A program made the position numbers and the translations under genes. A DNA stretch of 60,000 nt from positions 30,940,001 to 31,000,000 of the forward strand of contig CM097885.1 in assembly GCA_044892525.1 (NCBI GenBank). The letters run 5' to 3'. Below the pieces are notes generated by a model that was not told where the DNA came from, searched no databases, and was given only the letters and a program-made list of their open reading frames with translations. The stretch comes from Schmidtea polychroa. Taxonomy: Eukaryota. Shown here in pieces: positions 1-60,000 of the stretch (positions within the stretch are counted from its first letter, which is position 1; each line of letters opens with the position of its first letter).

Positions 1-323
1 GATAACTTAATAAATTGACAGATAACATAGTTTATATCACAGTAGCATTTATTTATTAGTTATACCAAATTGTCAATTTAAATATTATTCTACAAAAAAG
101 TTGGCATAAAACATAATAATTGTTTAACAATATTTTGGTAAAAATTTTTTAACATCACTATGTTAAAATATCAGATAATTACATTATAATTAATTAAATT
201 ATTATAAGTTTAAGAAAAATATTTATCAAATTTATATGATTTATTTTTACATCTGTATTTATTAAAATAATTTAAAATGATAAATGCTTTATTATTTTAT
301 TCATTAAAAATTTTAAATTTTAC

Positions 324-446
324 CTTTGCTAAAACAGTTTTTCGATATCTTATTATTGCTAATTCTGCTAATTGTCGAACAGAAAGATCTCCATCACCAC
401 ATGGAACAACTATTTTCGTGTCATTAATACACACAGTCACTTTCAT
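324..446 (-). CDS. PARD3: First coding exon of partitioning defective 3 (Par3/Bazooka); the gene continues off the left edge
   Basis: The minus strand from ATG at 446 reads MKVTVCINDTKIVVPCGDGDLSVRQLAELAIIRYRKTVLAK, then a GT donor at 323. This matches the conserved Par3 N-terminal oligomerisation domain (MKVTVCFGxTRVVVPCGDG...RYRKA). It is not in the ORF track because it is only 41 codons. Confidence 0.93.
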
Positions 447-1116
447 CGTCCATTATAAACAGTATCTAACTTTTTAAAAATGAAGATAAAATTAAAAAGA
501 AATACACAAAAAATTATGGTATATTACATATTTCAATTTTTTTAAAAATGTTTACACAAAATTTGTTTATTAAAATAGCGCAGATTAGCTTAGTTCAGAA
601 CTAATAAAATTACTTTAGTTAAAGAAAATTAAAATAAATTTTATTTTGAAATTTTTGTAAAATATTTGTAACTTACATGCCTTAAGTAATTTGGAAGATC
701 TGTTTGAAAAATTACAAATATTAATTTATTAGCAAATTTTAAAATTAAATATGCTTTTAAATTTTTAATGTTCGTCATTTAGTCCTTTTAAATTCTTAAA
801 TAAATTTATTAATTTTCGATTATCAAATTTATTATTTAGAAAAATTTTGTTTTTACATAATTTAATATAAAGTTATTAAAAAATCATTTGGAGTTAAAAC
901 TTTTATCTTGATGGGTTTGGTCTAGCATTAGTTATGGTAATCAAATGCGAAGTGATTTGGAATTTGTTTATTCTAAGTAAGATTTCATATCCACGAATAC
1001 GCAGGAAATTTGAACTTCAACATATATAAAACAAAATTTTAAAACATCAATAAAAATAATTAAAATAAGTTTTTGATTTGGTTCTTTTATTTCTACTTTG
1101 TAGATGTCTTTGAGTT

Positions 1117-1202
1117 ATGGGATCAAATAAATCAAAAGAACTGGATAAAATTGTCACAAGTTTCGTTAATGATGTTCAAAATGTTACAGATTTAGGACAA
1201 GA
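1117..1202 (+). CDS. Putative first coding exon of an unknown gene divergent from PAR3, with an N-myristoylation-like start
   Basis: Pyrimidine-rich acceptor ttctactttgtag ends at 1103. ATG at 1117 gives MGSNKSKELDKIVTSFVNDVQNVTDLGQ(D/E), followed by a consensus GTGAGT donor at 1203 (phase 2). Confidence 0.5.
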
Positions 1203-1362
1203 GTGAGTGCCTATTGGGAATGGTAAACTTCTAATCTGTCAGAGTTTGGGTGACCACGATAAAAAATTTTGTCCATTGCAAAGTCTGGTTCATTTATAAT
1301 CGAATAATTTGTTCTTTTAGCCAACAATAATATTCCATTAAAATCATTTTTATATTGCTGAA

Positions 1363-1984
1363 CAGTAGCGCAACTCCGGGCCTGCAAGGCCGAGGCAAAA
1401 GGGACCCATTTTCAAAATGAAATATTTTAATCAATAAATGCAAAGCAGAAAGCCGGAAACCGAAACTCCTTGTAAGCTCTTTATAATCCTTGTAAAATCA
1501 ATAAATCATGCAGGCAGGCAGATGATCTAAAATATTGCTATTGACGCGCAGTCGGCGCATATTTTTTAGGCTTGGTTTTAAGCTATTGAGCAGAGACTCC
1601 GAATGGAAGCCAAATTACATTTTACAGATGACGTTGGAATTTGCAGTTAATTCACTCAATTGGTTTCACTTTCCATCTTTGATCTATGCTGACATCATTA
1701 GTCTCATTGGCAAGTTTCAAGCCTCAGGAAGATATCAGGGAGAGTGACGTCAGTTAACTACGGATAAATATAAATTCTCAAGTAAAGAATTTTTAGATGT
1801 GGCATAAGATTACAAATTAATAATAAAATAAAATATCATAAATTAAAATCATTAAAATGAATTTCTCAAAAGTGATTCAATAATTAAAAACATAAAATTA
1901 TTGTCTATCAGATTGTCGTTGGCTGTATGAGTGGCCCATTTTGAAAATCTAGCAGGAGGCCCAGAATTTGAAGTTACGTCACTG
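1363..1984. mobile_element. hAT-type MITE (old)
   Basis: Imperfect TIRs CAGTAGCGCAACT / AGTTACGTCACTG; degenerate 8-bp TSD ttgctgaa / ctgctgat; no ORF. Confidence 0.55.
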
Positions 1985-3960
1985 CTGCTGATGCATACTA
2001 GAATTTTGTTGACGAATGTTTAATTTTCATTAAATAATATTTCAAGTTTCTCCCAGTCAAATCCAATTGCAAATTGCATGAGGCAATGCATAATCTATAT
2101 AAATTGGCATTATATCTTACTGAAGCATAAAACTACAGAACAACTTGGATACAAACATACATGGTCGCGGCATTTAATGTTTTGAGTTATTTTTTTCTCT
2201 GTTAGTTTTTCGATTTTGTGATTTTGTTACTATTTCTTGTGCATTTCTCAATTTATTGGAAATTATATGATGCCAGGTCATCTCTTACAAATTATTGTTG
2301 TTCTTTTTTTATAGGATGAACTCCGAATACATTCTTGCCTTCACAGAGACAGGCATTAAAATGTATGACCTATGCCGGCGAGATTAAAACATTGAAAGCT
2401 TATGGGGGGAAACTGATGTAAACATTAGACCAAGTGAAGGGAACATGATTTTATAGGAAATGCAGAAACAGATTGAATCGCTGTGTAGCTGTCGAGATGA
2501 TCTGATTACTAAGTCGTGCCCAGAGGAGTCTGTTGAATCGAAGGTCTCAACCAAAGGGTCTGCCAATATCGACGACGTATTGTTCACCATGGATACTGAT
2601 CCCGAACAGGGCTTGAATGAGTTCCTTGTTTTAACTATTACGGGGGACCCTCAATAACTAGCACTCAACCGATGAGTGAGTTAGGCCTTGGAAATACTTT
2701 ACTACCAAATCTTTCTAACTTGAGGTTCATATTCTGTAGTGACGTTAACTGTTTTACCGATAGTCGAGGAAAAACCTTGATGGAAACTTAAGTGGCGAGT
2801 AGTTTCGGTAACGGACCTCACCTGTCCATTCACATCCAGACACTATATTTACAGTACCAAAATGGTTTGTGACTATGGGTTTACATGGGGTTAGTCTTAA
2901 TATTCATGCGGATGTTTGAAGTAGCTGACGACCCAAAAGTACTATGAACCCAAGAAACTCATGACTTAGCAGGCACAAGAATTCTAAAATTTATTTTCAA
3001 ATCTCACACAAAAACCCAAAAATACCGCAGTTAAAACTCTGAAGCAAAGATATCGATTTTATCTAACCTCAATCAGGTATTTCTAAAATGGCGAGAGCTG
3101 GATTCTAAGTTATCTACAGGTTTGCTCTTAAGTGAACAATACAAGATGAGAATTCCTAAAATTTACGTTATCGCTTGCAACCAAGAATTGGTAACAATGT
3201 TTTCTACTATCTTACCCTCTCAAATATTAATATGCAACTAAAACTATTTTCCACAATCCCTTTCACCGTGAAATTCAAATCAACTATTACTAACGATGAT
3301 ATCAATTAAATTTGATAATCGTTTTCTGTTGTTTGAAATTCTACAAAGATTTATACCAATAAACCAGATAAATAAGTTTCGAAATAGCTAATACCTGAAG
3401 GATCAAAAATATCTCTTTTCGTTCTTGTACAATAACTGTTCCTATAATGAACTTGATTCACTAAGCTCGCAATCAGATAAGTTTAACAAAACTTTATATT
3501 TTACGTTTTATTTACGTTTTATATTTATAGTGGGACAATAGTCCAATCAACCACGAGTCTAATAAGTGGTTGGTTTTATATTAAATAATCGCAAATCAGA
3601 ATAATTCCAAAGGTCAATTTTTGGACTACCTCGTAATTTCGTTATTATCACTTTTCAAAGTAAAACCTTTTATATTAATATCAATTTTTATAATTTAATT
3701 TAAGTAATAATAAATTTCTTTTTTAAACTTATTTTATTAAATAATTACTATAAGTAGATTAAATATTTCTATTCCTATTCCTATTCTAATTTTAGTAATT
3801 AAATATTTCTATTTCTATTTCATTTTTAGCAATTGTGAAATTGCTATTTTTATTTATTTATTCAAATTATGTCCTTTTCCGCAGATCTCGGTTGGCCCAA
3901 CCCTAGCATTTAGATTGGAACAGTGTCAATTAATATTAAACCCGTAATGATTATCTAGAA

Positions 3961-4244
3961 CAGTGTTTCTCAGACTTTTCTCGCTCGTGACACACCTCAA
4001 AAATCAAAATTATTTTACAAATTTTTTGATTTTCCAATGATATATAAAAAAGCTACTTTTTAGTCTATACTAATTAAATATGATTACGAGAAATTTTTAT
4101 AAGGTAATAAAGACAATTCTTTGTAATTTTGATCCACAGAAGTGACTTTTTCATAGTAAGAAGCTTGATATAGTTTTTGTAAATTTTTATTATTACTAAA
4201 TTTTTTGGGAAAAAAGTGACGCAGCACACCGTTGAGAAACACTG
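3961..4244. mobile_element. hAT (Charlie/Buster-type) MITE
   Basis: TIRs CAGTGTTTCTCA / TGAGAAACACTG; 8-bp TSD atctagaa / atctaaaa, resembling the NTCTAGAN target of Charlie elements. Confidence 0.85.
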
Positions 4245-4271
4245 ATCTAAAAGCTTGAAACATGTGAGTAG

Positions 4272-5151
4272 AGTAGTATGATTGGGGCCATCCAGACCAG
4301 GGGCCCTCCAGACCACATATACCCCCTCCCCCCCCGGGGGTAAAAAATTTTTTTAGAACTATTACGTAATCGATGCCTAATATTTTTAGAACTATTACGT
4401 AATCGATGCCTAATATTTTTAGAACTATTACGTAATCGATGCCTAATATTTTTAGGACTATTACGTAATCGTTGCCTAATATTTTTAGAACTATTACATA
4501 ACCGATGCCACATATTTTTAGAACGATGCCATATTATTATTTTTCAAAAATATTATTAACTGTGCTGGCGGTGACCTACCTTTTGACTTCCCAGAACATT
4601 TTGAGTTTTCAAAATTATTTGAATATTTATACATCATTTTGAAGACCAGACGGAGACAAATCTTTTGAGCTATCGAAATAATTTTTATCACTAGTGGTAT
4701 AAAAGTTATTAATTTTTTAGTCCGACACTGATTGATGAAAAAATTATTATTATTTTCAAAAATATTTTTAGAATGATGCCTAATATTTTTAGAATGATTA
4801 CGTCATACTTTTAGAACGATGCCTAATATTTTTAGAACGATGCATAATATTTTTAGAATGATTACATCATACTGTAAGAACGATGCGTAATATTTTTAGA
4901 ATGATTACATCATAATTTTAGAACGATGTCTAATATTTTTAGAATGATGCATAATATTTTTAGAATGATTACGTCATAATTTTAGAACGATGCCAAATAT
5001 TTTTAGAACGATTACGTCATACTTTTAGAACGATGCCTAATATTTTTAGAATGGTGCCTCTTATTTTTAGAATGGTGCCTCTTAATTTTAGAACTAATAA
5101 TTTTTGTTTTAATTATCGATTACATAATAATTTAATTTGTTTAAATCGTTG

Positions 5152-5189
<38 letters not shown>

Positions 5190-5428
5190 CTCCGAGTTTA
5201 TCCGGCAAGATATTCTGTCCCCCTATGGGTACTGCTCACCATAGTACTGCTCACGCTCAACAAGTCACATGGGTACTGTTCACAAAGTTACTACTAAAAA
5301 TATTTAAGACAAAACTTTAACAAAGAAATTCTAAATATTATACTTTAAATATACACTCAAACTAAAATTTATTAACACATTCAAATTCATCATCTCCACA
5401 GTTCATAACATTTTCAAATACAATTTCA

Positions 5429-5494
<66 letters not shown>

Positions 5495-5832
5495 GCGCGC
5501 AGGGAATATTATTATCATATATAGTCAGAGTCTATCCGACAAGATATTCTGTCCCCCTATGGGTATTGATCACAAGGGTACTACTCACATTCAACATGTC
5601 TCAAAGGGTATAATATAATTATTATTAAATTCTGACCAACTTAAATCAATGAAGGGGTAGAACAAAAATATATTAAGTTGCGGTATTTTAAATTTAAAAA
5701 TATTTTAAAAACTTATTTTGACACTAAAGTTTACTTAATTAACAAAGACATAATTATTGCACATGCTTTGCATAAATATTATTATTTTTTAAATTTTCAA
5801 TATTTTCTTTTAAAGTATTAACATGCGCGGGA

Positions 5833-5901
<69 letters not shown>

Positions 5902-6104
5902 GTTAACGAAAAATCTAAAATATGGTTTACACACACAACCCCTCAACCATTATTATTATTATCAATATTAATAACCTAAAATATTTTCTACACACACACA
6001 CACATGCACAACTCATTAACCATTATTATTATCAATATTAGTGAAATTCTAAAATATTTTCTACACACATATACAACCCATTAAACTTTTATTATTATTA
6101 TTAA

Positions 6105-6159
<55 letters not shown>

Positions 6160-6418
6160 GCAAATATTAGTTAAAAAGATAAATTATTTCTACACACATA
6201 CACAACCCATTAACCATTATTATTATCATTATTAGTGAAAACCTAAAATATTTTTTACACACACACACAACCCCTCAACCATTATTATTATTATCAATAT
6301 TAATAACCTAAAATATTTTCTACACACACACACACATGCACAACTCATTAACCATTATTATTATCAATATTAGTGAAAACCTAAAATATCTTCTACACAC
6401 ATATACAACCCATTAAAC

Positions 6419-6466
<48 letters not shown>

Positions 6467-6655
6467 GCAAATATTAGTCAAAAACATAAAAACACACACT
6501 CAACCAATTAACAATTATTATTATCAATATTATTATTATTGCAAATACTAGTCAAAAACTTAAAATTTTTTTTTTACACACACACAACCCATTAACAATT
6601 ATTATTATCAATATTAGTGAAAACCTAAAATATTTTCTACACACACACACACACA
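4272..6655 (+). repeat. Left terminal inverted repeat (~2.4 kb) of the Polinton-like element
   Basis: Near-identical reverse complement of 12152-14479; differences are mainly tandem-unit and (ATT)n copy number. It contains a 33-bp array (~4347-4512), a 21-22-bp array (~4762-5095), two copies of the ~90-115 bp motif, (ATT)n tracts and (AC)n-containing blocks. Confidence 0.93.
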
Positions 6656-7391
6656 ATAATCATATAATTCATTTTCTTCATTACTAAGTAAAATAATTAA
6701 AATATTGTAGTAAATTCTTTATTTACTTACTTTATGGATACTAAATCGAAAGAAATAAAGTTATATCAAAAGTATATTTAAATAAATTAAATTTAAATAA
6801 TTTAATTTAGTTATTTAAAAATATTTAAACAATTTAGTTATTTAAGCATATTTAAACATTAACATTATTATATAGTATAATTTTATATAATATTATAATT
6901 TTATGTACACTTATATATCCTTCATTTAATTTTTTAAATTCAAAATTTATAATGAAGATTCTTTGAATTAAAAAATATTCTGTTAGTATTTCCAGGCAGT
7001 AAACAACGAATTCAATAATTAAAATCTTAATTTTCATGTTGTTAGGGTTGTGGCCAGAATTTAATCGCCATCTAATCGTTTGTTCTCAATTTCGCTCATT
7101 TTTGTTCAAAACATTCAGGTGAGTTGTTATCTGGAAAGTTTCTTTGAGCTCAGTTTTGTTAAAACACTCACGGTATTTTTGAGGGACGTGACACTGGGAA
7201 TAAATTAACAATGGGTGGTCTTGCATACATGTTGTTGGTTTGAACTGTTGATTTATTTTAGAAATATGTATATTAAAAACATTTAAGGTATCATTCAGTA
7301 AAATAATATAGTATTTTTGAGTATTTTTAGTTGATTTATAAATAACAGTATTTTGATATATCAATAAAGACCATATACTCCTAGTTTATCC
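6656..7391 (-). repeat. Internal inverted duplicate (A') of 9915-10650
   Basis: The identical 92-aa and 61-aa ORFs appear on opposite strands (7086-7364/9942-10220; 6852-7037/10269-10454). The match was traced from ataatcatataattc to ctcctagtttatcc. Confidence 0.95.
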
Positions 7392-9914
7392 TTTATATTT
7401 AGTTTATATTTAATTCAATATTAAAGGAGTTAATCAAAATTTAAAATATAAAGTTATCATAATTGCTTAGTCAAATACCATTTGTTATGTATGTTTGTCA
7501 TTTTTGGATTAAATACTTTATCAAAATAATTGTTTATCACATTATTATTATTCGTTAGTCACTCATATATTAGAAATAATTTATAAATACTCATCACTTA
7601 TAGCCCCCCATTTTCCACTAATCCTCCCAACAACTATTTCTTTGAACATTGAATTAAATATTTTTTTTTATTAAAGTGATCTTTTTTATAAATTTTTATG
7701 AATTTCATGAAATAATTTTAAATAAATGCAATTAATATATTTCCATCTTATCTATGACACTTCTCGGTATATTTACATTTACGTTCCATTAATGAATAAT
7801 TCAAACCCTTATTTTCACCTTTTTGAATTTCATTATTAATTAATCATAGAATAATGATGATTCTTACCACCTGAGAATAATATTGTTAATTTTATCTCTG
7901 TGTTATTAAAATTATCTTTCGATTTTACGCTGCTTACCACTTTAGAATAAGATTTTTTATTAAAATTTGTGATAATTCGACTGATTCAATTTGATGGAGT
8001 TATTGTTAATTCGTTTTATTATATATATACTCGGAGTTTATCCGACAAAATATTTTCTCCCTCTATGGGTACTGCTTGTAAGGGTATTGGTCGTAAGGGT
8101 ACTGGTCGTAAGGGTACTGGTCGTAAAGGTACTGGTGTGTTTTAATGATTTTATTTAGGCAAATATTTGGTTATTATTTGGCATTAAATTCATTGGTAAT
8201 TTTTTAGAGTTAGCGGGATTTTACTAACATTTTTTTGTGAATTTCATGTTAATTGAAAGAATATTTAAGGTTTAGTGTTAATTCTAAGATAAATTTAATT
8301 AATTTCTTGATAATTTGCTATATTTTATTAATTTTGATGATGATGATGACTTTGTAATGATAATTTGACTAAATAATTTTTTCATATATTTTTCTAAGAA
8401 TATTTACACATTGATGAACTTTAAAATATTGAAAATCTAAAGTTGAAACAATCTAATTTTTTCACGATGATGATATATTTAAAATCTACTTGAAAATTAT
8501 TGTAAAATATACCTAAATTTAGTTTGAAAGATATATCATGTTATAATGGTTATAATTATGATCAATCAATGAGATATTATCATCTCTAGTTAGGTATTTG
8601 ATGACACATGTGGTTAAATATTTATTTTAATGAATTTTGATCTTTTAGTGGACTCTTTGAATTTAGCTACTAAATTATTTCAATGGAAGAATGTCTGTGA
8701 CAATTAAATAAAATTCATATTTTGAAGAATTTTCTATAGATTTTAAGATTTATTAAAGGGCACAAGTGGATGAAATTATATTCGGTTGGATTTAGTGAAG
8801 GTTAAGATGGTAATATATACGATTTAAGGTGTTTTAAGGGGTAAAGATATTTGGTGAGGGATCGGTTAATGTTTTGAATATTTATATATTCTTATTGGTA
8901 AAATATCAAATTTTCAAGGGAAATAGTCAGCTATGAATAGTTCCTGTGAAATTATATCGTTTTAGAGGTTGTGATGAATGTTATTGCACAGTAATTTATG
9001 TTTCAGAACCAGTTTTTATTAATTATCCACGGTTTTATTAATGGGTAATGACTAATTTACTTGGTTTTGACAATGCAATATTTGAAATATTTAGAGATAA
9101 TTGATATCAAAGGTTATTGCTTTAAATTATTTTATTTAACATTTTAAAGACGGACATTCATTATGAAGATAACGGTAACAAAAATATTGACTTAAAAGAG
9201 TTAGACATCGACAACTAAAGAAAATTTAACTTTCATGAAGGAAATTTATGATTTTAATTATATTTCCAGAAATTAAATAGGTTGAATATCAGTTAATCTA
9301 TTGAAGGAATATTGTTATCGGGTGGATAAATGATATTTTGCTAAATTACCTTTGCTAAATATTATTTTAAATGACTAAAAATAACAAAATTAAGCAATAT
9401 TCATAAATTTATCGCACAAAATGTCCATGTTTTGGTTACTCAAACATCTTAAATTTCTCGCAAAGATATATTACGTCTAATGATCATCTAATTAAATTAG
9501 AAAATAATTGTTACTTTATAATATATATTTCTAAATAATAGGCCCCTTAATTGGATAAATGATAACCATATTTCTATTATGACTCCTTTAATTATTTATG
9601 CCTCAAACAAATTTACTCCAAATGATAAAGAATTTAAAATTATCAATGAATAATGACCATGTTTTTCTCATATTATTAACTATTGTAACGAACATTAGAT
9701 GAATAAATTAATTTTTGCTTTAAATGACTACAAAGTTAACCAATAAATTAGTCGCTCGACATAAGTGTAAAGTTACATTTAAAATATTCACGAATTTCTG
9801 ATCATCTCACTAAATTACCTAAGAATTTCTAAATGATTAATATAGCCTTGCGACATGTTGAATGTGACCAGTACCCTTGCTAGCAATACCCATAGGGGGA
9901 CAGAATATTTTGTC

Positions 9915-10650
9915 GGATAAACTAGGAGTATATGGTCTTTATTGATATATCAAAATACTGTTATTTATAAATCAACTAAAAATACTCAAAAATACTATAT
10001 TATTTTACTGAATGATACCTTAAATGTTTTTAATATACATATTTCTAAAATAAATCAACAGTTCAAACCAACAACATGTATGCAAGACCACCCATTGTTA
10101 ATTTATTCCCAGTGTCACGTCCCTCAAAAATACCGTGAGTGTTTTAACAAAACTGAGCTCAAAGAAACTTTCCAGATAACAACTCACCTGAATGTTTTGA
10201 ACAAAAATGAGCGAAATTGAGAACAAACGATTAGATGGCGATTAAATTCTGGCCACAACCCTAACAACATGAAAATTAAGATTTTAATTATTGAATTCGT
10301 TGTTTACTGCCTGGAAATACTAACAGAATATTTTTTAATTCAAAGAATCTTCATTATAAATTTTGAATTTAAAAAATTAAATGAAGGATATATAAGTGTA
10401 CATAAAATTATAATATTATATAAAATTATACTATATAATAATGTTAATGTTTAAATATGCTTAAATAACTAAATTGTTTAAATATTTTTAAATAACTAAA
10501 TTAAATTATTTAAATTTAATTTATTTAAATATACTTTTGATATAACTTTATTTCTTTCGTTTTAGTATCCATAAAGTAAGTAAATAAAGAATTTACTACA
10601 ATATTTTAATTATTTTACTTAGTAATGAAGAAAATGAATTATATGATTAT
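9915..10650 (+). repeat. Internal segment A, inverted partner of 6656-7391
   Basis: Reverse complement of 6656-7391 with very few substitutions. Confidence 0.95.
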
Positions 10651-10796
10651 GAAGAAGATGAACCAGACAAAATGGTGAAACACTAAATGACTTATGTTCT
10701 GGATTTAGAAATTTCTTATTAAAACATGAATTATAGAAAAAAATGAACCAGACAAAATGGTGAAACACTAAAGGAGTTATAGTTCCGGATTTCTTA

Positions 10797-11264
10797 AATG
10801 AATTAGCTGATTGTGGGTGTCCTTCAACATGAATTATCAGACTTAAATTATGTAAACTTTCAACGATTGTCAAGAAAAATGGGAAAAACCGATGTTTTAG
10901 CAATTAGATATTGTAAAGTACTACCTGAAGAATATTATTATTAATGTAAGACATGAATTAATTCTTTAAAATATATATATTATATTTAGGTATCTGTGTT
11001 TTATGGTGGGAAATGACATTGAAAAAGTATACCACAAATAACAGTTGCCTAATTTATCAAGCCTGTGACGATAAAATGCTAGATAATGTAAGTTAATTGC
11101 TTTTAAATCAATATAAATTTTAGCAATGATAGTTGACGCCACATCAGAAACTAAGAAATATGTCCAATTCGCAAGATGTATTCCATGAAATCACTATCAA
11201 ATGGCCTGATGGAGATGATAATTTTGAGATAGATTACCAACAGAAGAGCGAGAAAAATTTGTAA
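10797..11264 (+). pseudogene. Decayed spliced cargo gene of unknown function inside the Polinton-like element
   Basis: Two GTAAG...TTTAG mini-introns (10946-10989 and 11088-11123) separate coding-like blocks (LIVGVLQHELSDLNYVNFQRLSRKMGKTDVLAIRYCKVLPEEYYY; ...SQDVFHEITIKWPDGDDNFEIDYQQKSEKNL*). Stops interrupt the frame. Confidence 0.45.
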
Positions 11265-12151
11265 ATTAAATATAATAGGGTTGGGTGGGTCCTCTTTATC
11301 CCTTAATTAATATATATATATTTACAAGCTGATCGTCGTGGTGGGCGGTTGTAATCCAACTAGTGGGAGGCCTCTGTAAATATATATTTGTGTTAGTGAA
11401 AACATTAATTAATTTGGTTATAGTGCCAATGACGCATGTATTTTGAAATTATACGTTTCGAATGTGGTGGTAGTTGACTACCCATGCTAGGCGTAATGTT
11501 CCATACGGAAAACTATAATGCCCAGGTTCTTTTGACCCCACTTGGGGGAGGCACAGACGACCCTTGTGGACGCGAACAAATATCCACCGTGTCTTTCAGG
11601 CACAGATATTTGGTCACTGCTCATTAGGCCTGGCAATAATAAATGCATACACTTTGCCTTGTCCTCTCTTGTCTTTATTTTTATCGTTTAAATAGTGTGT
11701 GTGATAAGTTTTATTTACTAACCCTAATTAATATACCCTTGCGATATGTTGAGTGTGACCAGTACCCTTGCTACCATTACCCATAGGGGGACAGAATATC
11801 TTGTCGGATAGACTAGGAGTATATACACCCATGTTAAACAAGGTATGTGTATATAGAATGTATGTGTAAAATTATCGCTCCTTATTGAAAATTTCATGTA
11901 AAGGCAAACACAGAATACTGCAAACATATAATAATACTCTACCCCATAACTTAGTGTGTAAAAATTATTTAAGGTTTTTTCACTAATAATAATAATAATT
12001 ATAATAATAATAATGATAATAATAAAGTTTAATGGGTTGTATATGTGTGTAAAAAATATTTGAGGTTTTCACTAATATTGATAATAATAATGGTTTATGA
12101 GTGTTTTTATGTTTTTGACTAATATTTGCAATAATAATAATGGTTAATGGG

Positions 12152-12341
12152 TTGTGTGTGTGTGTGTGTAGAAAATATTTTAGGTTTTCACTAATATTGA
12201 TAATAATAATTGTTAATGGGTTGTGTGTGTGTAAAAAAAAAATTTTAAGTTTTTGACTAGTATTTGCAATAATAATAATATTGATAATAATAATTGTTAA
12301 TTGGTTGAGTGTGTGTTTTTATGTTTTTGACTAATATTTGC

Positions 12342-12392
<51 letters not shown>

Positions 12393-12651
12393 GTTTAATG
12401 GGTTGTATATGTGTGTAGAAGATATTTTAGGTTTTCACTAATATTGATAATAATAATGGTTAATGAGTTGTGCATGTGTGTGTGTGTGTAGAAAATATTT
12501 TAGGTTATTAATATTGATAATAATAATAATGGTTGAGGGGTTGTGTGTGTGTGTAAAAAATATTTTAGGTTTTCACTAATAATGATAATAATAATGGTTA
12601 ATGGGTTGTGTATGTGTGTAGAAATAATTTATCTTTTTAACTAATATTTGC

Positions 12652-12709
<58 letters not shown>

Positions 12710-12910
12710 TTAATAATAATAATAAAAGTTTAATGGGTTGTATATGTGTGTAGAAAATATTTTAGAATTTCACTAATATTGATAATAATAATGGTTAATG
12801 AGTTGTGCATGTGTGTGTGTGTAGAAAATATTTTAGGTTATTAATATTGATAATAATAATAATGGTTGAGGGGTTGTGTGTGTAAACCATATTTTAGATT
12901 TTTCGTTAAC

Positions 12911-13000
<90 letters not shown>

Positions 13001-13338
13001 TCCCGCGCATGTTAATACTTTAAATGAAAATATTGAAAATTTAAAAAATAATAATATTTATGCAAAGCATGTGCAATAATTATGTCTTTGTTAATTAAGT
13101 AAACTTTAGTGTCAAAATAAGTTTTTAAAATATTTTTAAATTTAAAATACCGCAACTTAATATATTTTTGTTCTACCCCTTCATTGATTTAAGTTGGTCA
13201 GAATTTAATAATAATTATATTATACCCTTTGAGACATGTTGAATGTGAGTAGTACCCTTGTGATCAATACCCATAGGGGGACAGAATATCTTGTCGGATA
13301 GACTCTGACTATATATGATAATAATATTCCCTGCGCGC

Positions 13339-13425
<87 letters not shown>

Positions 13426-13664
13426 TGAAATTGTATTTGAAAATGTTATGAACTGTGGAGATGATGAATTTGAATGTGTTAATAAATTTTAGTTTGAGTG
13501 TATATTTAAAGTATAATATTTAGAATTTCTTTGTTAAAGTTTTGTCTTAAATATTTTTAGTAGTAACTTTGTGAACAGTACCCATGTGACTTGTTGAGCG
13601 TGAGCAGTACTATGGTGAGCAGTACACATAGGGGGACAGAATATCTTGCCGGATAAACTCGGAG

Positions 13665-13720
<56 letters not shown>

Positions 13721-14479
13721 CAACGATTTAAACAAATTAAATTATTATGTAATCGATAATTAAAACAAAAATTATTAGTTCTAAAATTAAGAGGCACCAT
13801 TCTAAAAATATTAGGCATCGTTCTAAAAGTATGACGTAATCGTTCTAAAAATATTTGGCATCGTTCTAAAATTATGACGTAATCATTCTAAAAATATTAG
13901 GCATCATTCTAAAAATATTAGACATCGTTCTAAAATTATGATGTAATCATTCTAAAAATATTAGGCGTCGTTCTAAAAGTATGATGTAATCATTCTAAAA
14001 ATATTATGCATCGTTCTAAAAATATTAGGCATCGTTCTAAAAGTATGACGTAATCATTCTAAAAATATTAGGCATCATTCTAAAAATATTTTTGAAAATA
14101 ATAATAATTTTTTCATCAATCAGTGTCGGACTAAAAAATTAATAACTTTTATACCACTAGTGATAAAAATTATTTCGATAGCTCAAAAGATTTGTCTCTG
14201 TCTGGTCTTCAAAATGATGTATAAATATTCAAATAATTTTGAAAACTCAAAAAGTTCTGGGAAGTCAAAAGGTAGGTCACCGCCAGCACAGTTAATAATA
14301 TTTTTGAAAAATAATAATATGGCATCGTTCTAAAAATATGTGGCATCGATTACGTAATAGTTCTAAAAATATTAGGCATCGATTACGTAATAGTTCTAAA
14401 AAAAAATTTTTCCGCCGGGGGGGAGGGGGTATATGTGGTCTGGAGGGCCCCTGGTCTGGATGGCCCCAATCATACTACT
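12152..14479 (-). repeat. Right terminal inverted repeat (~2.3 kb) of the Polinton-like element
   Basis: Reverse complement of 4272-6655. Confidence 0.93.
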
Positions 14480-15100
14480 GAGTAACAATAATAATAAAAT
14501 TTGGTTATATAATACATTATATACATAAAATACATACAAGCAACAGAAATTTAAAAAGAAGATATTTGAAAAACTTCAATTTGAACTTCCAAAATTGCAT
14601 TTATGTAAATTAAAAGGCACAATTTCAAAAACAAAATTGTATAACAGTGGGTGGGTTACAATTATCCCTATTTTACCCTTTTGTGCTGCTTCCAGAGTGA
14701 CCCAAGATACAACTGATTCGTTCTACCATCTAACACCCGTTGAGTGATCAACGTTGGTAATGTGTCGCATAGGTGAATACTTGCGAATAGTGAGCATACT
14801 CCGGTATACTGTAATCCTCAAGTATCCTGGAGGGTTTACGGACTGCCTATAGAAGGCTTATGTCCGATTTCGCTTAGGTTCCATTTTTCTACGCTTCACA
14901 AATTCTCACCCACGAATGTTATAAAAGGATATCCTAGCCCTTAAGAAATAACTCTGAGGAAATCTACTGCACACTCGAATAATAAATAAACACTGCGCAA
15001 TCACATCTTTTATTTGAATATAAATGTAAAATAGATCAATTGGTAATAGCACGATCAGAGTCATCATCGTTAGTTAGCGTTCGATTAATGTTTTCAAAGA

Positions 15101-15494
15101 TTCAGACATTTTTGTGTGTTCGGCTTTTCCCGCGTTTGTTGTGTCACTTGGACCGATCTTTAGTTTGCACTGGAGATGCTATTGTGAGGGAAAGAGGTTC
15201 CGGGCTCTTTGGTTGTACTGCTTAATCGTCGAGACCCTGCAATCTCAGAAGCCGGTTGAGGGAAACTTGGTGGTCCTGCGCGTCCTGTTGTTTAAATTGG
15301 AGCTTTAGGGCCTGGATGTCTAGTCGGTTCTATGTTACTTGCTCTTAAAAGACCTCGATCTGTCGAAGCCGTTTCTTCATGGCTTCTGGGCGAAACCAGG
15401 TGTTTTCTATCCTTCGCATCTGAATCTTGAGCGCTCCCATTTGGGCTCAAAATCTCTTTACCTGTTGCAGCGCACTTTTCCTGTCGACCCGCAT
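15101..15494 (-). pseudogene. Decayed ORF of an unknown family, related to 48272-49000
   Basis: One frame with several stops: MRVDRKSALQQVKRF*AQMGALKIQMRRIENTWFRPEAMKKRLRQIEVF*EQVT*NRLDIQALKLQF...HNKRGKSRTHK. It is preceded by a tattttcag acceptor-like site. Confidence 0.45.
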
Positions 15495-15791
15495 GTTCTC
15501 CAACAAATTTATCACTAACTGAAAATATAGGTATTTTAATATTAGTTTAAGATTACGATCGGTATAGGCAAAAAAATAAATTGTTTAATTTTAGTAGCCG
15601 CGGTTACCGTTGGCTAAGGCTTTTGCTCTTATTGATCATCCTTTGACGATAGAACTCAATTTGTTACTATTATTATTACTATTACCCTTAAGTATTATCA
15701 TCTTTGTCATTATCCTCGACATGATATTATTATTAGTGTTAAAAATCCCATTATCGTGATTATTATCATTATTATTATTACTATAATTATA

Positions 15792-15836
<45 letters not shown>

Positions 15837-18800
15837 GGGCTAGAACTGATTTCTAAACCCAAAGTTAGGAAGGGGACGAAATGTGTCAGTACACAACACG
15901 CATACTCGGCATTAAATTTACTTAAATAAATATATATAAAAACACCAAGTAAACAATGATAATAGAGAGATAATACACCCAAAAATAAAACATCTGAATT
16001 AAAGGTAAAATAAAACACCAGCAAGAAATATCACACGAAAACTTACTCAAATATAACCGAAAGACATAAAACAACAAAAACAAATTCGAATAAAGGCGAT
16101 TAGTAAAGATTAAAAAGAAAAATAAAGAAAATCTCCGTAAAATCTTACGTAAAGAAAATTATATCAAAATTTTGAATAAAAATCCAGAACAATCCATAAT
16201 TCATCATAGCCGTCAAACGACTCAATAAAATTTATAAAAAATAAATATTTTAGTTTAAAAATATTAAAAATTTAGAAAAAGATTCATAAAAACAAATTAA
16301 AAATAAGAAATAGATTAAATTTACACATCAAACAGAGATTATATAAACTAACACATTTCTTCACTTTTCAATGCTTACTCTTATGCCAAAATTTTGATTT
16401 TGATTTTTCTGAGATTGTAAGTAAGGACGATTTCATTGTAAATTATAAATTATTATTATTCAAACATCGTTTTCATTTTTCCATTTAACTAAAGAGGTGT
16501 AGGTCTTAGTGAGATCGTCGGTTATCATTGATTTTGAAGCGAGATCCCAGCCAACCCTGCCACTATGTTTTTTTTCGTTGTTGGGTCCACAACCCCCAAC
16601 GATTACGGGTCTATGACCCAACATGAACTAAAATGAATTTTACTACCAGAGGTTGTCACGAAAAAATGGTGTTCAACCAAAGAGTAGGGTGCATAAATCC
16701 ATCTTGGTAGTCGGCATAGTCGTTACGGCTATGCGGACGAATTAACTTATAATAATTAAAGGGTCTATGACTCCCACATAACCATAGTACCTATCGTACT
16801 GAACTAAGTGTAGTTGGGAAAGTAGGCAAATTTTAATTAATGGACCTTTTTGCATTAAATTACACACCTAATTTCACACTCAAATTCTCTTCTTTACATA
16901 ACACTAGGAATCGATAAACGGGGAATATCTCCTGGTTCAAATTTCTCACAATACAAAATGCTAGTGTAGCTGGTTATTTCTAAACGAATCCCTCTTAAAC
17001 TATAAAGTCAAGGTGAACCTAAGAAACTAATTAACTCAAAATAGCAGGGAGATTCCTGCACAAAATATTTAAAGCAACTAAAGACTTAAAAATTCTGAAC
17101 TATTCCTCGTAAGAATGATGCAACCTAAAGTTCATACGAAGCGTAGGACCTAATCTAAGCGAACTAATATCTATAGATGCCCACAAAATAATCTATTTTG
17201 ATTTAAACTAAAATTCTCTATCGTAAATGGTCTTGGTATGCCCAAATTCCCCGTCAACATACTGACAAATGTTTCCTTATCTATAAACTGCTAATGTCAT
17301 ATTTATAACTTATAACTCGGGCAAAGTCTTCCCATTATTATACATTAAGTTGAATAGCTATGAAAAGTAAATTGTCGGCACAAAAGTTAAGTAATTACAA
17401 TATATAAATTCATAAAGAAAAAATTTTCCGGTTAAAATGTTTTCATTCGATCCAAAAGCTGTTGAAATAATAATTTACAGGCATAAATTTTCTATAGATC
17501 TTAAGTATGTGTTTTATTTTTTTAGAAATTTTTTTTTAATTAATAGCCCCGCAAATTGTGTAATAGTCTAAATCAATGTTAACAATACTAATTCAAATTA
17601 GATATCTAGATAATAAACTCACGAAACTATAAATTATAATTTTTTCCTAATTACCCTCCCCTCTAAGTTATATAATATTTGAAACCAATGTTCATAGTAA
17701 TGTTCATAGTAATGTTCATAGACCAAGTTACTATTAGTAAGTCTAAATTATAAATGTATATATTAAACTTATAGAAGTATAATTTACTTTTTTCATAAAT
17801 ACCTCCCCCAGCTGTATACTGATCGAAAACAATATTAATATTCGTAAAACCCATGTTGAACTACAAGGATGAAAATATTTGGATTGTGCTTGTTAATGAA
17901 CTCATTAATACTTTTATCGCTAAAGGAATCACTTCCCGCCTCATTATTCATATGACCAATTATGATTATTGACAATATTCCCATATCACTATCCCCATTA
18001 TATTTCGAATTCCTACAATCATTAATATGCTCTCTATTATCTATACTGTTATACTTATTTACTATTATCAGTTGTTGGCATTATCATTATTAAAAAATTA
18101 TTATTATTAGCATCATTATTAGTATTAACATTGCTTTCATCTACCTAATATTACATGTTATTACCCCTTTTATTTGCTATTATTAGTTGTTGTCATTACC
18201 ATTATTAAATTAATTATTATTAGCAGAATTATTAGCATAGACATTGTTTTCATTTACTCCATATTATATATTATTACCCTTATCAACGCGCAACCATAAT
18301 ATTAATTCTTAATGTGTGCCATTAATTTAAGAATCTATATATAAAAATTTGGTTTAATATCGATTTAATGATTTTCTTAGATCTAATTATAGCAATGGAA
18401 TATACCCACCAATGAGGTTGCGGAAAACAAAATCTAATTATAGTAACAACCCCTAATTACAGCATCAACGACCACCTTCCGGTAGGACACTAAAATACAA
18501 CTAGTGGCCATACACACTCACAATAGGAACGAACCAATCACAGCAGTATTAAATACAACTCTGGAAAGAACCCCTGTCATAATAACAACCTCATGTCAGG
18601 ACAACCATACCCTTCAACCACATAGTTTCAACCTTTAAACCCAGAACCCAAGCCCCTTGAGGCAACTGGTACATCCTAATACCGAAAAAGGGAATCAATA
18701 ATTATTTTTAATAAAAACAACTGAAAGAGAACTCAACAAAAAATTTTTATTACACCCAAAATGGAAAAATCCATCACCACCATGTAGTTTTATCAACCAT

Positions 18801-19681
18801 GAATACGCAAAGCGGCTTCCCCTTCAATTGACCAAATCCCTGTCTCTGGGAATTCCTATCAGAACCGCCAATCACCTCGACCAAGCTGATGTCACCGTCT
18901 AGATTCTAGAATAACGGATAAATAAACTAACCAATAATTACCTTAGTACCTTCTAAATAAAGAGTTAAATACTTACCATTCCCAAACCTTAAAATAGTCC
19001 GAAACGAAATCTCATCAAAACCAAAAACCAGAGAACGAACTGCCGATGGCAAAATTATACATAATTAGCCTGTAACTGTAAGCAATTGGATTTGAATTTT
19101 TCACGAATAGGCATAACTAAAATTCTTAAACCGAAATTTGTAAACAGTAAAATAATGACGATTAATGAGCCATAGCAAAGCAACTGGGCCCGCAGGAAGT
19201 ATCAAGGCCAAAAAATAAAAATGGAGTTGATAGCTCCTGGTGACCAAGTCCTTCCTTGTGGTCAATAGTATACGCCCTGAAATAAATAGCCTATAATTAC
19301 TAAATTTTAAATAATTTTAAAAGATAATTTTTGTTAAATTATAAATTCAAAAGGAAATGTTGACGCTCAAAAAACGTAATGGGTTTAAACAAGCGAATTG
19401 ATGCTGTTTGGTAAATTATATAATTAATTATTAAATTAAGTAATTATTGGTGTGAGGTTAAATAGGAAATTGGTAGGAAATAGGAAACTAATTAATAGGA
19501 AACTAACTACCATAGGAAATTAGTAGTTAAATTTAGGAACAACCAGAATAAAAATTCGAAGACGAAATATTAAAAAGATGAAAATTTTATAATTAAAGCC
19601 TAATAGCATTTATTTTTATCTGATTGAATTTCTAAATCACTTCGAGTTGGACGACTTGTTCAAATTATCAAATTTGAAGTA

Positions 19682-19974
19682 TGTTAGACGCAATTAAATT
19701 CAAGTCTTCTTCAAGCATTTATTTTTATAACAACTTCAAAATTGTGCCGTTTACTAGAGTATTTAAACACCGAGGCGTGATAATTATTAACATTAATGAA
19801 TTTACTGGTCATATATTTAATTGATTTAATTTAATATAATTTAATATAATATGATATAATTTAATATAGAATTTAAATATAAAGATTTAACAGAAATAAT
19901 TATTTCTACTAACTGATCTCACTTCTACCATTTAACCATAATAATTTTATATAGAGATTTACTAACTCCTTACA
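19682..19974 (-). repeat. 3' LTR of the Gypsy element (293 bp)
   Basis: Direct repeat of 24318-24590. I count 8 substitutions and a 20-bp indel. The PPT aaagaaaggggga (19975-19987, minus) abuts it. Confidence 0.96.
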
Positions 19975-22900
19975 TCCCCCTTTCTTTAAAATGTTTTAAC
20001 TTTTCTATATTCCTCGTTATTTTCCTCCCGTTTTCGTCTGCTAATAAGTAACTTCTTTCATGATTTCGTTTTATTACTGTGTATGGTCCTTCATATCTCT
20101 CGTGATCTTTGTTTCTAATTTCTTGTTTCACCAATACTTTGTCCCCTACTTCTAAGTTCCTAGTTGTGCCAATTTCTTTCGCTTGCTGTCTTTTAGCCTC
20201 TAATTTCCGCATGATTTCATTTCTATCCACTTCATTATTACTATGCCATTGCGATCTATTATTCTTTCTTCCAAATATAATTTCTGCTGGACTCACTCCA
20301 TTAGTTTTTTGAGCTGTCGCATTTAAAACGTATTCTATATCAGGTATTATTTCTGCCCAACTTTTTTTAACTCCTTCTCTGAGTGACGCGTTAATATAGT
20401 CTCTTATAGTACGAAATTGTCTTTCAATTACACCATTAGTATTATGATGATACGGACTCGAAAATATCAACTCAATTCCTGCTGCCTTTGCTAGTTCTTT
20501 AATGCTATTTGCTTCGAAATTCTTTCCACAATCAACATGTAATTCCTTAGGGGCTCCAAATTTCAATATCCAATTATTTAACAAAACTGCCTTTATTGTA
20601 TTTTCATCTTGCTTTCTAATAGGAGTTAGAGATATATATTTACTGTAATGATCGATTATTGCACAAATATATTTTTCACCTCTGAAGGTTTCTCTTAATG
20701 GACCGCAAATATCCATGTATATTTTCTCCATAGGTTCTGAAGCTTGAATTACTTGGGTTTTTTCTTTTGACTTTGTAGTTAAAACTTTGTTTTTCTGGCA
20801 TGCTTCACATATTGAAATAGTCTCTTTTACTTCATTTAGCAAATCTTCCATATCAAAATTGTTCCTAATATATTTCATAACTTTTTCTACTCCTGCGTGG
20901 CATAATAATAAATGTGTTTCCTTAATCATTTCTCGTCTTTTTGTTTCTGGTATCCATATTTTGTTTTGATTGGTATAGATAATATTTCCTTTTAATATAT
21001 ATTTATTATTTTTCCTTTCATTGATTTGATTTTTGATATTTTGTATTTCTGCATTATCTCTTTGCCATTCATTTCCATTATTTTCGGTCATCAATGTTAA
21101 CAATCTAGTTTTTAATCGCCCTGATTTGGGGTTATCATGGTCCATCAAACATTGTACACATTTGCCGCATGTATTTCTAGACAGCATATCTGCATTCGTA
21201 AGCGCCGTACCTTTTCTGAACTCCATTTTTATGTCTAAACTGCTCAAGTATTTTATCCACGTTTGGAACTGTGCTGTTATAGGTTTCTTTGTCGTTAACA
21301 TAAAAGTCATTGCTTTATGATCTGTGCGCAAAACAAACCGTTTACCGTATAAATAATGGTTGAAATGGCGACAGAAATAATATATAGCCAAAAGCTCTTT
21401 TCGTGTTATACAATATCCTCTTTCATGGCTGCTCATTGCATGGGATCCATATGCAATAACGTGTTCATGCCCCATTTCATCTCTTTGTGATAATACAGCT
21501 CCAATTGTATCAAAGCTTGCGTCTGTATCTAATATGAATTCTTTCTTGAAATCTGGAAATACGAGAATTGGCGCTGTAGTCAACGCCATTTTCATTTCTT
21601 CGAAAGCTTTCTCACATTCCTCAGTCCAGATTATTTTTTCACTATTGCTTCCACATATGCTTTCTAGCGCTTTTCATTTTGTTGCATATTCCTTAATAAA
21701 TCTCCGATCATAGTTACATATACCTAAAAAGCTTCTCAAATTCTTTATACACTTAGGCCTTTGAAATGATTTAATAGCCTCAATTTTACTTTGATCTGTC
21801 CGAATCCCCTGACTGTTAATAATGTGCCCTAAAATCTTTACTTCGCTCTTTAATAACTGACATTTTTATGGGTTGATTCTCAATTTAGCTTCCCTTATTT
21901 TCTCTAGAACTTTTCCAAACACATTGTAATGTTCTTCAATTGTTCTTGAAAAAATTAAAATATCGTCTAAATACACCATAACTCCTTCTTTCCATAGATC
22001 TTTCAATATTTTTGTCATTAATTCATGGAATGTACCCGGTACCGCCGCAATGCCAAAAGGCATTCTATTAAAACAAAATTGCCCTTCTTTAGTAGAAAAT
22101 GCTGTCTTTTCTAGCGATCCTATGTCCAAATTCACTTGATAATAAGCGTTCCCAAGATCTATAGAACTAAAGTACTTAGATCCATGTAATGTATCTAAAA
22201 TTTCTTCTACATTCGGCATAGGAAAAGCTTGTTTTCAGTAATCTTATTAAGCTGTCTAAAATCTAAACAAAGTCTGATATCTTTTTTGTCTTTTTTCCAC
22301 ACGCATACTAACGGCGTATTCCAAGGTGAATTACATCTTCTTATGATATCATTATTTTCTAAATTCTTTATGGCAGCATTTATTTTCTCCTCTAAATTGA
22401 TGGGTTGTCTTCTGAGTTTTATCATAATTGGCCCTTCTTTTGTGATGATTTTATGTGCAATTAAATCAGTACATCCGATATCCCAGTTATTAGCCATAAA
22501 ACACTTTTATTGTTTTTAACAATCTCTAACAGTCTTTTATTTTCGTTTAATCTTAGAATTTCTATTGCTTTTTGACATCTCTCGTTATCTGTAATCTTTT
22601 CCCCAAATCTAGCTTCTATTTCACACACAAATTCATTATATCCTTCTTCATTTTGCTTGATGTAGTTTAATTCAATTCCAAACTCTTTCTGTAATTCCAC
22701 TCCGCCTATTATATCTGGAACAATATTTTTAACTATTATAAATGTTATTTTTCTTTCCATATTACCAATTCTAACATCAATATATATTTTTCCGATTGTC
22801 TCTAATTTACTATCATTTGCACATCTTAACATCTCATCTGTTTTTATGATTTTCACATTCACTAATTTGTCCACAACTGCTTCTGCCATTACATTTACTC

Positions 22901-22988
22901 TTGCTCCTGTATCTAGTAAGCATTCCATTCTATAGCCCTGAATTTCAAGAGTTGTACTCGGTCTACCTTGCATTTTTTCATAACTCAA
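19970..22988 (-). pseudogene. pol: Gypsy pol (protease, RT, RNase H, integrase) broken by frameshifts
   Basis: Protease LLDTGA (22461-22988); RT SPWNTP...CLDFRQLN and MPFG...YLDD (21866-22497); RNase H DAS...YCITRKELLAI; integrase HHCC, DDE core and GPY module (19970-21595). Frameshifts lie near 22490, 22220, 21866 and 21670. Confidence 0.96.
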
Positions 22989-23355
22989 TTTCGGTCGTTT
23001 CCATTCATCTTTAGTGAAAATATTTTGCTCCTCTGATATTTCATTAATCCATCCAATTTCCTTTCTCTCTAATTTATCTTCTACCTTTTAATAAATTTAT
23101 AAACTTTTTCATTTACTATTTTATCATTATATTCTGCTTCTTTAATTTCATTATACTCTTCTTGATTCTTCGGATTATTATTATTATTATTTATTAAAGA
23201 TCAGCATTAAAATAACTATAACATTTAAAATTATTTAACGGAAACTTTTTAAAATTACCAATTTTATTACATAAAGGTTCTACATTATTATATATAAGGA
23301 TTATTTACATTATTAAAATTATTATGACCAATATTTACATCAATATCAAAATTAC

Positions 23356-24318
23356 CTAGTATATTGCTCCGATCATTGGCATCGTCTCATCATTAGCTTC
23401 AATTGCTGCAATTGTTCTTCCTGGATTGTGGATCTTTTGTTGATAGCTTGTGGTTCGATGGGCATAATAATTATTGTTTCTCATGTTTGAATTAGTTTGA
23501 AACTTCCTTCTTTCCAAATTTGTATAGCAGTCAATCTCCTTGTGTCCACGTAAGTGACATCTCTGGCATTGAATAGTTGAACATTCTCGCCGTACGTGGC
23601 CTTCAACTCCGCATGCAAAACACGTCATTTTCTTTTTCATTTGGCATTCTCGACTAACATGACCAGTTTTCTTGCATGTCCAGCATTCCAATTGTCGGTT
23701 ACTGACGTTTCGCTGCTTGAAATTATTATTTCCGTTTACCATTCCTCTTTGAGCAACATCTCTGTAGCTTCTGTAGTTTTGTACAACCGGTGAAGTCTTC
23801 ACAACATTAATATGACCCATAATTTTGTTTACCTTTTCTAATTTCTTTATTGTCGCTTTTATTTCTTCTGATGTTTTCAAATCTTTCATCTCGATCTCTT
23901 TTTTAACTTCTCGATCTCTTACACAGTTTGTAAGCAGGCATTTTTCTATTTCTTCTTCATCCCATTTGTGCGCTATTAATTTCTTTGTCATCTTTTTAAT
24001 TTTCTCTATAAAAGTTTCGGCTGAATCTGATCCTTGTTCATAACTCAAAGCTCCTTTTAGATCATCCATTAATGATGTCGCTTTCGAAAATGCATATCGA
24101 AGTTTCTCTTCCATAGTTTTTCCTTCGGCTGCTTCATAATCTTCCATTAGCGATCTGTCAAGTAATGTTGTAGTTAATATTACTTGCATCCTAATTGTTG
24201 TTTTTGTCGCGCCAAAAAACCTTTGACAATCCTTGATAAAATTTTCTAAATCATCGCCTTTGTGAAATTTCTCAGGTAATAGTCTGCTTATCAATAAATC
24301 CGTGGTCGTGGTCGCCAT
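23356..24318 (-). CDS. gag: Gypsy gag with three CCHC zinc knuckles
   Basis: Open frame from ATG at 24318 (MATTTTDLLISR...) containing CWTCKKTGHVSREC, CFACGVEGHVRREC and CQRCHLRGHKEIDC. Confidence 0.93.
   Translation of the reverse strand: MATTTTDLLISRLLPEKFHKGDDLENFIKDCQRFFGATKTTIRMQVILTTTLLDRSLMEDYEAAEGKTMEEKLRYAFSKATSLMDDLKGALSYEQGSDSAETFIEKIKKMTKKLIAHKWDEEEIEKCLLTNCVRDREVKKEIEMKDLKTSEEIKATIKKLEKVNKIMGHINVVKTSPVVQNYRSYRDVAQRGMVNGNNNFKQRNVSNRQLECWTCKKTGHVSRECQMKKKMTCFACGVEGHVRRECSTIQCQRCHLRGHKEIDCYTNLERRKFQTNSNMRNNNYYAHRTTSYQQKIHNPGRTIAAIEANDETMPMIGAIY
24307..24317 (-). promoter_or_regulatory. Primer binding site (probably tRNA-Arg)
   Basis: TGGCGACCACG immediately follows the 5' LTR and is complementary to a tRNA 3' end ...CGUGGUCGCCA. 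The tRNA-Arg assignment is from recall, not a search. Confidence 0.75.
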
Positions 24319-24590
24319 GTTAGACGCAATTAAATTCAAGTCTTCTTCAATCATTTATTTTTATAACAACTGCAAAATTGTGCCGTTTACTACAGTATTT
24401 AAACACCGAGGCGTGATAATTATTAATATTAATGTAATTACTGGTCATACATTTAATTGATTTAATTTAATATAATTTAATATAGAATTTAAATATAAAA
24501 ATTTAACAGAAATAATTATTTCTACTAACTGATCTCACTTCTACCATTTAACCATAATAATTTTATATAGAGATTTACTAACTCCTTACA
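24318..24590 (-). repeat. 5' LTR of the Gypsy element (273 bp)
   Basis: Direct repeat of 19682-19974 with TG...CA ends. Confidence 0.96.
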
Positions 24591-25075
24591 AAGTAAATAG
24601 TAAAATTCACATATTATACAAGGGCGTAGAATGTAGAATTACCCTAAGTAAGCAGTTGATCACTCAACGGGTATCAAGCGGTAACACACATAATTGTATT
24701 CTGGGTTGCGATGGAAACAGCTTGAAAAGGTAAAATATTTCCATTATCAATCCCATATTATTATTATTGTTATCGATATCAATTTACTGGTGCAATACCC
24801 TAATGATTCAAGGTTGTACTGCCCTCAAACAAGCATTTTCGATTTCTTCAAACTATCATTTTCGATACTGACTCTGATACTGATGACGCACGACCACTAT
24901 TTGGTTTTCCATCACCTGTAGTATAGGCCGTATACTATCAGTCATGTCATGCCAGGATCTGCCGAAATCACAACATTCTAGCTAGAATAGATTGAGGATT
25001 AAAAACAGAAGTATATATTTTTTTAAATTTCAGATTAGAATTTATTCATTATGATTTATATTCTAACGTTTATTA

Positions 25076-27359
25076 CCGTATTTTCGCGCATATAACCCGC
25101 GGGTTATACAAGTTTTCCAAACGAATGGCAGCTGTGCGGGGTATACAAAGGTGCGGGGTTTACAAAATTTATTTTACTCATAAACATAGCATAACGGAAA
25201 CTATGGACATACCGGTGGGTCTTTATACCTCCTATAGTTCGCTGTGTGGTTGTGAAATGTAAAATGAAAGCTTTATGAACATCTCATTATAAACCTCAAG
25301 AAAACCAATAGTACCGATGCGGCAGAGAATCGTTAATATACTAGTAATCAAATGTAACAAGTAGGTAAGCAACTAAACTAATTTGCCGATACCAGTAGTG
25401 TCGAAACGTATAGACTACAATGCATGCAATACAGCCGCAATCAATCGCCAGTCTCACTAATGTCACTGTCCTCGCTATAGTTAGTGAAGCCATCGAAACT
25501 CGTATCATATTCACTGTCTCCTTCAAATAAGCGAAGCATGTTGGCAACAGCAGTTGTGTCATAAATCGACTCTTCATCACTATTATCATCGTCAGTATCA
25601 GCGTTCACATTGTCGGCCGAAATGAAGCTGCCCTCTACTGCTGGCTCTGAATTAGCTTCACTGACTGTTAGCAGGCCAGCCTTCTTGAAACCATTGCGAA
25701 TAGTTTCAGTGCTGATTTGCTGCCACGCTGCCAGAACCCATTTGCATACTTCAATGTACGTAGCACGTCTCTGATTTCCTGATGGTGTGAATGTGTGTTC
25801 TCCTTCACTCATCCATTTCTCCCATTCGTTGCGGACAAAACACTTGAATGGATGATTAACAGCGATGTCAAGTGGCTGAAGCTTACATGTTAAGCCACCC
25901 GGAATGACAGCAATGTGCGCACCGGTCTTATTGATCTGTTTGTGAACAGACGGCTCTTTGTGTGCAGCCATTGCATCAAAAATCAACAACGACTTTGGCA
26001 GAAAGAATCCACCCTGTCTAGCACGAAAGCATCGTTCAGTCCACTCTTTCATCACGTCCGTGTTCATCCATCCTTTTTTGTTGCACAGTACGATTGCTCC
26101 CTGAGGCAGTTTCTCACGTGGCATTGTCACTCTTTTTAATATAATCAATGGTTTCAACGTCTCACCGGCAGCTGAGCACGCCAGGACAACCGTGAAGCAG
26201 GTGCGTTCATGTCCAGTTGTGGTAATAGCAACCGTTTTACAACCACTTTCCGCTACAGTGCGAGTTGCTGGAATATCAAAAGACATGAGTACCTCATCCA
26301 TATTATAGACAGCAGAAGGATTTAAATTCTGTTCAACGATATCCTTTCTAACAAATTCCTGAAAGTCGTTAACTTTCACTTCCCAATTCTCTGGCAGTTT
26401 CTGGCCAACAGTTGTCCGTGCACGAACCGACAACTGATTACGTGTCATGAATTTAAAAACCCAGTTGTTGCTACCAGTGAAATTATCCATCTTCATTTCA
26501 GCAGCCATTATTTTCGCCTTCAGTTTGATACCAACAGTTGACACTGCCCTGTTGTTTTCACGCTGAGAGCGAACCCATGCTGCGAGGTTTGTCTCCAGCT
26601 GTGGCCATCTAACCTTTCACCCTCGACGAGCTCTTTTGCGAGGATTAATTTGCTGTAGACTTTCAATGTCTTTTCGCCATTCGCGAACTGACTTTTCATC
26701 AACGTCATACTCTCTTCCAGCAGCTCTATTACCATTTGTAGCAGCAACTGCACAAACTTGCAGCTTAAAATCGGCTGTATATGAATTACGCTTTGGCATT
26801 TTTAGGCTTAAAAGACTTTACTGAGTACTGATTAGAATTTATACACTTTTTTTTATACACTTTAATTGCATGTGCTGCACACTATACGCTACGAAGTTCA
26901 AACTACAAGAATACCCGTGCTGCTGATTACCCCAAGAATTAATAGCCTACACAATAAGGCCGAGCACCAGCCGATGCACAATCAGGCCAATCGTAGGGCC
27001 CAGCTCAGCTGCTGCAGCAAATCTTTCTCCTACCATCACCAGATAACTAGGTCAACGACTTTCTGTCAAAACAACATACTACAGATACGACGTAGGCTCG
27101 TATCGTATTTCACATGCGTGTTGCACTCCATGTATCGCTTGTTGGAACAACAACTACAGCACGATTGCGTCTCGAGGGACAGACGTCTGATAAGTAACAA
27201 CCTTATGTACTGGTAGTTTACGGCAAGTCTCACTTTGCACATGCGGGGTATATAAGGGTGCGGGTCGTACGATTTTGTTTTTACTTATTTTGTAATTTGT
27301 GCAGGGTATACGCGTGTGCGGGTTATGCGCGTATGCGGGGTATATGCGCGAAAATACGG
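25076..27359 (-). mobile_element. pogo-superfamily DNA transposon (DD35D, POGK/Passer-like)
   Basis: TIRs CCGTATTTTCGCGCATATA(A/C)CCCGC at both ends; TA TSD (25074-25075, 27360-27361); subterminal GCGGG(G/T)TAT repeats; transposase inside. Confidence 0.96.
25441..26799 (-). pseudogene. pogo transposase with one premature stop
   Basis: MPKRNSYTADFKLQV...VREWRK (Brinker-type DBD), TGA at 26617-26619, then in frame KVRWPQLETNLAAWV (CENP-B HTH). Catalytic NMDE, IFDAM and QPLD with 35 residues between the 2nd and 3rd D. Confidence 0.93.
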
Positions 27360-27961
27360 TAACTAAACAAAAACTTTATGATTCTCCTAAGTTGTTCAAA
27401 GAACAAAAGGCATTAACTTGTTTGTAAAAGCTAAAGTGTCCCCGATCGTGATAGCCTTGCATGGGAATAATGATTTCATAGGAAATATCTCGGGTTTCGT
27501 TGTTAATCTTGTGTAAAACAAAGGTGAATATTAAAATGTATTTAAAATTAAAACATATGAATTACTTGCTATGGAAATTCCAGAAGAAAGACAGCTTCGA
27601 CTTCAAATTAAACATCTGTGTACATTTCTTAGAAAGATATTTTTTACATGCAAATATCTCGACCTTAAAAGTTAAAATGCATTAAGGGAGCGGCTTACGA
27701 TGTCTTGTCACTATCAGTTATCGGATCCTGGCGAAATACCATCTGTGTACCTGGTTTTCTTACATTCTGGGCTTGCCATTCCAGAAAGTCATATAGCGTT
27801 TGAGAAGAGACCAATAAATTCGAAAATGTGAGAATTCGAAAATCCTGCTATGGAGGTGGGAGTGATTAGCCCATTAACCCCTCCTCGATCCGTCCCTGAT
27901 TGAAATCAATCATAAAATAAAATAAAGTTAGGCAGAGTTTGATAACGAGATAATATATGCA

Positions 27962-28226
<265 letters not shown>

Positions 28227-28855
28227 TGATTTATCATTATTATGATTTATTAAGAGATTCAGGAATACTGAGATTATTAAGATCATTGTTTTACCTACCT
28301 AATTTGCCAGAGAAGTAGGTTTGACGGAACCAGCCAAGAGAAAAGCTAGTACCAAGACAACAGCCACAAATAATGAGTAAAAGAACCTTGATGAGGAAAT
28401 GCAAATCTATAGTGGATTTTAGAGACCTCAGAGAAACAATTTTATCGTTTTTTTAATTGAGAAAAAAACATTAAAAATCTATTCTATTTGTTATATTGAC
28501 AATTAAGATTAGGTTCATGTTATGCATGAGTTTTCGTTTGCAAAATAAATTTTTTTATTTTATTTAAGAAATACATAGTATTTATAAGTAACTGATATCT
28601 AAGGCGAGCGAGGAATAATGAGTAATAAATAAGACAATAGTGTTAATATTGGACTTACTTCCATTGTTTAGGTTCGAAATGAAAAATATGCATTAAATAA
28701 TATAATATTTTTTATTACTGGTTTAAAAGTATTTAAAGAATATAATCTATAAGGTATCTATCAATTATAAGGAATATTTAATAAGTAATAGTATTATAAA
28801 TGACAGTACGAACGCAATTTGTATTAATAATTTGGTTTCAATCTTTTCATTACAG

Positions 28856-28997
28856 TGAACCCAGAGATAAATTTCGTCAAGAGGTGCCAGATTTACGACC
28901 ACAGGTACTCACAAAGCATAAAGGGCGGAGTTTTTTGCCCGACGATATAGAAGAATGGAGGCAACGTGGTTCCGACCCGACCTCTTCAAAAAGTTAA
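28856..28997 (+). CDS. Putative terminal coding exon, possibly spliced to 1117-1202
   Basis: Acceptor cttttcattacag at 28855; phase-2 frame EPRDKFRQEVPDLRPQVLTKHKGRSFLPDDIEEWRQRGSDPTSSKS*; AATAAA near 29328. Confidence 0.35.
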
Positions 28998-29493
28998 ATG
29001 AGCGAATATAAGTTATAGAGAAGAACCCCATCGAAGATCAAGGGATCATTCGTGATAATTGAACTTCGAACTGAGTGAACATAGATGAAAGTATGGGACG
29101 AGTACCAAGTTACTCCGAGAACGAGTTATTTCCAGCTTTGGCCGCGCTCATAACACGATTATAATGGTTCTTATAACACCCAAGAAACTCACTAAACTGA
29201 AACCAGTAAATTTGAACGCAAAGAAATTCGGAGTTTGAAAGCGAACAGGGAAGTCAACTCCAGGAAATTTTGAAATGAATTAATTTTTTTATATATGCTT
29301 TTAGTGGCATTGCTTGTCATTGTTTTTAATAAAAATTATTTGGTTTATAAAATTGTTGGAGTTTGAGACAATAATATTTACTTTAACTTGAATAATAAAA
29401 ATTGCTTCATTTAGAAATAATTTAATTCTAATTAGTTGATGGTAGCAAATGTTTTATCATTTTGAAGCCAAAATAATTATACAAGTATACAAT

Positions 29494-30001
29494 TATTGAG
29501 GTTTTGAAAGTAAATTATTAAATTATATCAAATCGAATAGTTCCAATTAAAAGGAAAACCGAAATTGAATGACGGTCAAGCAGAGAAGTAATGACAAAGA
29601 AAGATATGATAAAAACAGAACTATAAAAGGGTACAATCAGACACGAATGGAAAATGCGCAAACCTGGGGAAGTGGAATAAAGTGAAATGTTATCGAAATT
29701 GAAGCTGGAAAACGAGAATGAGGTAGATTAGGGGATGGCAAAGAAGACAGTGAGCAAGAAATTGTTAGAAAATGTTTAGGAGGGGTCGTAAAACAGACAA
29801 ATATGAAAAAACACAAAATATTATTTAATTACTTAATTGGCTAATGGGAAACCCGAGCCAATGCAGAACCCGAGCGATGAAGAAGACCCGAGCGCTATAA
29901 TTCGGAAGGATAAACAAAGTGGGAATTCAGAGGGCATTTATCCAAATAGTCGGATAAACGAGAGTAAACAAAAGAAGGGGAATTACTAAGATGGTCAATT
30001 A
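29494..30001 (+). repeat. Truncated LTR (5' half) of the family at 51557-52545
   Basis: Collinear with the reverse complement of ~52010-52545 (e.g. aacagaactataaaagggtacaatcagaca; ttggctaatgggaaacccgagc). Confidence 0.88.
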
Positions 30002-30609
30002 GCGGGTGTCAGATCTTTAGAAGTTCTCATGTTAGATTTCATCTTTTGCTAACAGCCACCCGTTAAATTGCAGTACCGTCGTCACTTGTGACGTGCATTT
30101 AGTGGTCAAACGAAATAATTATGCACAGTTGTGAAGAGAAGGAAAATGACGAAAGCCTTAATCGAATAGAGCGTATAGAACTAAGAAAGTTTCCCTTACT
30201 CGTAACCCACTAAACAACTGACTGCAAAAAACTACTGCTTCTAACTAAGAATGTATGTAAAAATTTACTATGGTATTTTTAATATCATAATTGCCAAATC
30301 CCAAAATGCCGTATTTTGTGAACAGGTTTAGTGTTCCATATAATAAACAAAAATAGTTTCAATAATTTTTTTGACTTCTAAATATACCTTTCTATTATAC
30401 TCTAACATTACTTATTTTTAAAATTAAGTTTAATAAATATAATCTATCATTTTCAAAAACTAAACAAATATTCATTATTGTTTAAAATTATTAAGTTCTC
30501 TATATTGCTGCAATATTAATTCAAATTTCTATTAAATCAGTGCTTTAAAATTATAAGGTATATTTAGTGAAAATTACATAATATTTTAATATATCTTTAT
30601 TTCAGTGAA

Positions 30610-33600
30610 ATGAGTGCCGAAAACGCTAGTAATATATGTGCTACACAGTTGAGCTTACCTACAATTTTTGATGTTCTTGCTGCTGATGATTTAGATAACC
30701 TTTTGAGACCGTCCTTTAATTATTTATTAAACTTTTTATCAAAATGCAAGCCATCTCTAGGTGGAATATGCAAACATCATCACCAATTATATTTAACATT
30801 CAAGACAGCAATTGAGTGGTATTTCCTCAAAACATCTGGTATAATTTTATAATTAATAAACATTACAATTAATACATTAAAGATGCTTCCTTATCTGAAA
30901 TATTTTATGGTATGCAAAGGTATCCTACTAATATTAATGATAAATTATGGCGAGTAAAGTCAATTTTCTTTTTAGTTAGTTTATAAACATTGATAAATTA
31001 AAAATAAAGTTTTAATATTAAGATTTACATGCCAATTATTAAAGATAAATTAGCTACTTTCTATGATGATTTAAAACTGATGGGAATTGAAAATCTATCA
31101 TTAAAGGTTAGAGTTATAATTTGTATACTTATTCTAACGAAAAATTATCAATGAAGTATTCATAAATTATAGCATTAATAAATTAAAATTAATCATTACT
31201 TCATTGATATTCTGAAAATTGATAAATAAAAATTAATTAATTAAATTTATTTGAAATTAGATATAATTTTTCGGGAAATTTGTGTTTCATTATAAATTCA
31301 AATTTTATTTAAAAAATATAAAAATTCTATATATTTTTAAAATCGATCAAAATCTTAAATATTTAAACAACATTCAAATACTAATAAAATAATCCAAATT
31401 ACAATTATCATCAAAATCCAGAAAACAATTTTTAAAGGTTATTGATTAATTTTGAAAAATCAATATATCATAAAAATATTTCATAATCCATTCAAACAGA
31501 ATTATTTTCGAAAATTATCGATTTATTTCATTTTTCTTTGGATTCGTAGAGAATAAAAACACTTTTCATTGTTTTGGTTGTAAATCCTCGTGGGACATAA
31601 AATTGCGCATCTTTTTCATTTGGGTAACTAAGGATAATTTTTCATTTGGAAAGATTAATTTTTGAAGATTATTGATTAATTTTTGAAGGTTATTGATTAA
31701 TTTTGAAAAGTCAATATATTATAAAAATATTTCATAATCCATTCAAACAGAATTATTTTCGAAAATTATCGATTTATTTCATTTTTCCTTGGATTCGTAG
31801 AGAACAAAAACACTTTTCATTGTTTTGGTTGTAAATCCTCGTGGAACGTAAAATTGCGCAGCTTTTTTCTGTGGGTAATTAAGGTAAATTTTGACACCTT
31901 TGTGCCCTGTAAAAGAATAATTTATCCAAAATGTCATCATTTAGTGAGGTTTGTAATTTTGTCACAAACAAACTCACGGCCTGAAGCTACTTTCGAATTT
32001 AACTGATAATTGGTGGAATGGTCAATAATGAGTTATAAATCCGGGCAAATTTTGCTGTTAGAACATAATCGTTGAGGTTGTGGTTGTCAGTTATTTCTTT
32101 GTTGGCCGCTTGACAATAGAGTTTGATTCAGATAGGAAATCTTATCTTCCAAATAAATAATTAATTCCTGTAAATTTCTATTTCTTCTTTCATTAATTCT
32201 CTTTTGGTTGCCTGTAGCAAAAATTTAACAAAAAAGCACTGACTTCTGTTGAGGATACATAAATAACAAATTTATAAATAAATAAATAAAATTACTTGGG
32301 GGAAATCGTCATAACAAACGGGACGATCTATGGGAACTTCGAAAAGAAAACGGAAGTAAAAAGAAATTAAAAATGAGAAAGGGGAATGAAACAAAAGAAA
32401 GCGGATAAGAAAACAAAAACTAAGGTCAGTACTAATTAATTAGTACAAAATGAAATAGAATTTCAAAATCTGGAAAAAACATAAACAACAATAATGTACT
32501 TATCTCGAAAGCTTGTCAGAGATAACGGGATCAAAAAAAGAAAACAGGCCGGAGCCGCAAAAGGGAAAATTAGAAAATATCTTGACAGCTGTCAAAGATA
32601 ACTCGGTTGCAGGGAAATGTTGGGAAATTATGTTGGAAAAAAAGGGAAATTAAAGATAAACTGAAGTGCCGCAAAGGGACGAGGTATAAAAGGTGGAAGC
32701 ACAGCAGAAGCAGTAAGGACATTTAAGGGAACAATTACGAGGAAAACAGTTAAAGGATAATAATTACGAGGAAACATTTGAGTCAGAATATTGTGGAACA
32801 GAGTTGCGACATAATATTTAATTTATTTGGAGAATTTGAAGTGAATTGAAGCAGAGAAAATTACAGAGAAAACAGAAATAAAGGAAAGCAGCGAGAGCTT
32901 ATTCAGTTGATGACAGGGTAAAGTTCGGCGAGTAAATTCAGGTCAAATCAGAAAACAACCAGTTAAATTACAAATTGTTACACTTCTCTGTTGTGAGAGA
33001 TTTGTCAAATCAAAGTGTGCTATTCTTCACCATAGTGTTGTAATAAGCACTGTATAATCGATAGTCAGCTTGTTGAGCCAATGGTATCATTGTGAAAATA
33101 TTTGTAATATTCAATAAAGTTTCCAGTGTTAATTCTTAATTGTGGGTCAGTCAAAGGCACGCTTGGAGTCAGAGTAAAATTTTAACTTACAAATATTATC
33201 ACCAACCCAATAAGCCAACACTTCTATTGCTTCTAAAGCTTCAACCAATTATGAAATTATAATTAGCTCATCTTCGTTATCTTCAAAGGTTAAGTTCGGT
33301 AAATCATTTTTCATAGCTGTTTTTATTTCAAAATTCTTTTAAGCATAGCTAGCATAGAGTTCCATCTTGTAGATGTGTCAGTGATTAATGTTAACTGCTT
33401 TCCCATTTTAGTTTGACATTCTTTTTGTAGGATATCATTCTTTACGGGAAATTAAATCGACTTCTTTAGGCTAGGTTTTAATTTCATTAGACGCGTTATA
33501 TTCGTCTTCACTTGACTGGTATTCTTTATTTGATTTTTCAATAGTTTTTTAGCTTTCATTTTCAACTGCTAAATTCGTTGTTATCGGAGAAATCATTTGT

Positions 33601-36600
33601 AAAGAGCAAAGCTACAAAACCCAAACGAATTCCATGTAAATAAATTTTTTTCATCACGGATACACTATCTGTGACCACAGCAGTTTATGATTTACTATTT
33701 CAAAAGCTTTAGTTGCCCGCATAGATTCTACAATTCGTATCAATCCCCAGCAAAATATATTATCCTTAGAGTGGATGTAAAGGTACAAACTGATGTCCAC
33801 TCATCTAATGCCATGGACCACTATCGGTTATCGCGTATGTATAGAAAATAGCATCAGTGTTGCGATCTCACGAAATGAGTTTCCTCGCATTGGTCGAATG
33901 AGTTATCGCGAATTATTGATTTTTAAGTGCAAAGTTCAATTTCTGACTTTAGTCAAAACTAATTTTGTAAACAATACTAATTAAATAAATAAATAGTAGC
34001 AAATATGTGGATTTTTTTCTGGATTTGTGATAAAACTCTCATGTGTCCATCGGAAACTTGTCAGTCGGGTGTGTCACAAAATACTTCTGCCATTTAAGGT
34101 TTGATTAGTCGGTTTGTAATTGTTAAATAACATTACCTAGTGACTCCTTTCGATTTAAAATTATTATATTCGTGTTTATCTTTTCATTTGCCACCTACTT
34201 ATATCTGTTTGCCTCAAGAGATATTATTTATTTTTTGCATTTAATTTAATTTTGTACACTCCATTTTTATTTGCAGATTTTTTTGAATAACCCTAACAAA
34301 TATAAAATTTTTTTTATTTAGTAAATTACATAAAAATCAAAACTATTCGATTTGTTCATTATTGCCTTCGAGTATATTTGCTTGAGAAAACAGATCGGGC
34401 CTTTAATATTATAAAATAACTCGTCTTTTGTATAACAATAATTAATGGGGAAAATTTCAAAGTCTTAATTATTCAATGATTTTAGAACTCCTTTAGTTCC
34501 ACACTCCAACAACAATATCTTGCTTGGTACCCAGTTGTACTAGGTTTGCTCAGGACAACTAATATCATATTTTTGCTTGGTTACATCACCAACCGAAACT
34601 CCTATGCCAGTCTAACACTATTTCTGCAGCGAATCAAATTGATTGTCAGTAATAGTGTACAAATGACGTCTAAAACTAATCCGTAATTTTTAATTTTTAT
34701 ACTTTAATTTATTAAAAGTTTTATTTAAAATATAAATATTTTTAACAATTTAATTTTATCTTCATTTATATTCAGATTATAGATGAATTATTTATAGGTA
34801 AAATAAATTAAAATATTGATTTATATTATGAAATCAAAGAAAAATAAATGAAATTGATCAGTGGTGAAGGATATGATAATTTTAATTAAACACATCGATT
34901 ATTTAAATAAATAGTTTGTTTAAATATTTGACATTTATATTTGACATTTTATTGAATATAATTTATGGAAATCAAAAAAATAAGTCTGATCAAAATCAAA
35001 ACATTAATCTGGTACCAAAAACAGCTAAATCTTTGATCGAATGCCAAATTTTTAAGAAACTGTTTAGCAGACTCAGACATATTTTCGTCAATTTAATTAG
35101 GCAAAGACTGACTCCAGACATCCAAGAAATAATAGCATTTTAGGACAATTCTATCCGGTCACGACTCCTTGTACGTTTCAGAGACATTAGTCGAAAAATG
35201 CTCTGAAACTGACAAATTATAACACCAGATTCATAGAGACCTATGGGAGAACTATGGAACCTTTTTATGATCAACAATGAAAAGAAAGTTTTCAACCATT
35301 AATAATAAAGTTGTGTGAAGCTACTATTTTAAATTATACAATTGAAAGAATAACATTTATTTGGACACCAGATTTGGAGCTATAAAAAAAACTCCTTGGG
35401 GTACATGAATAAGTTATGTATTTTAAGGAATACCATTCCACGAAAAATTTCTGTACATATAAATTGTTTTACATGAAATGCTGGAAAAGGGACATATACA
35501 GAAAACCAGTAACTCTTGTGTTTAAAATAAATTAATCAAACATTGACAGATGATTATTGACTATTGAAAAGAATAATAATCTGTTAAACATGGTTCCAAG
35601 GCCTTTTGCAGGTTTTATAACAAAAGCACTACACAAAGAATTATATCACGTTGGAGCCTCTGACTTCCACATTAATAAAAATATCAACTTAATTAAATTA
35701 AAATTAATGTGCAAAATATTTGTGTTTTTAATGCTTTTAAATAATTAGTAAATTATTAAATTTTAAATGTTAAAATTTTAAAAATAATATATTATTTTAA
35801 TTATAATTTTTAAAGGAATGAAATGTTTTTATTAAAATGTATTATATATAACAGGGCTGGCAAAAGCGTCGACCGCGTAGCTATCGAAAGTAGCCCGCTA
35901 GCACTATGGAAAATTGCATATAAGAATCAGTTTTTTATTTATTGAATTTCTAACTTTATAAACATATTTAAAATAAGTTTCGATTCATATGACAAAAAAA
36001 TTCCAATAAGAAACATAATATTAGTCAGATAACACTCAGAGTGTAGTAAATTTTTAGTTTGAAATTCAAATATATACAGTTAGCTAATAATCAGAATAAA
36101 TTTCATGTGTTTGAACAAGTAGGCCATAAAATAAAAGCAAAACATTGACGCTACAATCTTCGATAAGGAATAAAAAAATAAAAAACAACCAAAATAAAAT
36201 ACAACAAACGTGTGTTTGTCTATTTCAATTTTGAAATCAAATTGTTTTCGTTAGAAAAATTTGAAAGCTTGAAGTATTCAGTATTGAATAATACCTGCTT
36301 ATAATATTAATTTCAAAATTTTTTTATTAAAAAAAATTCTTTATAAAAGTTAACATTTTTAATTTTTGAGTATGTAAGTGTGTTTAACATTAATTTTCAT
36401 ATTTAATTTATTTTAGCTTTTATTATTTTCTTGTTTTACCCCCAATGACACAACCGGCCAAAAAAACTAAAACGTACCATTATAATACTTAATGGGAACA
36501 GGAATTTTTTTTCATAATGATGAAAGATAAGTGTGTTTGTCTCATTTGTAATTCAAACGTAGCACTACCTAAAAGAGCTAACGTTGAACGACATTTTCGA

Positions 36601-39600
36601 ACAGTGCACAAACAGTATGAAATTGACTTTCCATTACATTCCGAGGTACGAAAAGACAAAGTCAAGCAGTTAAAGTCTCAATTAGGTGCACAACAAACTT
36701 TTTTTACGAAATTTAACTCAAAATCAAAAACAGCTACCCTAGCATCATTCAAGGTAGTTAATATTTTGATGAAACATAAAAAACCTTTTGGAGATGGCGA
36801 AATATGGAAACAGGCGTTTGTTGAAGCTGGTGAGGTGTTATTCAAAGATTTTAAAAATAAATCCGAAATAATGGATTGTATCAACAATATGTCATTGACG
36901 CGCAATACTAGCACGCAAAGAATGGTGGACATTAGCAAAAACTTGGAAGATATTTTGCGGCAAGATATTCGAAAATGCCGCTTTTTCTCTTTGCAATTTG
37001 ATGAATCTACAGATTTCACTGATACTGCGCAACTATGCATCTTCATTCGAATGGTTTTTGATGATATGTTAACCAGAGAAGAATTATTGACTATTCTTCC
37101 AATGAAAGGACAAACAAGGGGTCAAGATATTTACAATTTATTCAAGTCTTTTATAAGTCGCACCCATTTCCCGATTCACAAGTTGGTATCAATTACCACA
37201 GATGGAGCTCCGTCTATGATCGGAAAACATGTCGGATTTGTAACACTTTGCAAAAATGATGAAGAAATTCCCAGTTTTCATTCGTATCATTGCATTATCC
37301 ACCAGCAAACCTTATGCTCCAAAGTGTTGAACTCTAACTATGTAATGAATATTGCGTTTAAAATAGTAAATTCGATACGTGCAAGAAGTCTACAACGACG
37401 TCAATTTCGAACTTTGCTTGAACAATGTGAAATTGAAAATACTGAATTATTGTTACACACGGATGTAAGATGGCTTAGCCGTGCAGCATCTTTAAAACGA
37501 TTTAGAGATCTTTTGCCCGGAATAAAACAGTTTTTGACTGGAAGAGAAGAATTATATCTTGAACTGGAGGATAAAAGTTGGCTGATAAATCTTGCTTTTC
37601 TTTGCGACATTACATAGCACCTGAATAAATTAAATTTACAGCTTCAGGGGAGACACAAATCAATTCTTGACATGATAACGGCAGTAAAGACGTTTAAAGA
37701 GAAACTGTCCTTGTTTGTGCGTCAACTAGAACGGGGTGATTTGAAACATTTTAAAAACATGGAAGAAGAATCCAAAAATGCCCCAGGAATTCTTTACGAT
37801 AAATATACAAATCAAATTACTACCCTTTTAAATGAATTTAACACACGTTTCGCAGATTTATCTAAAATTGCAAATATTGCTATGTTCATGTCATTCCCGT
37901 TTAATGATGTTATTGATACAGAGGAGATCGCTACTCAGATTAATGAATTTCTGGATTCAGATTCAGCTTGCTTAGAAGATGAGATAATAGCGTTGAAAAG
38001 CGACATTTACTTAAAATCAAGAGCTACAACCGAAGATAATTTTTGGAATCTTATTTCAGAAGAAAAATATCCAATTTTGCGGAGAGTAGTTGGATATATG
38101 TCCGCATTTTTTGGATCCACCTATCTTTGTGAATCAGCCTTTTCTTCAATGAATGTCATTAAAACAAAACATCGATCTTGTTTGACAGATGATCATTTGG
38201 AATCATGCTTGCGGATCGCCATAAGCTCCTATTGCCCGAAATACGAAGAACTTGCTGATAAGATGCAGTGCCACGTATCAGGTGCAAGTAGTAGCAGTAA
38301 ATAATATTATATTAAGATATGTTTACGTTCTAGTAAAGTATTATAAGTTTTTTTCTAATTCGTTTTGTATTTAAATAGAATAAATAGAATAACTACAGGT
38401 AACAATTGAAAATAGTTTTTCTGGTAGACCGCCAGATTTAATATAGTTAAAAGTCGCCCGCAAGACTTGAAAGTTTTGCCACCCCTGATATATAATTAAT
38501 AATTAATACAATTAATAAATTTGTTTAAAAATCCTTAATTTATAAAGTTTTTCTATCCCACTTGATGAAATATATCGTGAAAAGAATGTTTGATTGACGC
38601 TTTCTTATAATTAAATCATTGCCATATATGTTTAACTATAAATTAAAATGATTTTTTAAATATTCTTTTTATTCAACAAACATCATAAACAATTCATGCA
38701 TCTTTCGACATCTCATTCGGTAACTCATCAAAATCAATAAAAAATATGCCAAACATTCGAGAAGCTGAAACCTTTGTTTTCCTACCTGAGATCTCTCTGT
38801 TGATGAGCTTGATAATCAACACCTTCTATTCAACCAAAGAAATTTTCCTTAGAATACTAATTTATTAGTAATTCATAGTGGTTCTCATGATAAAGTTCGT
38901 TATGATGGTTTTCAATGTCGTTTTCAATAAAAACTAATTAGTTTCGTGTTTAAGTTGTTTTAGATAAAAATCGATCAATTAAAAACCGATTGATTTAGGC
39001 AAAGTTCCGATTCTAAAAAAGATTATTAATAGTAAAAAAATGAAATTTTAACTGAAAAATTAACGAAAAATTTCTAGAAAATCAGAAATAAAAATTTAAT
39101 TGGGAAATAAAAAATTTGATTAAAGCTAATCAGATTCACGAAATTAATAATTTAGTTATTAAACATAAATATTTCATGTATGATTCAAATGTTATATTAG
39201 CATGTTCACTGCCATGTACACCTAATTCCACATGTTAAAAGTCTCCATATAATTCCACATGTTAAAAGTCTCTATAATACATGTTGGTGTGTTCATCAAT
39301 CGAGAGAGTTTATTTCATTTTTTGATTTTCAATTCAATTTTATTTATGATTTTACAAGTTTTTTAAATTTAAGTATATTTTAAGGCTTGAATTTTGATTT
39401 TATATAATTATGAGATGGGCTCTTAAATATTTCTTGTAATCAGCATTTATAATATATTTATAATATATTGATAATTAAATTTCAGGTGTTTTTTTAGGTA
39501 TTTTATGACATGTTATGAATTTGGAATTATTTCAATAAAATGTAAGTTAGATATATTTTTAACTAAAAAGAAATAAAATAATCACCAAACACATTTATTT

Positions 39601-42600
39601 TTTTAAGATATTTAGGAAAAAAGCGGCGTATATGGATAAAATTGTTTTTTAAGTTTTTGTAATCTTCTTTCTTCAGCTCATTTTCAATAGCCTCTTTGAC
39701 GATGTAGACGGATTTTGTCATTTTCTGAAATTCTATGAAAATATTTTTTTTTAAAATAAGTTATTAAAATTTACGATTTTCGAATTTTTTTCTTCAATTC
39801 CAAAGATGTCGATGGAACTTGTTGAATATCTTCACACAAAGGTTTTTGACTAGAAATATCTGATATGCTGTAAAATATTTTAATTATTTGTAATTAAATA
39901 AAAAAATTCTTACATTGTCAGATCTTCACCATCGCAAAATGGAAGTGTTTCCAAAGAAATCTAAAGAAATATATTAACTTCAAAAAAATTTTATAAATAG
40001 ATCTTACGATGTTTTGTCATCCATTTCTCGAAAACTCAAAGTTGATTTCAAAATCCAAATTTTTTCAGCCATGAATTTTAATAATTTTAAATTTATGATA
40101 TGTTAACAGTATGTTAATGACTTTCTACTTTCGGAATAAAAAAAGCTATATTAAATTTACGTGTATTTTATATTATGTGTGCTGTATTTGATTGTAAAAT
40201 TATTTTTCTGTCACTTTCTCAATTCCTATAATAAAACTTTTAACATTCGGAACATTAAATTTTTGCACACAGGTAAGTTTGTGTGTTGCTATAATATATT
40301 TTTATCGATTTTTTTAGATTATAGAAACTTTTATATTCTGGATTTAGGTGTATAACATATATGTTATACGGGTATGTTCCCGTAGGCGCCAGTACATCAA
40401 ACACCACTGAGAACCGTTTCCTATAATATAACAAAAAAATCAATAATCTTACATTATAGAAACATACATACTTACTTTGATTTCACGTTGATGTTCTCAT
40501 TTATAGCTCAATGAGATACATCTCATATTATAGTAATCTGAAAATTGGAAGAAAAATTAAAAACTGCACACAAACGCAACACATACTAAAAACACATATA
40601 AACTTTTGATTCGTAGAAATGTAACGATGAGATACGTTTCTATAATAAACTTTATTTTAGACAATTTTTAGAAAAAAAAATAGTTGAAAATTTTTAAAAT
40701 TATATTTTTAATGAAAATATCAAGAGCAGATGAATTTGGTTCAATATCTTTTCAATCCAGATTTGATTTCCTGAAAGAAGCCCCTCATATTGAGCTCAGA
40801 AAAAAAATTAAAACAATTATTTTAATCATCGATTTTCCCCAAAATGTTTTAAAAAAATACATATTTTAGGTGATTGATTTATTTAATTATAATTAAAAAT
40901 ATATCTGACTCACATCTTTTCGAAATAATTCCAAAATAAATAAAGGTAAATGTTATAAAGTTCCTAAAAACCTGAAAATTAATTAAAAATAATTTATAAT
41001 TAAACTGTTGATTAAAAGTAATATTTAAGAACTTGAATAATGAATATCTCATATGGATCAGAATTCAAATCTTAAAATTTACTTTAAATAAAAAAAATTA
41101 CTTGAAAGCCATTTGTAAAATGACTAAAATAAATTTCCAAAATATATAAATGATGAGACATGATAAATTGATAAAGATGATTTGCAATTACAACCAATTA
41201 AAATAGGTAAATAAATTGGTGAGTGAATTTACACGCCAACCACCACTATAGAGAACGTATCTCAGTGGTGTTTGGTGTATAATATATGTGTAATACGTTC
41301 AAATTTTCATATGAAATCCGTTTAATAAGTGTTAACCCTCTATTGATATTTCTATGCACTTATATATCGTGCCATTCAAATAGGGTATAAAAATTTATGT
41401 GTTAGTAGATTCAGAAACGGATGACATATATCATATACTTCCATATTACGGAAGTATATCATCTGAAAATCTTGTTAGGCCAGATTTACTAATAAGCACA
41501 AGAATTCTATTCCACCTTTTTCAAAAAATAATAGATAAAATACCTACCACAGTGGGATACCACATATAAACGGGCAGGTATTACACCAGCTTACTTTTAG
41601 CTAAGGAATTCATGCAAATGAAATGCCGCCTAACCTAAGAAATTTTTAAAGTGGTAACGGAAGTTTTTTGGGGGAGATGGAAATTTGTATAATCAATGCG
41701 TATATCCCCTATAAAACCATAAAAAAAGAATGGGCAAAAACCAAAAACACTTGAAATTTGTGAAACAGTTAGTGACCAACTAATAAGCAGTTACCGGGTG
41801 AAGCTTACAAAAAATTACAACAGCATTTCCGAAAACAGGTTAAATGGAAAACTTCATGCAATGCGAAGAGGTGCAAAAAAGAACTGTCTAGTGTGTTATA
41901 AGCGGATAGGTAATTCCGGAAGACGTGAAACAACACGGGTCCAAATAAGCCACTAATGCATATGGGAGATTGTTTATACAGATATCACACTAATTTCAAG
42001 TACAAAATAAAAATTTCAAATTTCATTACATTTATGTTATCACAAACTAAATTTATTAAATAAATGAATTAATAATAACATTAAAATCTTTTTTTAATGA
42101 AACAGAAGTTTATTTTTCAGATGCCCCAAAGCAAAAATGCCTCGGAGTTGCTGCACTCTTAAGTAAAAACACTCGGAGTGCAAAGGGTTAATAATTATAA
42201 TTCTAAAGAAACTAAGAATAGATATAACAGATTTTTCATTCACACAGTCGCATTAGTTATTCATATTAAGTTACCTGAACATTTTCAACAAAGTAATGAA
42301 ATTTATCAATTTCAATAAATAATATTTAATAATCAACCCTGATTTAAGTTTGTCACTTGATAATAAATACGAATTCATTGAAATTTTGGCGAAATTTGAA
42401 CTTACTCATTTGATTTTATTGAACTTTGTTTTGTGTAATGAATAGTTCTGTAATGCAGTTGTACTACACATCTCAGTTCATTTTCTGATAACCCTGTTGA
42501 TGAACCAATTAAATATAAATAAATTAATGTTTTTACACATTTCTCTTAAAAATCTTTATAAGTTTATAATCTCTTTTTCATTTTGCAATGAACGTATCGA

Positions 42601-44994
42601 AATATATATTATGTAAGTGATGCTGCAGTGCTATGTTTACCGTAGATACTCGAGAATGACGCGAGAGATAGAAATTCATATCAGAAATGGAGGAAAAGTT
42701 CAAGACGCGAATATAATGCAAAGAACAAAAACCATTTCGGTACATAAAACTTACAATTGTATATCTAGTGTCTCGAATATTACGCGACCCACAAGTTTTT
42801 ATTCAATTTTGTGTCACAAAAACCTCGTGGTATACTAAAGTATCTACGGTAAGTTTATTTTATCAAAATAATTCATTTCACATTTTATTATAATTTTCCA
42901 TTGGAAGTGATTATTATTAAACAATTAAATGATAATTTAAGCCTTTTTGTTGCAAAGTATATATTGAATAAAATGAAATAATTATCGATTATAAAAATAT
43001 TCAGTATCAATTTATTATTATTATTATTATTAAAGACTTTAAAGTACTATTGAAAATTATTACAAGTTTTATCATATTTTAATTGGATCAGAGTTTACAG
43101 TCGCTTTAGAAGATGGACATGGCGATTAATCCAATTGGTTGTTTTTTTTCTTCAGTTTTATGATTGGTGGAATACCAATGGAGAAAATTCTTCTTTAACC
43201 TCGGCTATGTTTTCTACTGGATTTAGAAAAGTCAAACCTCCTCAAGTTATTGATTTCTTATTTATTTAGCAATCTTTTTGTTATAACGTTAATTATTAGA
43301 ATTTGAATTCGGAGGAAGTTGTTACTACAACTCACGGACTATGTCCGATTTGCGAAGAACAGAGAAAAGTTCCTGCAGTAATTGCATCTACAGGGTTAGG
43401 CACAATTTATTTATTAAATTACTTAAAATCGAAATTAGCACTTAAATATTGGGGGAAATTACATAAAGTAGCTCCATTCTCTTTTTATCAAAACTCACAA
43501 AACTTTCATCTTTTTTTTCTCAAGTAAAAGAATATTGTTCGACAAAACACTTCAATAAATGCAAAGAAATGAAAAAAAATATTGATCTATAGTCGAAATG
43601 AAGATACATAATTTGAATTTAAAAATAATCAATCAGCAAATAAGAAAATAAAGGATTTATTGATAAATATTAAGCTTTACAATTTGTCAATAAGTTCCTT
43701 TATTATTTTAATTATTAATCAATTTATTTATAAATCAATATTTGAGTGAAATAAATAAAAAACACATTGATCTATAGTTTGAAATGAAGATGTAAAACTT
43801 TAAATTGAAGATGAATAATGATTTTTAATCATAATTTGTAAATACTACAACTCATCGTTAAATCAATTATTTTCTTCATTGATCGATTATTATCATAATC
43901 GATTTTTATTTATCTATTATCCGAAATTTTGAAATTAAAAATAATCGATAAATAATGATTTTAATGATAATTTGAAAATTCTAAAACTTGTCATTAAATC
44001 AATTATTTTTTGATCACTTTATCTGTTTTTTGTTTATTTAACATTTCATTTATTTTCTCTGTGACCATGGATCAAATATTTTTTGAAAAAATGATAAACG
44101 AGATAAAGGATTTTTGAAATTAAGTGAAACAAAATAAATTTTATTCACAAAACAGGTAAACAGTTAATATAGTGCTAGTTGTATTACTTTTATAACAAAA
44201 TTATGTCAATTTTTAAACATTTTAAACATTTACACTTTTAATTATCATTTATTTAACTTTGATATATCGTATCATGTCATACTTAATGAATTTAATATGA
44301 TTGACAATTACAATAAATAAACTGATAATATACCGCTGAAGACGATTTTGTAAGTTATGCGATTAATTGCAGTCGATATGCGTGTGATTATTAATGCTAT
44401 ATAAAGAACATTATTGAAATTTGACATTAATTAGAATTAGAAGAGTAAAATAGAAACTATTAGAGAAAAAAGTGAGAAGAAATAAAATTGTAAAATCACC
44501 GTTTGAAGCATATGAAGGTAAACCAAACTTTCAGAAGTAGAAATTAATTGACTGAAAATTGTGGCAATTACAATAGTATTCTCCATTTTAATTGTGTTTA
44601 CATTAATTAGATATAATTTTAACAATTTAAAATGACCATTGATTTACTGGACTTGTATTGCATTGTAAACAATTCTGAATCTTTAATTAATTAGTGCATT
44701 GAAAAAAGGAACTTAAATCCGGGATGTTTGGTCACTTTAGTCTAATATAAACTAACGGTGGTCAAGAAAAGTAAGTAGGTTTTATTAATGCCCCCTTGTT
44801 TCAATTCCTTATCCACTTTTAATTTTATATTAAGCTTGATTATTTTCTAAGTTTCTGTTAATTGATTTCTATAATATTTCAGGATACTTGGATGCTTTGA
44901 ATGCCTCCATAAATATGTTGGTGAAAATAATACTTGTCCAGTTACTGGGTGTCCTGTGAAAAATGATGATGTTATGCGTCTTTATATTAGTTAA
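30610..44994 (+). CDS. PEX12: Peroxisome assembly protein 12, 7 coding exons, about 317 aa
   Basis: Exons 30610-30838, 30883-30974, 31023-31106, 34486-34682, 43101-43245, 43300-43394 and 44883-44994 join at GT-AG boundaries into a 954-nt open frame. Motifs: [44 protein letters not shown], and the C-terminal PEX12 RING CPIC...TG.LGCFEC...CPVTG...RLY. Confidence 0.95.
31430..31884 (+). repeat. Direct tandem duplication (~205-bp unit, ~250-bp period) in PEX12 intron 3
   Basis: aaggttattgattaattttgaaaa...gtaaatcctcgtgg...aaattgcgca occurs at ~31430-31633 and ~31681-31884. Confidence 0.9.
31890..33830 (-). pseudogene. Decayed hAT transposase relic interrupted by a solo LTR
   Basis: Minus-strand fragments in order: [10 protein letters not shown] (~33800), [11 protein letters not shown] (~33670), [33 protein letters not shown] (~33350-33440), [22 protein letters not shown] (~31915-31980). 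These are hAT catalytic and dimerisation motifs. Confidence 0.8.
32247..33220 (+). mobile_element. Solo LTR (974 bp) nested in the hAT relic
   Basis: TGTTG...CAACA ends with a perfect 4-bp TSD CTTC; internal TATAAAA (~32686) and AATAAA (~33113). It shares the TGTTGAGG start and the ggagtcagagtaa motif with the LTR at 51557-52545. Confidence 0.85.
35852..38487 (+). mobile_element. hAT DNA transposon, Buster/SPIN/Charlie group, in PEX12 intron 4
   Basis: TIRs CAGGGCTGGCAAAA / TTTTGCCACCCCTG; perfect 8-bp TSD ATATATAA (35844-35851, 38488-38495) with central TA. Confidence 0.97.
36445..38304 (+). pseudogene. Buster-type hAT transposase (GTF2IRD2/EPM2AIP1-like) with two in-frame stops
   Basis: Single frame from ATG at 36445 with TAA at 36490 and TAG at 37615. 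Motifs: BED-like CLIC...[46 protein letters not shown]. Confidence 0.94.
39563..40072 (-). pseudogene. Antisense nested 4-exon gene model with two in-frame TGA codons
   Basis: Three GT-AG introns (39961-40007, 39868-39913, 39733-39774). The spliced ATG-to-TAG length is 375 nt in a continuous frame, interrupted only by two TGA. Confidence 0.55.
41336..42187 (+). mobile_element. piggyBac relic (internally deleted)
   Basis: Flanked by TTAA|CCCT and AGGG|TTAA. Fragments [13 protein letters not shown] and the C-terminal Cys-rich KNCLVC...RRET...[11 protein letters not shown]...YHT. Only the right TIR (CTCGGAGTGCAAAGGG) looks complete. Confidence 0.8.
42640..42849. mobile_element. pogo/Tigger-type MITE
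   Basis: TIRs CCGTAGATACT / AGTATCTACGG with TA flanks; same CCGTA terminus as the pogo at 25076. Confidence 0.8.
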
Positions 44995-45721
44995 TAGTAT
45001 ATTATATAAGCATACATGTTATAATTTATCTTAACGTTTCATATTTTGTATATTTGTGCCAGTTCATTTCGACACAACGGTTTTTACAGTTTTAAATCTA
45101 GAATTTTGTAATAATGGCAATAGAAGTCTTTTTATTGAATTTTAATTTTAAAACCCTTTATCCTCTTTACTATTGATTTATTAGTATCATTATCAATTTT
45201 TTTTATCTTTTTCCTGTCTATATATAAACAATTTATATATTAATATCAATAATAATATTTCATTCAATATAAATATTGATTTATAGACTGAAATGAAGAT
45301 AAAATGAATTGATAATAATAACTTTAAAATTTTCGCAAATTTGTTGAATAAAATGGCAGGAAATAAAACTATTGTTTTAGTATTTTGGAAAATCTTGATT
45401 GAAGTAATTATTTCGAAAGAAAGAAAATTTAGTATTTGTATGAGAGGTAGCCACGTATTGTTTGTGAAATATGGAGATTTAATTTATTTAATTAATTAAA
45501 GATTTTGTTTAAATATTATTATTAGGAAGATTATTATTTGAAATAATTAAATTTTACTTGTAAATTGATTTTAATGGATATCATAAACACAATAAGCAGT
45601 TTTAATAAGATGTTTTTTTAAATAAAACAATTGCAATATATGAATGTATATCAGGGTTATGATTTTGGCCTTTTTCAAAACATTTTTCCTGTGCTTTCAG
45701 TAGATGAACATTTGAATAAAG

Positions 45722-46088
45722 CAGTGTTACACAAACTTTTTGCTTCACGGCACATTAAATTGAAAAAATATTTTGTGGCACACCATTCACATTGCATTTC
45801 CCATGGCATAAGTCGTATTAAATATTTTCATTCAAGCAAAAAAATTATTTCAGTGATACTTGTTAATTATTTACGCTTCAAAATATTTTATAATAAATAT
45901 ATTCAATGCGTGTATATTTCAAATTACTTAAGATTTAATCTTTCGTGGAATACAATTTCAATATTGTCCGTTAAAATTCAATATTAACTGATTTTAAAAT
46001 TTCAAAAATTTTTTATCAAATTACAAAAACGTTAGCAATTTAAAATATTTGACAAATGCTTCGCGGCACACAATTTGCGCAACACGTG
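45722..46088. mobile_element. Degenerate hAT-type MITE
   Basis: CAGTGTTACACAAA...TTTGCGCAACACGTG ends with subterminal cggcaca motifs; TSD not recognisable. Confidence 0.5.
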
Positions 46089-46563
46089 TATAAATCATTC
46101 ATTTTAAGGTTTTTTATTAAAAAATTATAAAAAAGTTTTCACTCACTTGTTTCTAATATGCATAGTTTGTACATTTTATATACTTTAGATGCGAATAAAC
46201 AAATATTCTTTTTTAAAAATCTAGCCAAAAAGATAGAAATGTATTTTTATTACATTGAATAAGAAAAAAATACTAACCTAATACCTAAAATAGCAAAAAA
46301 CTGAGTGGTAGACTCTAGTGTGATTTTTATGGGACAATTTACCTAAAAACCGGTTCGATAATCAACACAGAATGTATAAATTAAATCGGATAATAATAAA
46401 TTAAATTTTCATTTTAAATAAAATAATTTGATGTTTACTTTGACAATATTTCATTTTAAGATCATTCTATAAAGTGTTAAAGAATAGAATAATTGAAATT
46501 CATATTGATGGCAACTAGTAATTTTCCAGCAGTCGAAACTCTTGTACTTAGTGCGTTTAATAA

Positions 46564-46771
46564 GTATTCAGGCGTTTCATCGCCGGACTGTTAATCGCGG
46601 GCTGTTCATCAGGCAGACGATTCATCAAGAGGACTATTCATCACAGGGTGGTTTATCAAGAGGACAGTTCATCATGTTATTTTAATTTGCTTTGGACGTA
46701 TCTTACTATACGTATTGCTATGTAATGAATCGTCCGCGATGAACAGTCCGGTGATGAAACGTCCTAGAATC
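46564..46771. mobile_element. Mutator-like MITE with 15-bp subterminal repeats
   Basis: Perfect 9-bp TSD GTTTAATAA (46555-46563, 46772-46780), G...C termini, and inverted arrays of ttcatcgccggactg-like units. Confidence 0.8.
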
Positions 46772-47069
46772 GTTTAATAAATAGCTTGCCTAAAATGAAA
46801 ATAAAAGCAGAATATTTGTTTTTTAAACCGGCAGACTTTACTCTTCTATTCATAATCCCTGTTGCTCTATAAATTTCTGTTAGTTCAGATGTCAGAAAAA
46901 ATCAAAATTAAGGAAACATTTCTCAAAGAACTGGGCGGCTGAATGGTATCTCAATGAGATAGTTTTATTTATCTTATTAACAAATATTTTGTTCACACTT
47001 CCTTGTCTAACTTCGCTCTTGAAAGTCTCGAACTTGTGCGATTTTAAAATAAGTTTCACATTTTTTGAT

Positions 47070-47755
47070 ATTCCACTCTTTGATCAGAGACTCCTTTAAT
47101 ACTACTTTTCTAAATCTTCAGTTCCTCTTATAATTCCCTTTTTAATTCTTGACTTTGTTCCTCAAATTCCAATTGTTGGTTTCTTCTTCCCTACTTGAGG
47201 CTACTGCCGATTATCTGAATTTGAAGTTATTATTTGTAATCGTTGTAATTGCTCCTTTTTTGACCTATTTTTTTGACTTCCTTAGTTATCGTTCTCTAAT
47301 TAGTTATTTCTGTTAACCCTTTTAGTAATTCCCCTTCTGATTTTTTGTTTACCTCGATTATCCTACTCTTTGGATAACTGCCCTCTAAATTCCCAATTTG
47401 TTTATTTCCCTCGGGTTTTCCATTAGCCAAATAATTAATTAATTAATAGTTTGTGTTTTCCATATTTGCCTGTTTTTCGACCCTTTCTAAATATTTTCTA
47501 ACAATTTCTTGCTTACTGTTTTCTTCACCATTTCCCAATCTACAACTCTCCCGTTTTCCAGCTTCAATTTCGATAACATTTCACTTTATTCAACTTCCTC
47601 AGGTTTGCACATTTTATCCCATTTCGTGTCTGATTGTACCCTTTTATAGTTCTGTTTTTGTCATATTTGTCTTTATTTGTCATTACTTCTCTGCTTGATC
47701 GTCATTCTTTTTCGTTCAACTTCGGTTTTCTTTTTATTCGGAACTATTCAATTTA
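47070..47755 (-). repeat. Truncated LTR of the family at 51557-52545
   Basis: Same orientation as, and collinear with, ~51780-52510 (gtctgattgtacccttttatagttctgttttt; aacaatttcttgct). Confidence 0.85.
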
Positions 47756-48271
47756 AAAGAAATTTAAAATACGCGGCATGCAATCGATCTAGTTCGCTCA
47801 GTCCCCTCTCCCAGCATATCCGTGATGATTTCCCTGATGAGCCCATGGAGATATTACACGTTGGTGATGCACACATGGTTTGGAGTTTGTTAACAGGTAG
47901 CCCCTACCTTAGGACTACTATTGACCCACTCGCGGTTCGGGTTCTAAGGTGCCGTAGAAGGTCTTACCCATGCTTACATACATAACTCGGTTCGACCCTG
48001 GTCCAAGGGGACGATCTTCATCCATTGGCGTACGTTCAAAATTCATCATTCAATTTATACCAATCACATAACAACTTCTACAAATAACTCATTAGACACA
48101 ACGAAAATTTTATTGATTTCAACAAAAAATATCTTATAATGAGATGATACACCGAGAAAAAACACTGGAAAGAGAAACATGCAATACAATTCCATTAGAG
48201 AATGTCGTAGGTCATTACCATGTTCGTTCAACAATAAAAAGAAAAAAAATCGAGACTGGTGGCGAGTCGAG

Positions 48272-49000
48272 TTACTGGAACACTTCTCCTTCAGCGAGCA
48301 TTTCATCAATGTAGACGGGTAGACGACGATCTTCAATGAATTTTACATTATCGGCTGGGACTACCCGGAACACTTCTTTAGTCGAGATGGAATGAGTAGC
48401 TGTGATTTCTTTGAGGGTCGATTGTGCCACGGATAACGAAGCTTCGAGCGCGGCCATGGCGTTTCTGCGCTTCTGATTTTACTCAGAGCGCGTCGGCCTT
48501 TTGCGCTTTCTGTGTGGCATTGTAGTTTCTGCTGAAGGTGGAGCGACGTGAGATATGAGGATCGGAGCTAAGATAGGATCCGATGAACCGCCTGCCATAG
48601 GCCTATAGCCTGAGAGAACTGGGGCGAGAATGGGTGGCAATTGTAGGCCATGTCCCTTACAACTAGTTGTCAAAGGCGTTTCAGAGGATTGATGGTGTAC
48701 TGGGACCACGTTAGTCCCGTCTTGTATAGGATATTCGCGAACTCGCTTCGCTATCTCTGATTCTGAATATACTTTGTGGAGGGCCTGTGATTGGGCTTTT
48801 ATGGTTAGCCTCTGGCACCTACTTTCTTCCAGGAGACTGTCATGGCAGTGCTCCAATCGTAGAATTTTTCTCTTCTATTCCTTCATTTGTGGCGGGGAGA
48901 ACCACGTCCCTTCATATAGGTCAATACGCTTCTTTAATTCCCCGATATAAAGATGAAGCTGCGCGATATCTGCATTTTTATCGGCGCATGAGAAACACGG
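48272..49000 (-). pseudogene. Decayed ORF (~240 codons) of an unknown family
   Basis: ORFs 48479-48856 and 48272-48457 are in one frame separated by a stop. The frame extends upstream through one TAG: ADKNADIAQLHLYIGELKKRIDLYEGTWFSPPQMKE*KRKILRLEH. Confidence 0.55.
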
Positions 49001-50399
49001 GCGAAGGTTTTTTCCAGAATTGGTTGAATTAGTCATCTAAAGAGTAAGAAGTCTTTTATTCATACCTTTAAACATTGTTTGATCGTCATTTATACTTTTA
49101 CAACGCGAGTTTTATCATACCACCGATGCTTAAAAATCGGGAATGTCTCACAAATTCATACCTTTGACAATACTCAAACCCATTCAAACCTCAAACATTC
49201 AAGTCAATTCACTCAATCATTTGTAAGTCAACGAAAAAGAAAACGAGAACCCTCATAAGTAATCCATCACTTCTATCAACCTTGGGCATATTTTCGGGGT
49301 TTGAAATTTACTATTTACTACACCGTTATTGAATTTCGTTATTATTTTTCTCATTTTTAATTTTATTTATTAATTTTTCAAATTTTACTTTTTACACTTT
49401 GTTTTTATGTCTTGTAGAATTAGGTGAGTTTTATGTTAAAAGAAAATTCGTTCAATACTGCCCATGTCCTCTTACATTATTAAACCTGGATAGATTGATG
49501 CATAGTCGGAAATTATTAATTTAAATTTTGATTGTAATTTAAAAGTTTAATTATTTAAATTCCACACCACACATGTCGTCATAGAGACGCCTAACTGTGT
49601 GTAGTCATGCATTAGTTTTTCCAGAAAAAAAAATCATGTTGTTCTACTTAATTATCCTCACATTCGGTTGAGTAATCGAAGAAAATTCCTCGATTGGGAG
49701 ATGCCATGACATCATTGTATATTTCGTAGGTCTAGCCTTGTTACGTCACTCTCCACCGCGAGGTGATAAGGATCTCGATTTGCTCACTGTGTTTAAGCTA
49801 ATGGTTGTGCTTGTGTGTCGCTGTATTCCCTACACATTGCACTCGATATCAATGACAGGATTTGCCAGCAGATAGAAAACCTATTCAGAGTCGTGGAGCA
49901 AAAAAATTGCCTATTATAGTTGAGTGTGATTATTTATCGATCTATCAGAAGAAACTCATTCCTATAATTAACTTCTCCCTACTCATGTTGGTTCACGACA
50001 AGAACTGTCATCGCATCTACTCGGGCCCGTCATTCAATCAATTTATCTATTGAACCTTTTTATCTACGCTACTCGTCTCTCGTCGATTAGTTATCAACAT
50101 TGCCAATGACAGTTTTCTTTAGGACTACGGTAAGTACTTTGATTAATTGTCAAGTAATATTTACATTTCTGTCAGGGTGAGTTCTTATCGATTGCAGTGG
50201 CTAATCAAAAGAAGATAATCAAGTCTCCTCCAAGTCGGCAAATGAGCTAGATGATGGATGTAAGCGCTAACGTCCTCGCATTTTGGAAATTATGAAAGAA
50301 AAGACAATCTCGAATTTTTAACATTCATCAAGAAACATCAAGAAAACAAAAGGGACGTTGGAAGTATTCACGAGTCGCAAAGATTCTATCTCCTCAAAT

Positions 50400-51057
50400 A
50401 CTTGTTCAGACAGTCGCGTTTCTTCAAAAAAGAAATTTACTCTGAATTAGTGATAATCAAACTCAAGACTTGGACAGAATGTCGAAAATATTGGTAATCT
50501 CCTTCCTCATAGAATTTTCGGTCAATTTGTCATCAGCATCAAAACGATGGAACTCGGAATTTTCTCAATGGAAAGTTTTTGACGACGGATTTTACAGATC
50601 CCACTCGATAAAAGAATTTTGGTCATATGTTGTTCTTCCTCACAAGGTTTCCTCACCCCTCACGGCCCACCCAAGAATAGTACGCATTTCTGCCCACTAC
50701 TCTTGGACCGTCGTGAAGGACAAATCGACCCAATCGTCTTAAATCATCATCAAATAAATTTTTAAATAATCAAACTAATGAAAATCAATAAATAAACATT
50801 GACCTGCTGACCACGCCATTTGGATTCCGGGTATGATGATTCTTGTTGCTACCAATTTTTACATTTATCAAGCAATCCATATATCCCCCCAAGTTCATAT
50901 AAACCCTCGGCTGGCTATAAAAATTCGATTTCATCGCATCTTGGCATTCATATTCACGAGATTTCGCTGTAATACCTTCATAATCCGGCAGCATCATACC
51001 CGATCTCCCAGATGACATCGTCGCCAGCACCATGAAGAAAAAATAGATTGTTTTCAA
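50400..51057 (-). pseudogene. Decayed coding-like region, possibly spliced, with a signal-peptide-like start
   Basis: KTIYFFFMVLATMSSG... ORF; an AT-rich GT..AG intron-like gap at ~50739-50803; then a frame with scattered stops (DDWVDLSFTTVQE*WAEMRTILGWAVRGEETL*...). Confidence 0.35.
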
Positions 51058-51556
51058 ATAAATTTTATTAGAATTAAAGTGTTTTGTTATTTATCATTAA
51101 AAATCCATTATACATACTAATAGTCTATTACACATCAATCAAACATAACCTACCAAAATCTTTCTCGAAGGTGTCGAAAATAGGATCAAGGTGCTGCAAA
51201 TTGTTTTCCTAACTAGATTTATTTCGGTAACTGATGTCCTCGTTCGGTAAATTTCGATTTGTTGTATTGGCTATATATTTTGATTCGATCTCCGGAATTT
51301 ATTTCGTTCGGTTATAAGTGTCGTTCTGCAATCTGTGCTCGTGGTTTGTAAGTGGTTCTTCGATTTCGTCCCTGTAGAGTTTTTGGTTAAAGTGATAAAT
51401 AAATGTAAAAAATTTTTACCTGTAGAGTTTTTGGTTAAAGCGATACTCTACAGATGTTTCATGTTCCTTATATATTATTTTTCGTCCAATTAGGACACAG
51501 TTAGCTTGTAATTTTGTTATTTATTATTATTTTTATGTTTTTTATTATAATATAAT

Positions 51557-52545
51557 TGTTGGGTTTTATGATATCAAAATCAACCGTTGGTTACTCTGAC
51601 TCCACGTGTTCCAAAATCAATAAACAAAACTCCCAACGTATATTTGTTTTATAACAATTCACAACTCAACAATTAATCACACTGTTGGTTAATCACAATT
51701 CTTACACAATTTCAGATCGAACTCCGCTCTGGAAGGTCTCGGCCTTGTACGATTAAAAATTAGGTTTCACCTTTTGTTTGATTCCGCTCTCTGATCCGAA
51801 CTCTTTTAATATTCCTTTCTGACTCCTAAATTCCTCTTATAATTCCTTTTTCCTTTTTATTTTTATTCCTCGAACTCTTATCGTCTGTTTCTTCGTATCC
51901 CTACCTAAGGCTATCGCCCCTTATGTGAATTTTGAGTTTCCTTATATACTCCCATAATCGTTGTAATTGCCCCATTTTTGACCTAATTGGTTTTGACTTC
52001 TTCAGCTATCATTCCCTAATTGACTATTTTTGTTGACCCTCTTCGTAATTCCCTGTCTTTTGTTTACCCTCGTTTATCCGATTGCTTGGATAATTGCCCT
52101 CTGAATTCCTCGTTTGTTTACCCTTCCAAATTGCCGTGCTCGGGTTTTCTTCATCGCTCGGGTTCTCCATTGGCTCGGGCTTCCCATTAGCTCGGGTTTC
52201 CCATTAGCCAATTAATTAATTAATTAATATTTTACGTTTTTCCACATTTGTCTGTTTTACGACCCTTTCTACACATTTTCTAACAATTTCTTGCTCACTG
52301 TCTTCTTCACCATCCCTTAATCTACTCCTCTCCCGTTTTCCATCTTCAATTTCGATAACTTTTCACTTTATTCCACTTCCTCCGGTTTGCGCATTTTCCC
52401 ATTTCATGTCTGATTGTACCCTTTTATAGTTCTGTTTTTATCATATCTTTCTTTGCCGTTGCTTCTCTGCTTGACCGCCATTCAATTTCGGCTTTCCTTT
52501 TAATCTGAACTATATAATTTAATAATTTATTTTCAAACCTCAACA
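51557..52545 (-). mobile_element. Solo LTR (989 bp)
   Basis: TGTTG...CAACA ends with a perfect 4-bp TSD TAAT (51553-51556, 52546-52549). Partial copies lie at 29494-30001 and ~47070-47755. Confidence 0.88.
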
Positions 52546-53279
52546 TAATGAATTTTAATGTTCTTGTTTTATTTTTATTATTATTTTATTGTTTTCTTAA
52601 TGTTAATTATTTTTCTTATTTTTTCTAAAGATTTATCGTCGTCTTGTTGCAATATAATTTTTTTTTAATTAACTGCTAAATTTATTTGGGAATTGTTTTT
52701 TAATTTTTATTTTGTTTCCTTAATTTCTTATTTATTTACTTTGAATTTTTGCTATTTTATTTTCCTTTTATTGTTATGCGTATTAGGTAGTTTCCTTTTT
52801 GTCTTATTTTTAATCTTAATAGTTTTATTATTTTAATAGTTATTCTTATTTCTTTTATTGGTATTTTATTTGTTTCTTCCTATATGTTACTGCGGTTTTC
52901 TGTAAAATTTATTTTTATCCTATTCTATTATTTTGTGTGGTTCTTTTCTTATCTTTGATTTAATTTTCAACACCTTCAAGGCTTGGCCCAACAGAATCTA
53001 CAAATTTGCTTATAATTTTATTTCAGCACTCTTGTAATACCACATTGAAAGTTTGTTTATATATTCTACAAAAATTATTATAATTCCAGTTATATTTAAT
53101 TATTTCTCATACTTATTTTTAATAATTAGAATAATGTTTTATACTTTGAGTATTTATTAAAAGTTTTTGAAAATATTTGTTAAAAACATAATTTTTTCTC
53201 AAATTTTATTTTTACACTACTTTGAAGAATTTATTATATTTCTGTAAATTATTTTAAAAGTAATTTTATTATATCATAA

Positions 53280-56200
53280 ATGGAATTTACAAAAGGTCTT
53301 AATTACTAATATAATTTTAATTCATTTCATTATTTAAAATTACAGAAAATCATGAAAGTTTAAGTGATTTTGAAATCGAGCGTTATAATATCATTCATTT
53401 AACTAAATTAGTCGTCAAAGATATTTTAAGAGTAGCAGTTAAAACTAATCGGCAGTTAGATGAAGATAATCCATTAATAATCCAGTTATTGCGTGTATTG
53501 GAAAGTATTGTAAAACATGGTTTAAGACCGAAAAAAATTCTAAACAGCGTATCGATTGTTGGATTTAACAATCAAGATCCGTGGCCGGTTATTTGTGATT
53601 TATTGAAAAACCAAACCAGTGTAGAATTAATAGAAACTATCCAACAAATGGGAATCAAATCGGGATTAGGTCGTTTTAGAGTTTGGTTGAAAATGACTTT
53701 GATGCAAAAGGTACACTATAATTCCTAATTTATATATTTGATTATTGTTTTATTTAAATGAGGTTTATGTATTCTCTGTAAGTTTATTTAATATAAGTAA
53801 TAATTTTATAAAATATAATTTATTTTTCAAAATTAAATTAAAAAATTAATATTTTTAAATGGTTTCATTTTTATATATTATTTGTTAAATTCACACAAAT
53901 TTCAATTAAAAGGAATTTATAACGAAATATATTGTTATATAGGGTTTTGTTGATTGCGTTGCGATTATTATTGACTGTGACCAATGGTGGAAATTATTCC
54001 ATTCAAAAGTCAACTTGGGGAATAAAATCGGGTTGAATTACAATTTGAGATAGAGAGTTGCATATCTTTAAGAAATATCCTTTGAATTTTGTAAAAATAT
54101 GGGGACAATGTAAATAGTGGAACATTTCTAATGGGGGGGGGGGACAAATGGTTCCCTACTTGTTTTCATGAGAAAAGTGATTTAAAATTATAAAAATATT
54201 AAATATGCGGCCGTGGGTGACAATATATATGTAGCAAGCTTCTTTGGAAATGTGTACCGAAATGATAAATCTATATAGATGGTTATACTCCATTGTTCCC
54301 CTTAATGCTTGGGAAAGTAATAAGAGGTTTGTCATGGAAAATATTAAAGTTTTGTTCATTAACGATGCCTTGCTTTCTTTCCTTGAGTTTGCTTAACGTT
54401 TCTACAGCCCCTGAATGACTTAGCACCGTGACACTGATAAATGTTCCATTTTATCGATCATTTTGCTCCTGGATATAAAATTATAATTATCATTCCGTAA
54501 GACTGAAACAATGGAATATTGATATTAAAAAAAATTTGGAAACTTTGTAATAAATGATTCAATAATTCAATAATTCCCATTTATTGGCTATTGGTTGAGT
54601 TTATTGAACAAAACTAAAATAAAATGGAAATGAATAAATTAGGGATGAAATTGATGCCAGGGGATTACAGAACATAAACAGAATGATGATAAAATTCATA
54701 ACAAACCGTGAAAAGAACAAAATGTGAATTTTCGGAAAATCAATAAATGGTTAATTATCCGAATTAAAACCTAAAAATTAGATAGAATAAATGATTGAAT
54801 GTAAAGCGGTAAAAATGAATTTCTTGGGAAAAGTATAAAAACAGCGTTAATTAAGAAATCACCAAAAAGAGCTGTTATATTGAAAAGATTAAGTAAGATT
54901 AAAAGATGACAGAAACAGAAGGCCAGAATATTCCAAGGATGCCATTAAGTGTATAAAAATGAGAATGAAATTTGAGAAATTCGGATTTCTGCCTTAGATA
55001 AAGATAGATGAATACAGTTATAGTTTAAAGGAAATAATTTATTTTATCGGAAAAGAATTAATCAGAAATCTAAATATTTAGTTTTATGTGGGAAATTAAC
55101 TGCTGTTTCATTTTCGTTCAATATACGTTGGGCAGTTTTGTTATTCATTCCATTGATATAAGAACATGATGAGTCAGACAGTAGCCATTCTTATTTAATT
55201 ATTGATTCCATCATCACTGAAATATTCACTACTGGATCTCTATACATTGTCCTGTTGGAATATGAATGATTTTGGCTCTAGCTTTGTCTTTCATCAGCAT
55301 AACCTCTTGTTGGCGTTTAGTTGAACGAAAAATAGGATTGACAGGCGGATCATTAAACGCCCATGACTTATTATGTTTCTATCAGTATGTCTATGACTAC
55401 CGTCAGGTTGGTGCTGCCGACTGTCGTTGAAAAATAAGGGGCAGTTGAGCTGCTGCCTTACAACTACTGTCTCCATCTAAGTTTCTGACGAGTCCTTAAC
55501 TGCCGTTAGAAGGTCTTAAGTCTGAATATTCACTTGTCCTTTTAGGTGGAAACTTTTAACCTGAGGTTTAGTGTTCTATCTATCACTCTAGCCACTCATA
55601 ACTCATTTAACTTTTCCCAACAGAAAAAGGAAATTATCAAGATGAAAAATATCTACAAAGAAAATTAATCTTATTACTGCAGCAACATTAGATTCGAAGA
55701 CATGAAAATAATCACAGAGACTGGCAATATCATAAAGAGATTTCCAACAGGTAAATCAACCCTTCTTTTCTTATAGATGCGTATCTAATATATAAAGATG
55801 AAAGTTTGTTTATTTGTTTTCTATAGAATTCCCCACAGTTGGACCTAGAGTGCTGAAATTTTGCACATGTCACTCATTTGACTCGGGACTATGTTTCAAC
55901 CCCAGGTGACCATCCCAAGGTACCCTAACACTATATTTATTCCATTTTTATACATTTTCAATACAAAATTTTGTTTGTAATATAAAATCATTCTAATATT
56001 GATTTTAAATATTTAATATTAATTTAATATTTTTTTAAATTAAATTTTTGTATTTTTTAAATTATTTTTTTTTAAATGAATGAATTGAAATAAATTTCTT
56101 TATTTTGAATCTGTTTACTATTTTTTAAATCGTGCAACACCGGATACCCCAGCTAGTTGTGTTTATATATACCATTGTTTGCTTCTTTAGAGTTTATGTG

Positions 56201-58166
56201 TGCAATGGAGAATTTTTGTAGAGTCACCAATAAAAAGTGTCGGGACAATTGGGGTGCTTGTATGTACAATAGTTGAAGAGGTACAAATTAACAAATAAAT
56301 AAAATTACGAATTTTATTTACCAAAAAAGTAAATAATACTTCAGGAAATCCTTAGGTTGCAGTGATTGAAATGTTATTTGCAGTAGATACAATACTGATA
56401 TTTGCCCGAACAATTGCCAGGGAAGAACTAGCGTAAACTATAGGTTTATCTATAACCGTACGGGTTTAGGACTAAGATCTAGGATTTTAGGATTTTGATT
56501 CGGTTTAGGGTAAAAAATACTTCTCGACTTATATTAAAGTTTGGATCATCAAATTTAGATATTGATGCCTTGAATTCAGTTTAGAAATAAAAATGCTTTT
56601 TAAGTTACGCTGCAGCTTGGTTTCTCAAATATAGGATATATATCAAATGTTTATTAATTTTTATTTCGATTTTTTGATATTTGTAATTTCTCTATAGTAA
56701 ATTATTAAAAATAATGATTACAATTCGTAATTGCATTTAAAAAACTACATTCAACAAATTAACGCTACACTACAATGTGTTATCGGAATTATTTTTAAAT
56801 ATTCTTTTTGCGTTTTACGTGTTATGTGGATCGTCTCAGTTTACCATTTACTTACTTACTTAAAACAACAAAAGAATTAAAAGAAAGATTGATTCTTAGT
56901 CCAGCACTCTGTATGTATTCTGCATTACAGGTTTCTATCCCTTATTTTGCCACAGCAACCTCCAATTATAAATTTAATACTTATCGAACTTTCAAAAGAA
57001 TATCTTCTTACTTTCTTGGATTTTATTCTATGAGAACATGTCAAACTTTCCTCATTAAAGATCACTCAGTTCCATTCATCAGTGGTTTCATTTTAATCTT
57101 GTCCTATTTGCTTTTCGGTCAAGAGAGGTTTTGTATCGATCTAGTGGACTAAGATAAAATCGATCTAGTGAACTAAGATGTCTAACACAGAACACTGGTT
57201 TTTCTGACTCCAAAGATAAACTTTCTGGCGTGTAGGTAATATAAATATGATAAAATGAATTATTAAGACAACGCTTGTTTACACAGGATAAAATACCCAA
57301 AAATGCCGCTACTATGAAAAATAGAAATCGGTTATACAAACTGTCTTCAGATAAAGTTGTCACACGATAATAGGTTCAATCAGATAGGTTCAAGGAGGAA
57401 GAGTACCAAAATTTGCGCTATCGTGTAGAACAAGATCGTTATACGGTTATCTAATTCATCCCTTCTAAGATTTCCAACAGGTAAATCAACCGAAATATTG
57501 GTACATGTGGTCGGGTGTGCTAATTTATAAAAAGAAATTTAAATAAAATAAATAATTCTCAAACTACAATTTCTTTCTTAGAGCAATCGTTTTTATATCG
57601 ATAATTCACTTAACAGCTGGTGAGAATTATTCTTATCACGGGTGTTGTTTCTTTCTCAAAATTGTCTACTGCTAGTCGCACTGAATAGTCACCGGTGGTA
57701 TATAACCCTTTTAACCCTAATGGCAGATCTACCGGCCTTGGTTTATTGATAAATTATGCGATCTGACAATCGATTTTTGATCGAAATTGCATTTTAAGTC
57801 AAAAATTGCTCAGGAGTTCAGGGATATAGTGCTAATACAATGAAGGCCTAGGGTTCAAATATTTAAGTTTATTCAATAGCTTTCAAGTCAATATTGATAT
57901 AAGCAGTGGTAAATTTATTCTGTCTCTGGTGTCTATTTCACTTTTATTTATATAAAAATTTTTATATTTTATTTATAATTAAATTTATACTATGTATATA
58001 TAATATAAATTACTATATTTAGTAAATAACATACTATTTATATAATATTTTTAGTTCTAATAATTATTTATCTATTTATAGTAATTCTTATTATTTAGTA
58101 AATCTTGACCCCTTACAGCTACGGAAAAAATAATCAGTGGTGAAATGGGAAGAAATAAAAGTTCTT

Positions 58167-58256
<90 letters not shown>

Positions 58257-60000
58257 ATTAATTATTATTATTATTAACAAAATTTCATCTACACGTACTT
58301 CCGCGCCAGTGTCCAAATTGAAAGAAAACATAAGGAATATCTTAAACCAAATTTTCTTGTGTTTTTCACACTTAAAGACTTAATTTGTTTTCAAAACTTC
58401 AAGAAGGAACTTTATCCTCACAAATATAAGAAATTAGAGCCCTGTTCCTAAAAACCTTATGTAAGACTAATTGCTTAAATTCAAAATTCTTTTTCTTTTT
58501 ATCAAAGTCAATGACGTCTCCTGCAAAATACCAGAAACACTCCTTCCTCTCGAAATATATTTTATTTCTATATTTAATCAAGTTTATCTTAACAAAGCTA
58601 AATTTTTGATAAACACTCCTCGAAAGTTCCAAACGACAAATGGATGTTGATTTAAACTCAAAATCTAGTTAGAAATATATTAAAATAGCCGAAAAATACA
58701 AAAATCTGCTTTTCATAAAACATAAATCATAATTAAATATGCCAGTATTTTAATTTATCTTGATGGACAATATTTGCTCTCTAAAAAAGATCAAAACCTT
58801 AATCAGGGAAAAATTCAAAGTTATTAGATTAACCTACATGTATCATTTTCTTTTATTTTTGCATTTTTCTCGAGTAATTTTTTTGAAATTTCGGTATTAT
58901 CTAAACAGAATATATATATTGCACAAGTTAAATTGAGAGACATTGTAATTTCTAATATCTCACATAATCTCACATGAATCATACCTCCAATGGGACAACT
59001 AATAAAATTTGGTCTATTCAATAGACTCTATTGTGACCCCAATCAAGGTACAAATACCAAGAGGTAAAAGTGCAGATTGTTTTTTTAACTTAAATATTAA
59101 CTGGTTGCAAGCCGTCAATATTCAAAGAAATAAAATTATTTGCCTATTTATATTATAATTGCAATAATATATGGATCGATAAAAATAATAATGGTATTGA
59201 TTGATGAAAAACAAATAAATAAAAAAAAACAAACAATACTAATTTAATCTTCAGTTTAAATAAAATTATTTTTGTGGAATTTCTGAATTTAAGTATTGAA
59301 TTCATTTTAAAATTTTTTTTCCACAGTTAATTTTAATGAAGCGATTTTGGTCCCACAGATCCCCCTTAAAAATACTATAAGATTAACGGATTACAACTGG
59401 AATATTTTTGTTATCCATTTATCAATTGAGCCGGCAGACATAAAATATTTAGATGACATCAATGCAAGGGGATTTTTTAATGAAGCTGCAAATTTGTTTT
59501 AGTGAATTCATAATATTTTTTTTAAATGAATTATTTGAAGTTAATTAAATTAAATTATTTTAATAATTATTTTTAATTAAATTAATGGTTTTTAACATTA
59601 TTTGTCTTGCTATTTTGTTTTGCATCACGATTTTATTTACTATCACGATCTCGCTTGATTTCTTTAGGTTATTTCATTAATTTGCTTATTTTCGAAACAG
59701 TTTGTCTGTAATAATTAATTTCATATTATGATAGGATTTCAAGATTGACCAGTTTATAGAGAGAAATAGTTGATTTACTAATATTATAAATATATTTTGC
59801 ACCCAAATATTTCAAATGTTTAATCAACTGATTTTCAACATAAAAATAGACCAAATATTTCATTATTTTTTCAGCAATTGGGTAATTATTTCCACATTAT
59901 TACAAGTCAAGGGAGAAAATTGGAACTTTATTATTATCCTTCTGCAGTTTTATTAGACATGAGTGGTGTTGAAATTGCTGGGTTTTTAGTTGGTTTATCT
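53280..60000 (+). CDS. RUFY: RUN and FYVE domain protein (RUFY family), 5' part; continues off the right edge
   Basis: Exons 53280-53295 (tentative MEFTK), 53346-53710 and 59875-60000+ splice in phase. They give ERYNIIHLTKLVVK...LESIVKHGL...GLGRFRVWLKMTLMQK|QLGNYFHIITSQGRKLELYYYPSAVLLDMSGVEIAGFLVGLS, matching the RUFY1/2/3 RUN domain. Confidence 0.88.
55784..56156 (+). mobile_element. Non-autonomous Helitron-like element
   Basis: A|TCTAATATATAAA 5' end, gtttgttt tract, 3' cgtgcaacaccggatac followed by CTAG|T; inserted between A and T with no TSD. Confidence 0.75.
56800..57300 (-). pseudogene. Highly decayed Tc1/mariner transposase relic
   Basis: Minus-strand fragments in order KPLLTEKQ, DEWN*VIFNEES and IIGGC resemble the Tc1 motifs KKPLL, WxxVIFSDESKF and VMVWGC. 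Confidence 0.45.
58182..58275 (+). repeat. (ATT)n microsatellite
   Basis: Trinucleotide tract; a similar tract lies at ~15770-15836. Confidence 0.95.

Follow-up and report, generated by a model that had tools for sequence, protein, structure and literature searches.

The element at 4272..14479 of the window (the whole 60,000-nucleotide stretch of Schmidtea polychroa DNA analyzed here) is a damaged, one-sidedly deleted copy of a palindromic family, and about 1,000 of these gene-free, palindromic, non-coding elements, called satellites below, are present in this genome. We think it probable that the family is replicated and integrated in trans by the pPolB and integrase of family B, a Polinton of the same genome.

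Build of the element and its private deletions

The element has Polinton-type termini, as the first-pass annotation had proposed: AGTAGT at 4272 and ACTACT ending at 14479 make up the (AGT)2//(ACT)2 motif, and the flanks GAGTAG and GAGTAA bear out the near-perfect 6-bp TSD (5 of 6 bases). The terminal 22-mer occurs 109 plus 114 times in the genome and its reversed control not at all, so the termini are not a product of chance. The same annotation described near-identical TIRs of ~2.4 kb. The likeness stands, with 11 substitutions in 2,262 aligned bases between 4272-6656 and 12152-14479 plus indels in tandem units, but 2.4 kb understates the structure (Table 1). A second inverted pair, missed earlier, joins 6656-7391 to 9915-10650 with 1 mismatch in 736, so that the 3.1-kb left arm is a mirror of the right arm (~7860-14479) from which two pieces have been cut. 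The outer arm (4272..5620) contains 33-bp and 43/107-bp arrays, (ATT)n, and the 100-bp module; besides the copy in Table 1, six others of this module lie near 5206, 5540, 8046, 11782, 13272, and 13627.

Table 1. Features of the element at 4272..14479, in window coordinates
Feature	Position	Strand	Remark
Left TSD, GAGTAG	4266..4271	+	5 of 6 bases as in right copy
Terminal block, (AGT)2 motif plus two 16-bp units	4272..4315	+	
Outer arm, homologous to helper TIR	4272..5620	+	Matches stop at 5607-5627 for 10/12 helper loci
Left arm, outer remnant	4272..6656	+	Mirrors 12152-14479
Left arm, inner remnant	6656..7391	+	Mirrors 9915-10650
18-base filler at second deletion	7392..7409	.	Junction single-copy
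Central spacer, remaining part	7410..7859	.	~0.7 kb in intact copies
Right arm, intact, ~6.6 kb, non-coding	7860..14479	+	
100-bp module, one of seven copies	9836..9933	+	Also present in helper ends
440-bp cassette, common to older repeat lineage	11258..11694	+	
7SL/SRP RNA Alu 5' domain-like head	11328..11371	+	
Right arm, outer part, ends in (ACT)2	12152..14479	-	
Right TSD, GAGTAA	14480..14485	+	

At the junction at 6656, the mirror of 10651-12151 has been lost (1.5 kb, including the second 7SL-like cassette). At the second deletion, marked by the filler at 7392-7409, the left arm and spacer together lack ~2.26 kb relative to a natural sister. Each junction occurs once in the genome and is thus private to this copy, which indicates that the mobile unit is the 13- to 14.7-kb palindrome and not the 10.2-kb form; the earlier proposal that the 10.2-kb form kept moving after the death of its genes is therefore not supported. 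End-joining confined to this copy is the likely source of both deletions, which break its symmetry. A search for an empty-site allele of 4272..14479 elsewhere in the genome gave 0 matches.

The absence of core genes was confirmed by tblastn with the Polinton proteins of two local families and by Pfam, neither of which revealed pPolB, integrase, ATPase, protease, or capsid genes in the element. None of the 67 interior open frames of at least 28 aa matched Pfam at E ≤ 0.01. The interior had been read as decayed ORFs, or cargo, but it is non-coding, was originally part of the arms, and is conserved among copies on a par with them. Seven candidate frames compared across 50 arms had synonymous-to-non-synonymous variant ratios of ~1:2.5 to 1:8, plus stops, and were frameshifted in 7 to 32 of the 50 copies. 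Nothing in these alignments indicates that the frames were once genes. We also rejected the reading of 10620-11300 as a spliced or decayed gene, and with it the frames at 9921-10451, because neither a Pfam match nor coding constraint was seen. A tRNA search of the 60-kb window found none.

The palindromic family and its gene-complete partner

An arm 29-mer has 1,980 matches in the genome (control, 0); among the first 100 listed, 72 form 36 divergent pairs with a spacing of <25 kb. The central spacer gave 996 first-look candidates, the best 40 of the 996 at 98 to 100% identity, and loci selected by spacer had inverted arms in 20/20 cases and both Alu heads in 18/20. Intact copies measured 12,977 to 14,723 bp in a sample drawn from pairs 6.4 to 8.2 kb apart (n = 16), with arms of 5 to 7 kb and a spacer of 0.7 kb. 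Shorter forms exist: 13 of the 36 listed divergent pairs are <7 kb apart, and elements of 3.3 to 8.2 kb have the same ends and duplications. Among sampled satellites with both ends, 14 of 16 had exact TSDs, as did 12 of 18 terminus-selected elements, with two more of the latter at 5/6. The 6-bp TSD size thus holds in other copies, and no DDE transposase of another superfamily is a fixed part of any sampled satellite, which answers two checks that the first-pass annotation had set. The family has dispersed copies with their own duplications and no coding capacity, and the 10.2-kb form itself is single-copy. The flanks of one sampled element are themselves duplicated in inverted orientation around it, so chromosomal processes also create symmetry in this genome. 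The reading of the element as a copy-back of one end of a family-A Polinton at C1:176.37 Mb (95% match) was rejected, since that locus proved to be a sister satellite with a nested family-A element. No description of such a palindromic Polinton family was found in the literature searched, which did not extend to Repbase and the founding papers.

Family B is an abundant, gene-complete Polinton of 16 to 17 kb (median 16,782, n = 7). Its polymerase shows pPolB motifs and is 28% identical to a pPolB confirmed by Pfam (E = 4e-93). Family B also encodes rve, A32 ATPase, and TBP and a DJR-like look-alike of a capsid (score 0.98), and 10 of the 12 copies compared have protease motifs. Its ORFs had no match to Pfam DNA_pol_B_2 or the Pfam capsid family at E ≤ 0.05, and its polymerase had none in a PDB sequence search. 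The core is 98.4 to 99.6% identical among 12 copies, all 150 scored matches in TBP are identical, and TSDs are exact in 6/7. A search of two stretches of the helper, and of locus L167, found no RNA families at E ≤ 0.5.

The satellites and family B have the outer 1.35 kb in common, together with the same hypervariable end blocks. Three terminal variants were found in both, and the variant of 4272..14479 also ends the family B copy at C2:13021408. Four chimeras join family B genes to satellite arms at sharp junctions. The element has Polinton ends without Polinton genes and a gene-complete partner with shared ends in the same genome, which agrees with its earlier description as non-autonomous and supplies the autonomous relative that had been sought. 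Family B is the likely helper, and the shared ends and chimeras suggest mobilization in trans. The satellite/helper length ratio is 0.77 to 0.88. For the inner 5 kb of the arm, family B offers no clear homologue and one low-complexity match at 60% identity, so that simple copying back of the end of the present helper does not account for the satellite.

A 7SL-like cassette

Each intact arm has one Alu head, and no other window of the arm varies so little. A conservation profile was set aside because 20 of its 26 copies had been picked by the Alu motif; the comparisons used here rest on copies picked by spacer or terminus. A TATA-like run lies upstream of the head, and AATAAA lies near the cassette end. 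Between the two lineages, 15 of 437 cassette columns differ (flanks, 56 to 62%). The head scores 29.6 bits against RF00017, below the 70-bit Rfam gathering cut-off, and host genes score ~240 bits. Over its 44 bases, it is identical to host 7SL at 34 and keeps 13 of 13 stem pairs, three by two-sided changes; when 10 changes were placed at random 200,000 times, all 13 pairs were kept in 490. Two of the three loop-loop pairs of the SRP Alu domain, at positions that we assume from the human structure, are kept, and G13-C36 is lost. The cassette matches the host 7SL S-domain weakly and in collinear order, at a level that 0 to 22 of 500 shuffles reach (P < 0.002 to 0.044). The head thus resembles the metazoan SRP (7SL) Alu 5' domain in sequence and stems but differs in its score below the Rfam cut-off, its lost G13-C36 pair, and an S-domain that is at best degenerate. 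Such a head may be likened to the VA RNA of adenoviruses and to small cytoplasmic Alu RNA.

Candidate RNAs of 115 bases (small Alu-like) and 360 bases (folded) were rejected because six pieces gave no folding signal (z = -1.0 to +0.7); the long form gave z = -0.65. For two runs from the same sample, presumed to be RNA, unstranded contigs fell on 11114-11694/11655 and ~9925-10250 and on little else, while contigs of a third run covered 28 of 30 bins of the comparison stretch 7400-11950. The longest contig keeps an intron-like stretch, and the contigs carry no strand, start, or level. The Alu-like head had 0 exact matches in metagenomes. A free SINE is not supported, as the common flanks of old copies extend beyond the cassette and no duplications were seen around it. 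In the older lineage, the cassette lies at some loci within a few kilobases of family-B-like polymerase fragments.

Proposed renewal of the arms and competing explanations

In the first arm segment, the two arms of one element differ by a median of 0.06%, against 1.1% from the nearest other copy and 2.6% over all pairs, and they are sisters in 18 of 23 elements and not in the other 5. In the second segment, the corresponding values are 0.23% versus 0.54%, with sister arms in 14 of 22 and not in 8. The terminal block has 31 variants in 39 elements; the two ends are identical in 21 of 27 elements and different in 6. Arms are far more alike within a copy than between copies, which fits the homogenization that the first-pass annotation had offered as an alternative, and this likeness is as would be expected if fold-back replication renews the arms. 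Under such a scheme, excision or release would be followed by strand displacement from one end, and the resulting single strand would fold into a 6- to 7-kb stem that rebuilds a duplex origin. Each fold-back cycle would make the arms and terminal block the same, and ends and arm segments may be shuffled when helper and satellite genomes that replicate together recombine.

Doubling would bring a 7-kb unit to ~0.8 of helper length and, more tentatively, might suit packaging in helper capsids. The passages cited here on adenovirus vectors report that those of <75% of genome length rearrange and that 15-kb vectors are packaged as direct or inverted dimers (PMC4189039). The packaging argument is weakened by a sample chosen by pair spacing and by the short pairs and 3.3- to 8.2-kb elements. 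We regard as doubtful the fuller picture of a heritable, capsid-sized polintovirus satellite, in which an inverted dimer fits the helper virion, end codes are exchanged with the helper, and each arm carries a selected, 7SL-derived SRP9/14-decoy RNA like a viral small RNA.

Gene conversion between long inverted repeats is an established process, and the arms might be kept alike by conversion or repair within the chromosome after insertion by the helper integrase. The element within a wider inverted duplication and the arms that agree in one segment and disagree in the next are consistent with this reading, which we nevertheless judge unlikely: several elements have arms 2 to 13% apart, each nearest to an arm of another element; the copy at 4272..14479 retains two one-sided deletions, unequal counts of the 33-bp repeat, and 12 substitutions that conversion has not erased; and the terminal block matches across 13 to 17 kb, in helpers too, to the last base before unrelated flanks. 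Very unlikely, and largely refuted for 4272..14479, is descent from a once-coding Polinton whose genes decayed and whose arms stayed young through continued movement of the 10.2-kb element. Stretches at 10620-11300 that look like introns and exons would suit it, as would the older lineage's cassette near polymerase fragments, so that an older Polinton may have been the source of part of the arm, but the single-copy junctions, the lack of any Pfam or Polinton protein match, the neutral variant spectrum with its many frameshifts, and an interior as conserved as the arms argue against it.

Family A, another Polinton of this genome, is gene-complete and abundant, also begins AGTAGT, and is found within three of the satellites. 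It has, however, its own different terminal sequence and, inside a satellite, its own 6-bp duplication, which points to nested insertion; the 1.35 kb of end sequence and the terminal variants are common to family B only, and no other transposase is a fixed part of any sampled satellite. Mobilization by family A or by an unrelated DDE foldback transposase is therefore highly improbable. Long, near-perfect inverted repeats are a familiar long-read artifact, and coverage here comes from contigs. Even so, the inversion can hardly be an assembly or chimeric-read artifact, given dozens of independent loci with the same build and different exact duplications, private indels between arms, and contigs of an independent run that span 30/30 interior bins (7400-11950).

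If replication in trans by family B is correct, the satellite family is a handle on how Polintons copy themselves. Animal Polinton replication and particles have so far been inferred from gene content, and the portion of PMC8097293 cited here states that particles have not been observed to date. About 1,000 young palindromes with arms and end blocks renewed copy by copy would record the replication route as LTR pairs do and lead to sharp predictions: free hairpin or linear forms, a size window, and end exchange with the helper. At 10 to 14 kb each, satellites are estimated to account for up to roughly 1 to 2% of the genome, in which they probably act as hot spots for deletion and inversion. 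The 7SL-derived cassette, if expressed, would add an RNA function to cis-acting ends.

Foldback elements (Drosophila FB and Galileo) have long modular inverted arms, tandem repeats, and frequent internal deletions, with a cut-and-paste transposase partner and a 7- to 11-bp duplication. The satellites share the modular arms with tandem repeats and the internal deletions but differ in their Polinton end motif, 6-bp duplication, and Polinton partner. Gene-free Polinton derivatives with the ends of an autonomous family were reportedly described by Kapitonov and Jurka in 2006 and in Repbase. The satellites have this same build; to our knowledge, such derivatives have not been described as near-full-length palindromes with renewed arms, and these two traits set the satellites apart.

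Polintons/Mavericks, in the sections of PMC8097293 and PMC10748475 cited here, have (AGT)2//(ACT)2 ends, a 6-bp duplication, lengths of 12.7 to 24.6 kb, and TIRs of 46 to 1,447 bp (vertebrates) or 100 to 1,500 bp. Satellites agree in end motif and duplication, and intact ones (13 to 14.7 kb) fall within the reported size range; they differ in lacking pPolB, integrase, ATPase, protease, and capsid genes and in their arms (3.1 kb on the left here and 5 to 7 kb in sisters, versus TIRs up to ~1.5 kb). Snap-back defective viral genomes (PMC13506859) and adenovirus inverted dimers (PMC4189039), as far as the cited parts describe them, are likewise near-complete palindromes of ~0.8 of helper length that keep only cis-acting ends and need a helper. 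About 1,000 copies of the satellite, in contrast, are integrated and passed on by inheritance, and the satellite matches family B in the outer 1.35 kb only, whereas a snap-back genome derives from one helper end. Butterfly polintons, in the portion of the preprint cited (bioRxiv 10.1101/2025.02.07.637071), have TIRs of ~2 kb in which hexon and adenain genes are duplicated. They also have inverted ends extended by duplicated internal sequence but keep their genes, whereas the satellite arms are three times longer, non-coding, and ~95% of the element.

Build and coding capacity of the 10.2-kb element

The window corresponds to G000:C1:30940001-31000000, and the host assembly is AT-rich and 781 Mb in size. 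The Polinton-type termini and near-duplicated 6-bp flanks described by the first-pass annotation are present at both ends of the element (table). The terminal inverted repeats of about 2.4 kb are indeed nearly identical, as 11 substitutions among 2,262 aligned bases, plus indels of tandem units, separate the outer arms, but a second inverted pair, mismatched at 1 of 736 bases, had been overlooked. With both pairs in place, the left arm is therefore the right arm mirrored minus pieces. Relative to natural sisters, it has lost two pieces: 1.5 kb that would mirror 10651-12151, and some 2.26 kb comprising inner arm and part of the spacer, with an 18-base filler. End-joining within this copy is the likely cause of both deletions. 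Each deletion junction occurs once genome-wide, and therefore the 10.2-kb form is itself no mobile subfamily, contrary to the suggestion that it kept moving over time.

The interior had also been read as decayed cargo, which the searches did not bear out. None of its 67 frames matched Pfam, the proteins of two local Polinton families gave no match to the element, and the variants in seven candidate frames followed across 50 arms had a neutral spectrum, with stops present and 7 to 32 copies frameshifted. The element shows no sign of genes, present or former. It is a real Polinton derivative outside the autonomous family, and its assignment as non-autonomous holds, given Polinton ends, 6-bp duplications, the lack of genes, and the same ends in family B, the likely helper.

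A literature search, with Repbase and Kapitonov and Jurka 2006 outside its reach, found no account of a palindromic Polinton family; both are said to contain non-autonomous Polintons already. Mavericks share the end motif and duplication with the element but differ in inverted-repeat length and gene content (PMC8097293, PMC10748475). The build agrees with the definition of snap-back genomes (PMC13506859), except that helper sequence accounts for the smaller part of the satellite arm. Butterfly polintons whose 2-kb inverted repeats carry genes are a partial precedent (bioRxiv 10.1101/2025.02.07.637071).

The satellite family and its size

A terminal 22-mer occurs 223 times in the genome and an arm 29-mer 1,980 times (control, 0 for each), and the central spacer gave 996 first-look candidates, of which the 40 scored were all at 98-100%. 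We estimate a satellite copy number of about 1,000; many copies are deleted or interrupted. The 29-mer formed 36 divergent pairs from 72 of the 100 first-listed matches, 19 of them spaced 7.3-8.2 kb. All 20 pairs picked by spacing and fetched whole were long-armed palindromes with a spacer mostly of 0.6-0.7 kb. Among spacer-selected loci, inverted arms were found in 20/20 and both Alu heads (7SL Alu-domain-like starts, one per arm) in 18/20. The 6-bp duplications looked for in other copies were exact in 14 of 16 pair-selected two-ended satellites (12,977-14,723 bp), one of the others matching at 4/6 and one lying inside a wider inverted duplication. Among terminus-selected two-ended elements (n = 18), duplications were exact in 12, at 5/6 in 2, and absent at that place in 4 short ones. 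The 4-kb element at locus L217 may, judging by its likeness to the inner arm, represent an older or sister lineage.

Satellite size may offer an attractive parallel to adenovirus packaging limits. Adenovirus genomes that fall short of 75% of the normal length undergo rearrangement, and vectors of half size are encapsidated as dimers, both direct and inverted (PMC4189039). Intact satellites sampled measure 0.77-0.88 of helper length and the 10.2-kb copy 0.61, a comparison weakened by a length sample picked by pair spacing. Counting against the parallel, 13 of the 36 divergent pairs lie <7 kb apart, and small elements with satellite ends exist.

Families A and B

Family A encodes pPolB, rve with PLA2, DJR, and A32. 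It was rejected as the satellite parent because its own ends and own duplication inside a satellite mark a nested insertion. A target preference of both families for satellites is possible; three more Alu pairs are spaced 22-23 kb. Inverted pPolB pairs suggest that polymerase-bearing family-A copies also make mirror-image derivatives.

The ends of the satellite recur in family B, seven two-ended copies of which measure 15.8-17.0 kb (duplication exact in 6). Its 1,322-aa ORF has PolB motifs and 28% identity to family-A pPolB, with no Pfam polymerase match and no PDB match. The family further encodes an rve integrase, an A32 ATPase, a TBP, and a capsid candidate that is a DJR-like look-alike; protease motifs occur in 10 of 12 copies. 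All 150 scored TBP matches, of 4,136 candidates, were identical, and variants at about 60% identity are also present. Core identity among copies is 98.4-99.6%. Family B is young and abundant. It is homologous to the satellite over the outermost 1.35 kb of both satellite arms, and for the inner 5 kb family B offers no clear counterpart. At four loci (one terminus-selected, three from 20 unpaired Alu loci), the half of family B that bears the capsid and integrase genes is joined to a satellite arm, and each junction is sharp.

Arm likeness and the 7SL-like cassette

Over 9935-11700, median arm divergence within an element was 0.06%, compared to 1.1% for the nearest arm elsewhere and 2.6% for all pairs, and the two arms were sisters in 18 of 23 elements. 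Over 8140-9810, the values were 0.23% within and 0.54% for the nearest other (sisters in 14 of 22). The trees of these segments disagree, which points to recombination. The terminal block consists of one to three 16-bp units, with 31 variants among 39 elements; in 21 of 27 elements the two ends carry identical blocks, and three variants are common to helper and satellite (two without terminus-selected copies). The main rival explanation has conversion within the chromosome keeping arms alike; some elements hold arms 2-13% apart. The simplest reading is that replication renews arms and ends separately in each copy. Under an adenovirus-type panhandle model, strand-displacement replication would leave a displaced strand that folds back on itself, and co-replicating genomes could exchange sequence.

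RF00017 was the single Rfam match in the whole element. The 44-base Alu head has 10 differences from host 7SL, keeps 13/13 stem pairs, and has lost one loop-loop pair; all 13 stem pairs survived in 490 of 200,000 random trials. Selection within the element may account for this retention, as may capture of a 7SL from another lineage. In copies not chosen by Alu motif, the matched segment held 1 shared variant in 99 bases and 1,182 bases close by held 114 (Fisher P = 0.0014; the sites are non-independent). Of 45 windows of 100 bases, this segment varies least. An older repeat lineage carries the cassette as well. Between 13 old and 17 young copies (two duplicates removed), the lineages differ at 15 of 437 columns and at 0 of 44 in the head, with flanks at 56-62%; either selection or recent module exchange would fit. 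The folding energy of the cassette was unremarkable, and its remainder weakly resembles the host S-domain.

Features of the window and of related loci (G000, assembly; C1-C3, contigs; L-numbers, loci)
Feature	Position	Strand	Observation
MITE-like element	3961-4244		small, immediately left of insertion; inverted CAGTGTTTCTCA ends
Left terminus AGTAGT	starts 4272		preceded by GAGTAG
Right terminus ACTACT	ends 14479		followed by GAGTAA
Outer arms	4272-6656, 12152-14479		
Second inverted pair	6656-7391, 9915-10650		
Cassette	11258-11694		
Alu head	11328-11371		
RF00017 match	11328-11426		29.6 bits, under cut-off
LTR retrotransposon frames	19970-24354	-	gag, protease, RNase H, integrase
pogo/Tigger-type frame	25441-26616	-	DDE_1 transposase
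Purine-rich repeat	29526-29998, 47456-47615, 52033-52524		dispersed inverted copies, 87-90%
hAT/Spin-type transposase	36493-38304	+	interrupted by one stop
Host RUN-domain gene exon	53321-53728	+	
Satellite, L083-L084	G000:C1:187900-205700		mirror symmetry extends into each flank for 1.9 kb or more
Short elements, L066-L069	e.g. G000:C1:9487684-9488229		0.55, 1.05, 1.56, 2.1 kb (steps ~0.5 kb); satellite's Polinton end block, no 6-bp duplication there; enclosed by another inverted repeat (70 bp or longer)
Partly palindromic element, L217	G000:C1:about 211320470-211324450		4 kb; exact 6-bp duplication; different terminal subtype; 77-85% likeness to satellite inner arm
Family A and B Polintons within satellites	G000:C1:176.37 Mb, 245.42 Mb, 250.11 Mb; L159-L160		
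Inverted pPolB pairs	G000:C1:235384712/235393695, 126058387/126068737, 139680126/139687007; C3:32534493/32544220		7-10 kb apart
Family B TBP-like protein, L034:3242-3703	G000:C2:13034581-13035042		154 aa; PF00352, E 2.8e-15
Host 7SL tandem array, L071-L082	G000:C2:31.93-31.98 Mb		593-bp period; >20 copies among 25 scored

What the first reader, a model, noticed from the sequence alone, without database searches (positions are those of the whole stretch)
5183..13669. Seven copies of a ~90-115 bp cassette ending in TATATA, all pointing outward from the element centre
Seen: the core (GTACCC-type repeats)-CCCATAGGGGGACAGAATATCTTGTCGGATAAACT(A/C)GGAG-TATAT(A) lies on the minus strand at ~5183-5295, ~5518-5612 and ~8022-8136. 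It lies on the plus strand at ~9843-9932, ~11730-11826, ~13221-13316 and ~13560-13669, with a fragment at 7374-7391. Only four copies are explained by the TIR duplication; the other three are independent and diverged. The three internal copies each sit just upstream of coding-like sequence (7990->7560, 9942->, ATG at 11831). Inference: a reiterated element-specific promoter cassette, as in viral stage-specific promoters, or a replication/recombination signal. I know of no description of this motif.
Basis: partly seen in the sequence, partly recalled or inferred. Interest (0 to 1): 0.75.

Follow-up and report, generated by a model that had tools for sequence, protein, structure and literature searches.

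The report
Repeated control cassette in gene-less Polinton
A gene-less, virus-like jumping element carries five versions of the same ~100-base DNA module ending in a TATA-like word, most likely a protein-binding control signal that the element has copied within itself, although nothing yet shows that it drives transcription or replication.

Summary
The seven copies are real. All lie inside one 10.2-kb gene-less element with Polinton-type AGTAGT/ACTACT ends and 2.4-kb TIRs, and none lies in the other 49.8 kb. There are five independent versions: a 48-bp core (89% mean identity, 38 of 48 columns invariant) plus 15-bp-phased upstream units, with conservation ending sharply after TATAT. The 'fragment' is only the end of an inner inverted duplication. 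'All outward' mostly reduces to four same-direction right-arm copies plus mirror copies.

The link to ORFs is weak. Only 1 of 3 internal copies precedes a stop-poor frame, the ATG at 11831 opens 12 codons, and no interior protein has a known homologue. No RNA structure, no consistent TSD and no HINE ends were found. Public contigs show a huge, diverse family, and a second species shares the cassette while lacking most of the interior.

Best reading (0.42): a block-copied, protein-binding promoter/enhancer-type module kept by the gene-less element, working like baculovirus hrs. Function is untested. Earlier scan notes describe gene-less Polinton foldbacks and an SRP head elsewhere in this genome, but not this cassette.

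The parts
4272..14479 (.). Gene-less Polinton/Maverick-type element, 10,208 bp, ends AGTAGT...ACTACT
   Evidence: Terminal 49 bp are exact reverse complements; no Pfam or NCBIfam match below E 0.02 in the interior frames
4266..4271 (+). Left copy of a putative 6-bp target-site duplication (GAGTAG)
   Evidence: 5 of 6 identical to the right flank
14480..14485 (+). Right copy of the putative TSD (GAGTAA)
4272..6656 (+). Left TIR, about 2.4 kb
   Evidence: BLAST 4449-6656 vs 12152-14402 at 95.5%; 4272-4428 vs 14324-14479 at 94.9%
12152..14479 (-). Right TIR
5184..5295 (-). Cassette c1 (mirror of c7), followed directly by (TAA)n
   Evidence: 101/102 identical to c7
5518..5613 (-). Cassette c2 (mirror of c6)
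   Evidence: 102/102 identical to c6
7372..7391 (-). Last ~20 bp of c4, carried by the inner inverted duplication; the break lies between the hairpin-like 16-mer and GGATA
8024..8136 (-). Cassette c3, with 4.7 tandem 15-bp units upstream of the core; the only independent minus-strand copy
9839..9934 (+). Cassette c4
   Evidence: 93% identical to c5 over 98 bp with unrelated flanks
11730..11825 (+). Cassette c5
13220..13315 (+). Cassette c6 (right TIR)
13559..13670 (+). Cassette c7 (right TIR)
6656..7391 (-). Inner inverted duplication of 9915-10650 (736 bp, 99.9%), extending the foldback symmetry
9921..10454 (+). Stop-poor frame downstream of c4 (177 codons, one internal stop); no known homologue; mirrored at 6852-7385
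11328..11371 (+). 44-nt match to the Alu-domain head of SRP (7SL) RNA, bracketed by a 13-bp inverted repeat
   Evidence: Rfam RF00017 29.6 bits, E 5.8e-6, below the gathering score of 70; bracket read
4346..5094 (+). Distal TIR arrays (33-bp and 21/43-bp units) rich in TTACGTAA/TGACGTAA words (bZIP-like; label recalled); mirrored at 13779-14402
11984..12999 (+). (TAA)n/(TG)n compound satellite between c5 and c6; mirrored at 5834-6655

Best explanation
The cassette is a double-stranded-DNA, protein-binding control module: two to five TAC(C/T) sites in 15-bp phase, then a G+C-rich 48-bp core ending in a TATA-like word. It has been copied as a block to unrelated places inside a gene-less Polinton-type element. 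Same-direction copying in the right arm plus foldback copying to the left arm gave the outward pattern. The element keeps it for its own propagation, as a promoter/enhancer-type site that recruits host or helper-Polinton factors and opens chromatin, in the way baculovirus homologous regions serve as enhancers and origins. It is not a set of gene-specific stage promoters. Shown: the anatomy, block copying, confinement in this window, lack of RNA structure, and sharing with a second species. Inferred: selection on the core, protein binding, and any role in transcription or replication.
For: Core identity is 89% (38 of 48 columns invariant) against 73% in the 19 nt upstream and 27% in the 30 nt after TATAT. 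The core exceeds the upstream part at p<0.05 in 3 of 10 non-independent pairs and is higher in 9 of 10. TAC(C/T) recurs at -32, -47, -62, -76/77 and -92. Flanks are unrelated: z<=2.0 in 19 of 20 flank comparisons; the exception is c6/c7 upstream. Interior frames have no known homologue while the cassettes remain 83-94% alike, so they were copied or maintained after any genes decayed. In contig run X1 the three cassette bins sum to 8.9 times the median interior bin, near the 7 expected from this layout (summed depth is not a copy number). In run X16 (another species label) the cassette bins are 36-724 times the interior median, and a c3-like contig aligns over 8034-8137 with 19 differences and other flanks. 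Precedents: hrs are reiterated conserved units with enhancer and origin function (PMC6669502 passages; PMC4535591 abstract start). Polintons of a planarian are transcribed when PIWI repression is lifted (PMC8532177 passages).
Against: There is no direct evidence of binding, transcription or replication. c4 vs c5 is uniformly similar (core 45/48, upstream 18/19), as a recent neutral block copy would be. TATAT[AT] is a common word (376 hits in the window), and only 2 of 5 versions match TATAWAWR. TATATA reads the same on both strands, so direction is not fixed. The core has no long palindrome of the hr kind (only CCCATAGGG and an imperfect 16-mer). No genome was held, so confinement to Polinton-type elements is shown only for 60 kb. 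Sharing with a second species also fits an independently mobile unit.
Confidence: 0.42

Rival explanations
1. Relict gene promoters: each cassette was the TATA promoter of a Polinton ORF in the autonomous ancestor, and the genes have since decayed.
For: Conservation stops right after TATAT. c4 precedes a 94-codon stop-free run (0 of 300 shuffles), and four ENA gene calls show the same c4-plus-flank layout in sister copies. In X16 the c4 downstream region stays deeply covered to about 10306. Shared short promoter motifs are known in Polinton-like viruses (10.1101/2022.07.28.501842 passages).
Against: c3 and c5 have no unusual downstream frame. The ATG at 11831 is too close to the TATA and opens 12 codons. 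The TIR copies point into microsatellite and satellite DNA. The ENA calls read stops as tryptophan, start inside the cassette and have no known homologue. Known viral promoter motifs are about 8 bp, not 48-100 bp at about 90% identity.
Confidence: 0.17
2. Neutral block copies: a 100-bp piece copied several times by template switching in a repeat-prone foldback element, with no present function.
For: c4/c5 identity is uniform. The element is full of slippage arrays and recent mirror duplications. One duplication breakpoint falls inside c4.
Against: The same 3' edge recurs in all five versions. The core is better kept than the upstream units in the older pairs. The cassette is shared with a second species where most of the interior is nearly absent.
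Confidence: 0.14
3. A captured RNA polymerase I start site (rDNA gene or spacer promoter): initiation at the TAGGGG inside the core, 15-bp subrepeats upstream, and a short leader ending at TATAT.
For: 4 of 5 versions match TANGRRRR, the transcribed half of the arthropod rDNA start consensus TATA>TANGRRRR; spacer promoters are reiterated (PMC2590618 passages). An earlier unchecked note reports an rDNA-spacer piece in a Polinton of this genome. A likeness to the Drosophila pre-rRNA start is recalled, not tested.
Against: The four bases before the match are CCCA, not TATA, in every copy. TANGRRRR occurs 120 times in the window. Cassette variants in X1 are many and diverse, unlike a homogenised rDNA unit. 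No host rDNA spacer was available; the one planarian rRNA supplement searched held none of four cassette words.
Confidence: 0.12
4. A nested mini mobile element (MITE, Helentron-derived HINE, or SINE/LINE 3' tail) that inserted several times into the larger element.
For: Sharp edges and unrelated flanks. c4, c5 and c6 have TATA at both ends and a weak inverted likeness of the ends. c1/c7 run into (TAA)n like a retroposon tail. A hairpin-like 16-mer lies about 20 bp from the 3' end. RNA-guess run X19 shows variants with flanks not in this window.
Against: 0 copies in the 49.8 kb outside the element (0.17^4, about 8e-4 for five random placements; my arithmetic). There is no consistent TSD, and c1 and c3 lack the 5' TATA. 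There are no inverted subTIRs and no TT flanks, which define HINEs (PMC4067079 passages). Cassette depth in X1 is close to what this family alone predicts.
Confidence: 0.1

Closest known systems
Polinton/Maverick elements and their non-autonomous derivatives
   Same: (AGT)2...(ACT)2 ends, long TIRs and a 6-bp TSD (5 of 6 here), as described in PMC8097293 (passages).
   Different: No pPolB, integrase, ATPase, protease or capsid gene is detectable. The TIRs take nearly half of the element and the interior is partly folded back. A reiterated 50-100-bp module was not found described for Polintons in my four searches.
Baculovirus homologous regions (hrs)
   Same: Multiple, highly similar, non-coding units dispersed in one virus-like genome between unrelated flanks; a candidate protein-binding array (PMC6669502 passages; PMC4535591 abstract start).
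   Different: No 24-30-bp imperfect palindrome core. The units are directional and end in a TATA-like word. They lie in an integrated linear TIR element. Enhancer and origin activity are untested.
Shared promoter motifs of virophages and Polinton-like viruses (AAAATTGA early motif of PgVV-14T)
   Same: One motif repeated within a small Polinton-related genome (10.1101/2022.07.28.501842 passages).
   Different: That motif is about 8 bp, borrowed from a helper giant virus and placed before start codons. Here the module is 48-100 bp and only 1 of 5 versions precedes a stop-poor frame.
HINE/DINE-1 non-autonomous Helentrons
   Same: Short unit with a palindrome-like stretch 8-35 bp from the 3' end.
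   Different: No inverted subTIR pair, no TT flanks, and not dispersed outside the host element in this window.
rDNA spacer promoters (RNA polymerase I)
   Same: Reiterated same-direction units, upstream subrepeats, and a TANGRRRR match in 4 of 5 versions.
   Different: The upstream TATA of the consensus is replaced by CCCA, the units are not in an rDNA array, and no host spacer was available to compare.

Membership tests
Polinton/Maverick (host element) | (AGT)2//(ACT)2 or (AG)3//(CT)3 termini | tested here: met
   AGTAGT at 4272 and ACTACT at 14479 (feature from PMC8097293)
Polinton/Maverick (host element) | Long terminal inverted repeats | tested here: met
   About 2.4 kb, 95.5%
Polinton/Maverick (host element) | 6-bp target-site duplication | tested here: inconclusive
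   GAGTAG vs GAGTAA, 5 of 6
Polinton/Maverick (host element) | Core genes (pPolB, integrase, ATPase, protease, capsids) | tested here: not met
   No relevant match in Pfam, NCBIfam or PDB sequences; so at most a non-autonomous derivative
Polinton/Maverick (host element) | Ends shared with an autonomous partner | not testable with these tools
   No genome held; terminal 18-mer absent from viral contigs
Pol II TATA promoter of element genes | TATA box of TATAWAWR type | tested here: inconclusive
   TATAT invariant in 5 of 5; full consensus in 2 of 5 (consensus recalled)
Pol II TATA promoter of element genes | ORF downstream at a usable distance | tested here: not met
   Stop-poor frame after 1 of 5 versions only
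Pol II TATA promoter of element genes | RNA 5' ends about 25-30 nt past the TATA | not testable with these tools
   Only assembled contigs were offered
Baculovirus hr-like enhancer/origin | Multiple conserved non-coding units dispersed in the element | tested here: met
Baculovirus hr-like enhancer/origin | 24-30-bp imperfect palindrome core | tested here: not met
   Only a 9-bp and an imperfect 16-bp dyad; folding z-scores between -1.6 and +1.4
Baculovirus hr-like enhancer/origin | Enhancer or origin activity | not testable with these tools
   Needs an experiment
HINE / DINE-1 | Inverted 12-15-bp subTIRs near both ends | tested here: not met
   The TACCC units are direct repeats (feature from PMC4067079)
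HINE / DINE-1 | TT flanks at both ends | tested here: not met
   Flanks shown
HINE / DINE-1 | Short palindrome 8-35 bp from the 3' end | tested here: inconclusive
   Imperfect 16-mer about 20 bp from the end, broken in 2 of 5 versions
MITE / SINE | Own TSD and dispersal outside the host element | tested here: not met
   No consistent TSD; 0 copies in 49.8 kb; rest of the genome not testable
rDNA (Pol I) promoter | TATA>TANGRRRR at the start site | tested here: inconclusive
   Downstream half in 4 of 5, upstream half in 0 of 5
rDNA (Pol I) promoter | Presence in the host rDNA spacer | not testable with these tools
   No genome; the planarian rRNA supplement gave no match
Structured RNA / ribozyme | Rfam match or covarying pairs | tested here: not met
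   No Rfam hit on any cassette; 0 compensatory changes in 8 predicted pairs and 5 named pairs; only 5 sequences

The most novel reading that the evidence does not exclude
Gene-less Polinton satellites behave like defective-interfering viral genomes: they multiply the cis-signal that Polinton replication or packaging proteins bind. The cassette would then be the first visible internal replication/packaging (hr-like) signal of an animal Polinton, and its copy number a means of out-competing the autonomous helper. A variant of equal novelty is that the signal is a captured RNA polymerase I start site.
Probability: 0.2. Interest if true: 0.72.

Novelty: new variant of a known kind. Interest (0 to 1): 0.4.

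Why it matters
How Polintons are transcribed, replicated and packaged in animals has not been shown, and their cis-acting sequences beyond the terminal few bases were not found described in my searches. A sequence that a gene-less derivative keeps and multiplies while its interior has no recognisable genes is a natural candidate for what the helper machinery or host factors bind. It gives a short, well-defined target for footprinting, reporter and 5'-end mapping. If it proves to be neutral duplication or a nested mini-element, it is an ordinary feature of a repeat-rich genome.

Tried and rejected
No genome was held, so no genome-wide scan was possible.

Exact-pattern scans found nothing in viral contigs, JGI metagenomes or prokaryote genomes. 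A protein-based viral scan found no relative.

No RNA holder was listed; this is no evidence on expression. In RNA-guess run X11, bins 10154-10612 downstream of c4 have almost no cover, and the cassette bins are 6-11 times the median against 2.6-3.5 times in X1. Contig depth cannot rank expression, so neither observation is used. Two RNA-guess contigs ending near 11694 coincide with a common variant at 11697 and were not counted as an RNA end. Joints linking c4 to c5 are explained by their 93% similarity and were not counted as deletions.

Coding in the cassette was rejected: one frame is open through the core in 4 of 5 versions, but differences fall on all three codon positions (by eye). RNA or DNA hairpin function is unsupported. 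A canonical Helitron 3' end (hairpin plus CTAG) is seen only in c4 and c5, and conservation continues past it, so it was rejected. An L2-type GGAUA stem-loop (recalled) forms only in c5 and c6 and was not pursued.

Recalled likenesses of 10770-11250 to a Helitron helicase and of 10050-10300 to a Penelope GIY-YIG nuclease got no support; the single-sequence model had pLDDT 45. An old tandem duplication of the c6 and c7 units is only suggestive (3 of 1000 shuffles, but 30 of 770 control windows score as high).

No tRNA was found. No planarian snRNA-promoter sequence was found to test a PSE+TATA reading, and the planarian Inr matrix could not be read from the supplement. The host lineage was not determined here: the RUN-domain exon has one unnamed 91% relative and otherwise at most 45% identity; 'flatworm' comes from an earlier unchecked note.
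Full report
Observation. The seven copies are present on the stated strands. A 36-nt degenerate pattern over the core finds 7 matches in the 60-kb window and none in 100 dinucleotide shuffles. A profile built from five copies finds the same seven at E 2e-24 or better, and the best hit outside the element has E 3.2. The two TIR pairs are 101/102 and 102/102 identical, so there are five independent versions: c1/c7, c2/c6, c3, c4 and c5. The fragment at 7372-7391 is the end of a 736-bp inverted duplication (6656-7391 = 9915-10650, 99.9%) whose breakpoint falls inside c4.

Host element. All copies lie in 4272-14479, bounded by AGTAGT and ACTACT. The first and last 49 bp are exact reverse complements, and the flanks are GAGTAG and GAGTAA. 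The TIRs are about 2.4 kb at 95.5%. These ends and a 6-bp TSD are the Maverick/Polinton marks given in PMC8097293 (passages); the TSD matches 5 of 6. No interior frame matches Pfam, NCBIfam or PDB sequences in a meaningful way (0 of 12 long frames; best E 0.022 among 33 segments; best E 0.12 among 21). It is therefore a gene-less, partly folded-back element with Polinton-type ends; an autonomous partner could not be sought. Contigs of run X1 show a very large, diverse family: 70,144 contigs were laid on 7400-11980, with cover in 30 of 30 bins. Earlier unchecked notes call the host a flatworm rich in Polintons; I did not establish the lineage.

Anatomy of the cassette. A 48-bp core is 83-94% identical between versions (mean 89%, 38 of 48 columns invariant). 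The 19 nt upstream are 73% identical, and the 30 nt after TATAT are 27% identical. The core is 38-46% G+C in a 25% element. Upstream, TAC(C/T) recurs in 15-bp phase at -32, -47, -62, -76/77 and -92, and c3 has 4.7 tandem 15-bp units. The core beats the upstream part at p<0.05 in 3 of 10 pairs (all involving c1) and is higher in 9 of 10; c4 vs c5 is uniform. Flanks are unrelated in 19 of 20 comparisons (z at most 2.0). The exception is the stretch upstream of c6 and c7 (z 4.0), which is only weakly significant against real control windows (30 of 770). There is no RNA-structure signal: no Rfam hit on a cassette, no compensatory change, and folding z between -1.6 and +1.4 in 20 folds. There is no consistent TSD.

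Orientation. c4, c5, c6 and c7 all read + in the right part. c1, c2 and the fragment are their mirror copies, and only c3 is an independent minus copy. Same-direction block copying plus foldback copying therefore accounts for most of 'all outward'. TATATA is also its own reverse complement, so an inward-reading promoter is not excluded.

Relation to ORFs. Within 500 nt downstream, the longest stop-free run is unusual only after c4 (94 codons, 0 of 300 shuffles). It is not unusual after c3 (80 of 300), c5 (100 of 300), c6 (50 of 300) or c1 (219 of 300). The ATG at 11831 is 5 nt past TATATA and opens 12 codons. Four ENA gene calls (P0115-P0118) show that sister copies have the same c4-plus-flank layout. 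However, they begin inside the cassette, read stops as tryptophan, and have no Pfam, Atlas or meaningful PDB match; the model has pLDDT 45.

Related sequence. Four of 24 listed runs were laid, all as contigs. In X1 the three cassette bins sum to 8.9 times the median other bin; 7 is expected if every family member has this layout. Summed depth is not a copy number, but nothing suggests a far more numerous free-standing mini-element. In X16, which carries another species label, the cassette bins stand 36-724 times above the interior median. There, c4 and about 370 bp downstream are deeply covered, and a c3-like contig has other flanks. X19 shows cassette variants with flanks absent from this window. 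So the module is older or more widely shared than this family's interior. That fits constraint or use by sister families, and also leaves room for independent mobility. No RNA start, strand or level can be read from these data.

Mechanism. The most likely reading (0.42) is a protein-binding DNA module, a phased array of sites plus a core ending in a TATA-like word, that the gene-less element has block-copied and keeps for its own propagation as a promoter/enhancer-type site. The key inference is timing: the cassettes are about 90% alike while no gene is recognisable, so they were copied or maintained after any genes were lost. It would work like baculovirus hrs (reiterated enhancer/origin units; PMC6669502 passages; PMC4535591 abstract start), but it lacks their long palindrome and is not a member of that class. 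Polintons are transcribed in a planarian when PIWI control is lifted (PMC8532177 passages), so promoter activity is plausible and testable. Rivals are relict gene promoters (0.17), neutral copies (0.14), a captured Pol I start site (0.12) and a nested mini-element (0.10). For the Pol I reading, half of the arthropod consensus TATA>TANGRRRR from PMC2590618 passages is met in 4 of 5 versions, but the word occurs 120 times in the window. For the mini-element reading, the HINE features of PMC4067079 passages are not met. Binding, transcription and replication roles are all inferred.

Literature. A search with six cassette words returned two unrelated papers with one word each (listing only). Searches for Polinton promoter motifs and for planarian non-autonomous Polintons (listings) showed no description of such a module. 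The library lacks most subscription papers and Repbase, so a repeat-library entry may exist. Passages of 10.1101/2022.07.28.501842 give the nearest described case, an 8-bp early motif in a Polinton-like virus. Passages of PMC10558129 (supplement search), PMC6884822 (supplement), PMC2770079, PMC11649923, PMC7650587 and 10.1101/2025.02.07.637071 gave no sequence with which to test host snRNA, rDNA or Inr promoters. Figure-only logos and bioRxiv supplements could bear on this and were not seen.

Verdict. The feature is real, well defined and apparently undescribed: a reiterated cis-module inside a non-autonomous Polinton-type family, with the ORF-promoter story weakened and function unshown. It is a new variant of a known kind; interest 0.40.

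Noticed in passing
window 11328-11371 (+): A 44-nt match to the Alu-domain head of SRP (7SL) RNA inside the element (Rfam 29.6 bits, E 5.8e-6, below gathering), bracketed by a perfect 13-bp inverted repeat at 11314-11326 and 11375-11387.
   Followed up: partly
window 9921-10454 (+), mirrored 6852-7385 (-): A 177-codon frame with a single internal stop in DNA of about 24% G+C. Sister copies in ENA are called as genes only by reading TGA as tryptophan. No homologue is known.
   Followed up: partly
window 10154-10306: The most deeply covered bin in the second-species run X16 (above the cassette itself), while neighbouring interior is almost uncovered; possibly a piece of a separate abundant repeat.
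   Followed up: no
window 4346-5094 and 13779-14402: Distal TIR arrays of 33-bp and 21/43-bp units are packed with TTACGTAA, TGACGTAA and TTACGTCA words that resemble bZIP sites (label recalled), like the host-factor sites in adenovirus ITRs (recalled).
   Followed up: partly
   Followed up: no
window 12990-13010 and 13320-13341 (+): A CCC..GCGC word starts both ~300-bp TIR units that end in c6 and c7, and a CCCATGTTAA look-alike follows c5; the units may come from an old tandem duplication (weak statistics).
   Followed up: partly
window 7392-7412 (-): The target side of the inner duplication junction holds an 11-bp repeat with the element's only TATAAAC and an 8-nt microhomology to the cassette end, suggesting template switching.
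   Followed up: partly
window 19970-24354 (-), 25441-26616 (-), 36493-38304 (+), 53321-53728 (+): Other window content: a Gypsy-like gag/pol element, a pogo-like and a hAT-like transposase (labels by eye, not searched), and a RUN-domain exon (Pfam PF02759, E 2.9e-6).
   Followed up: partly
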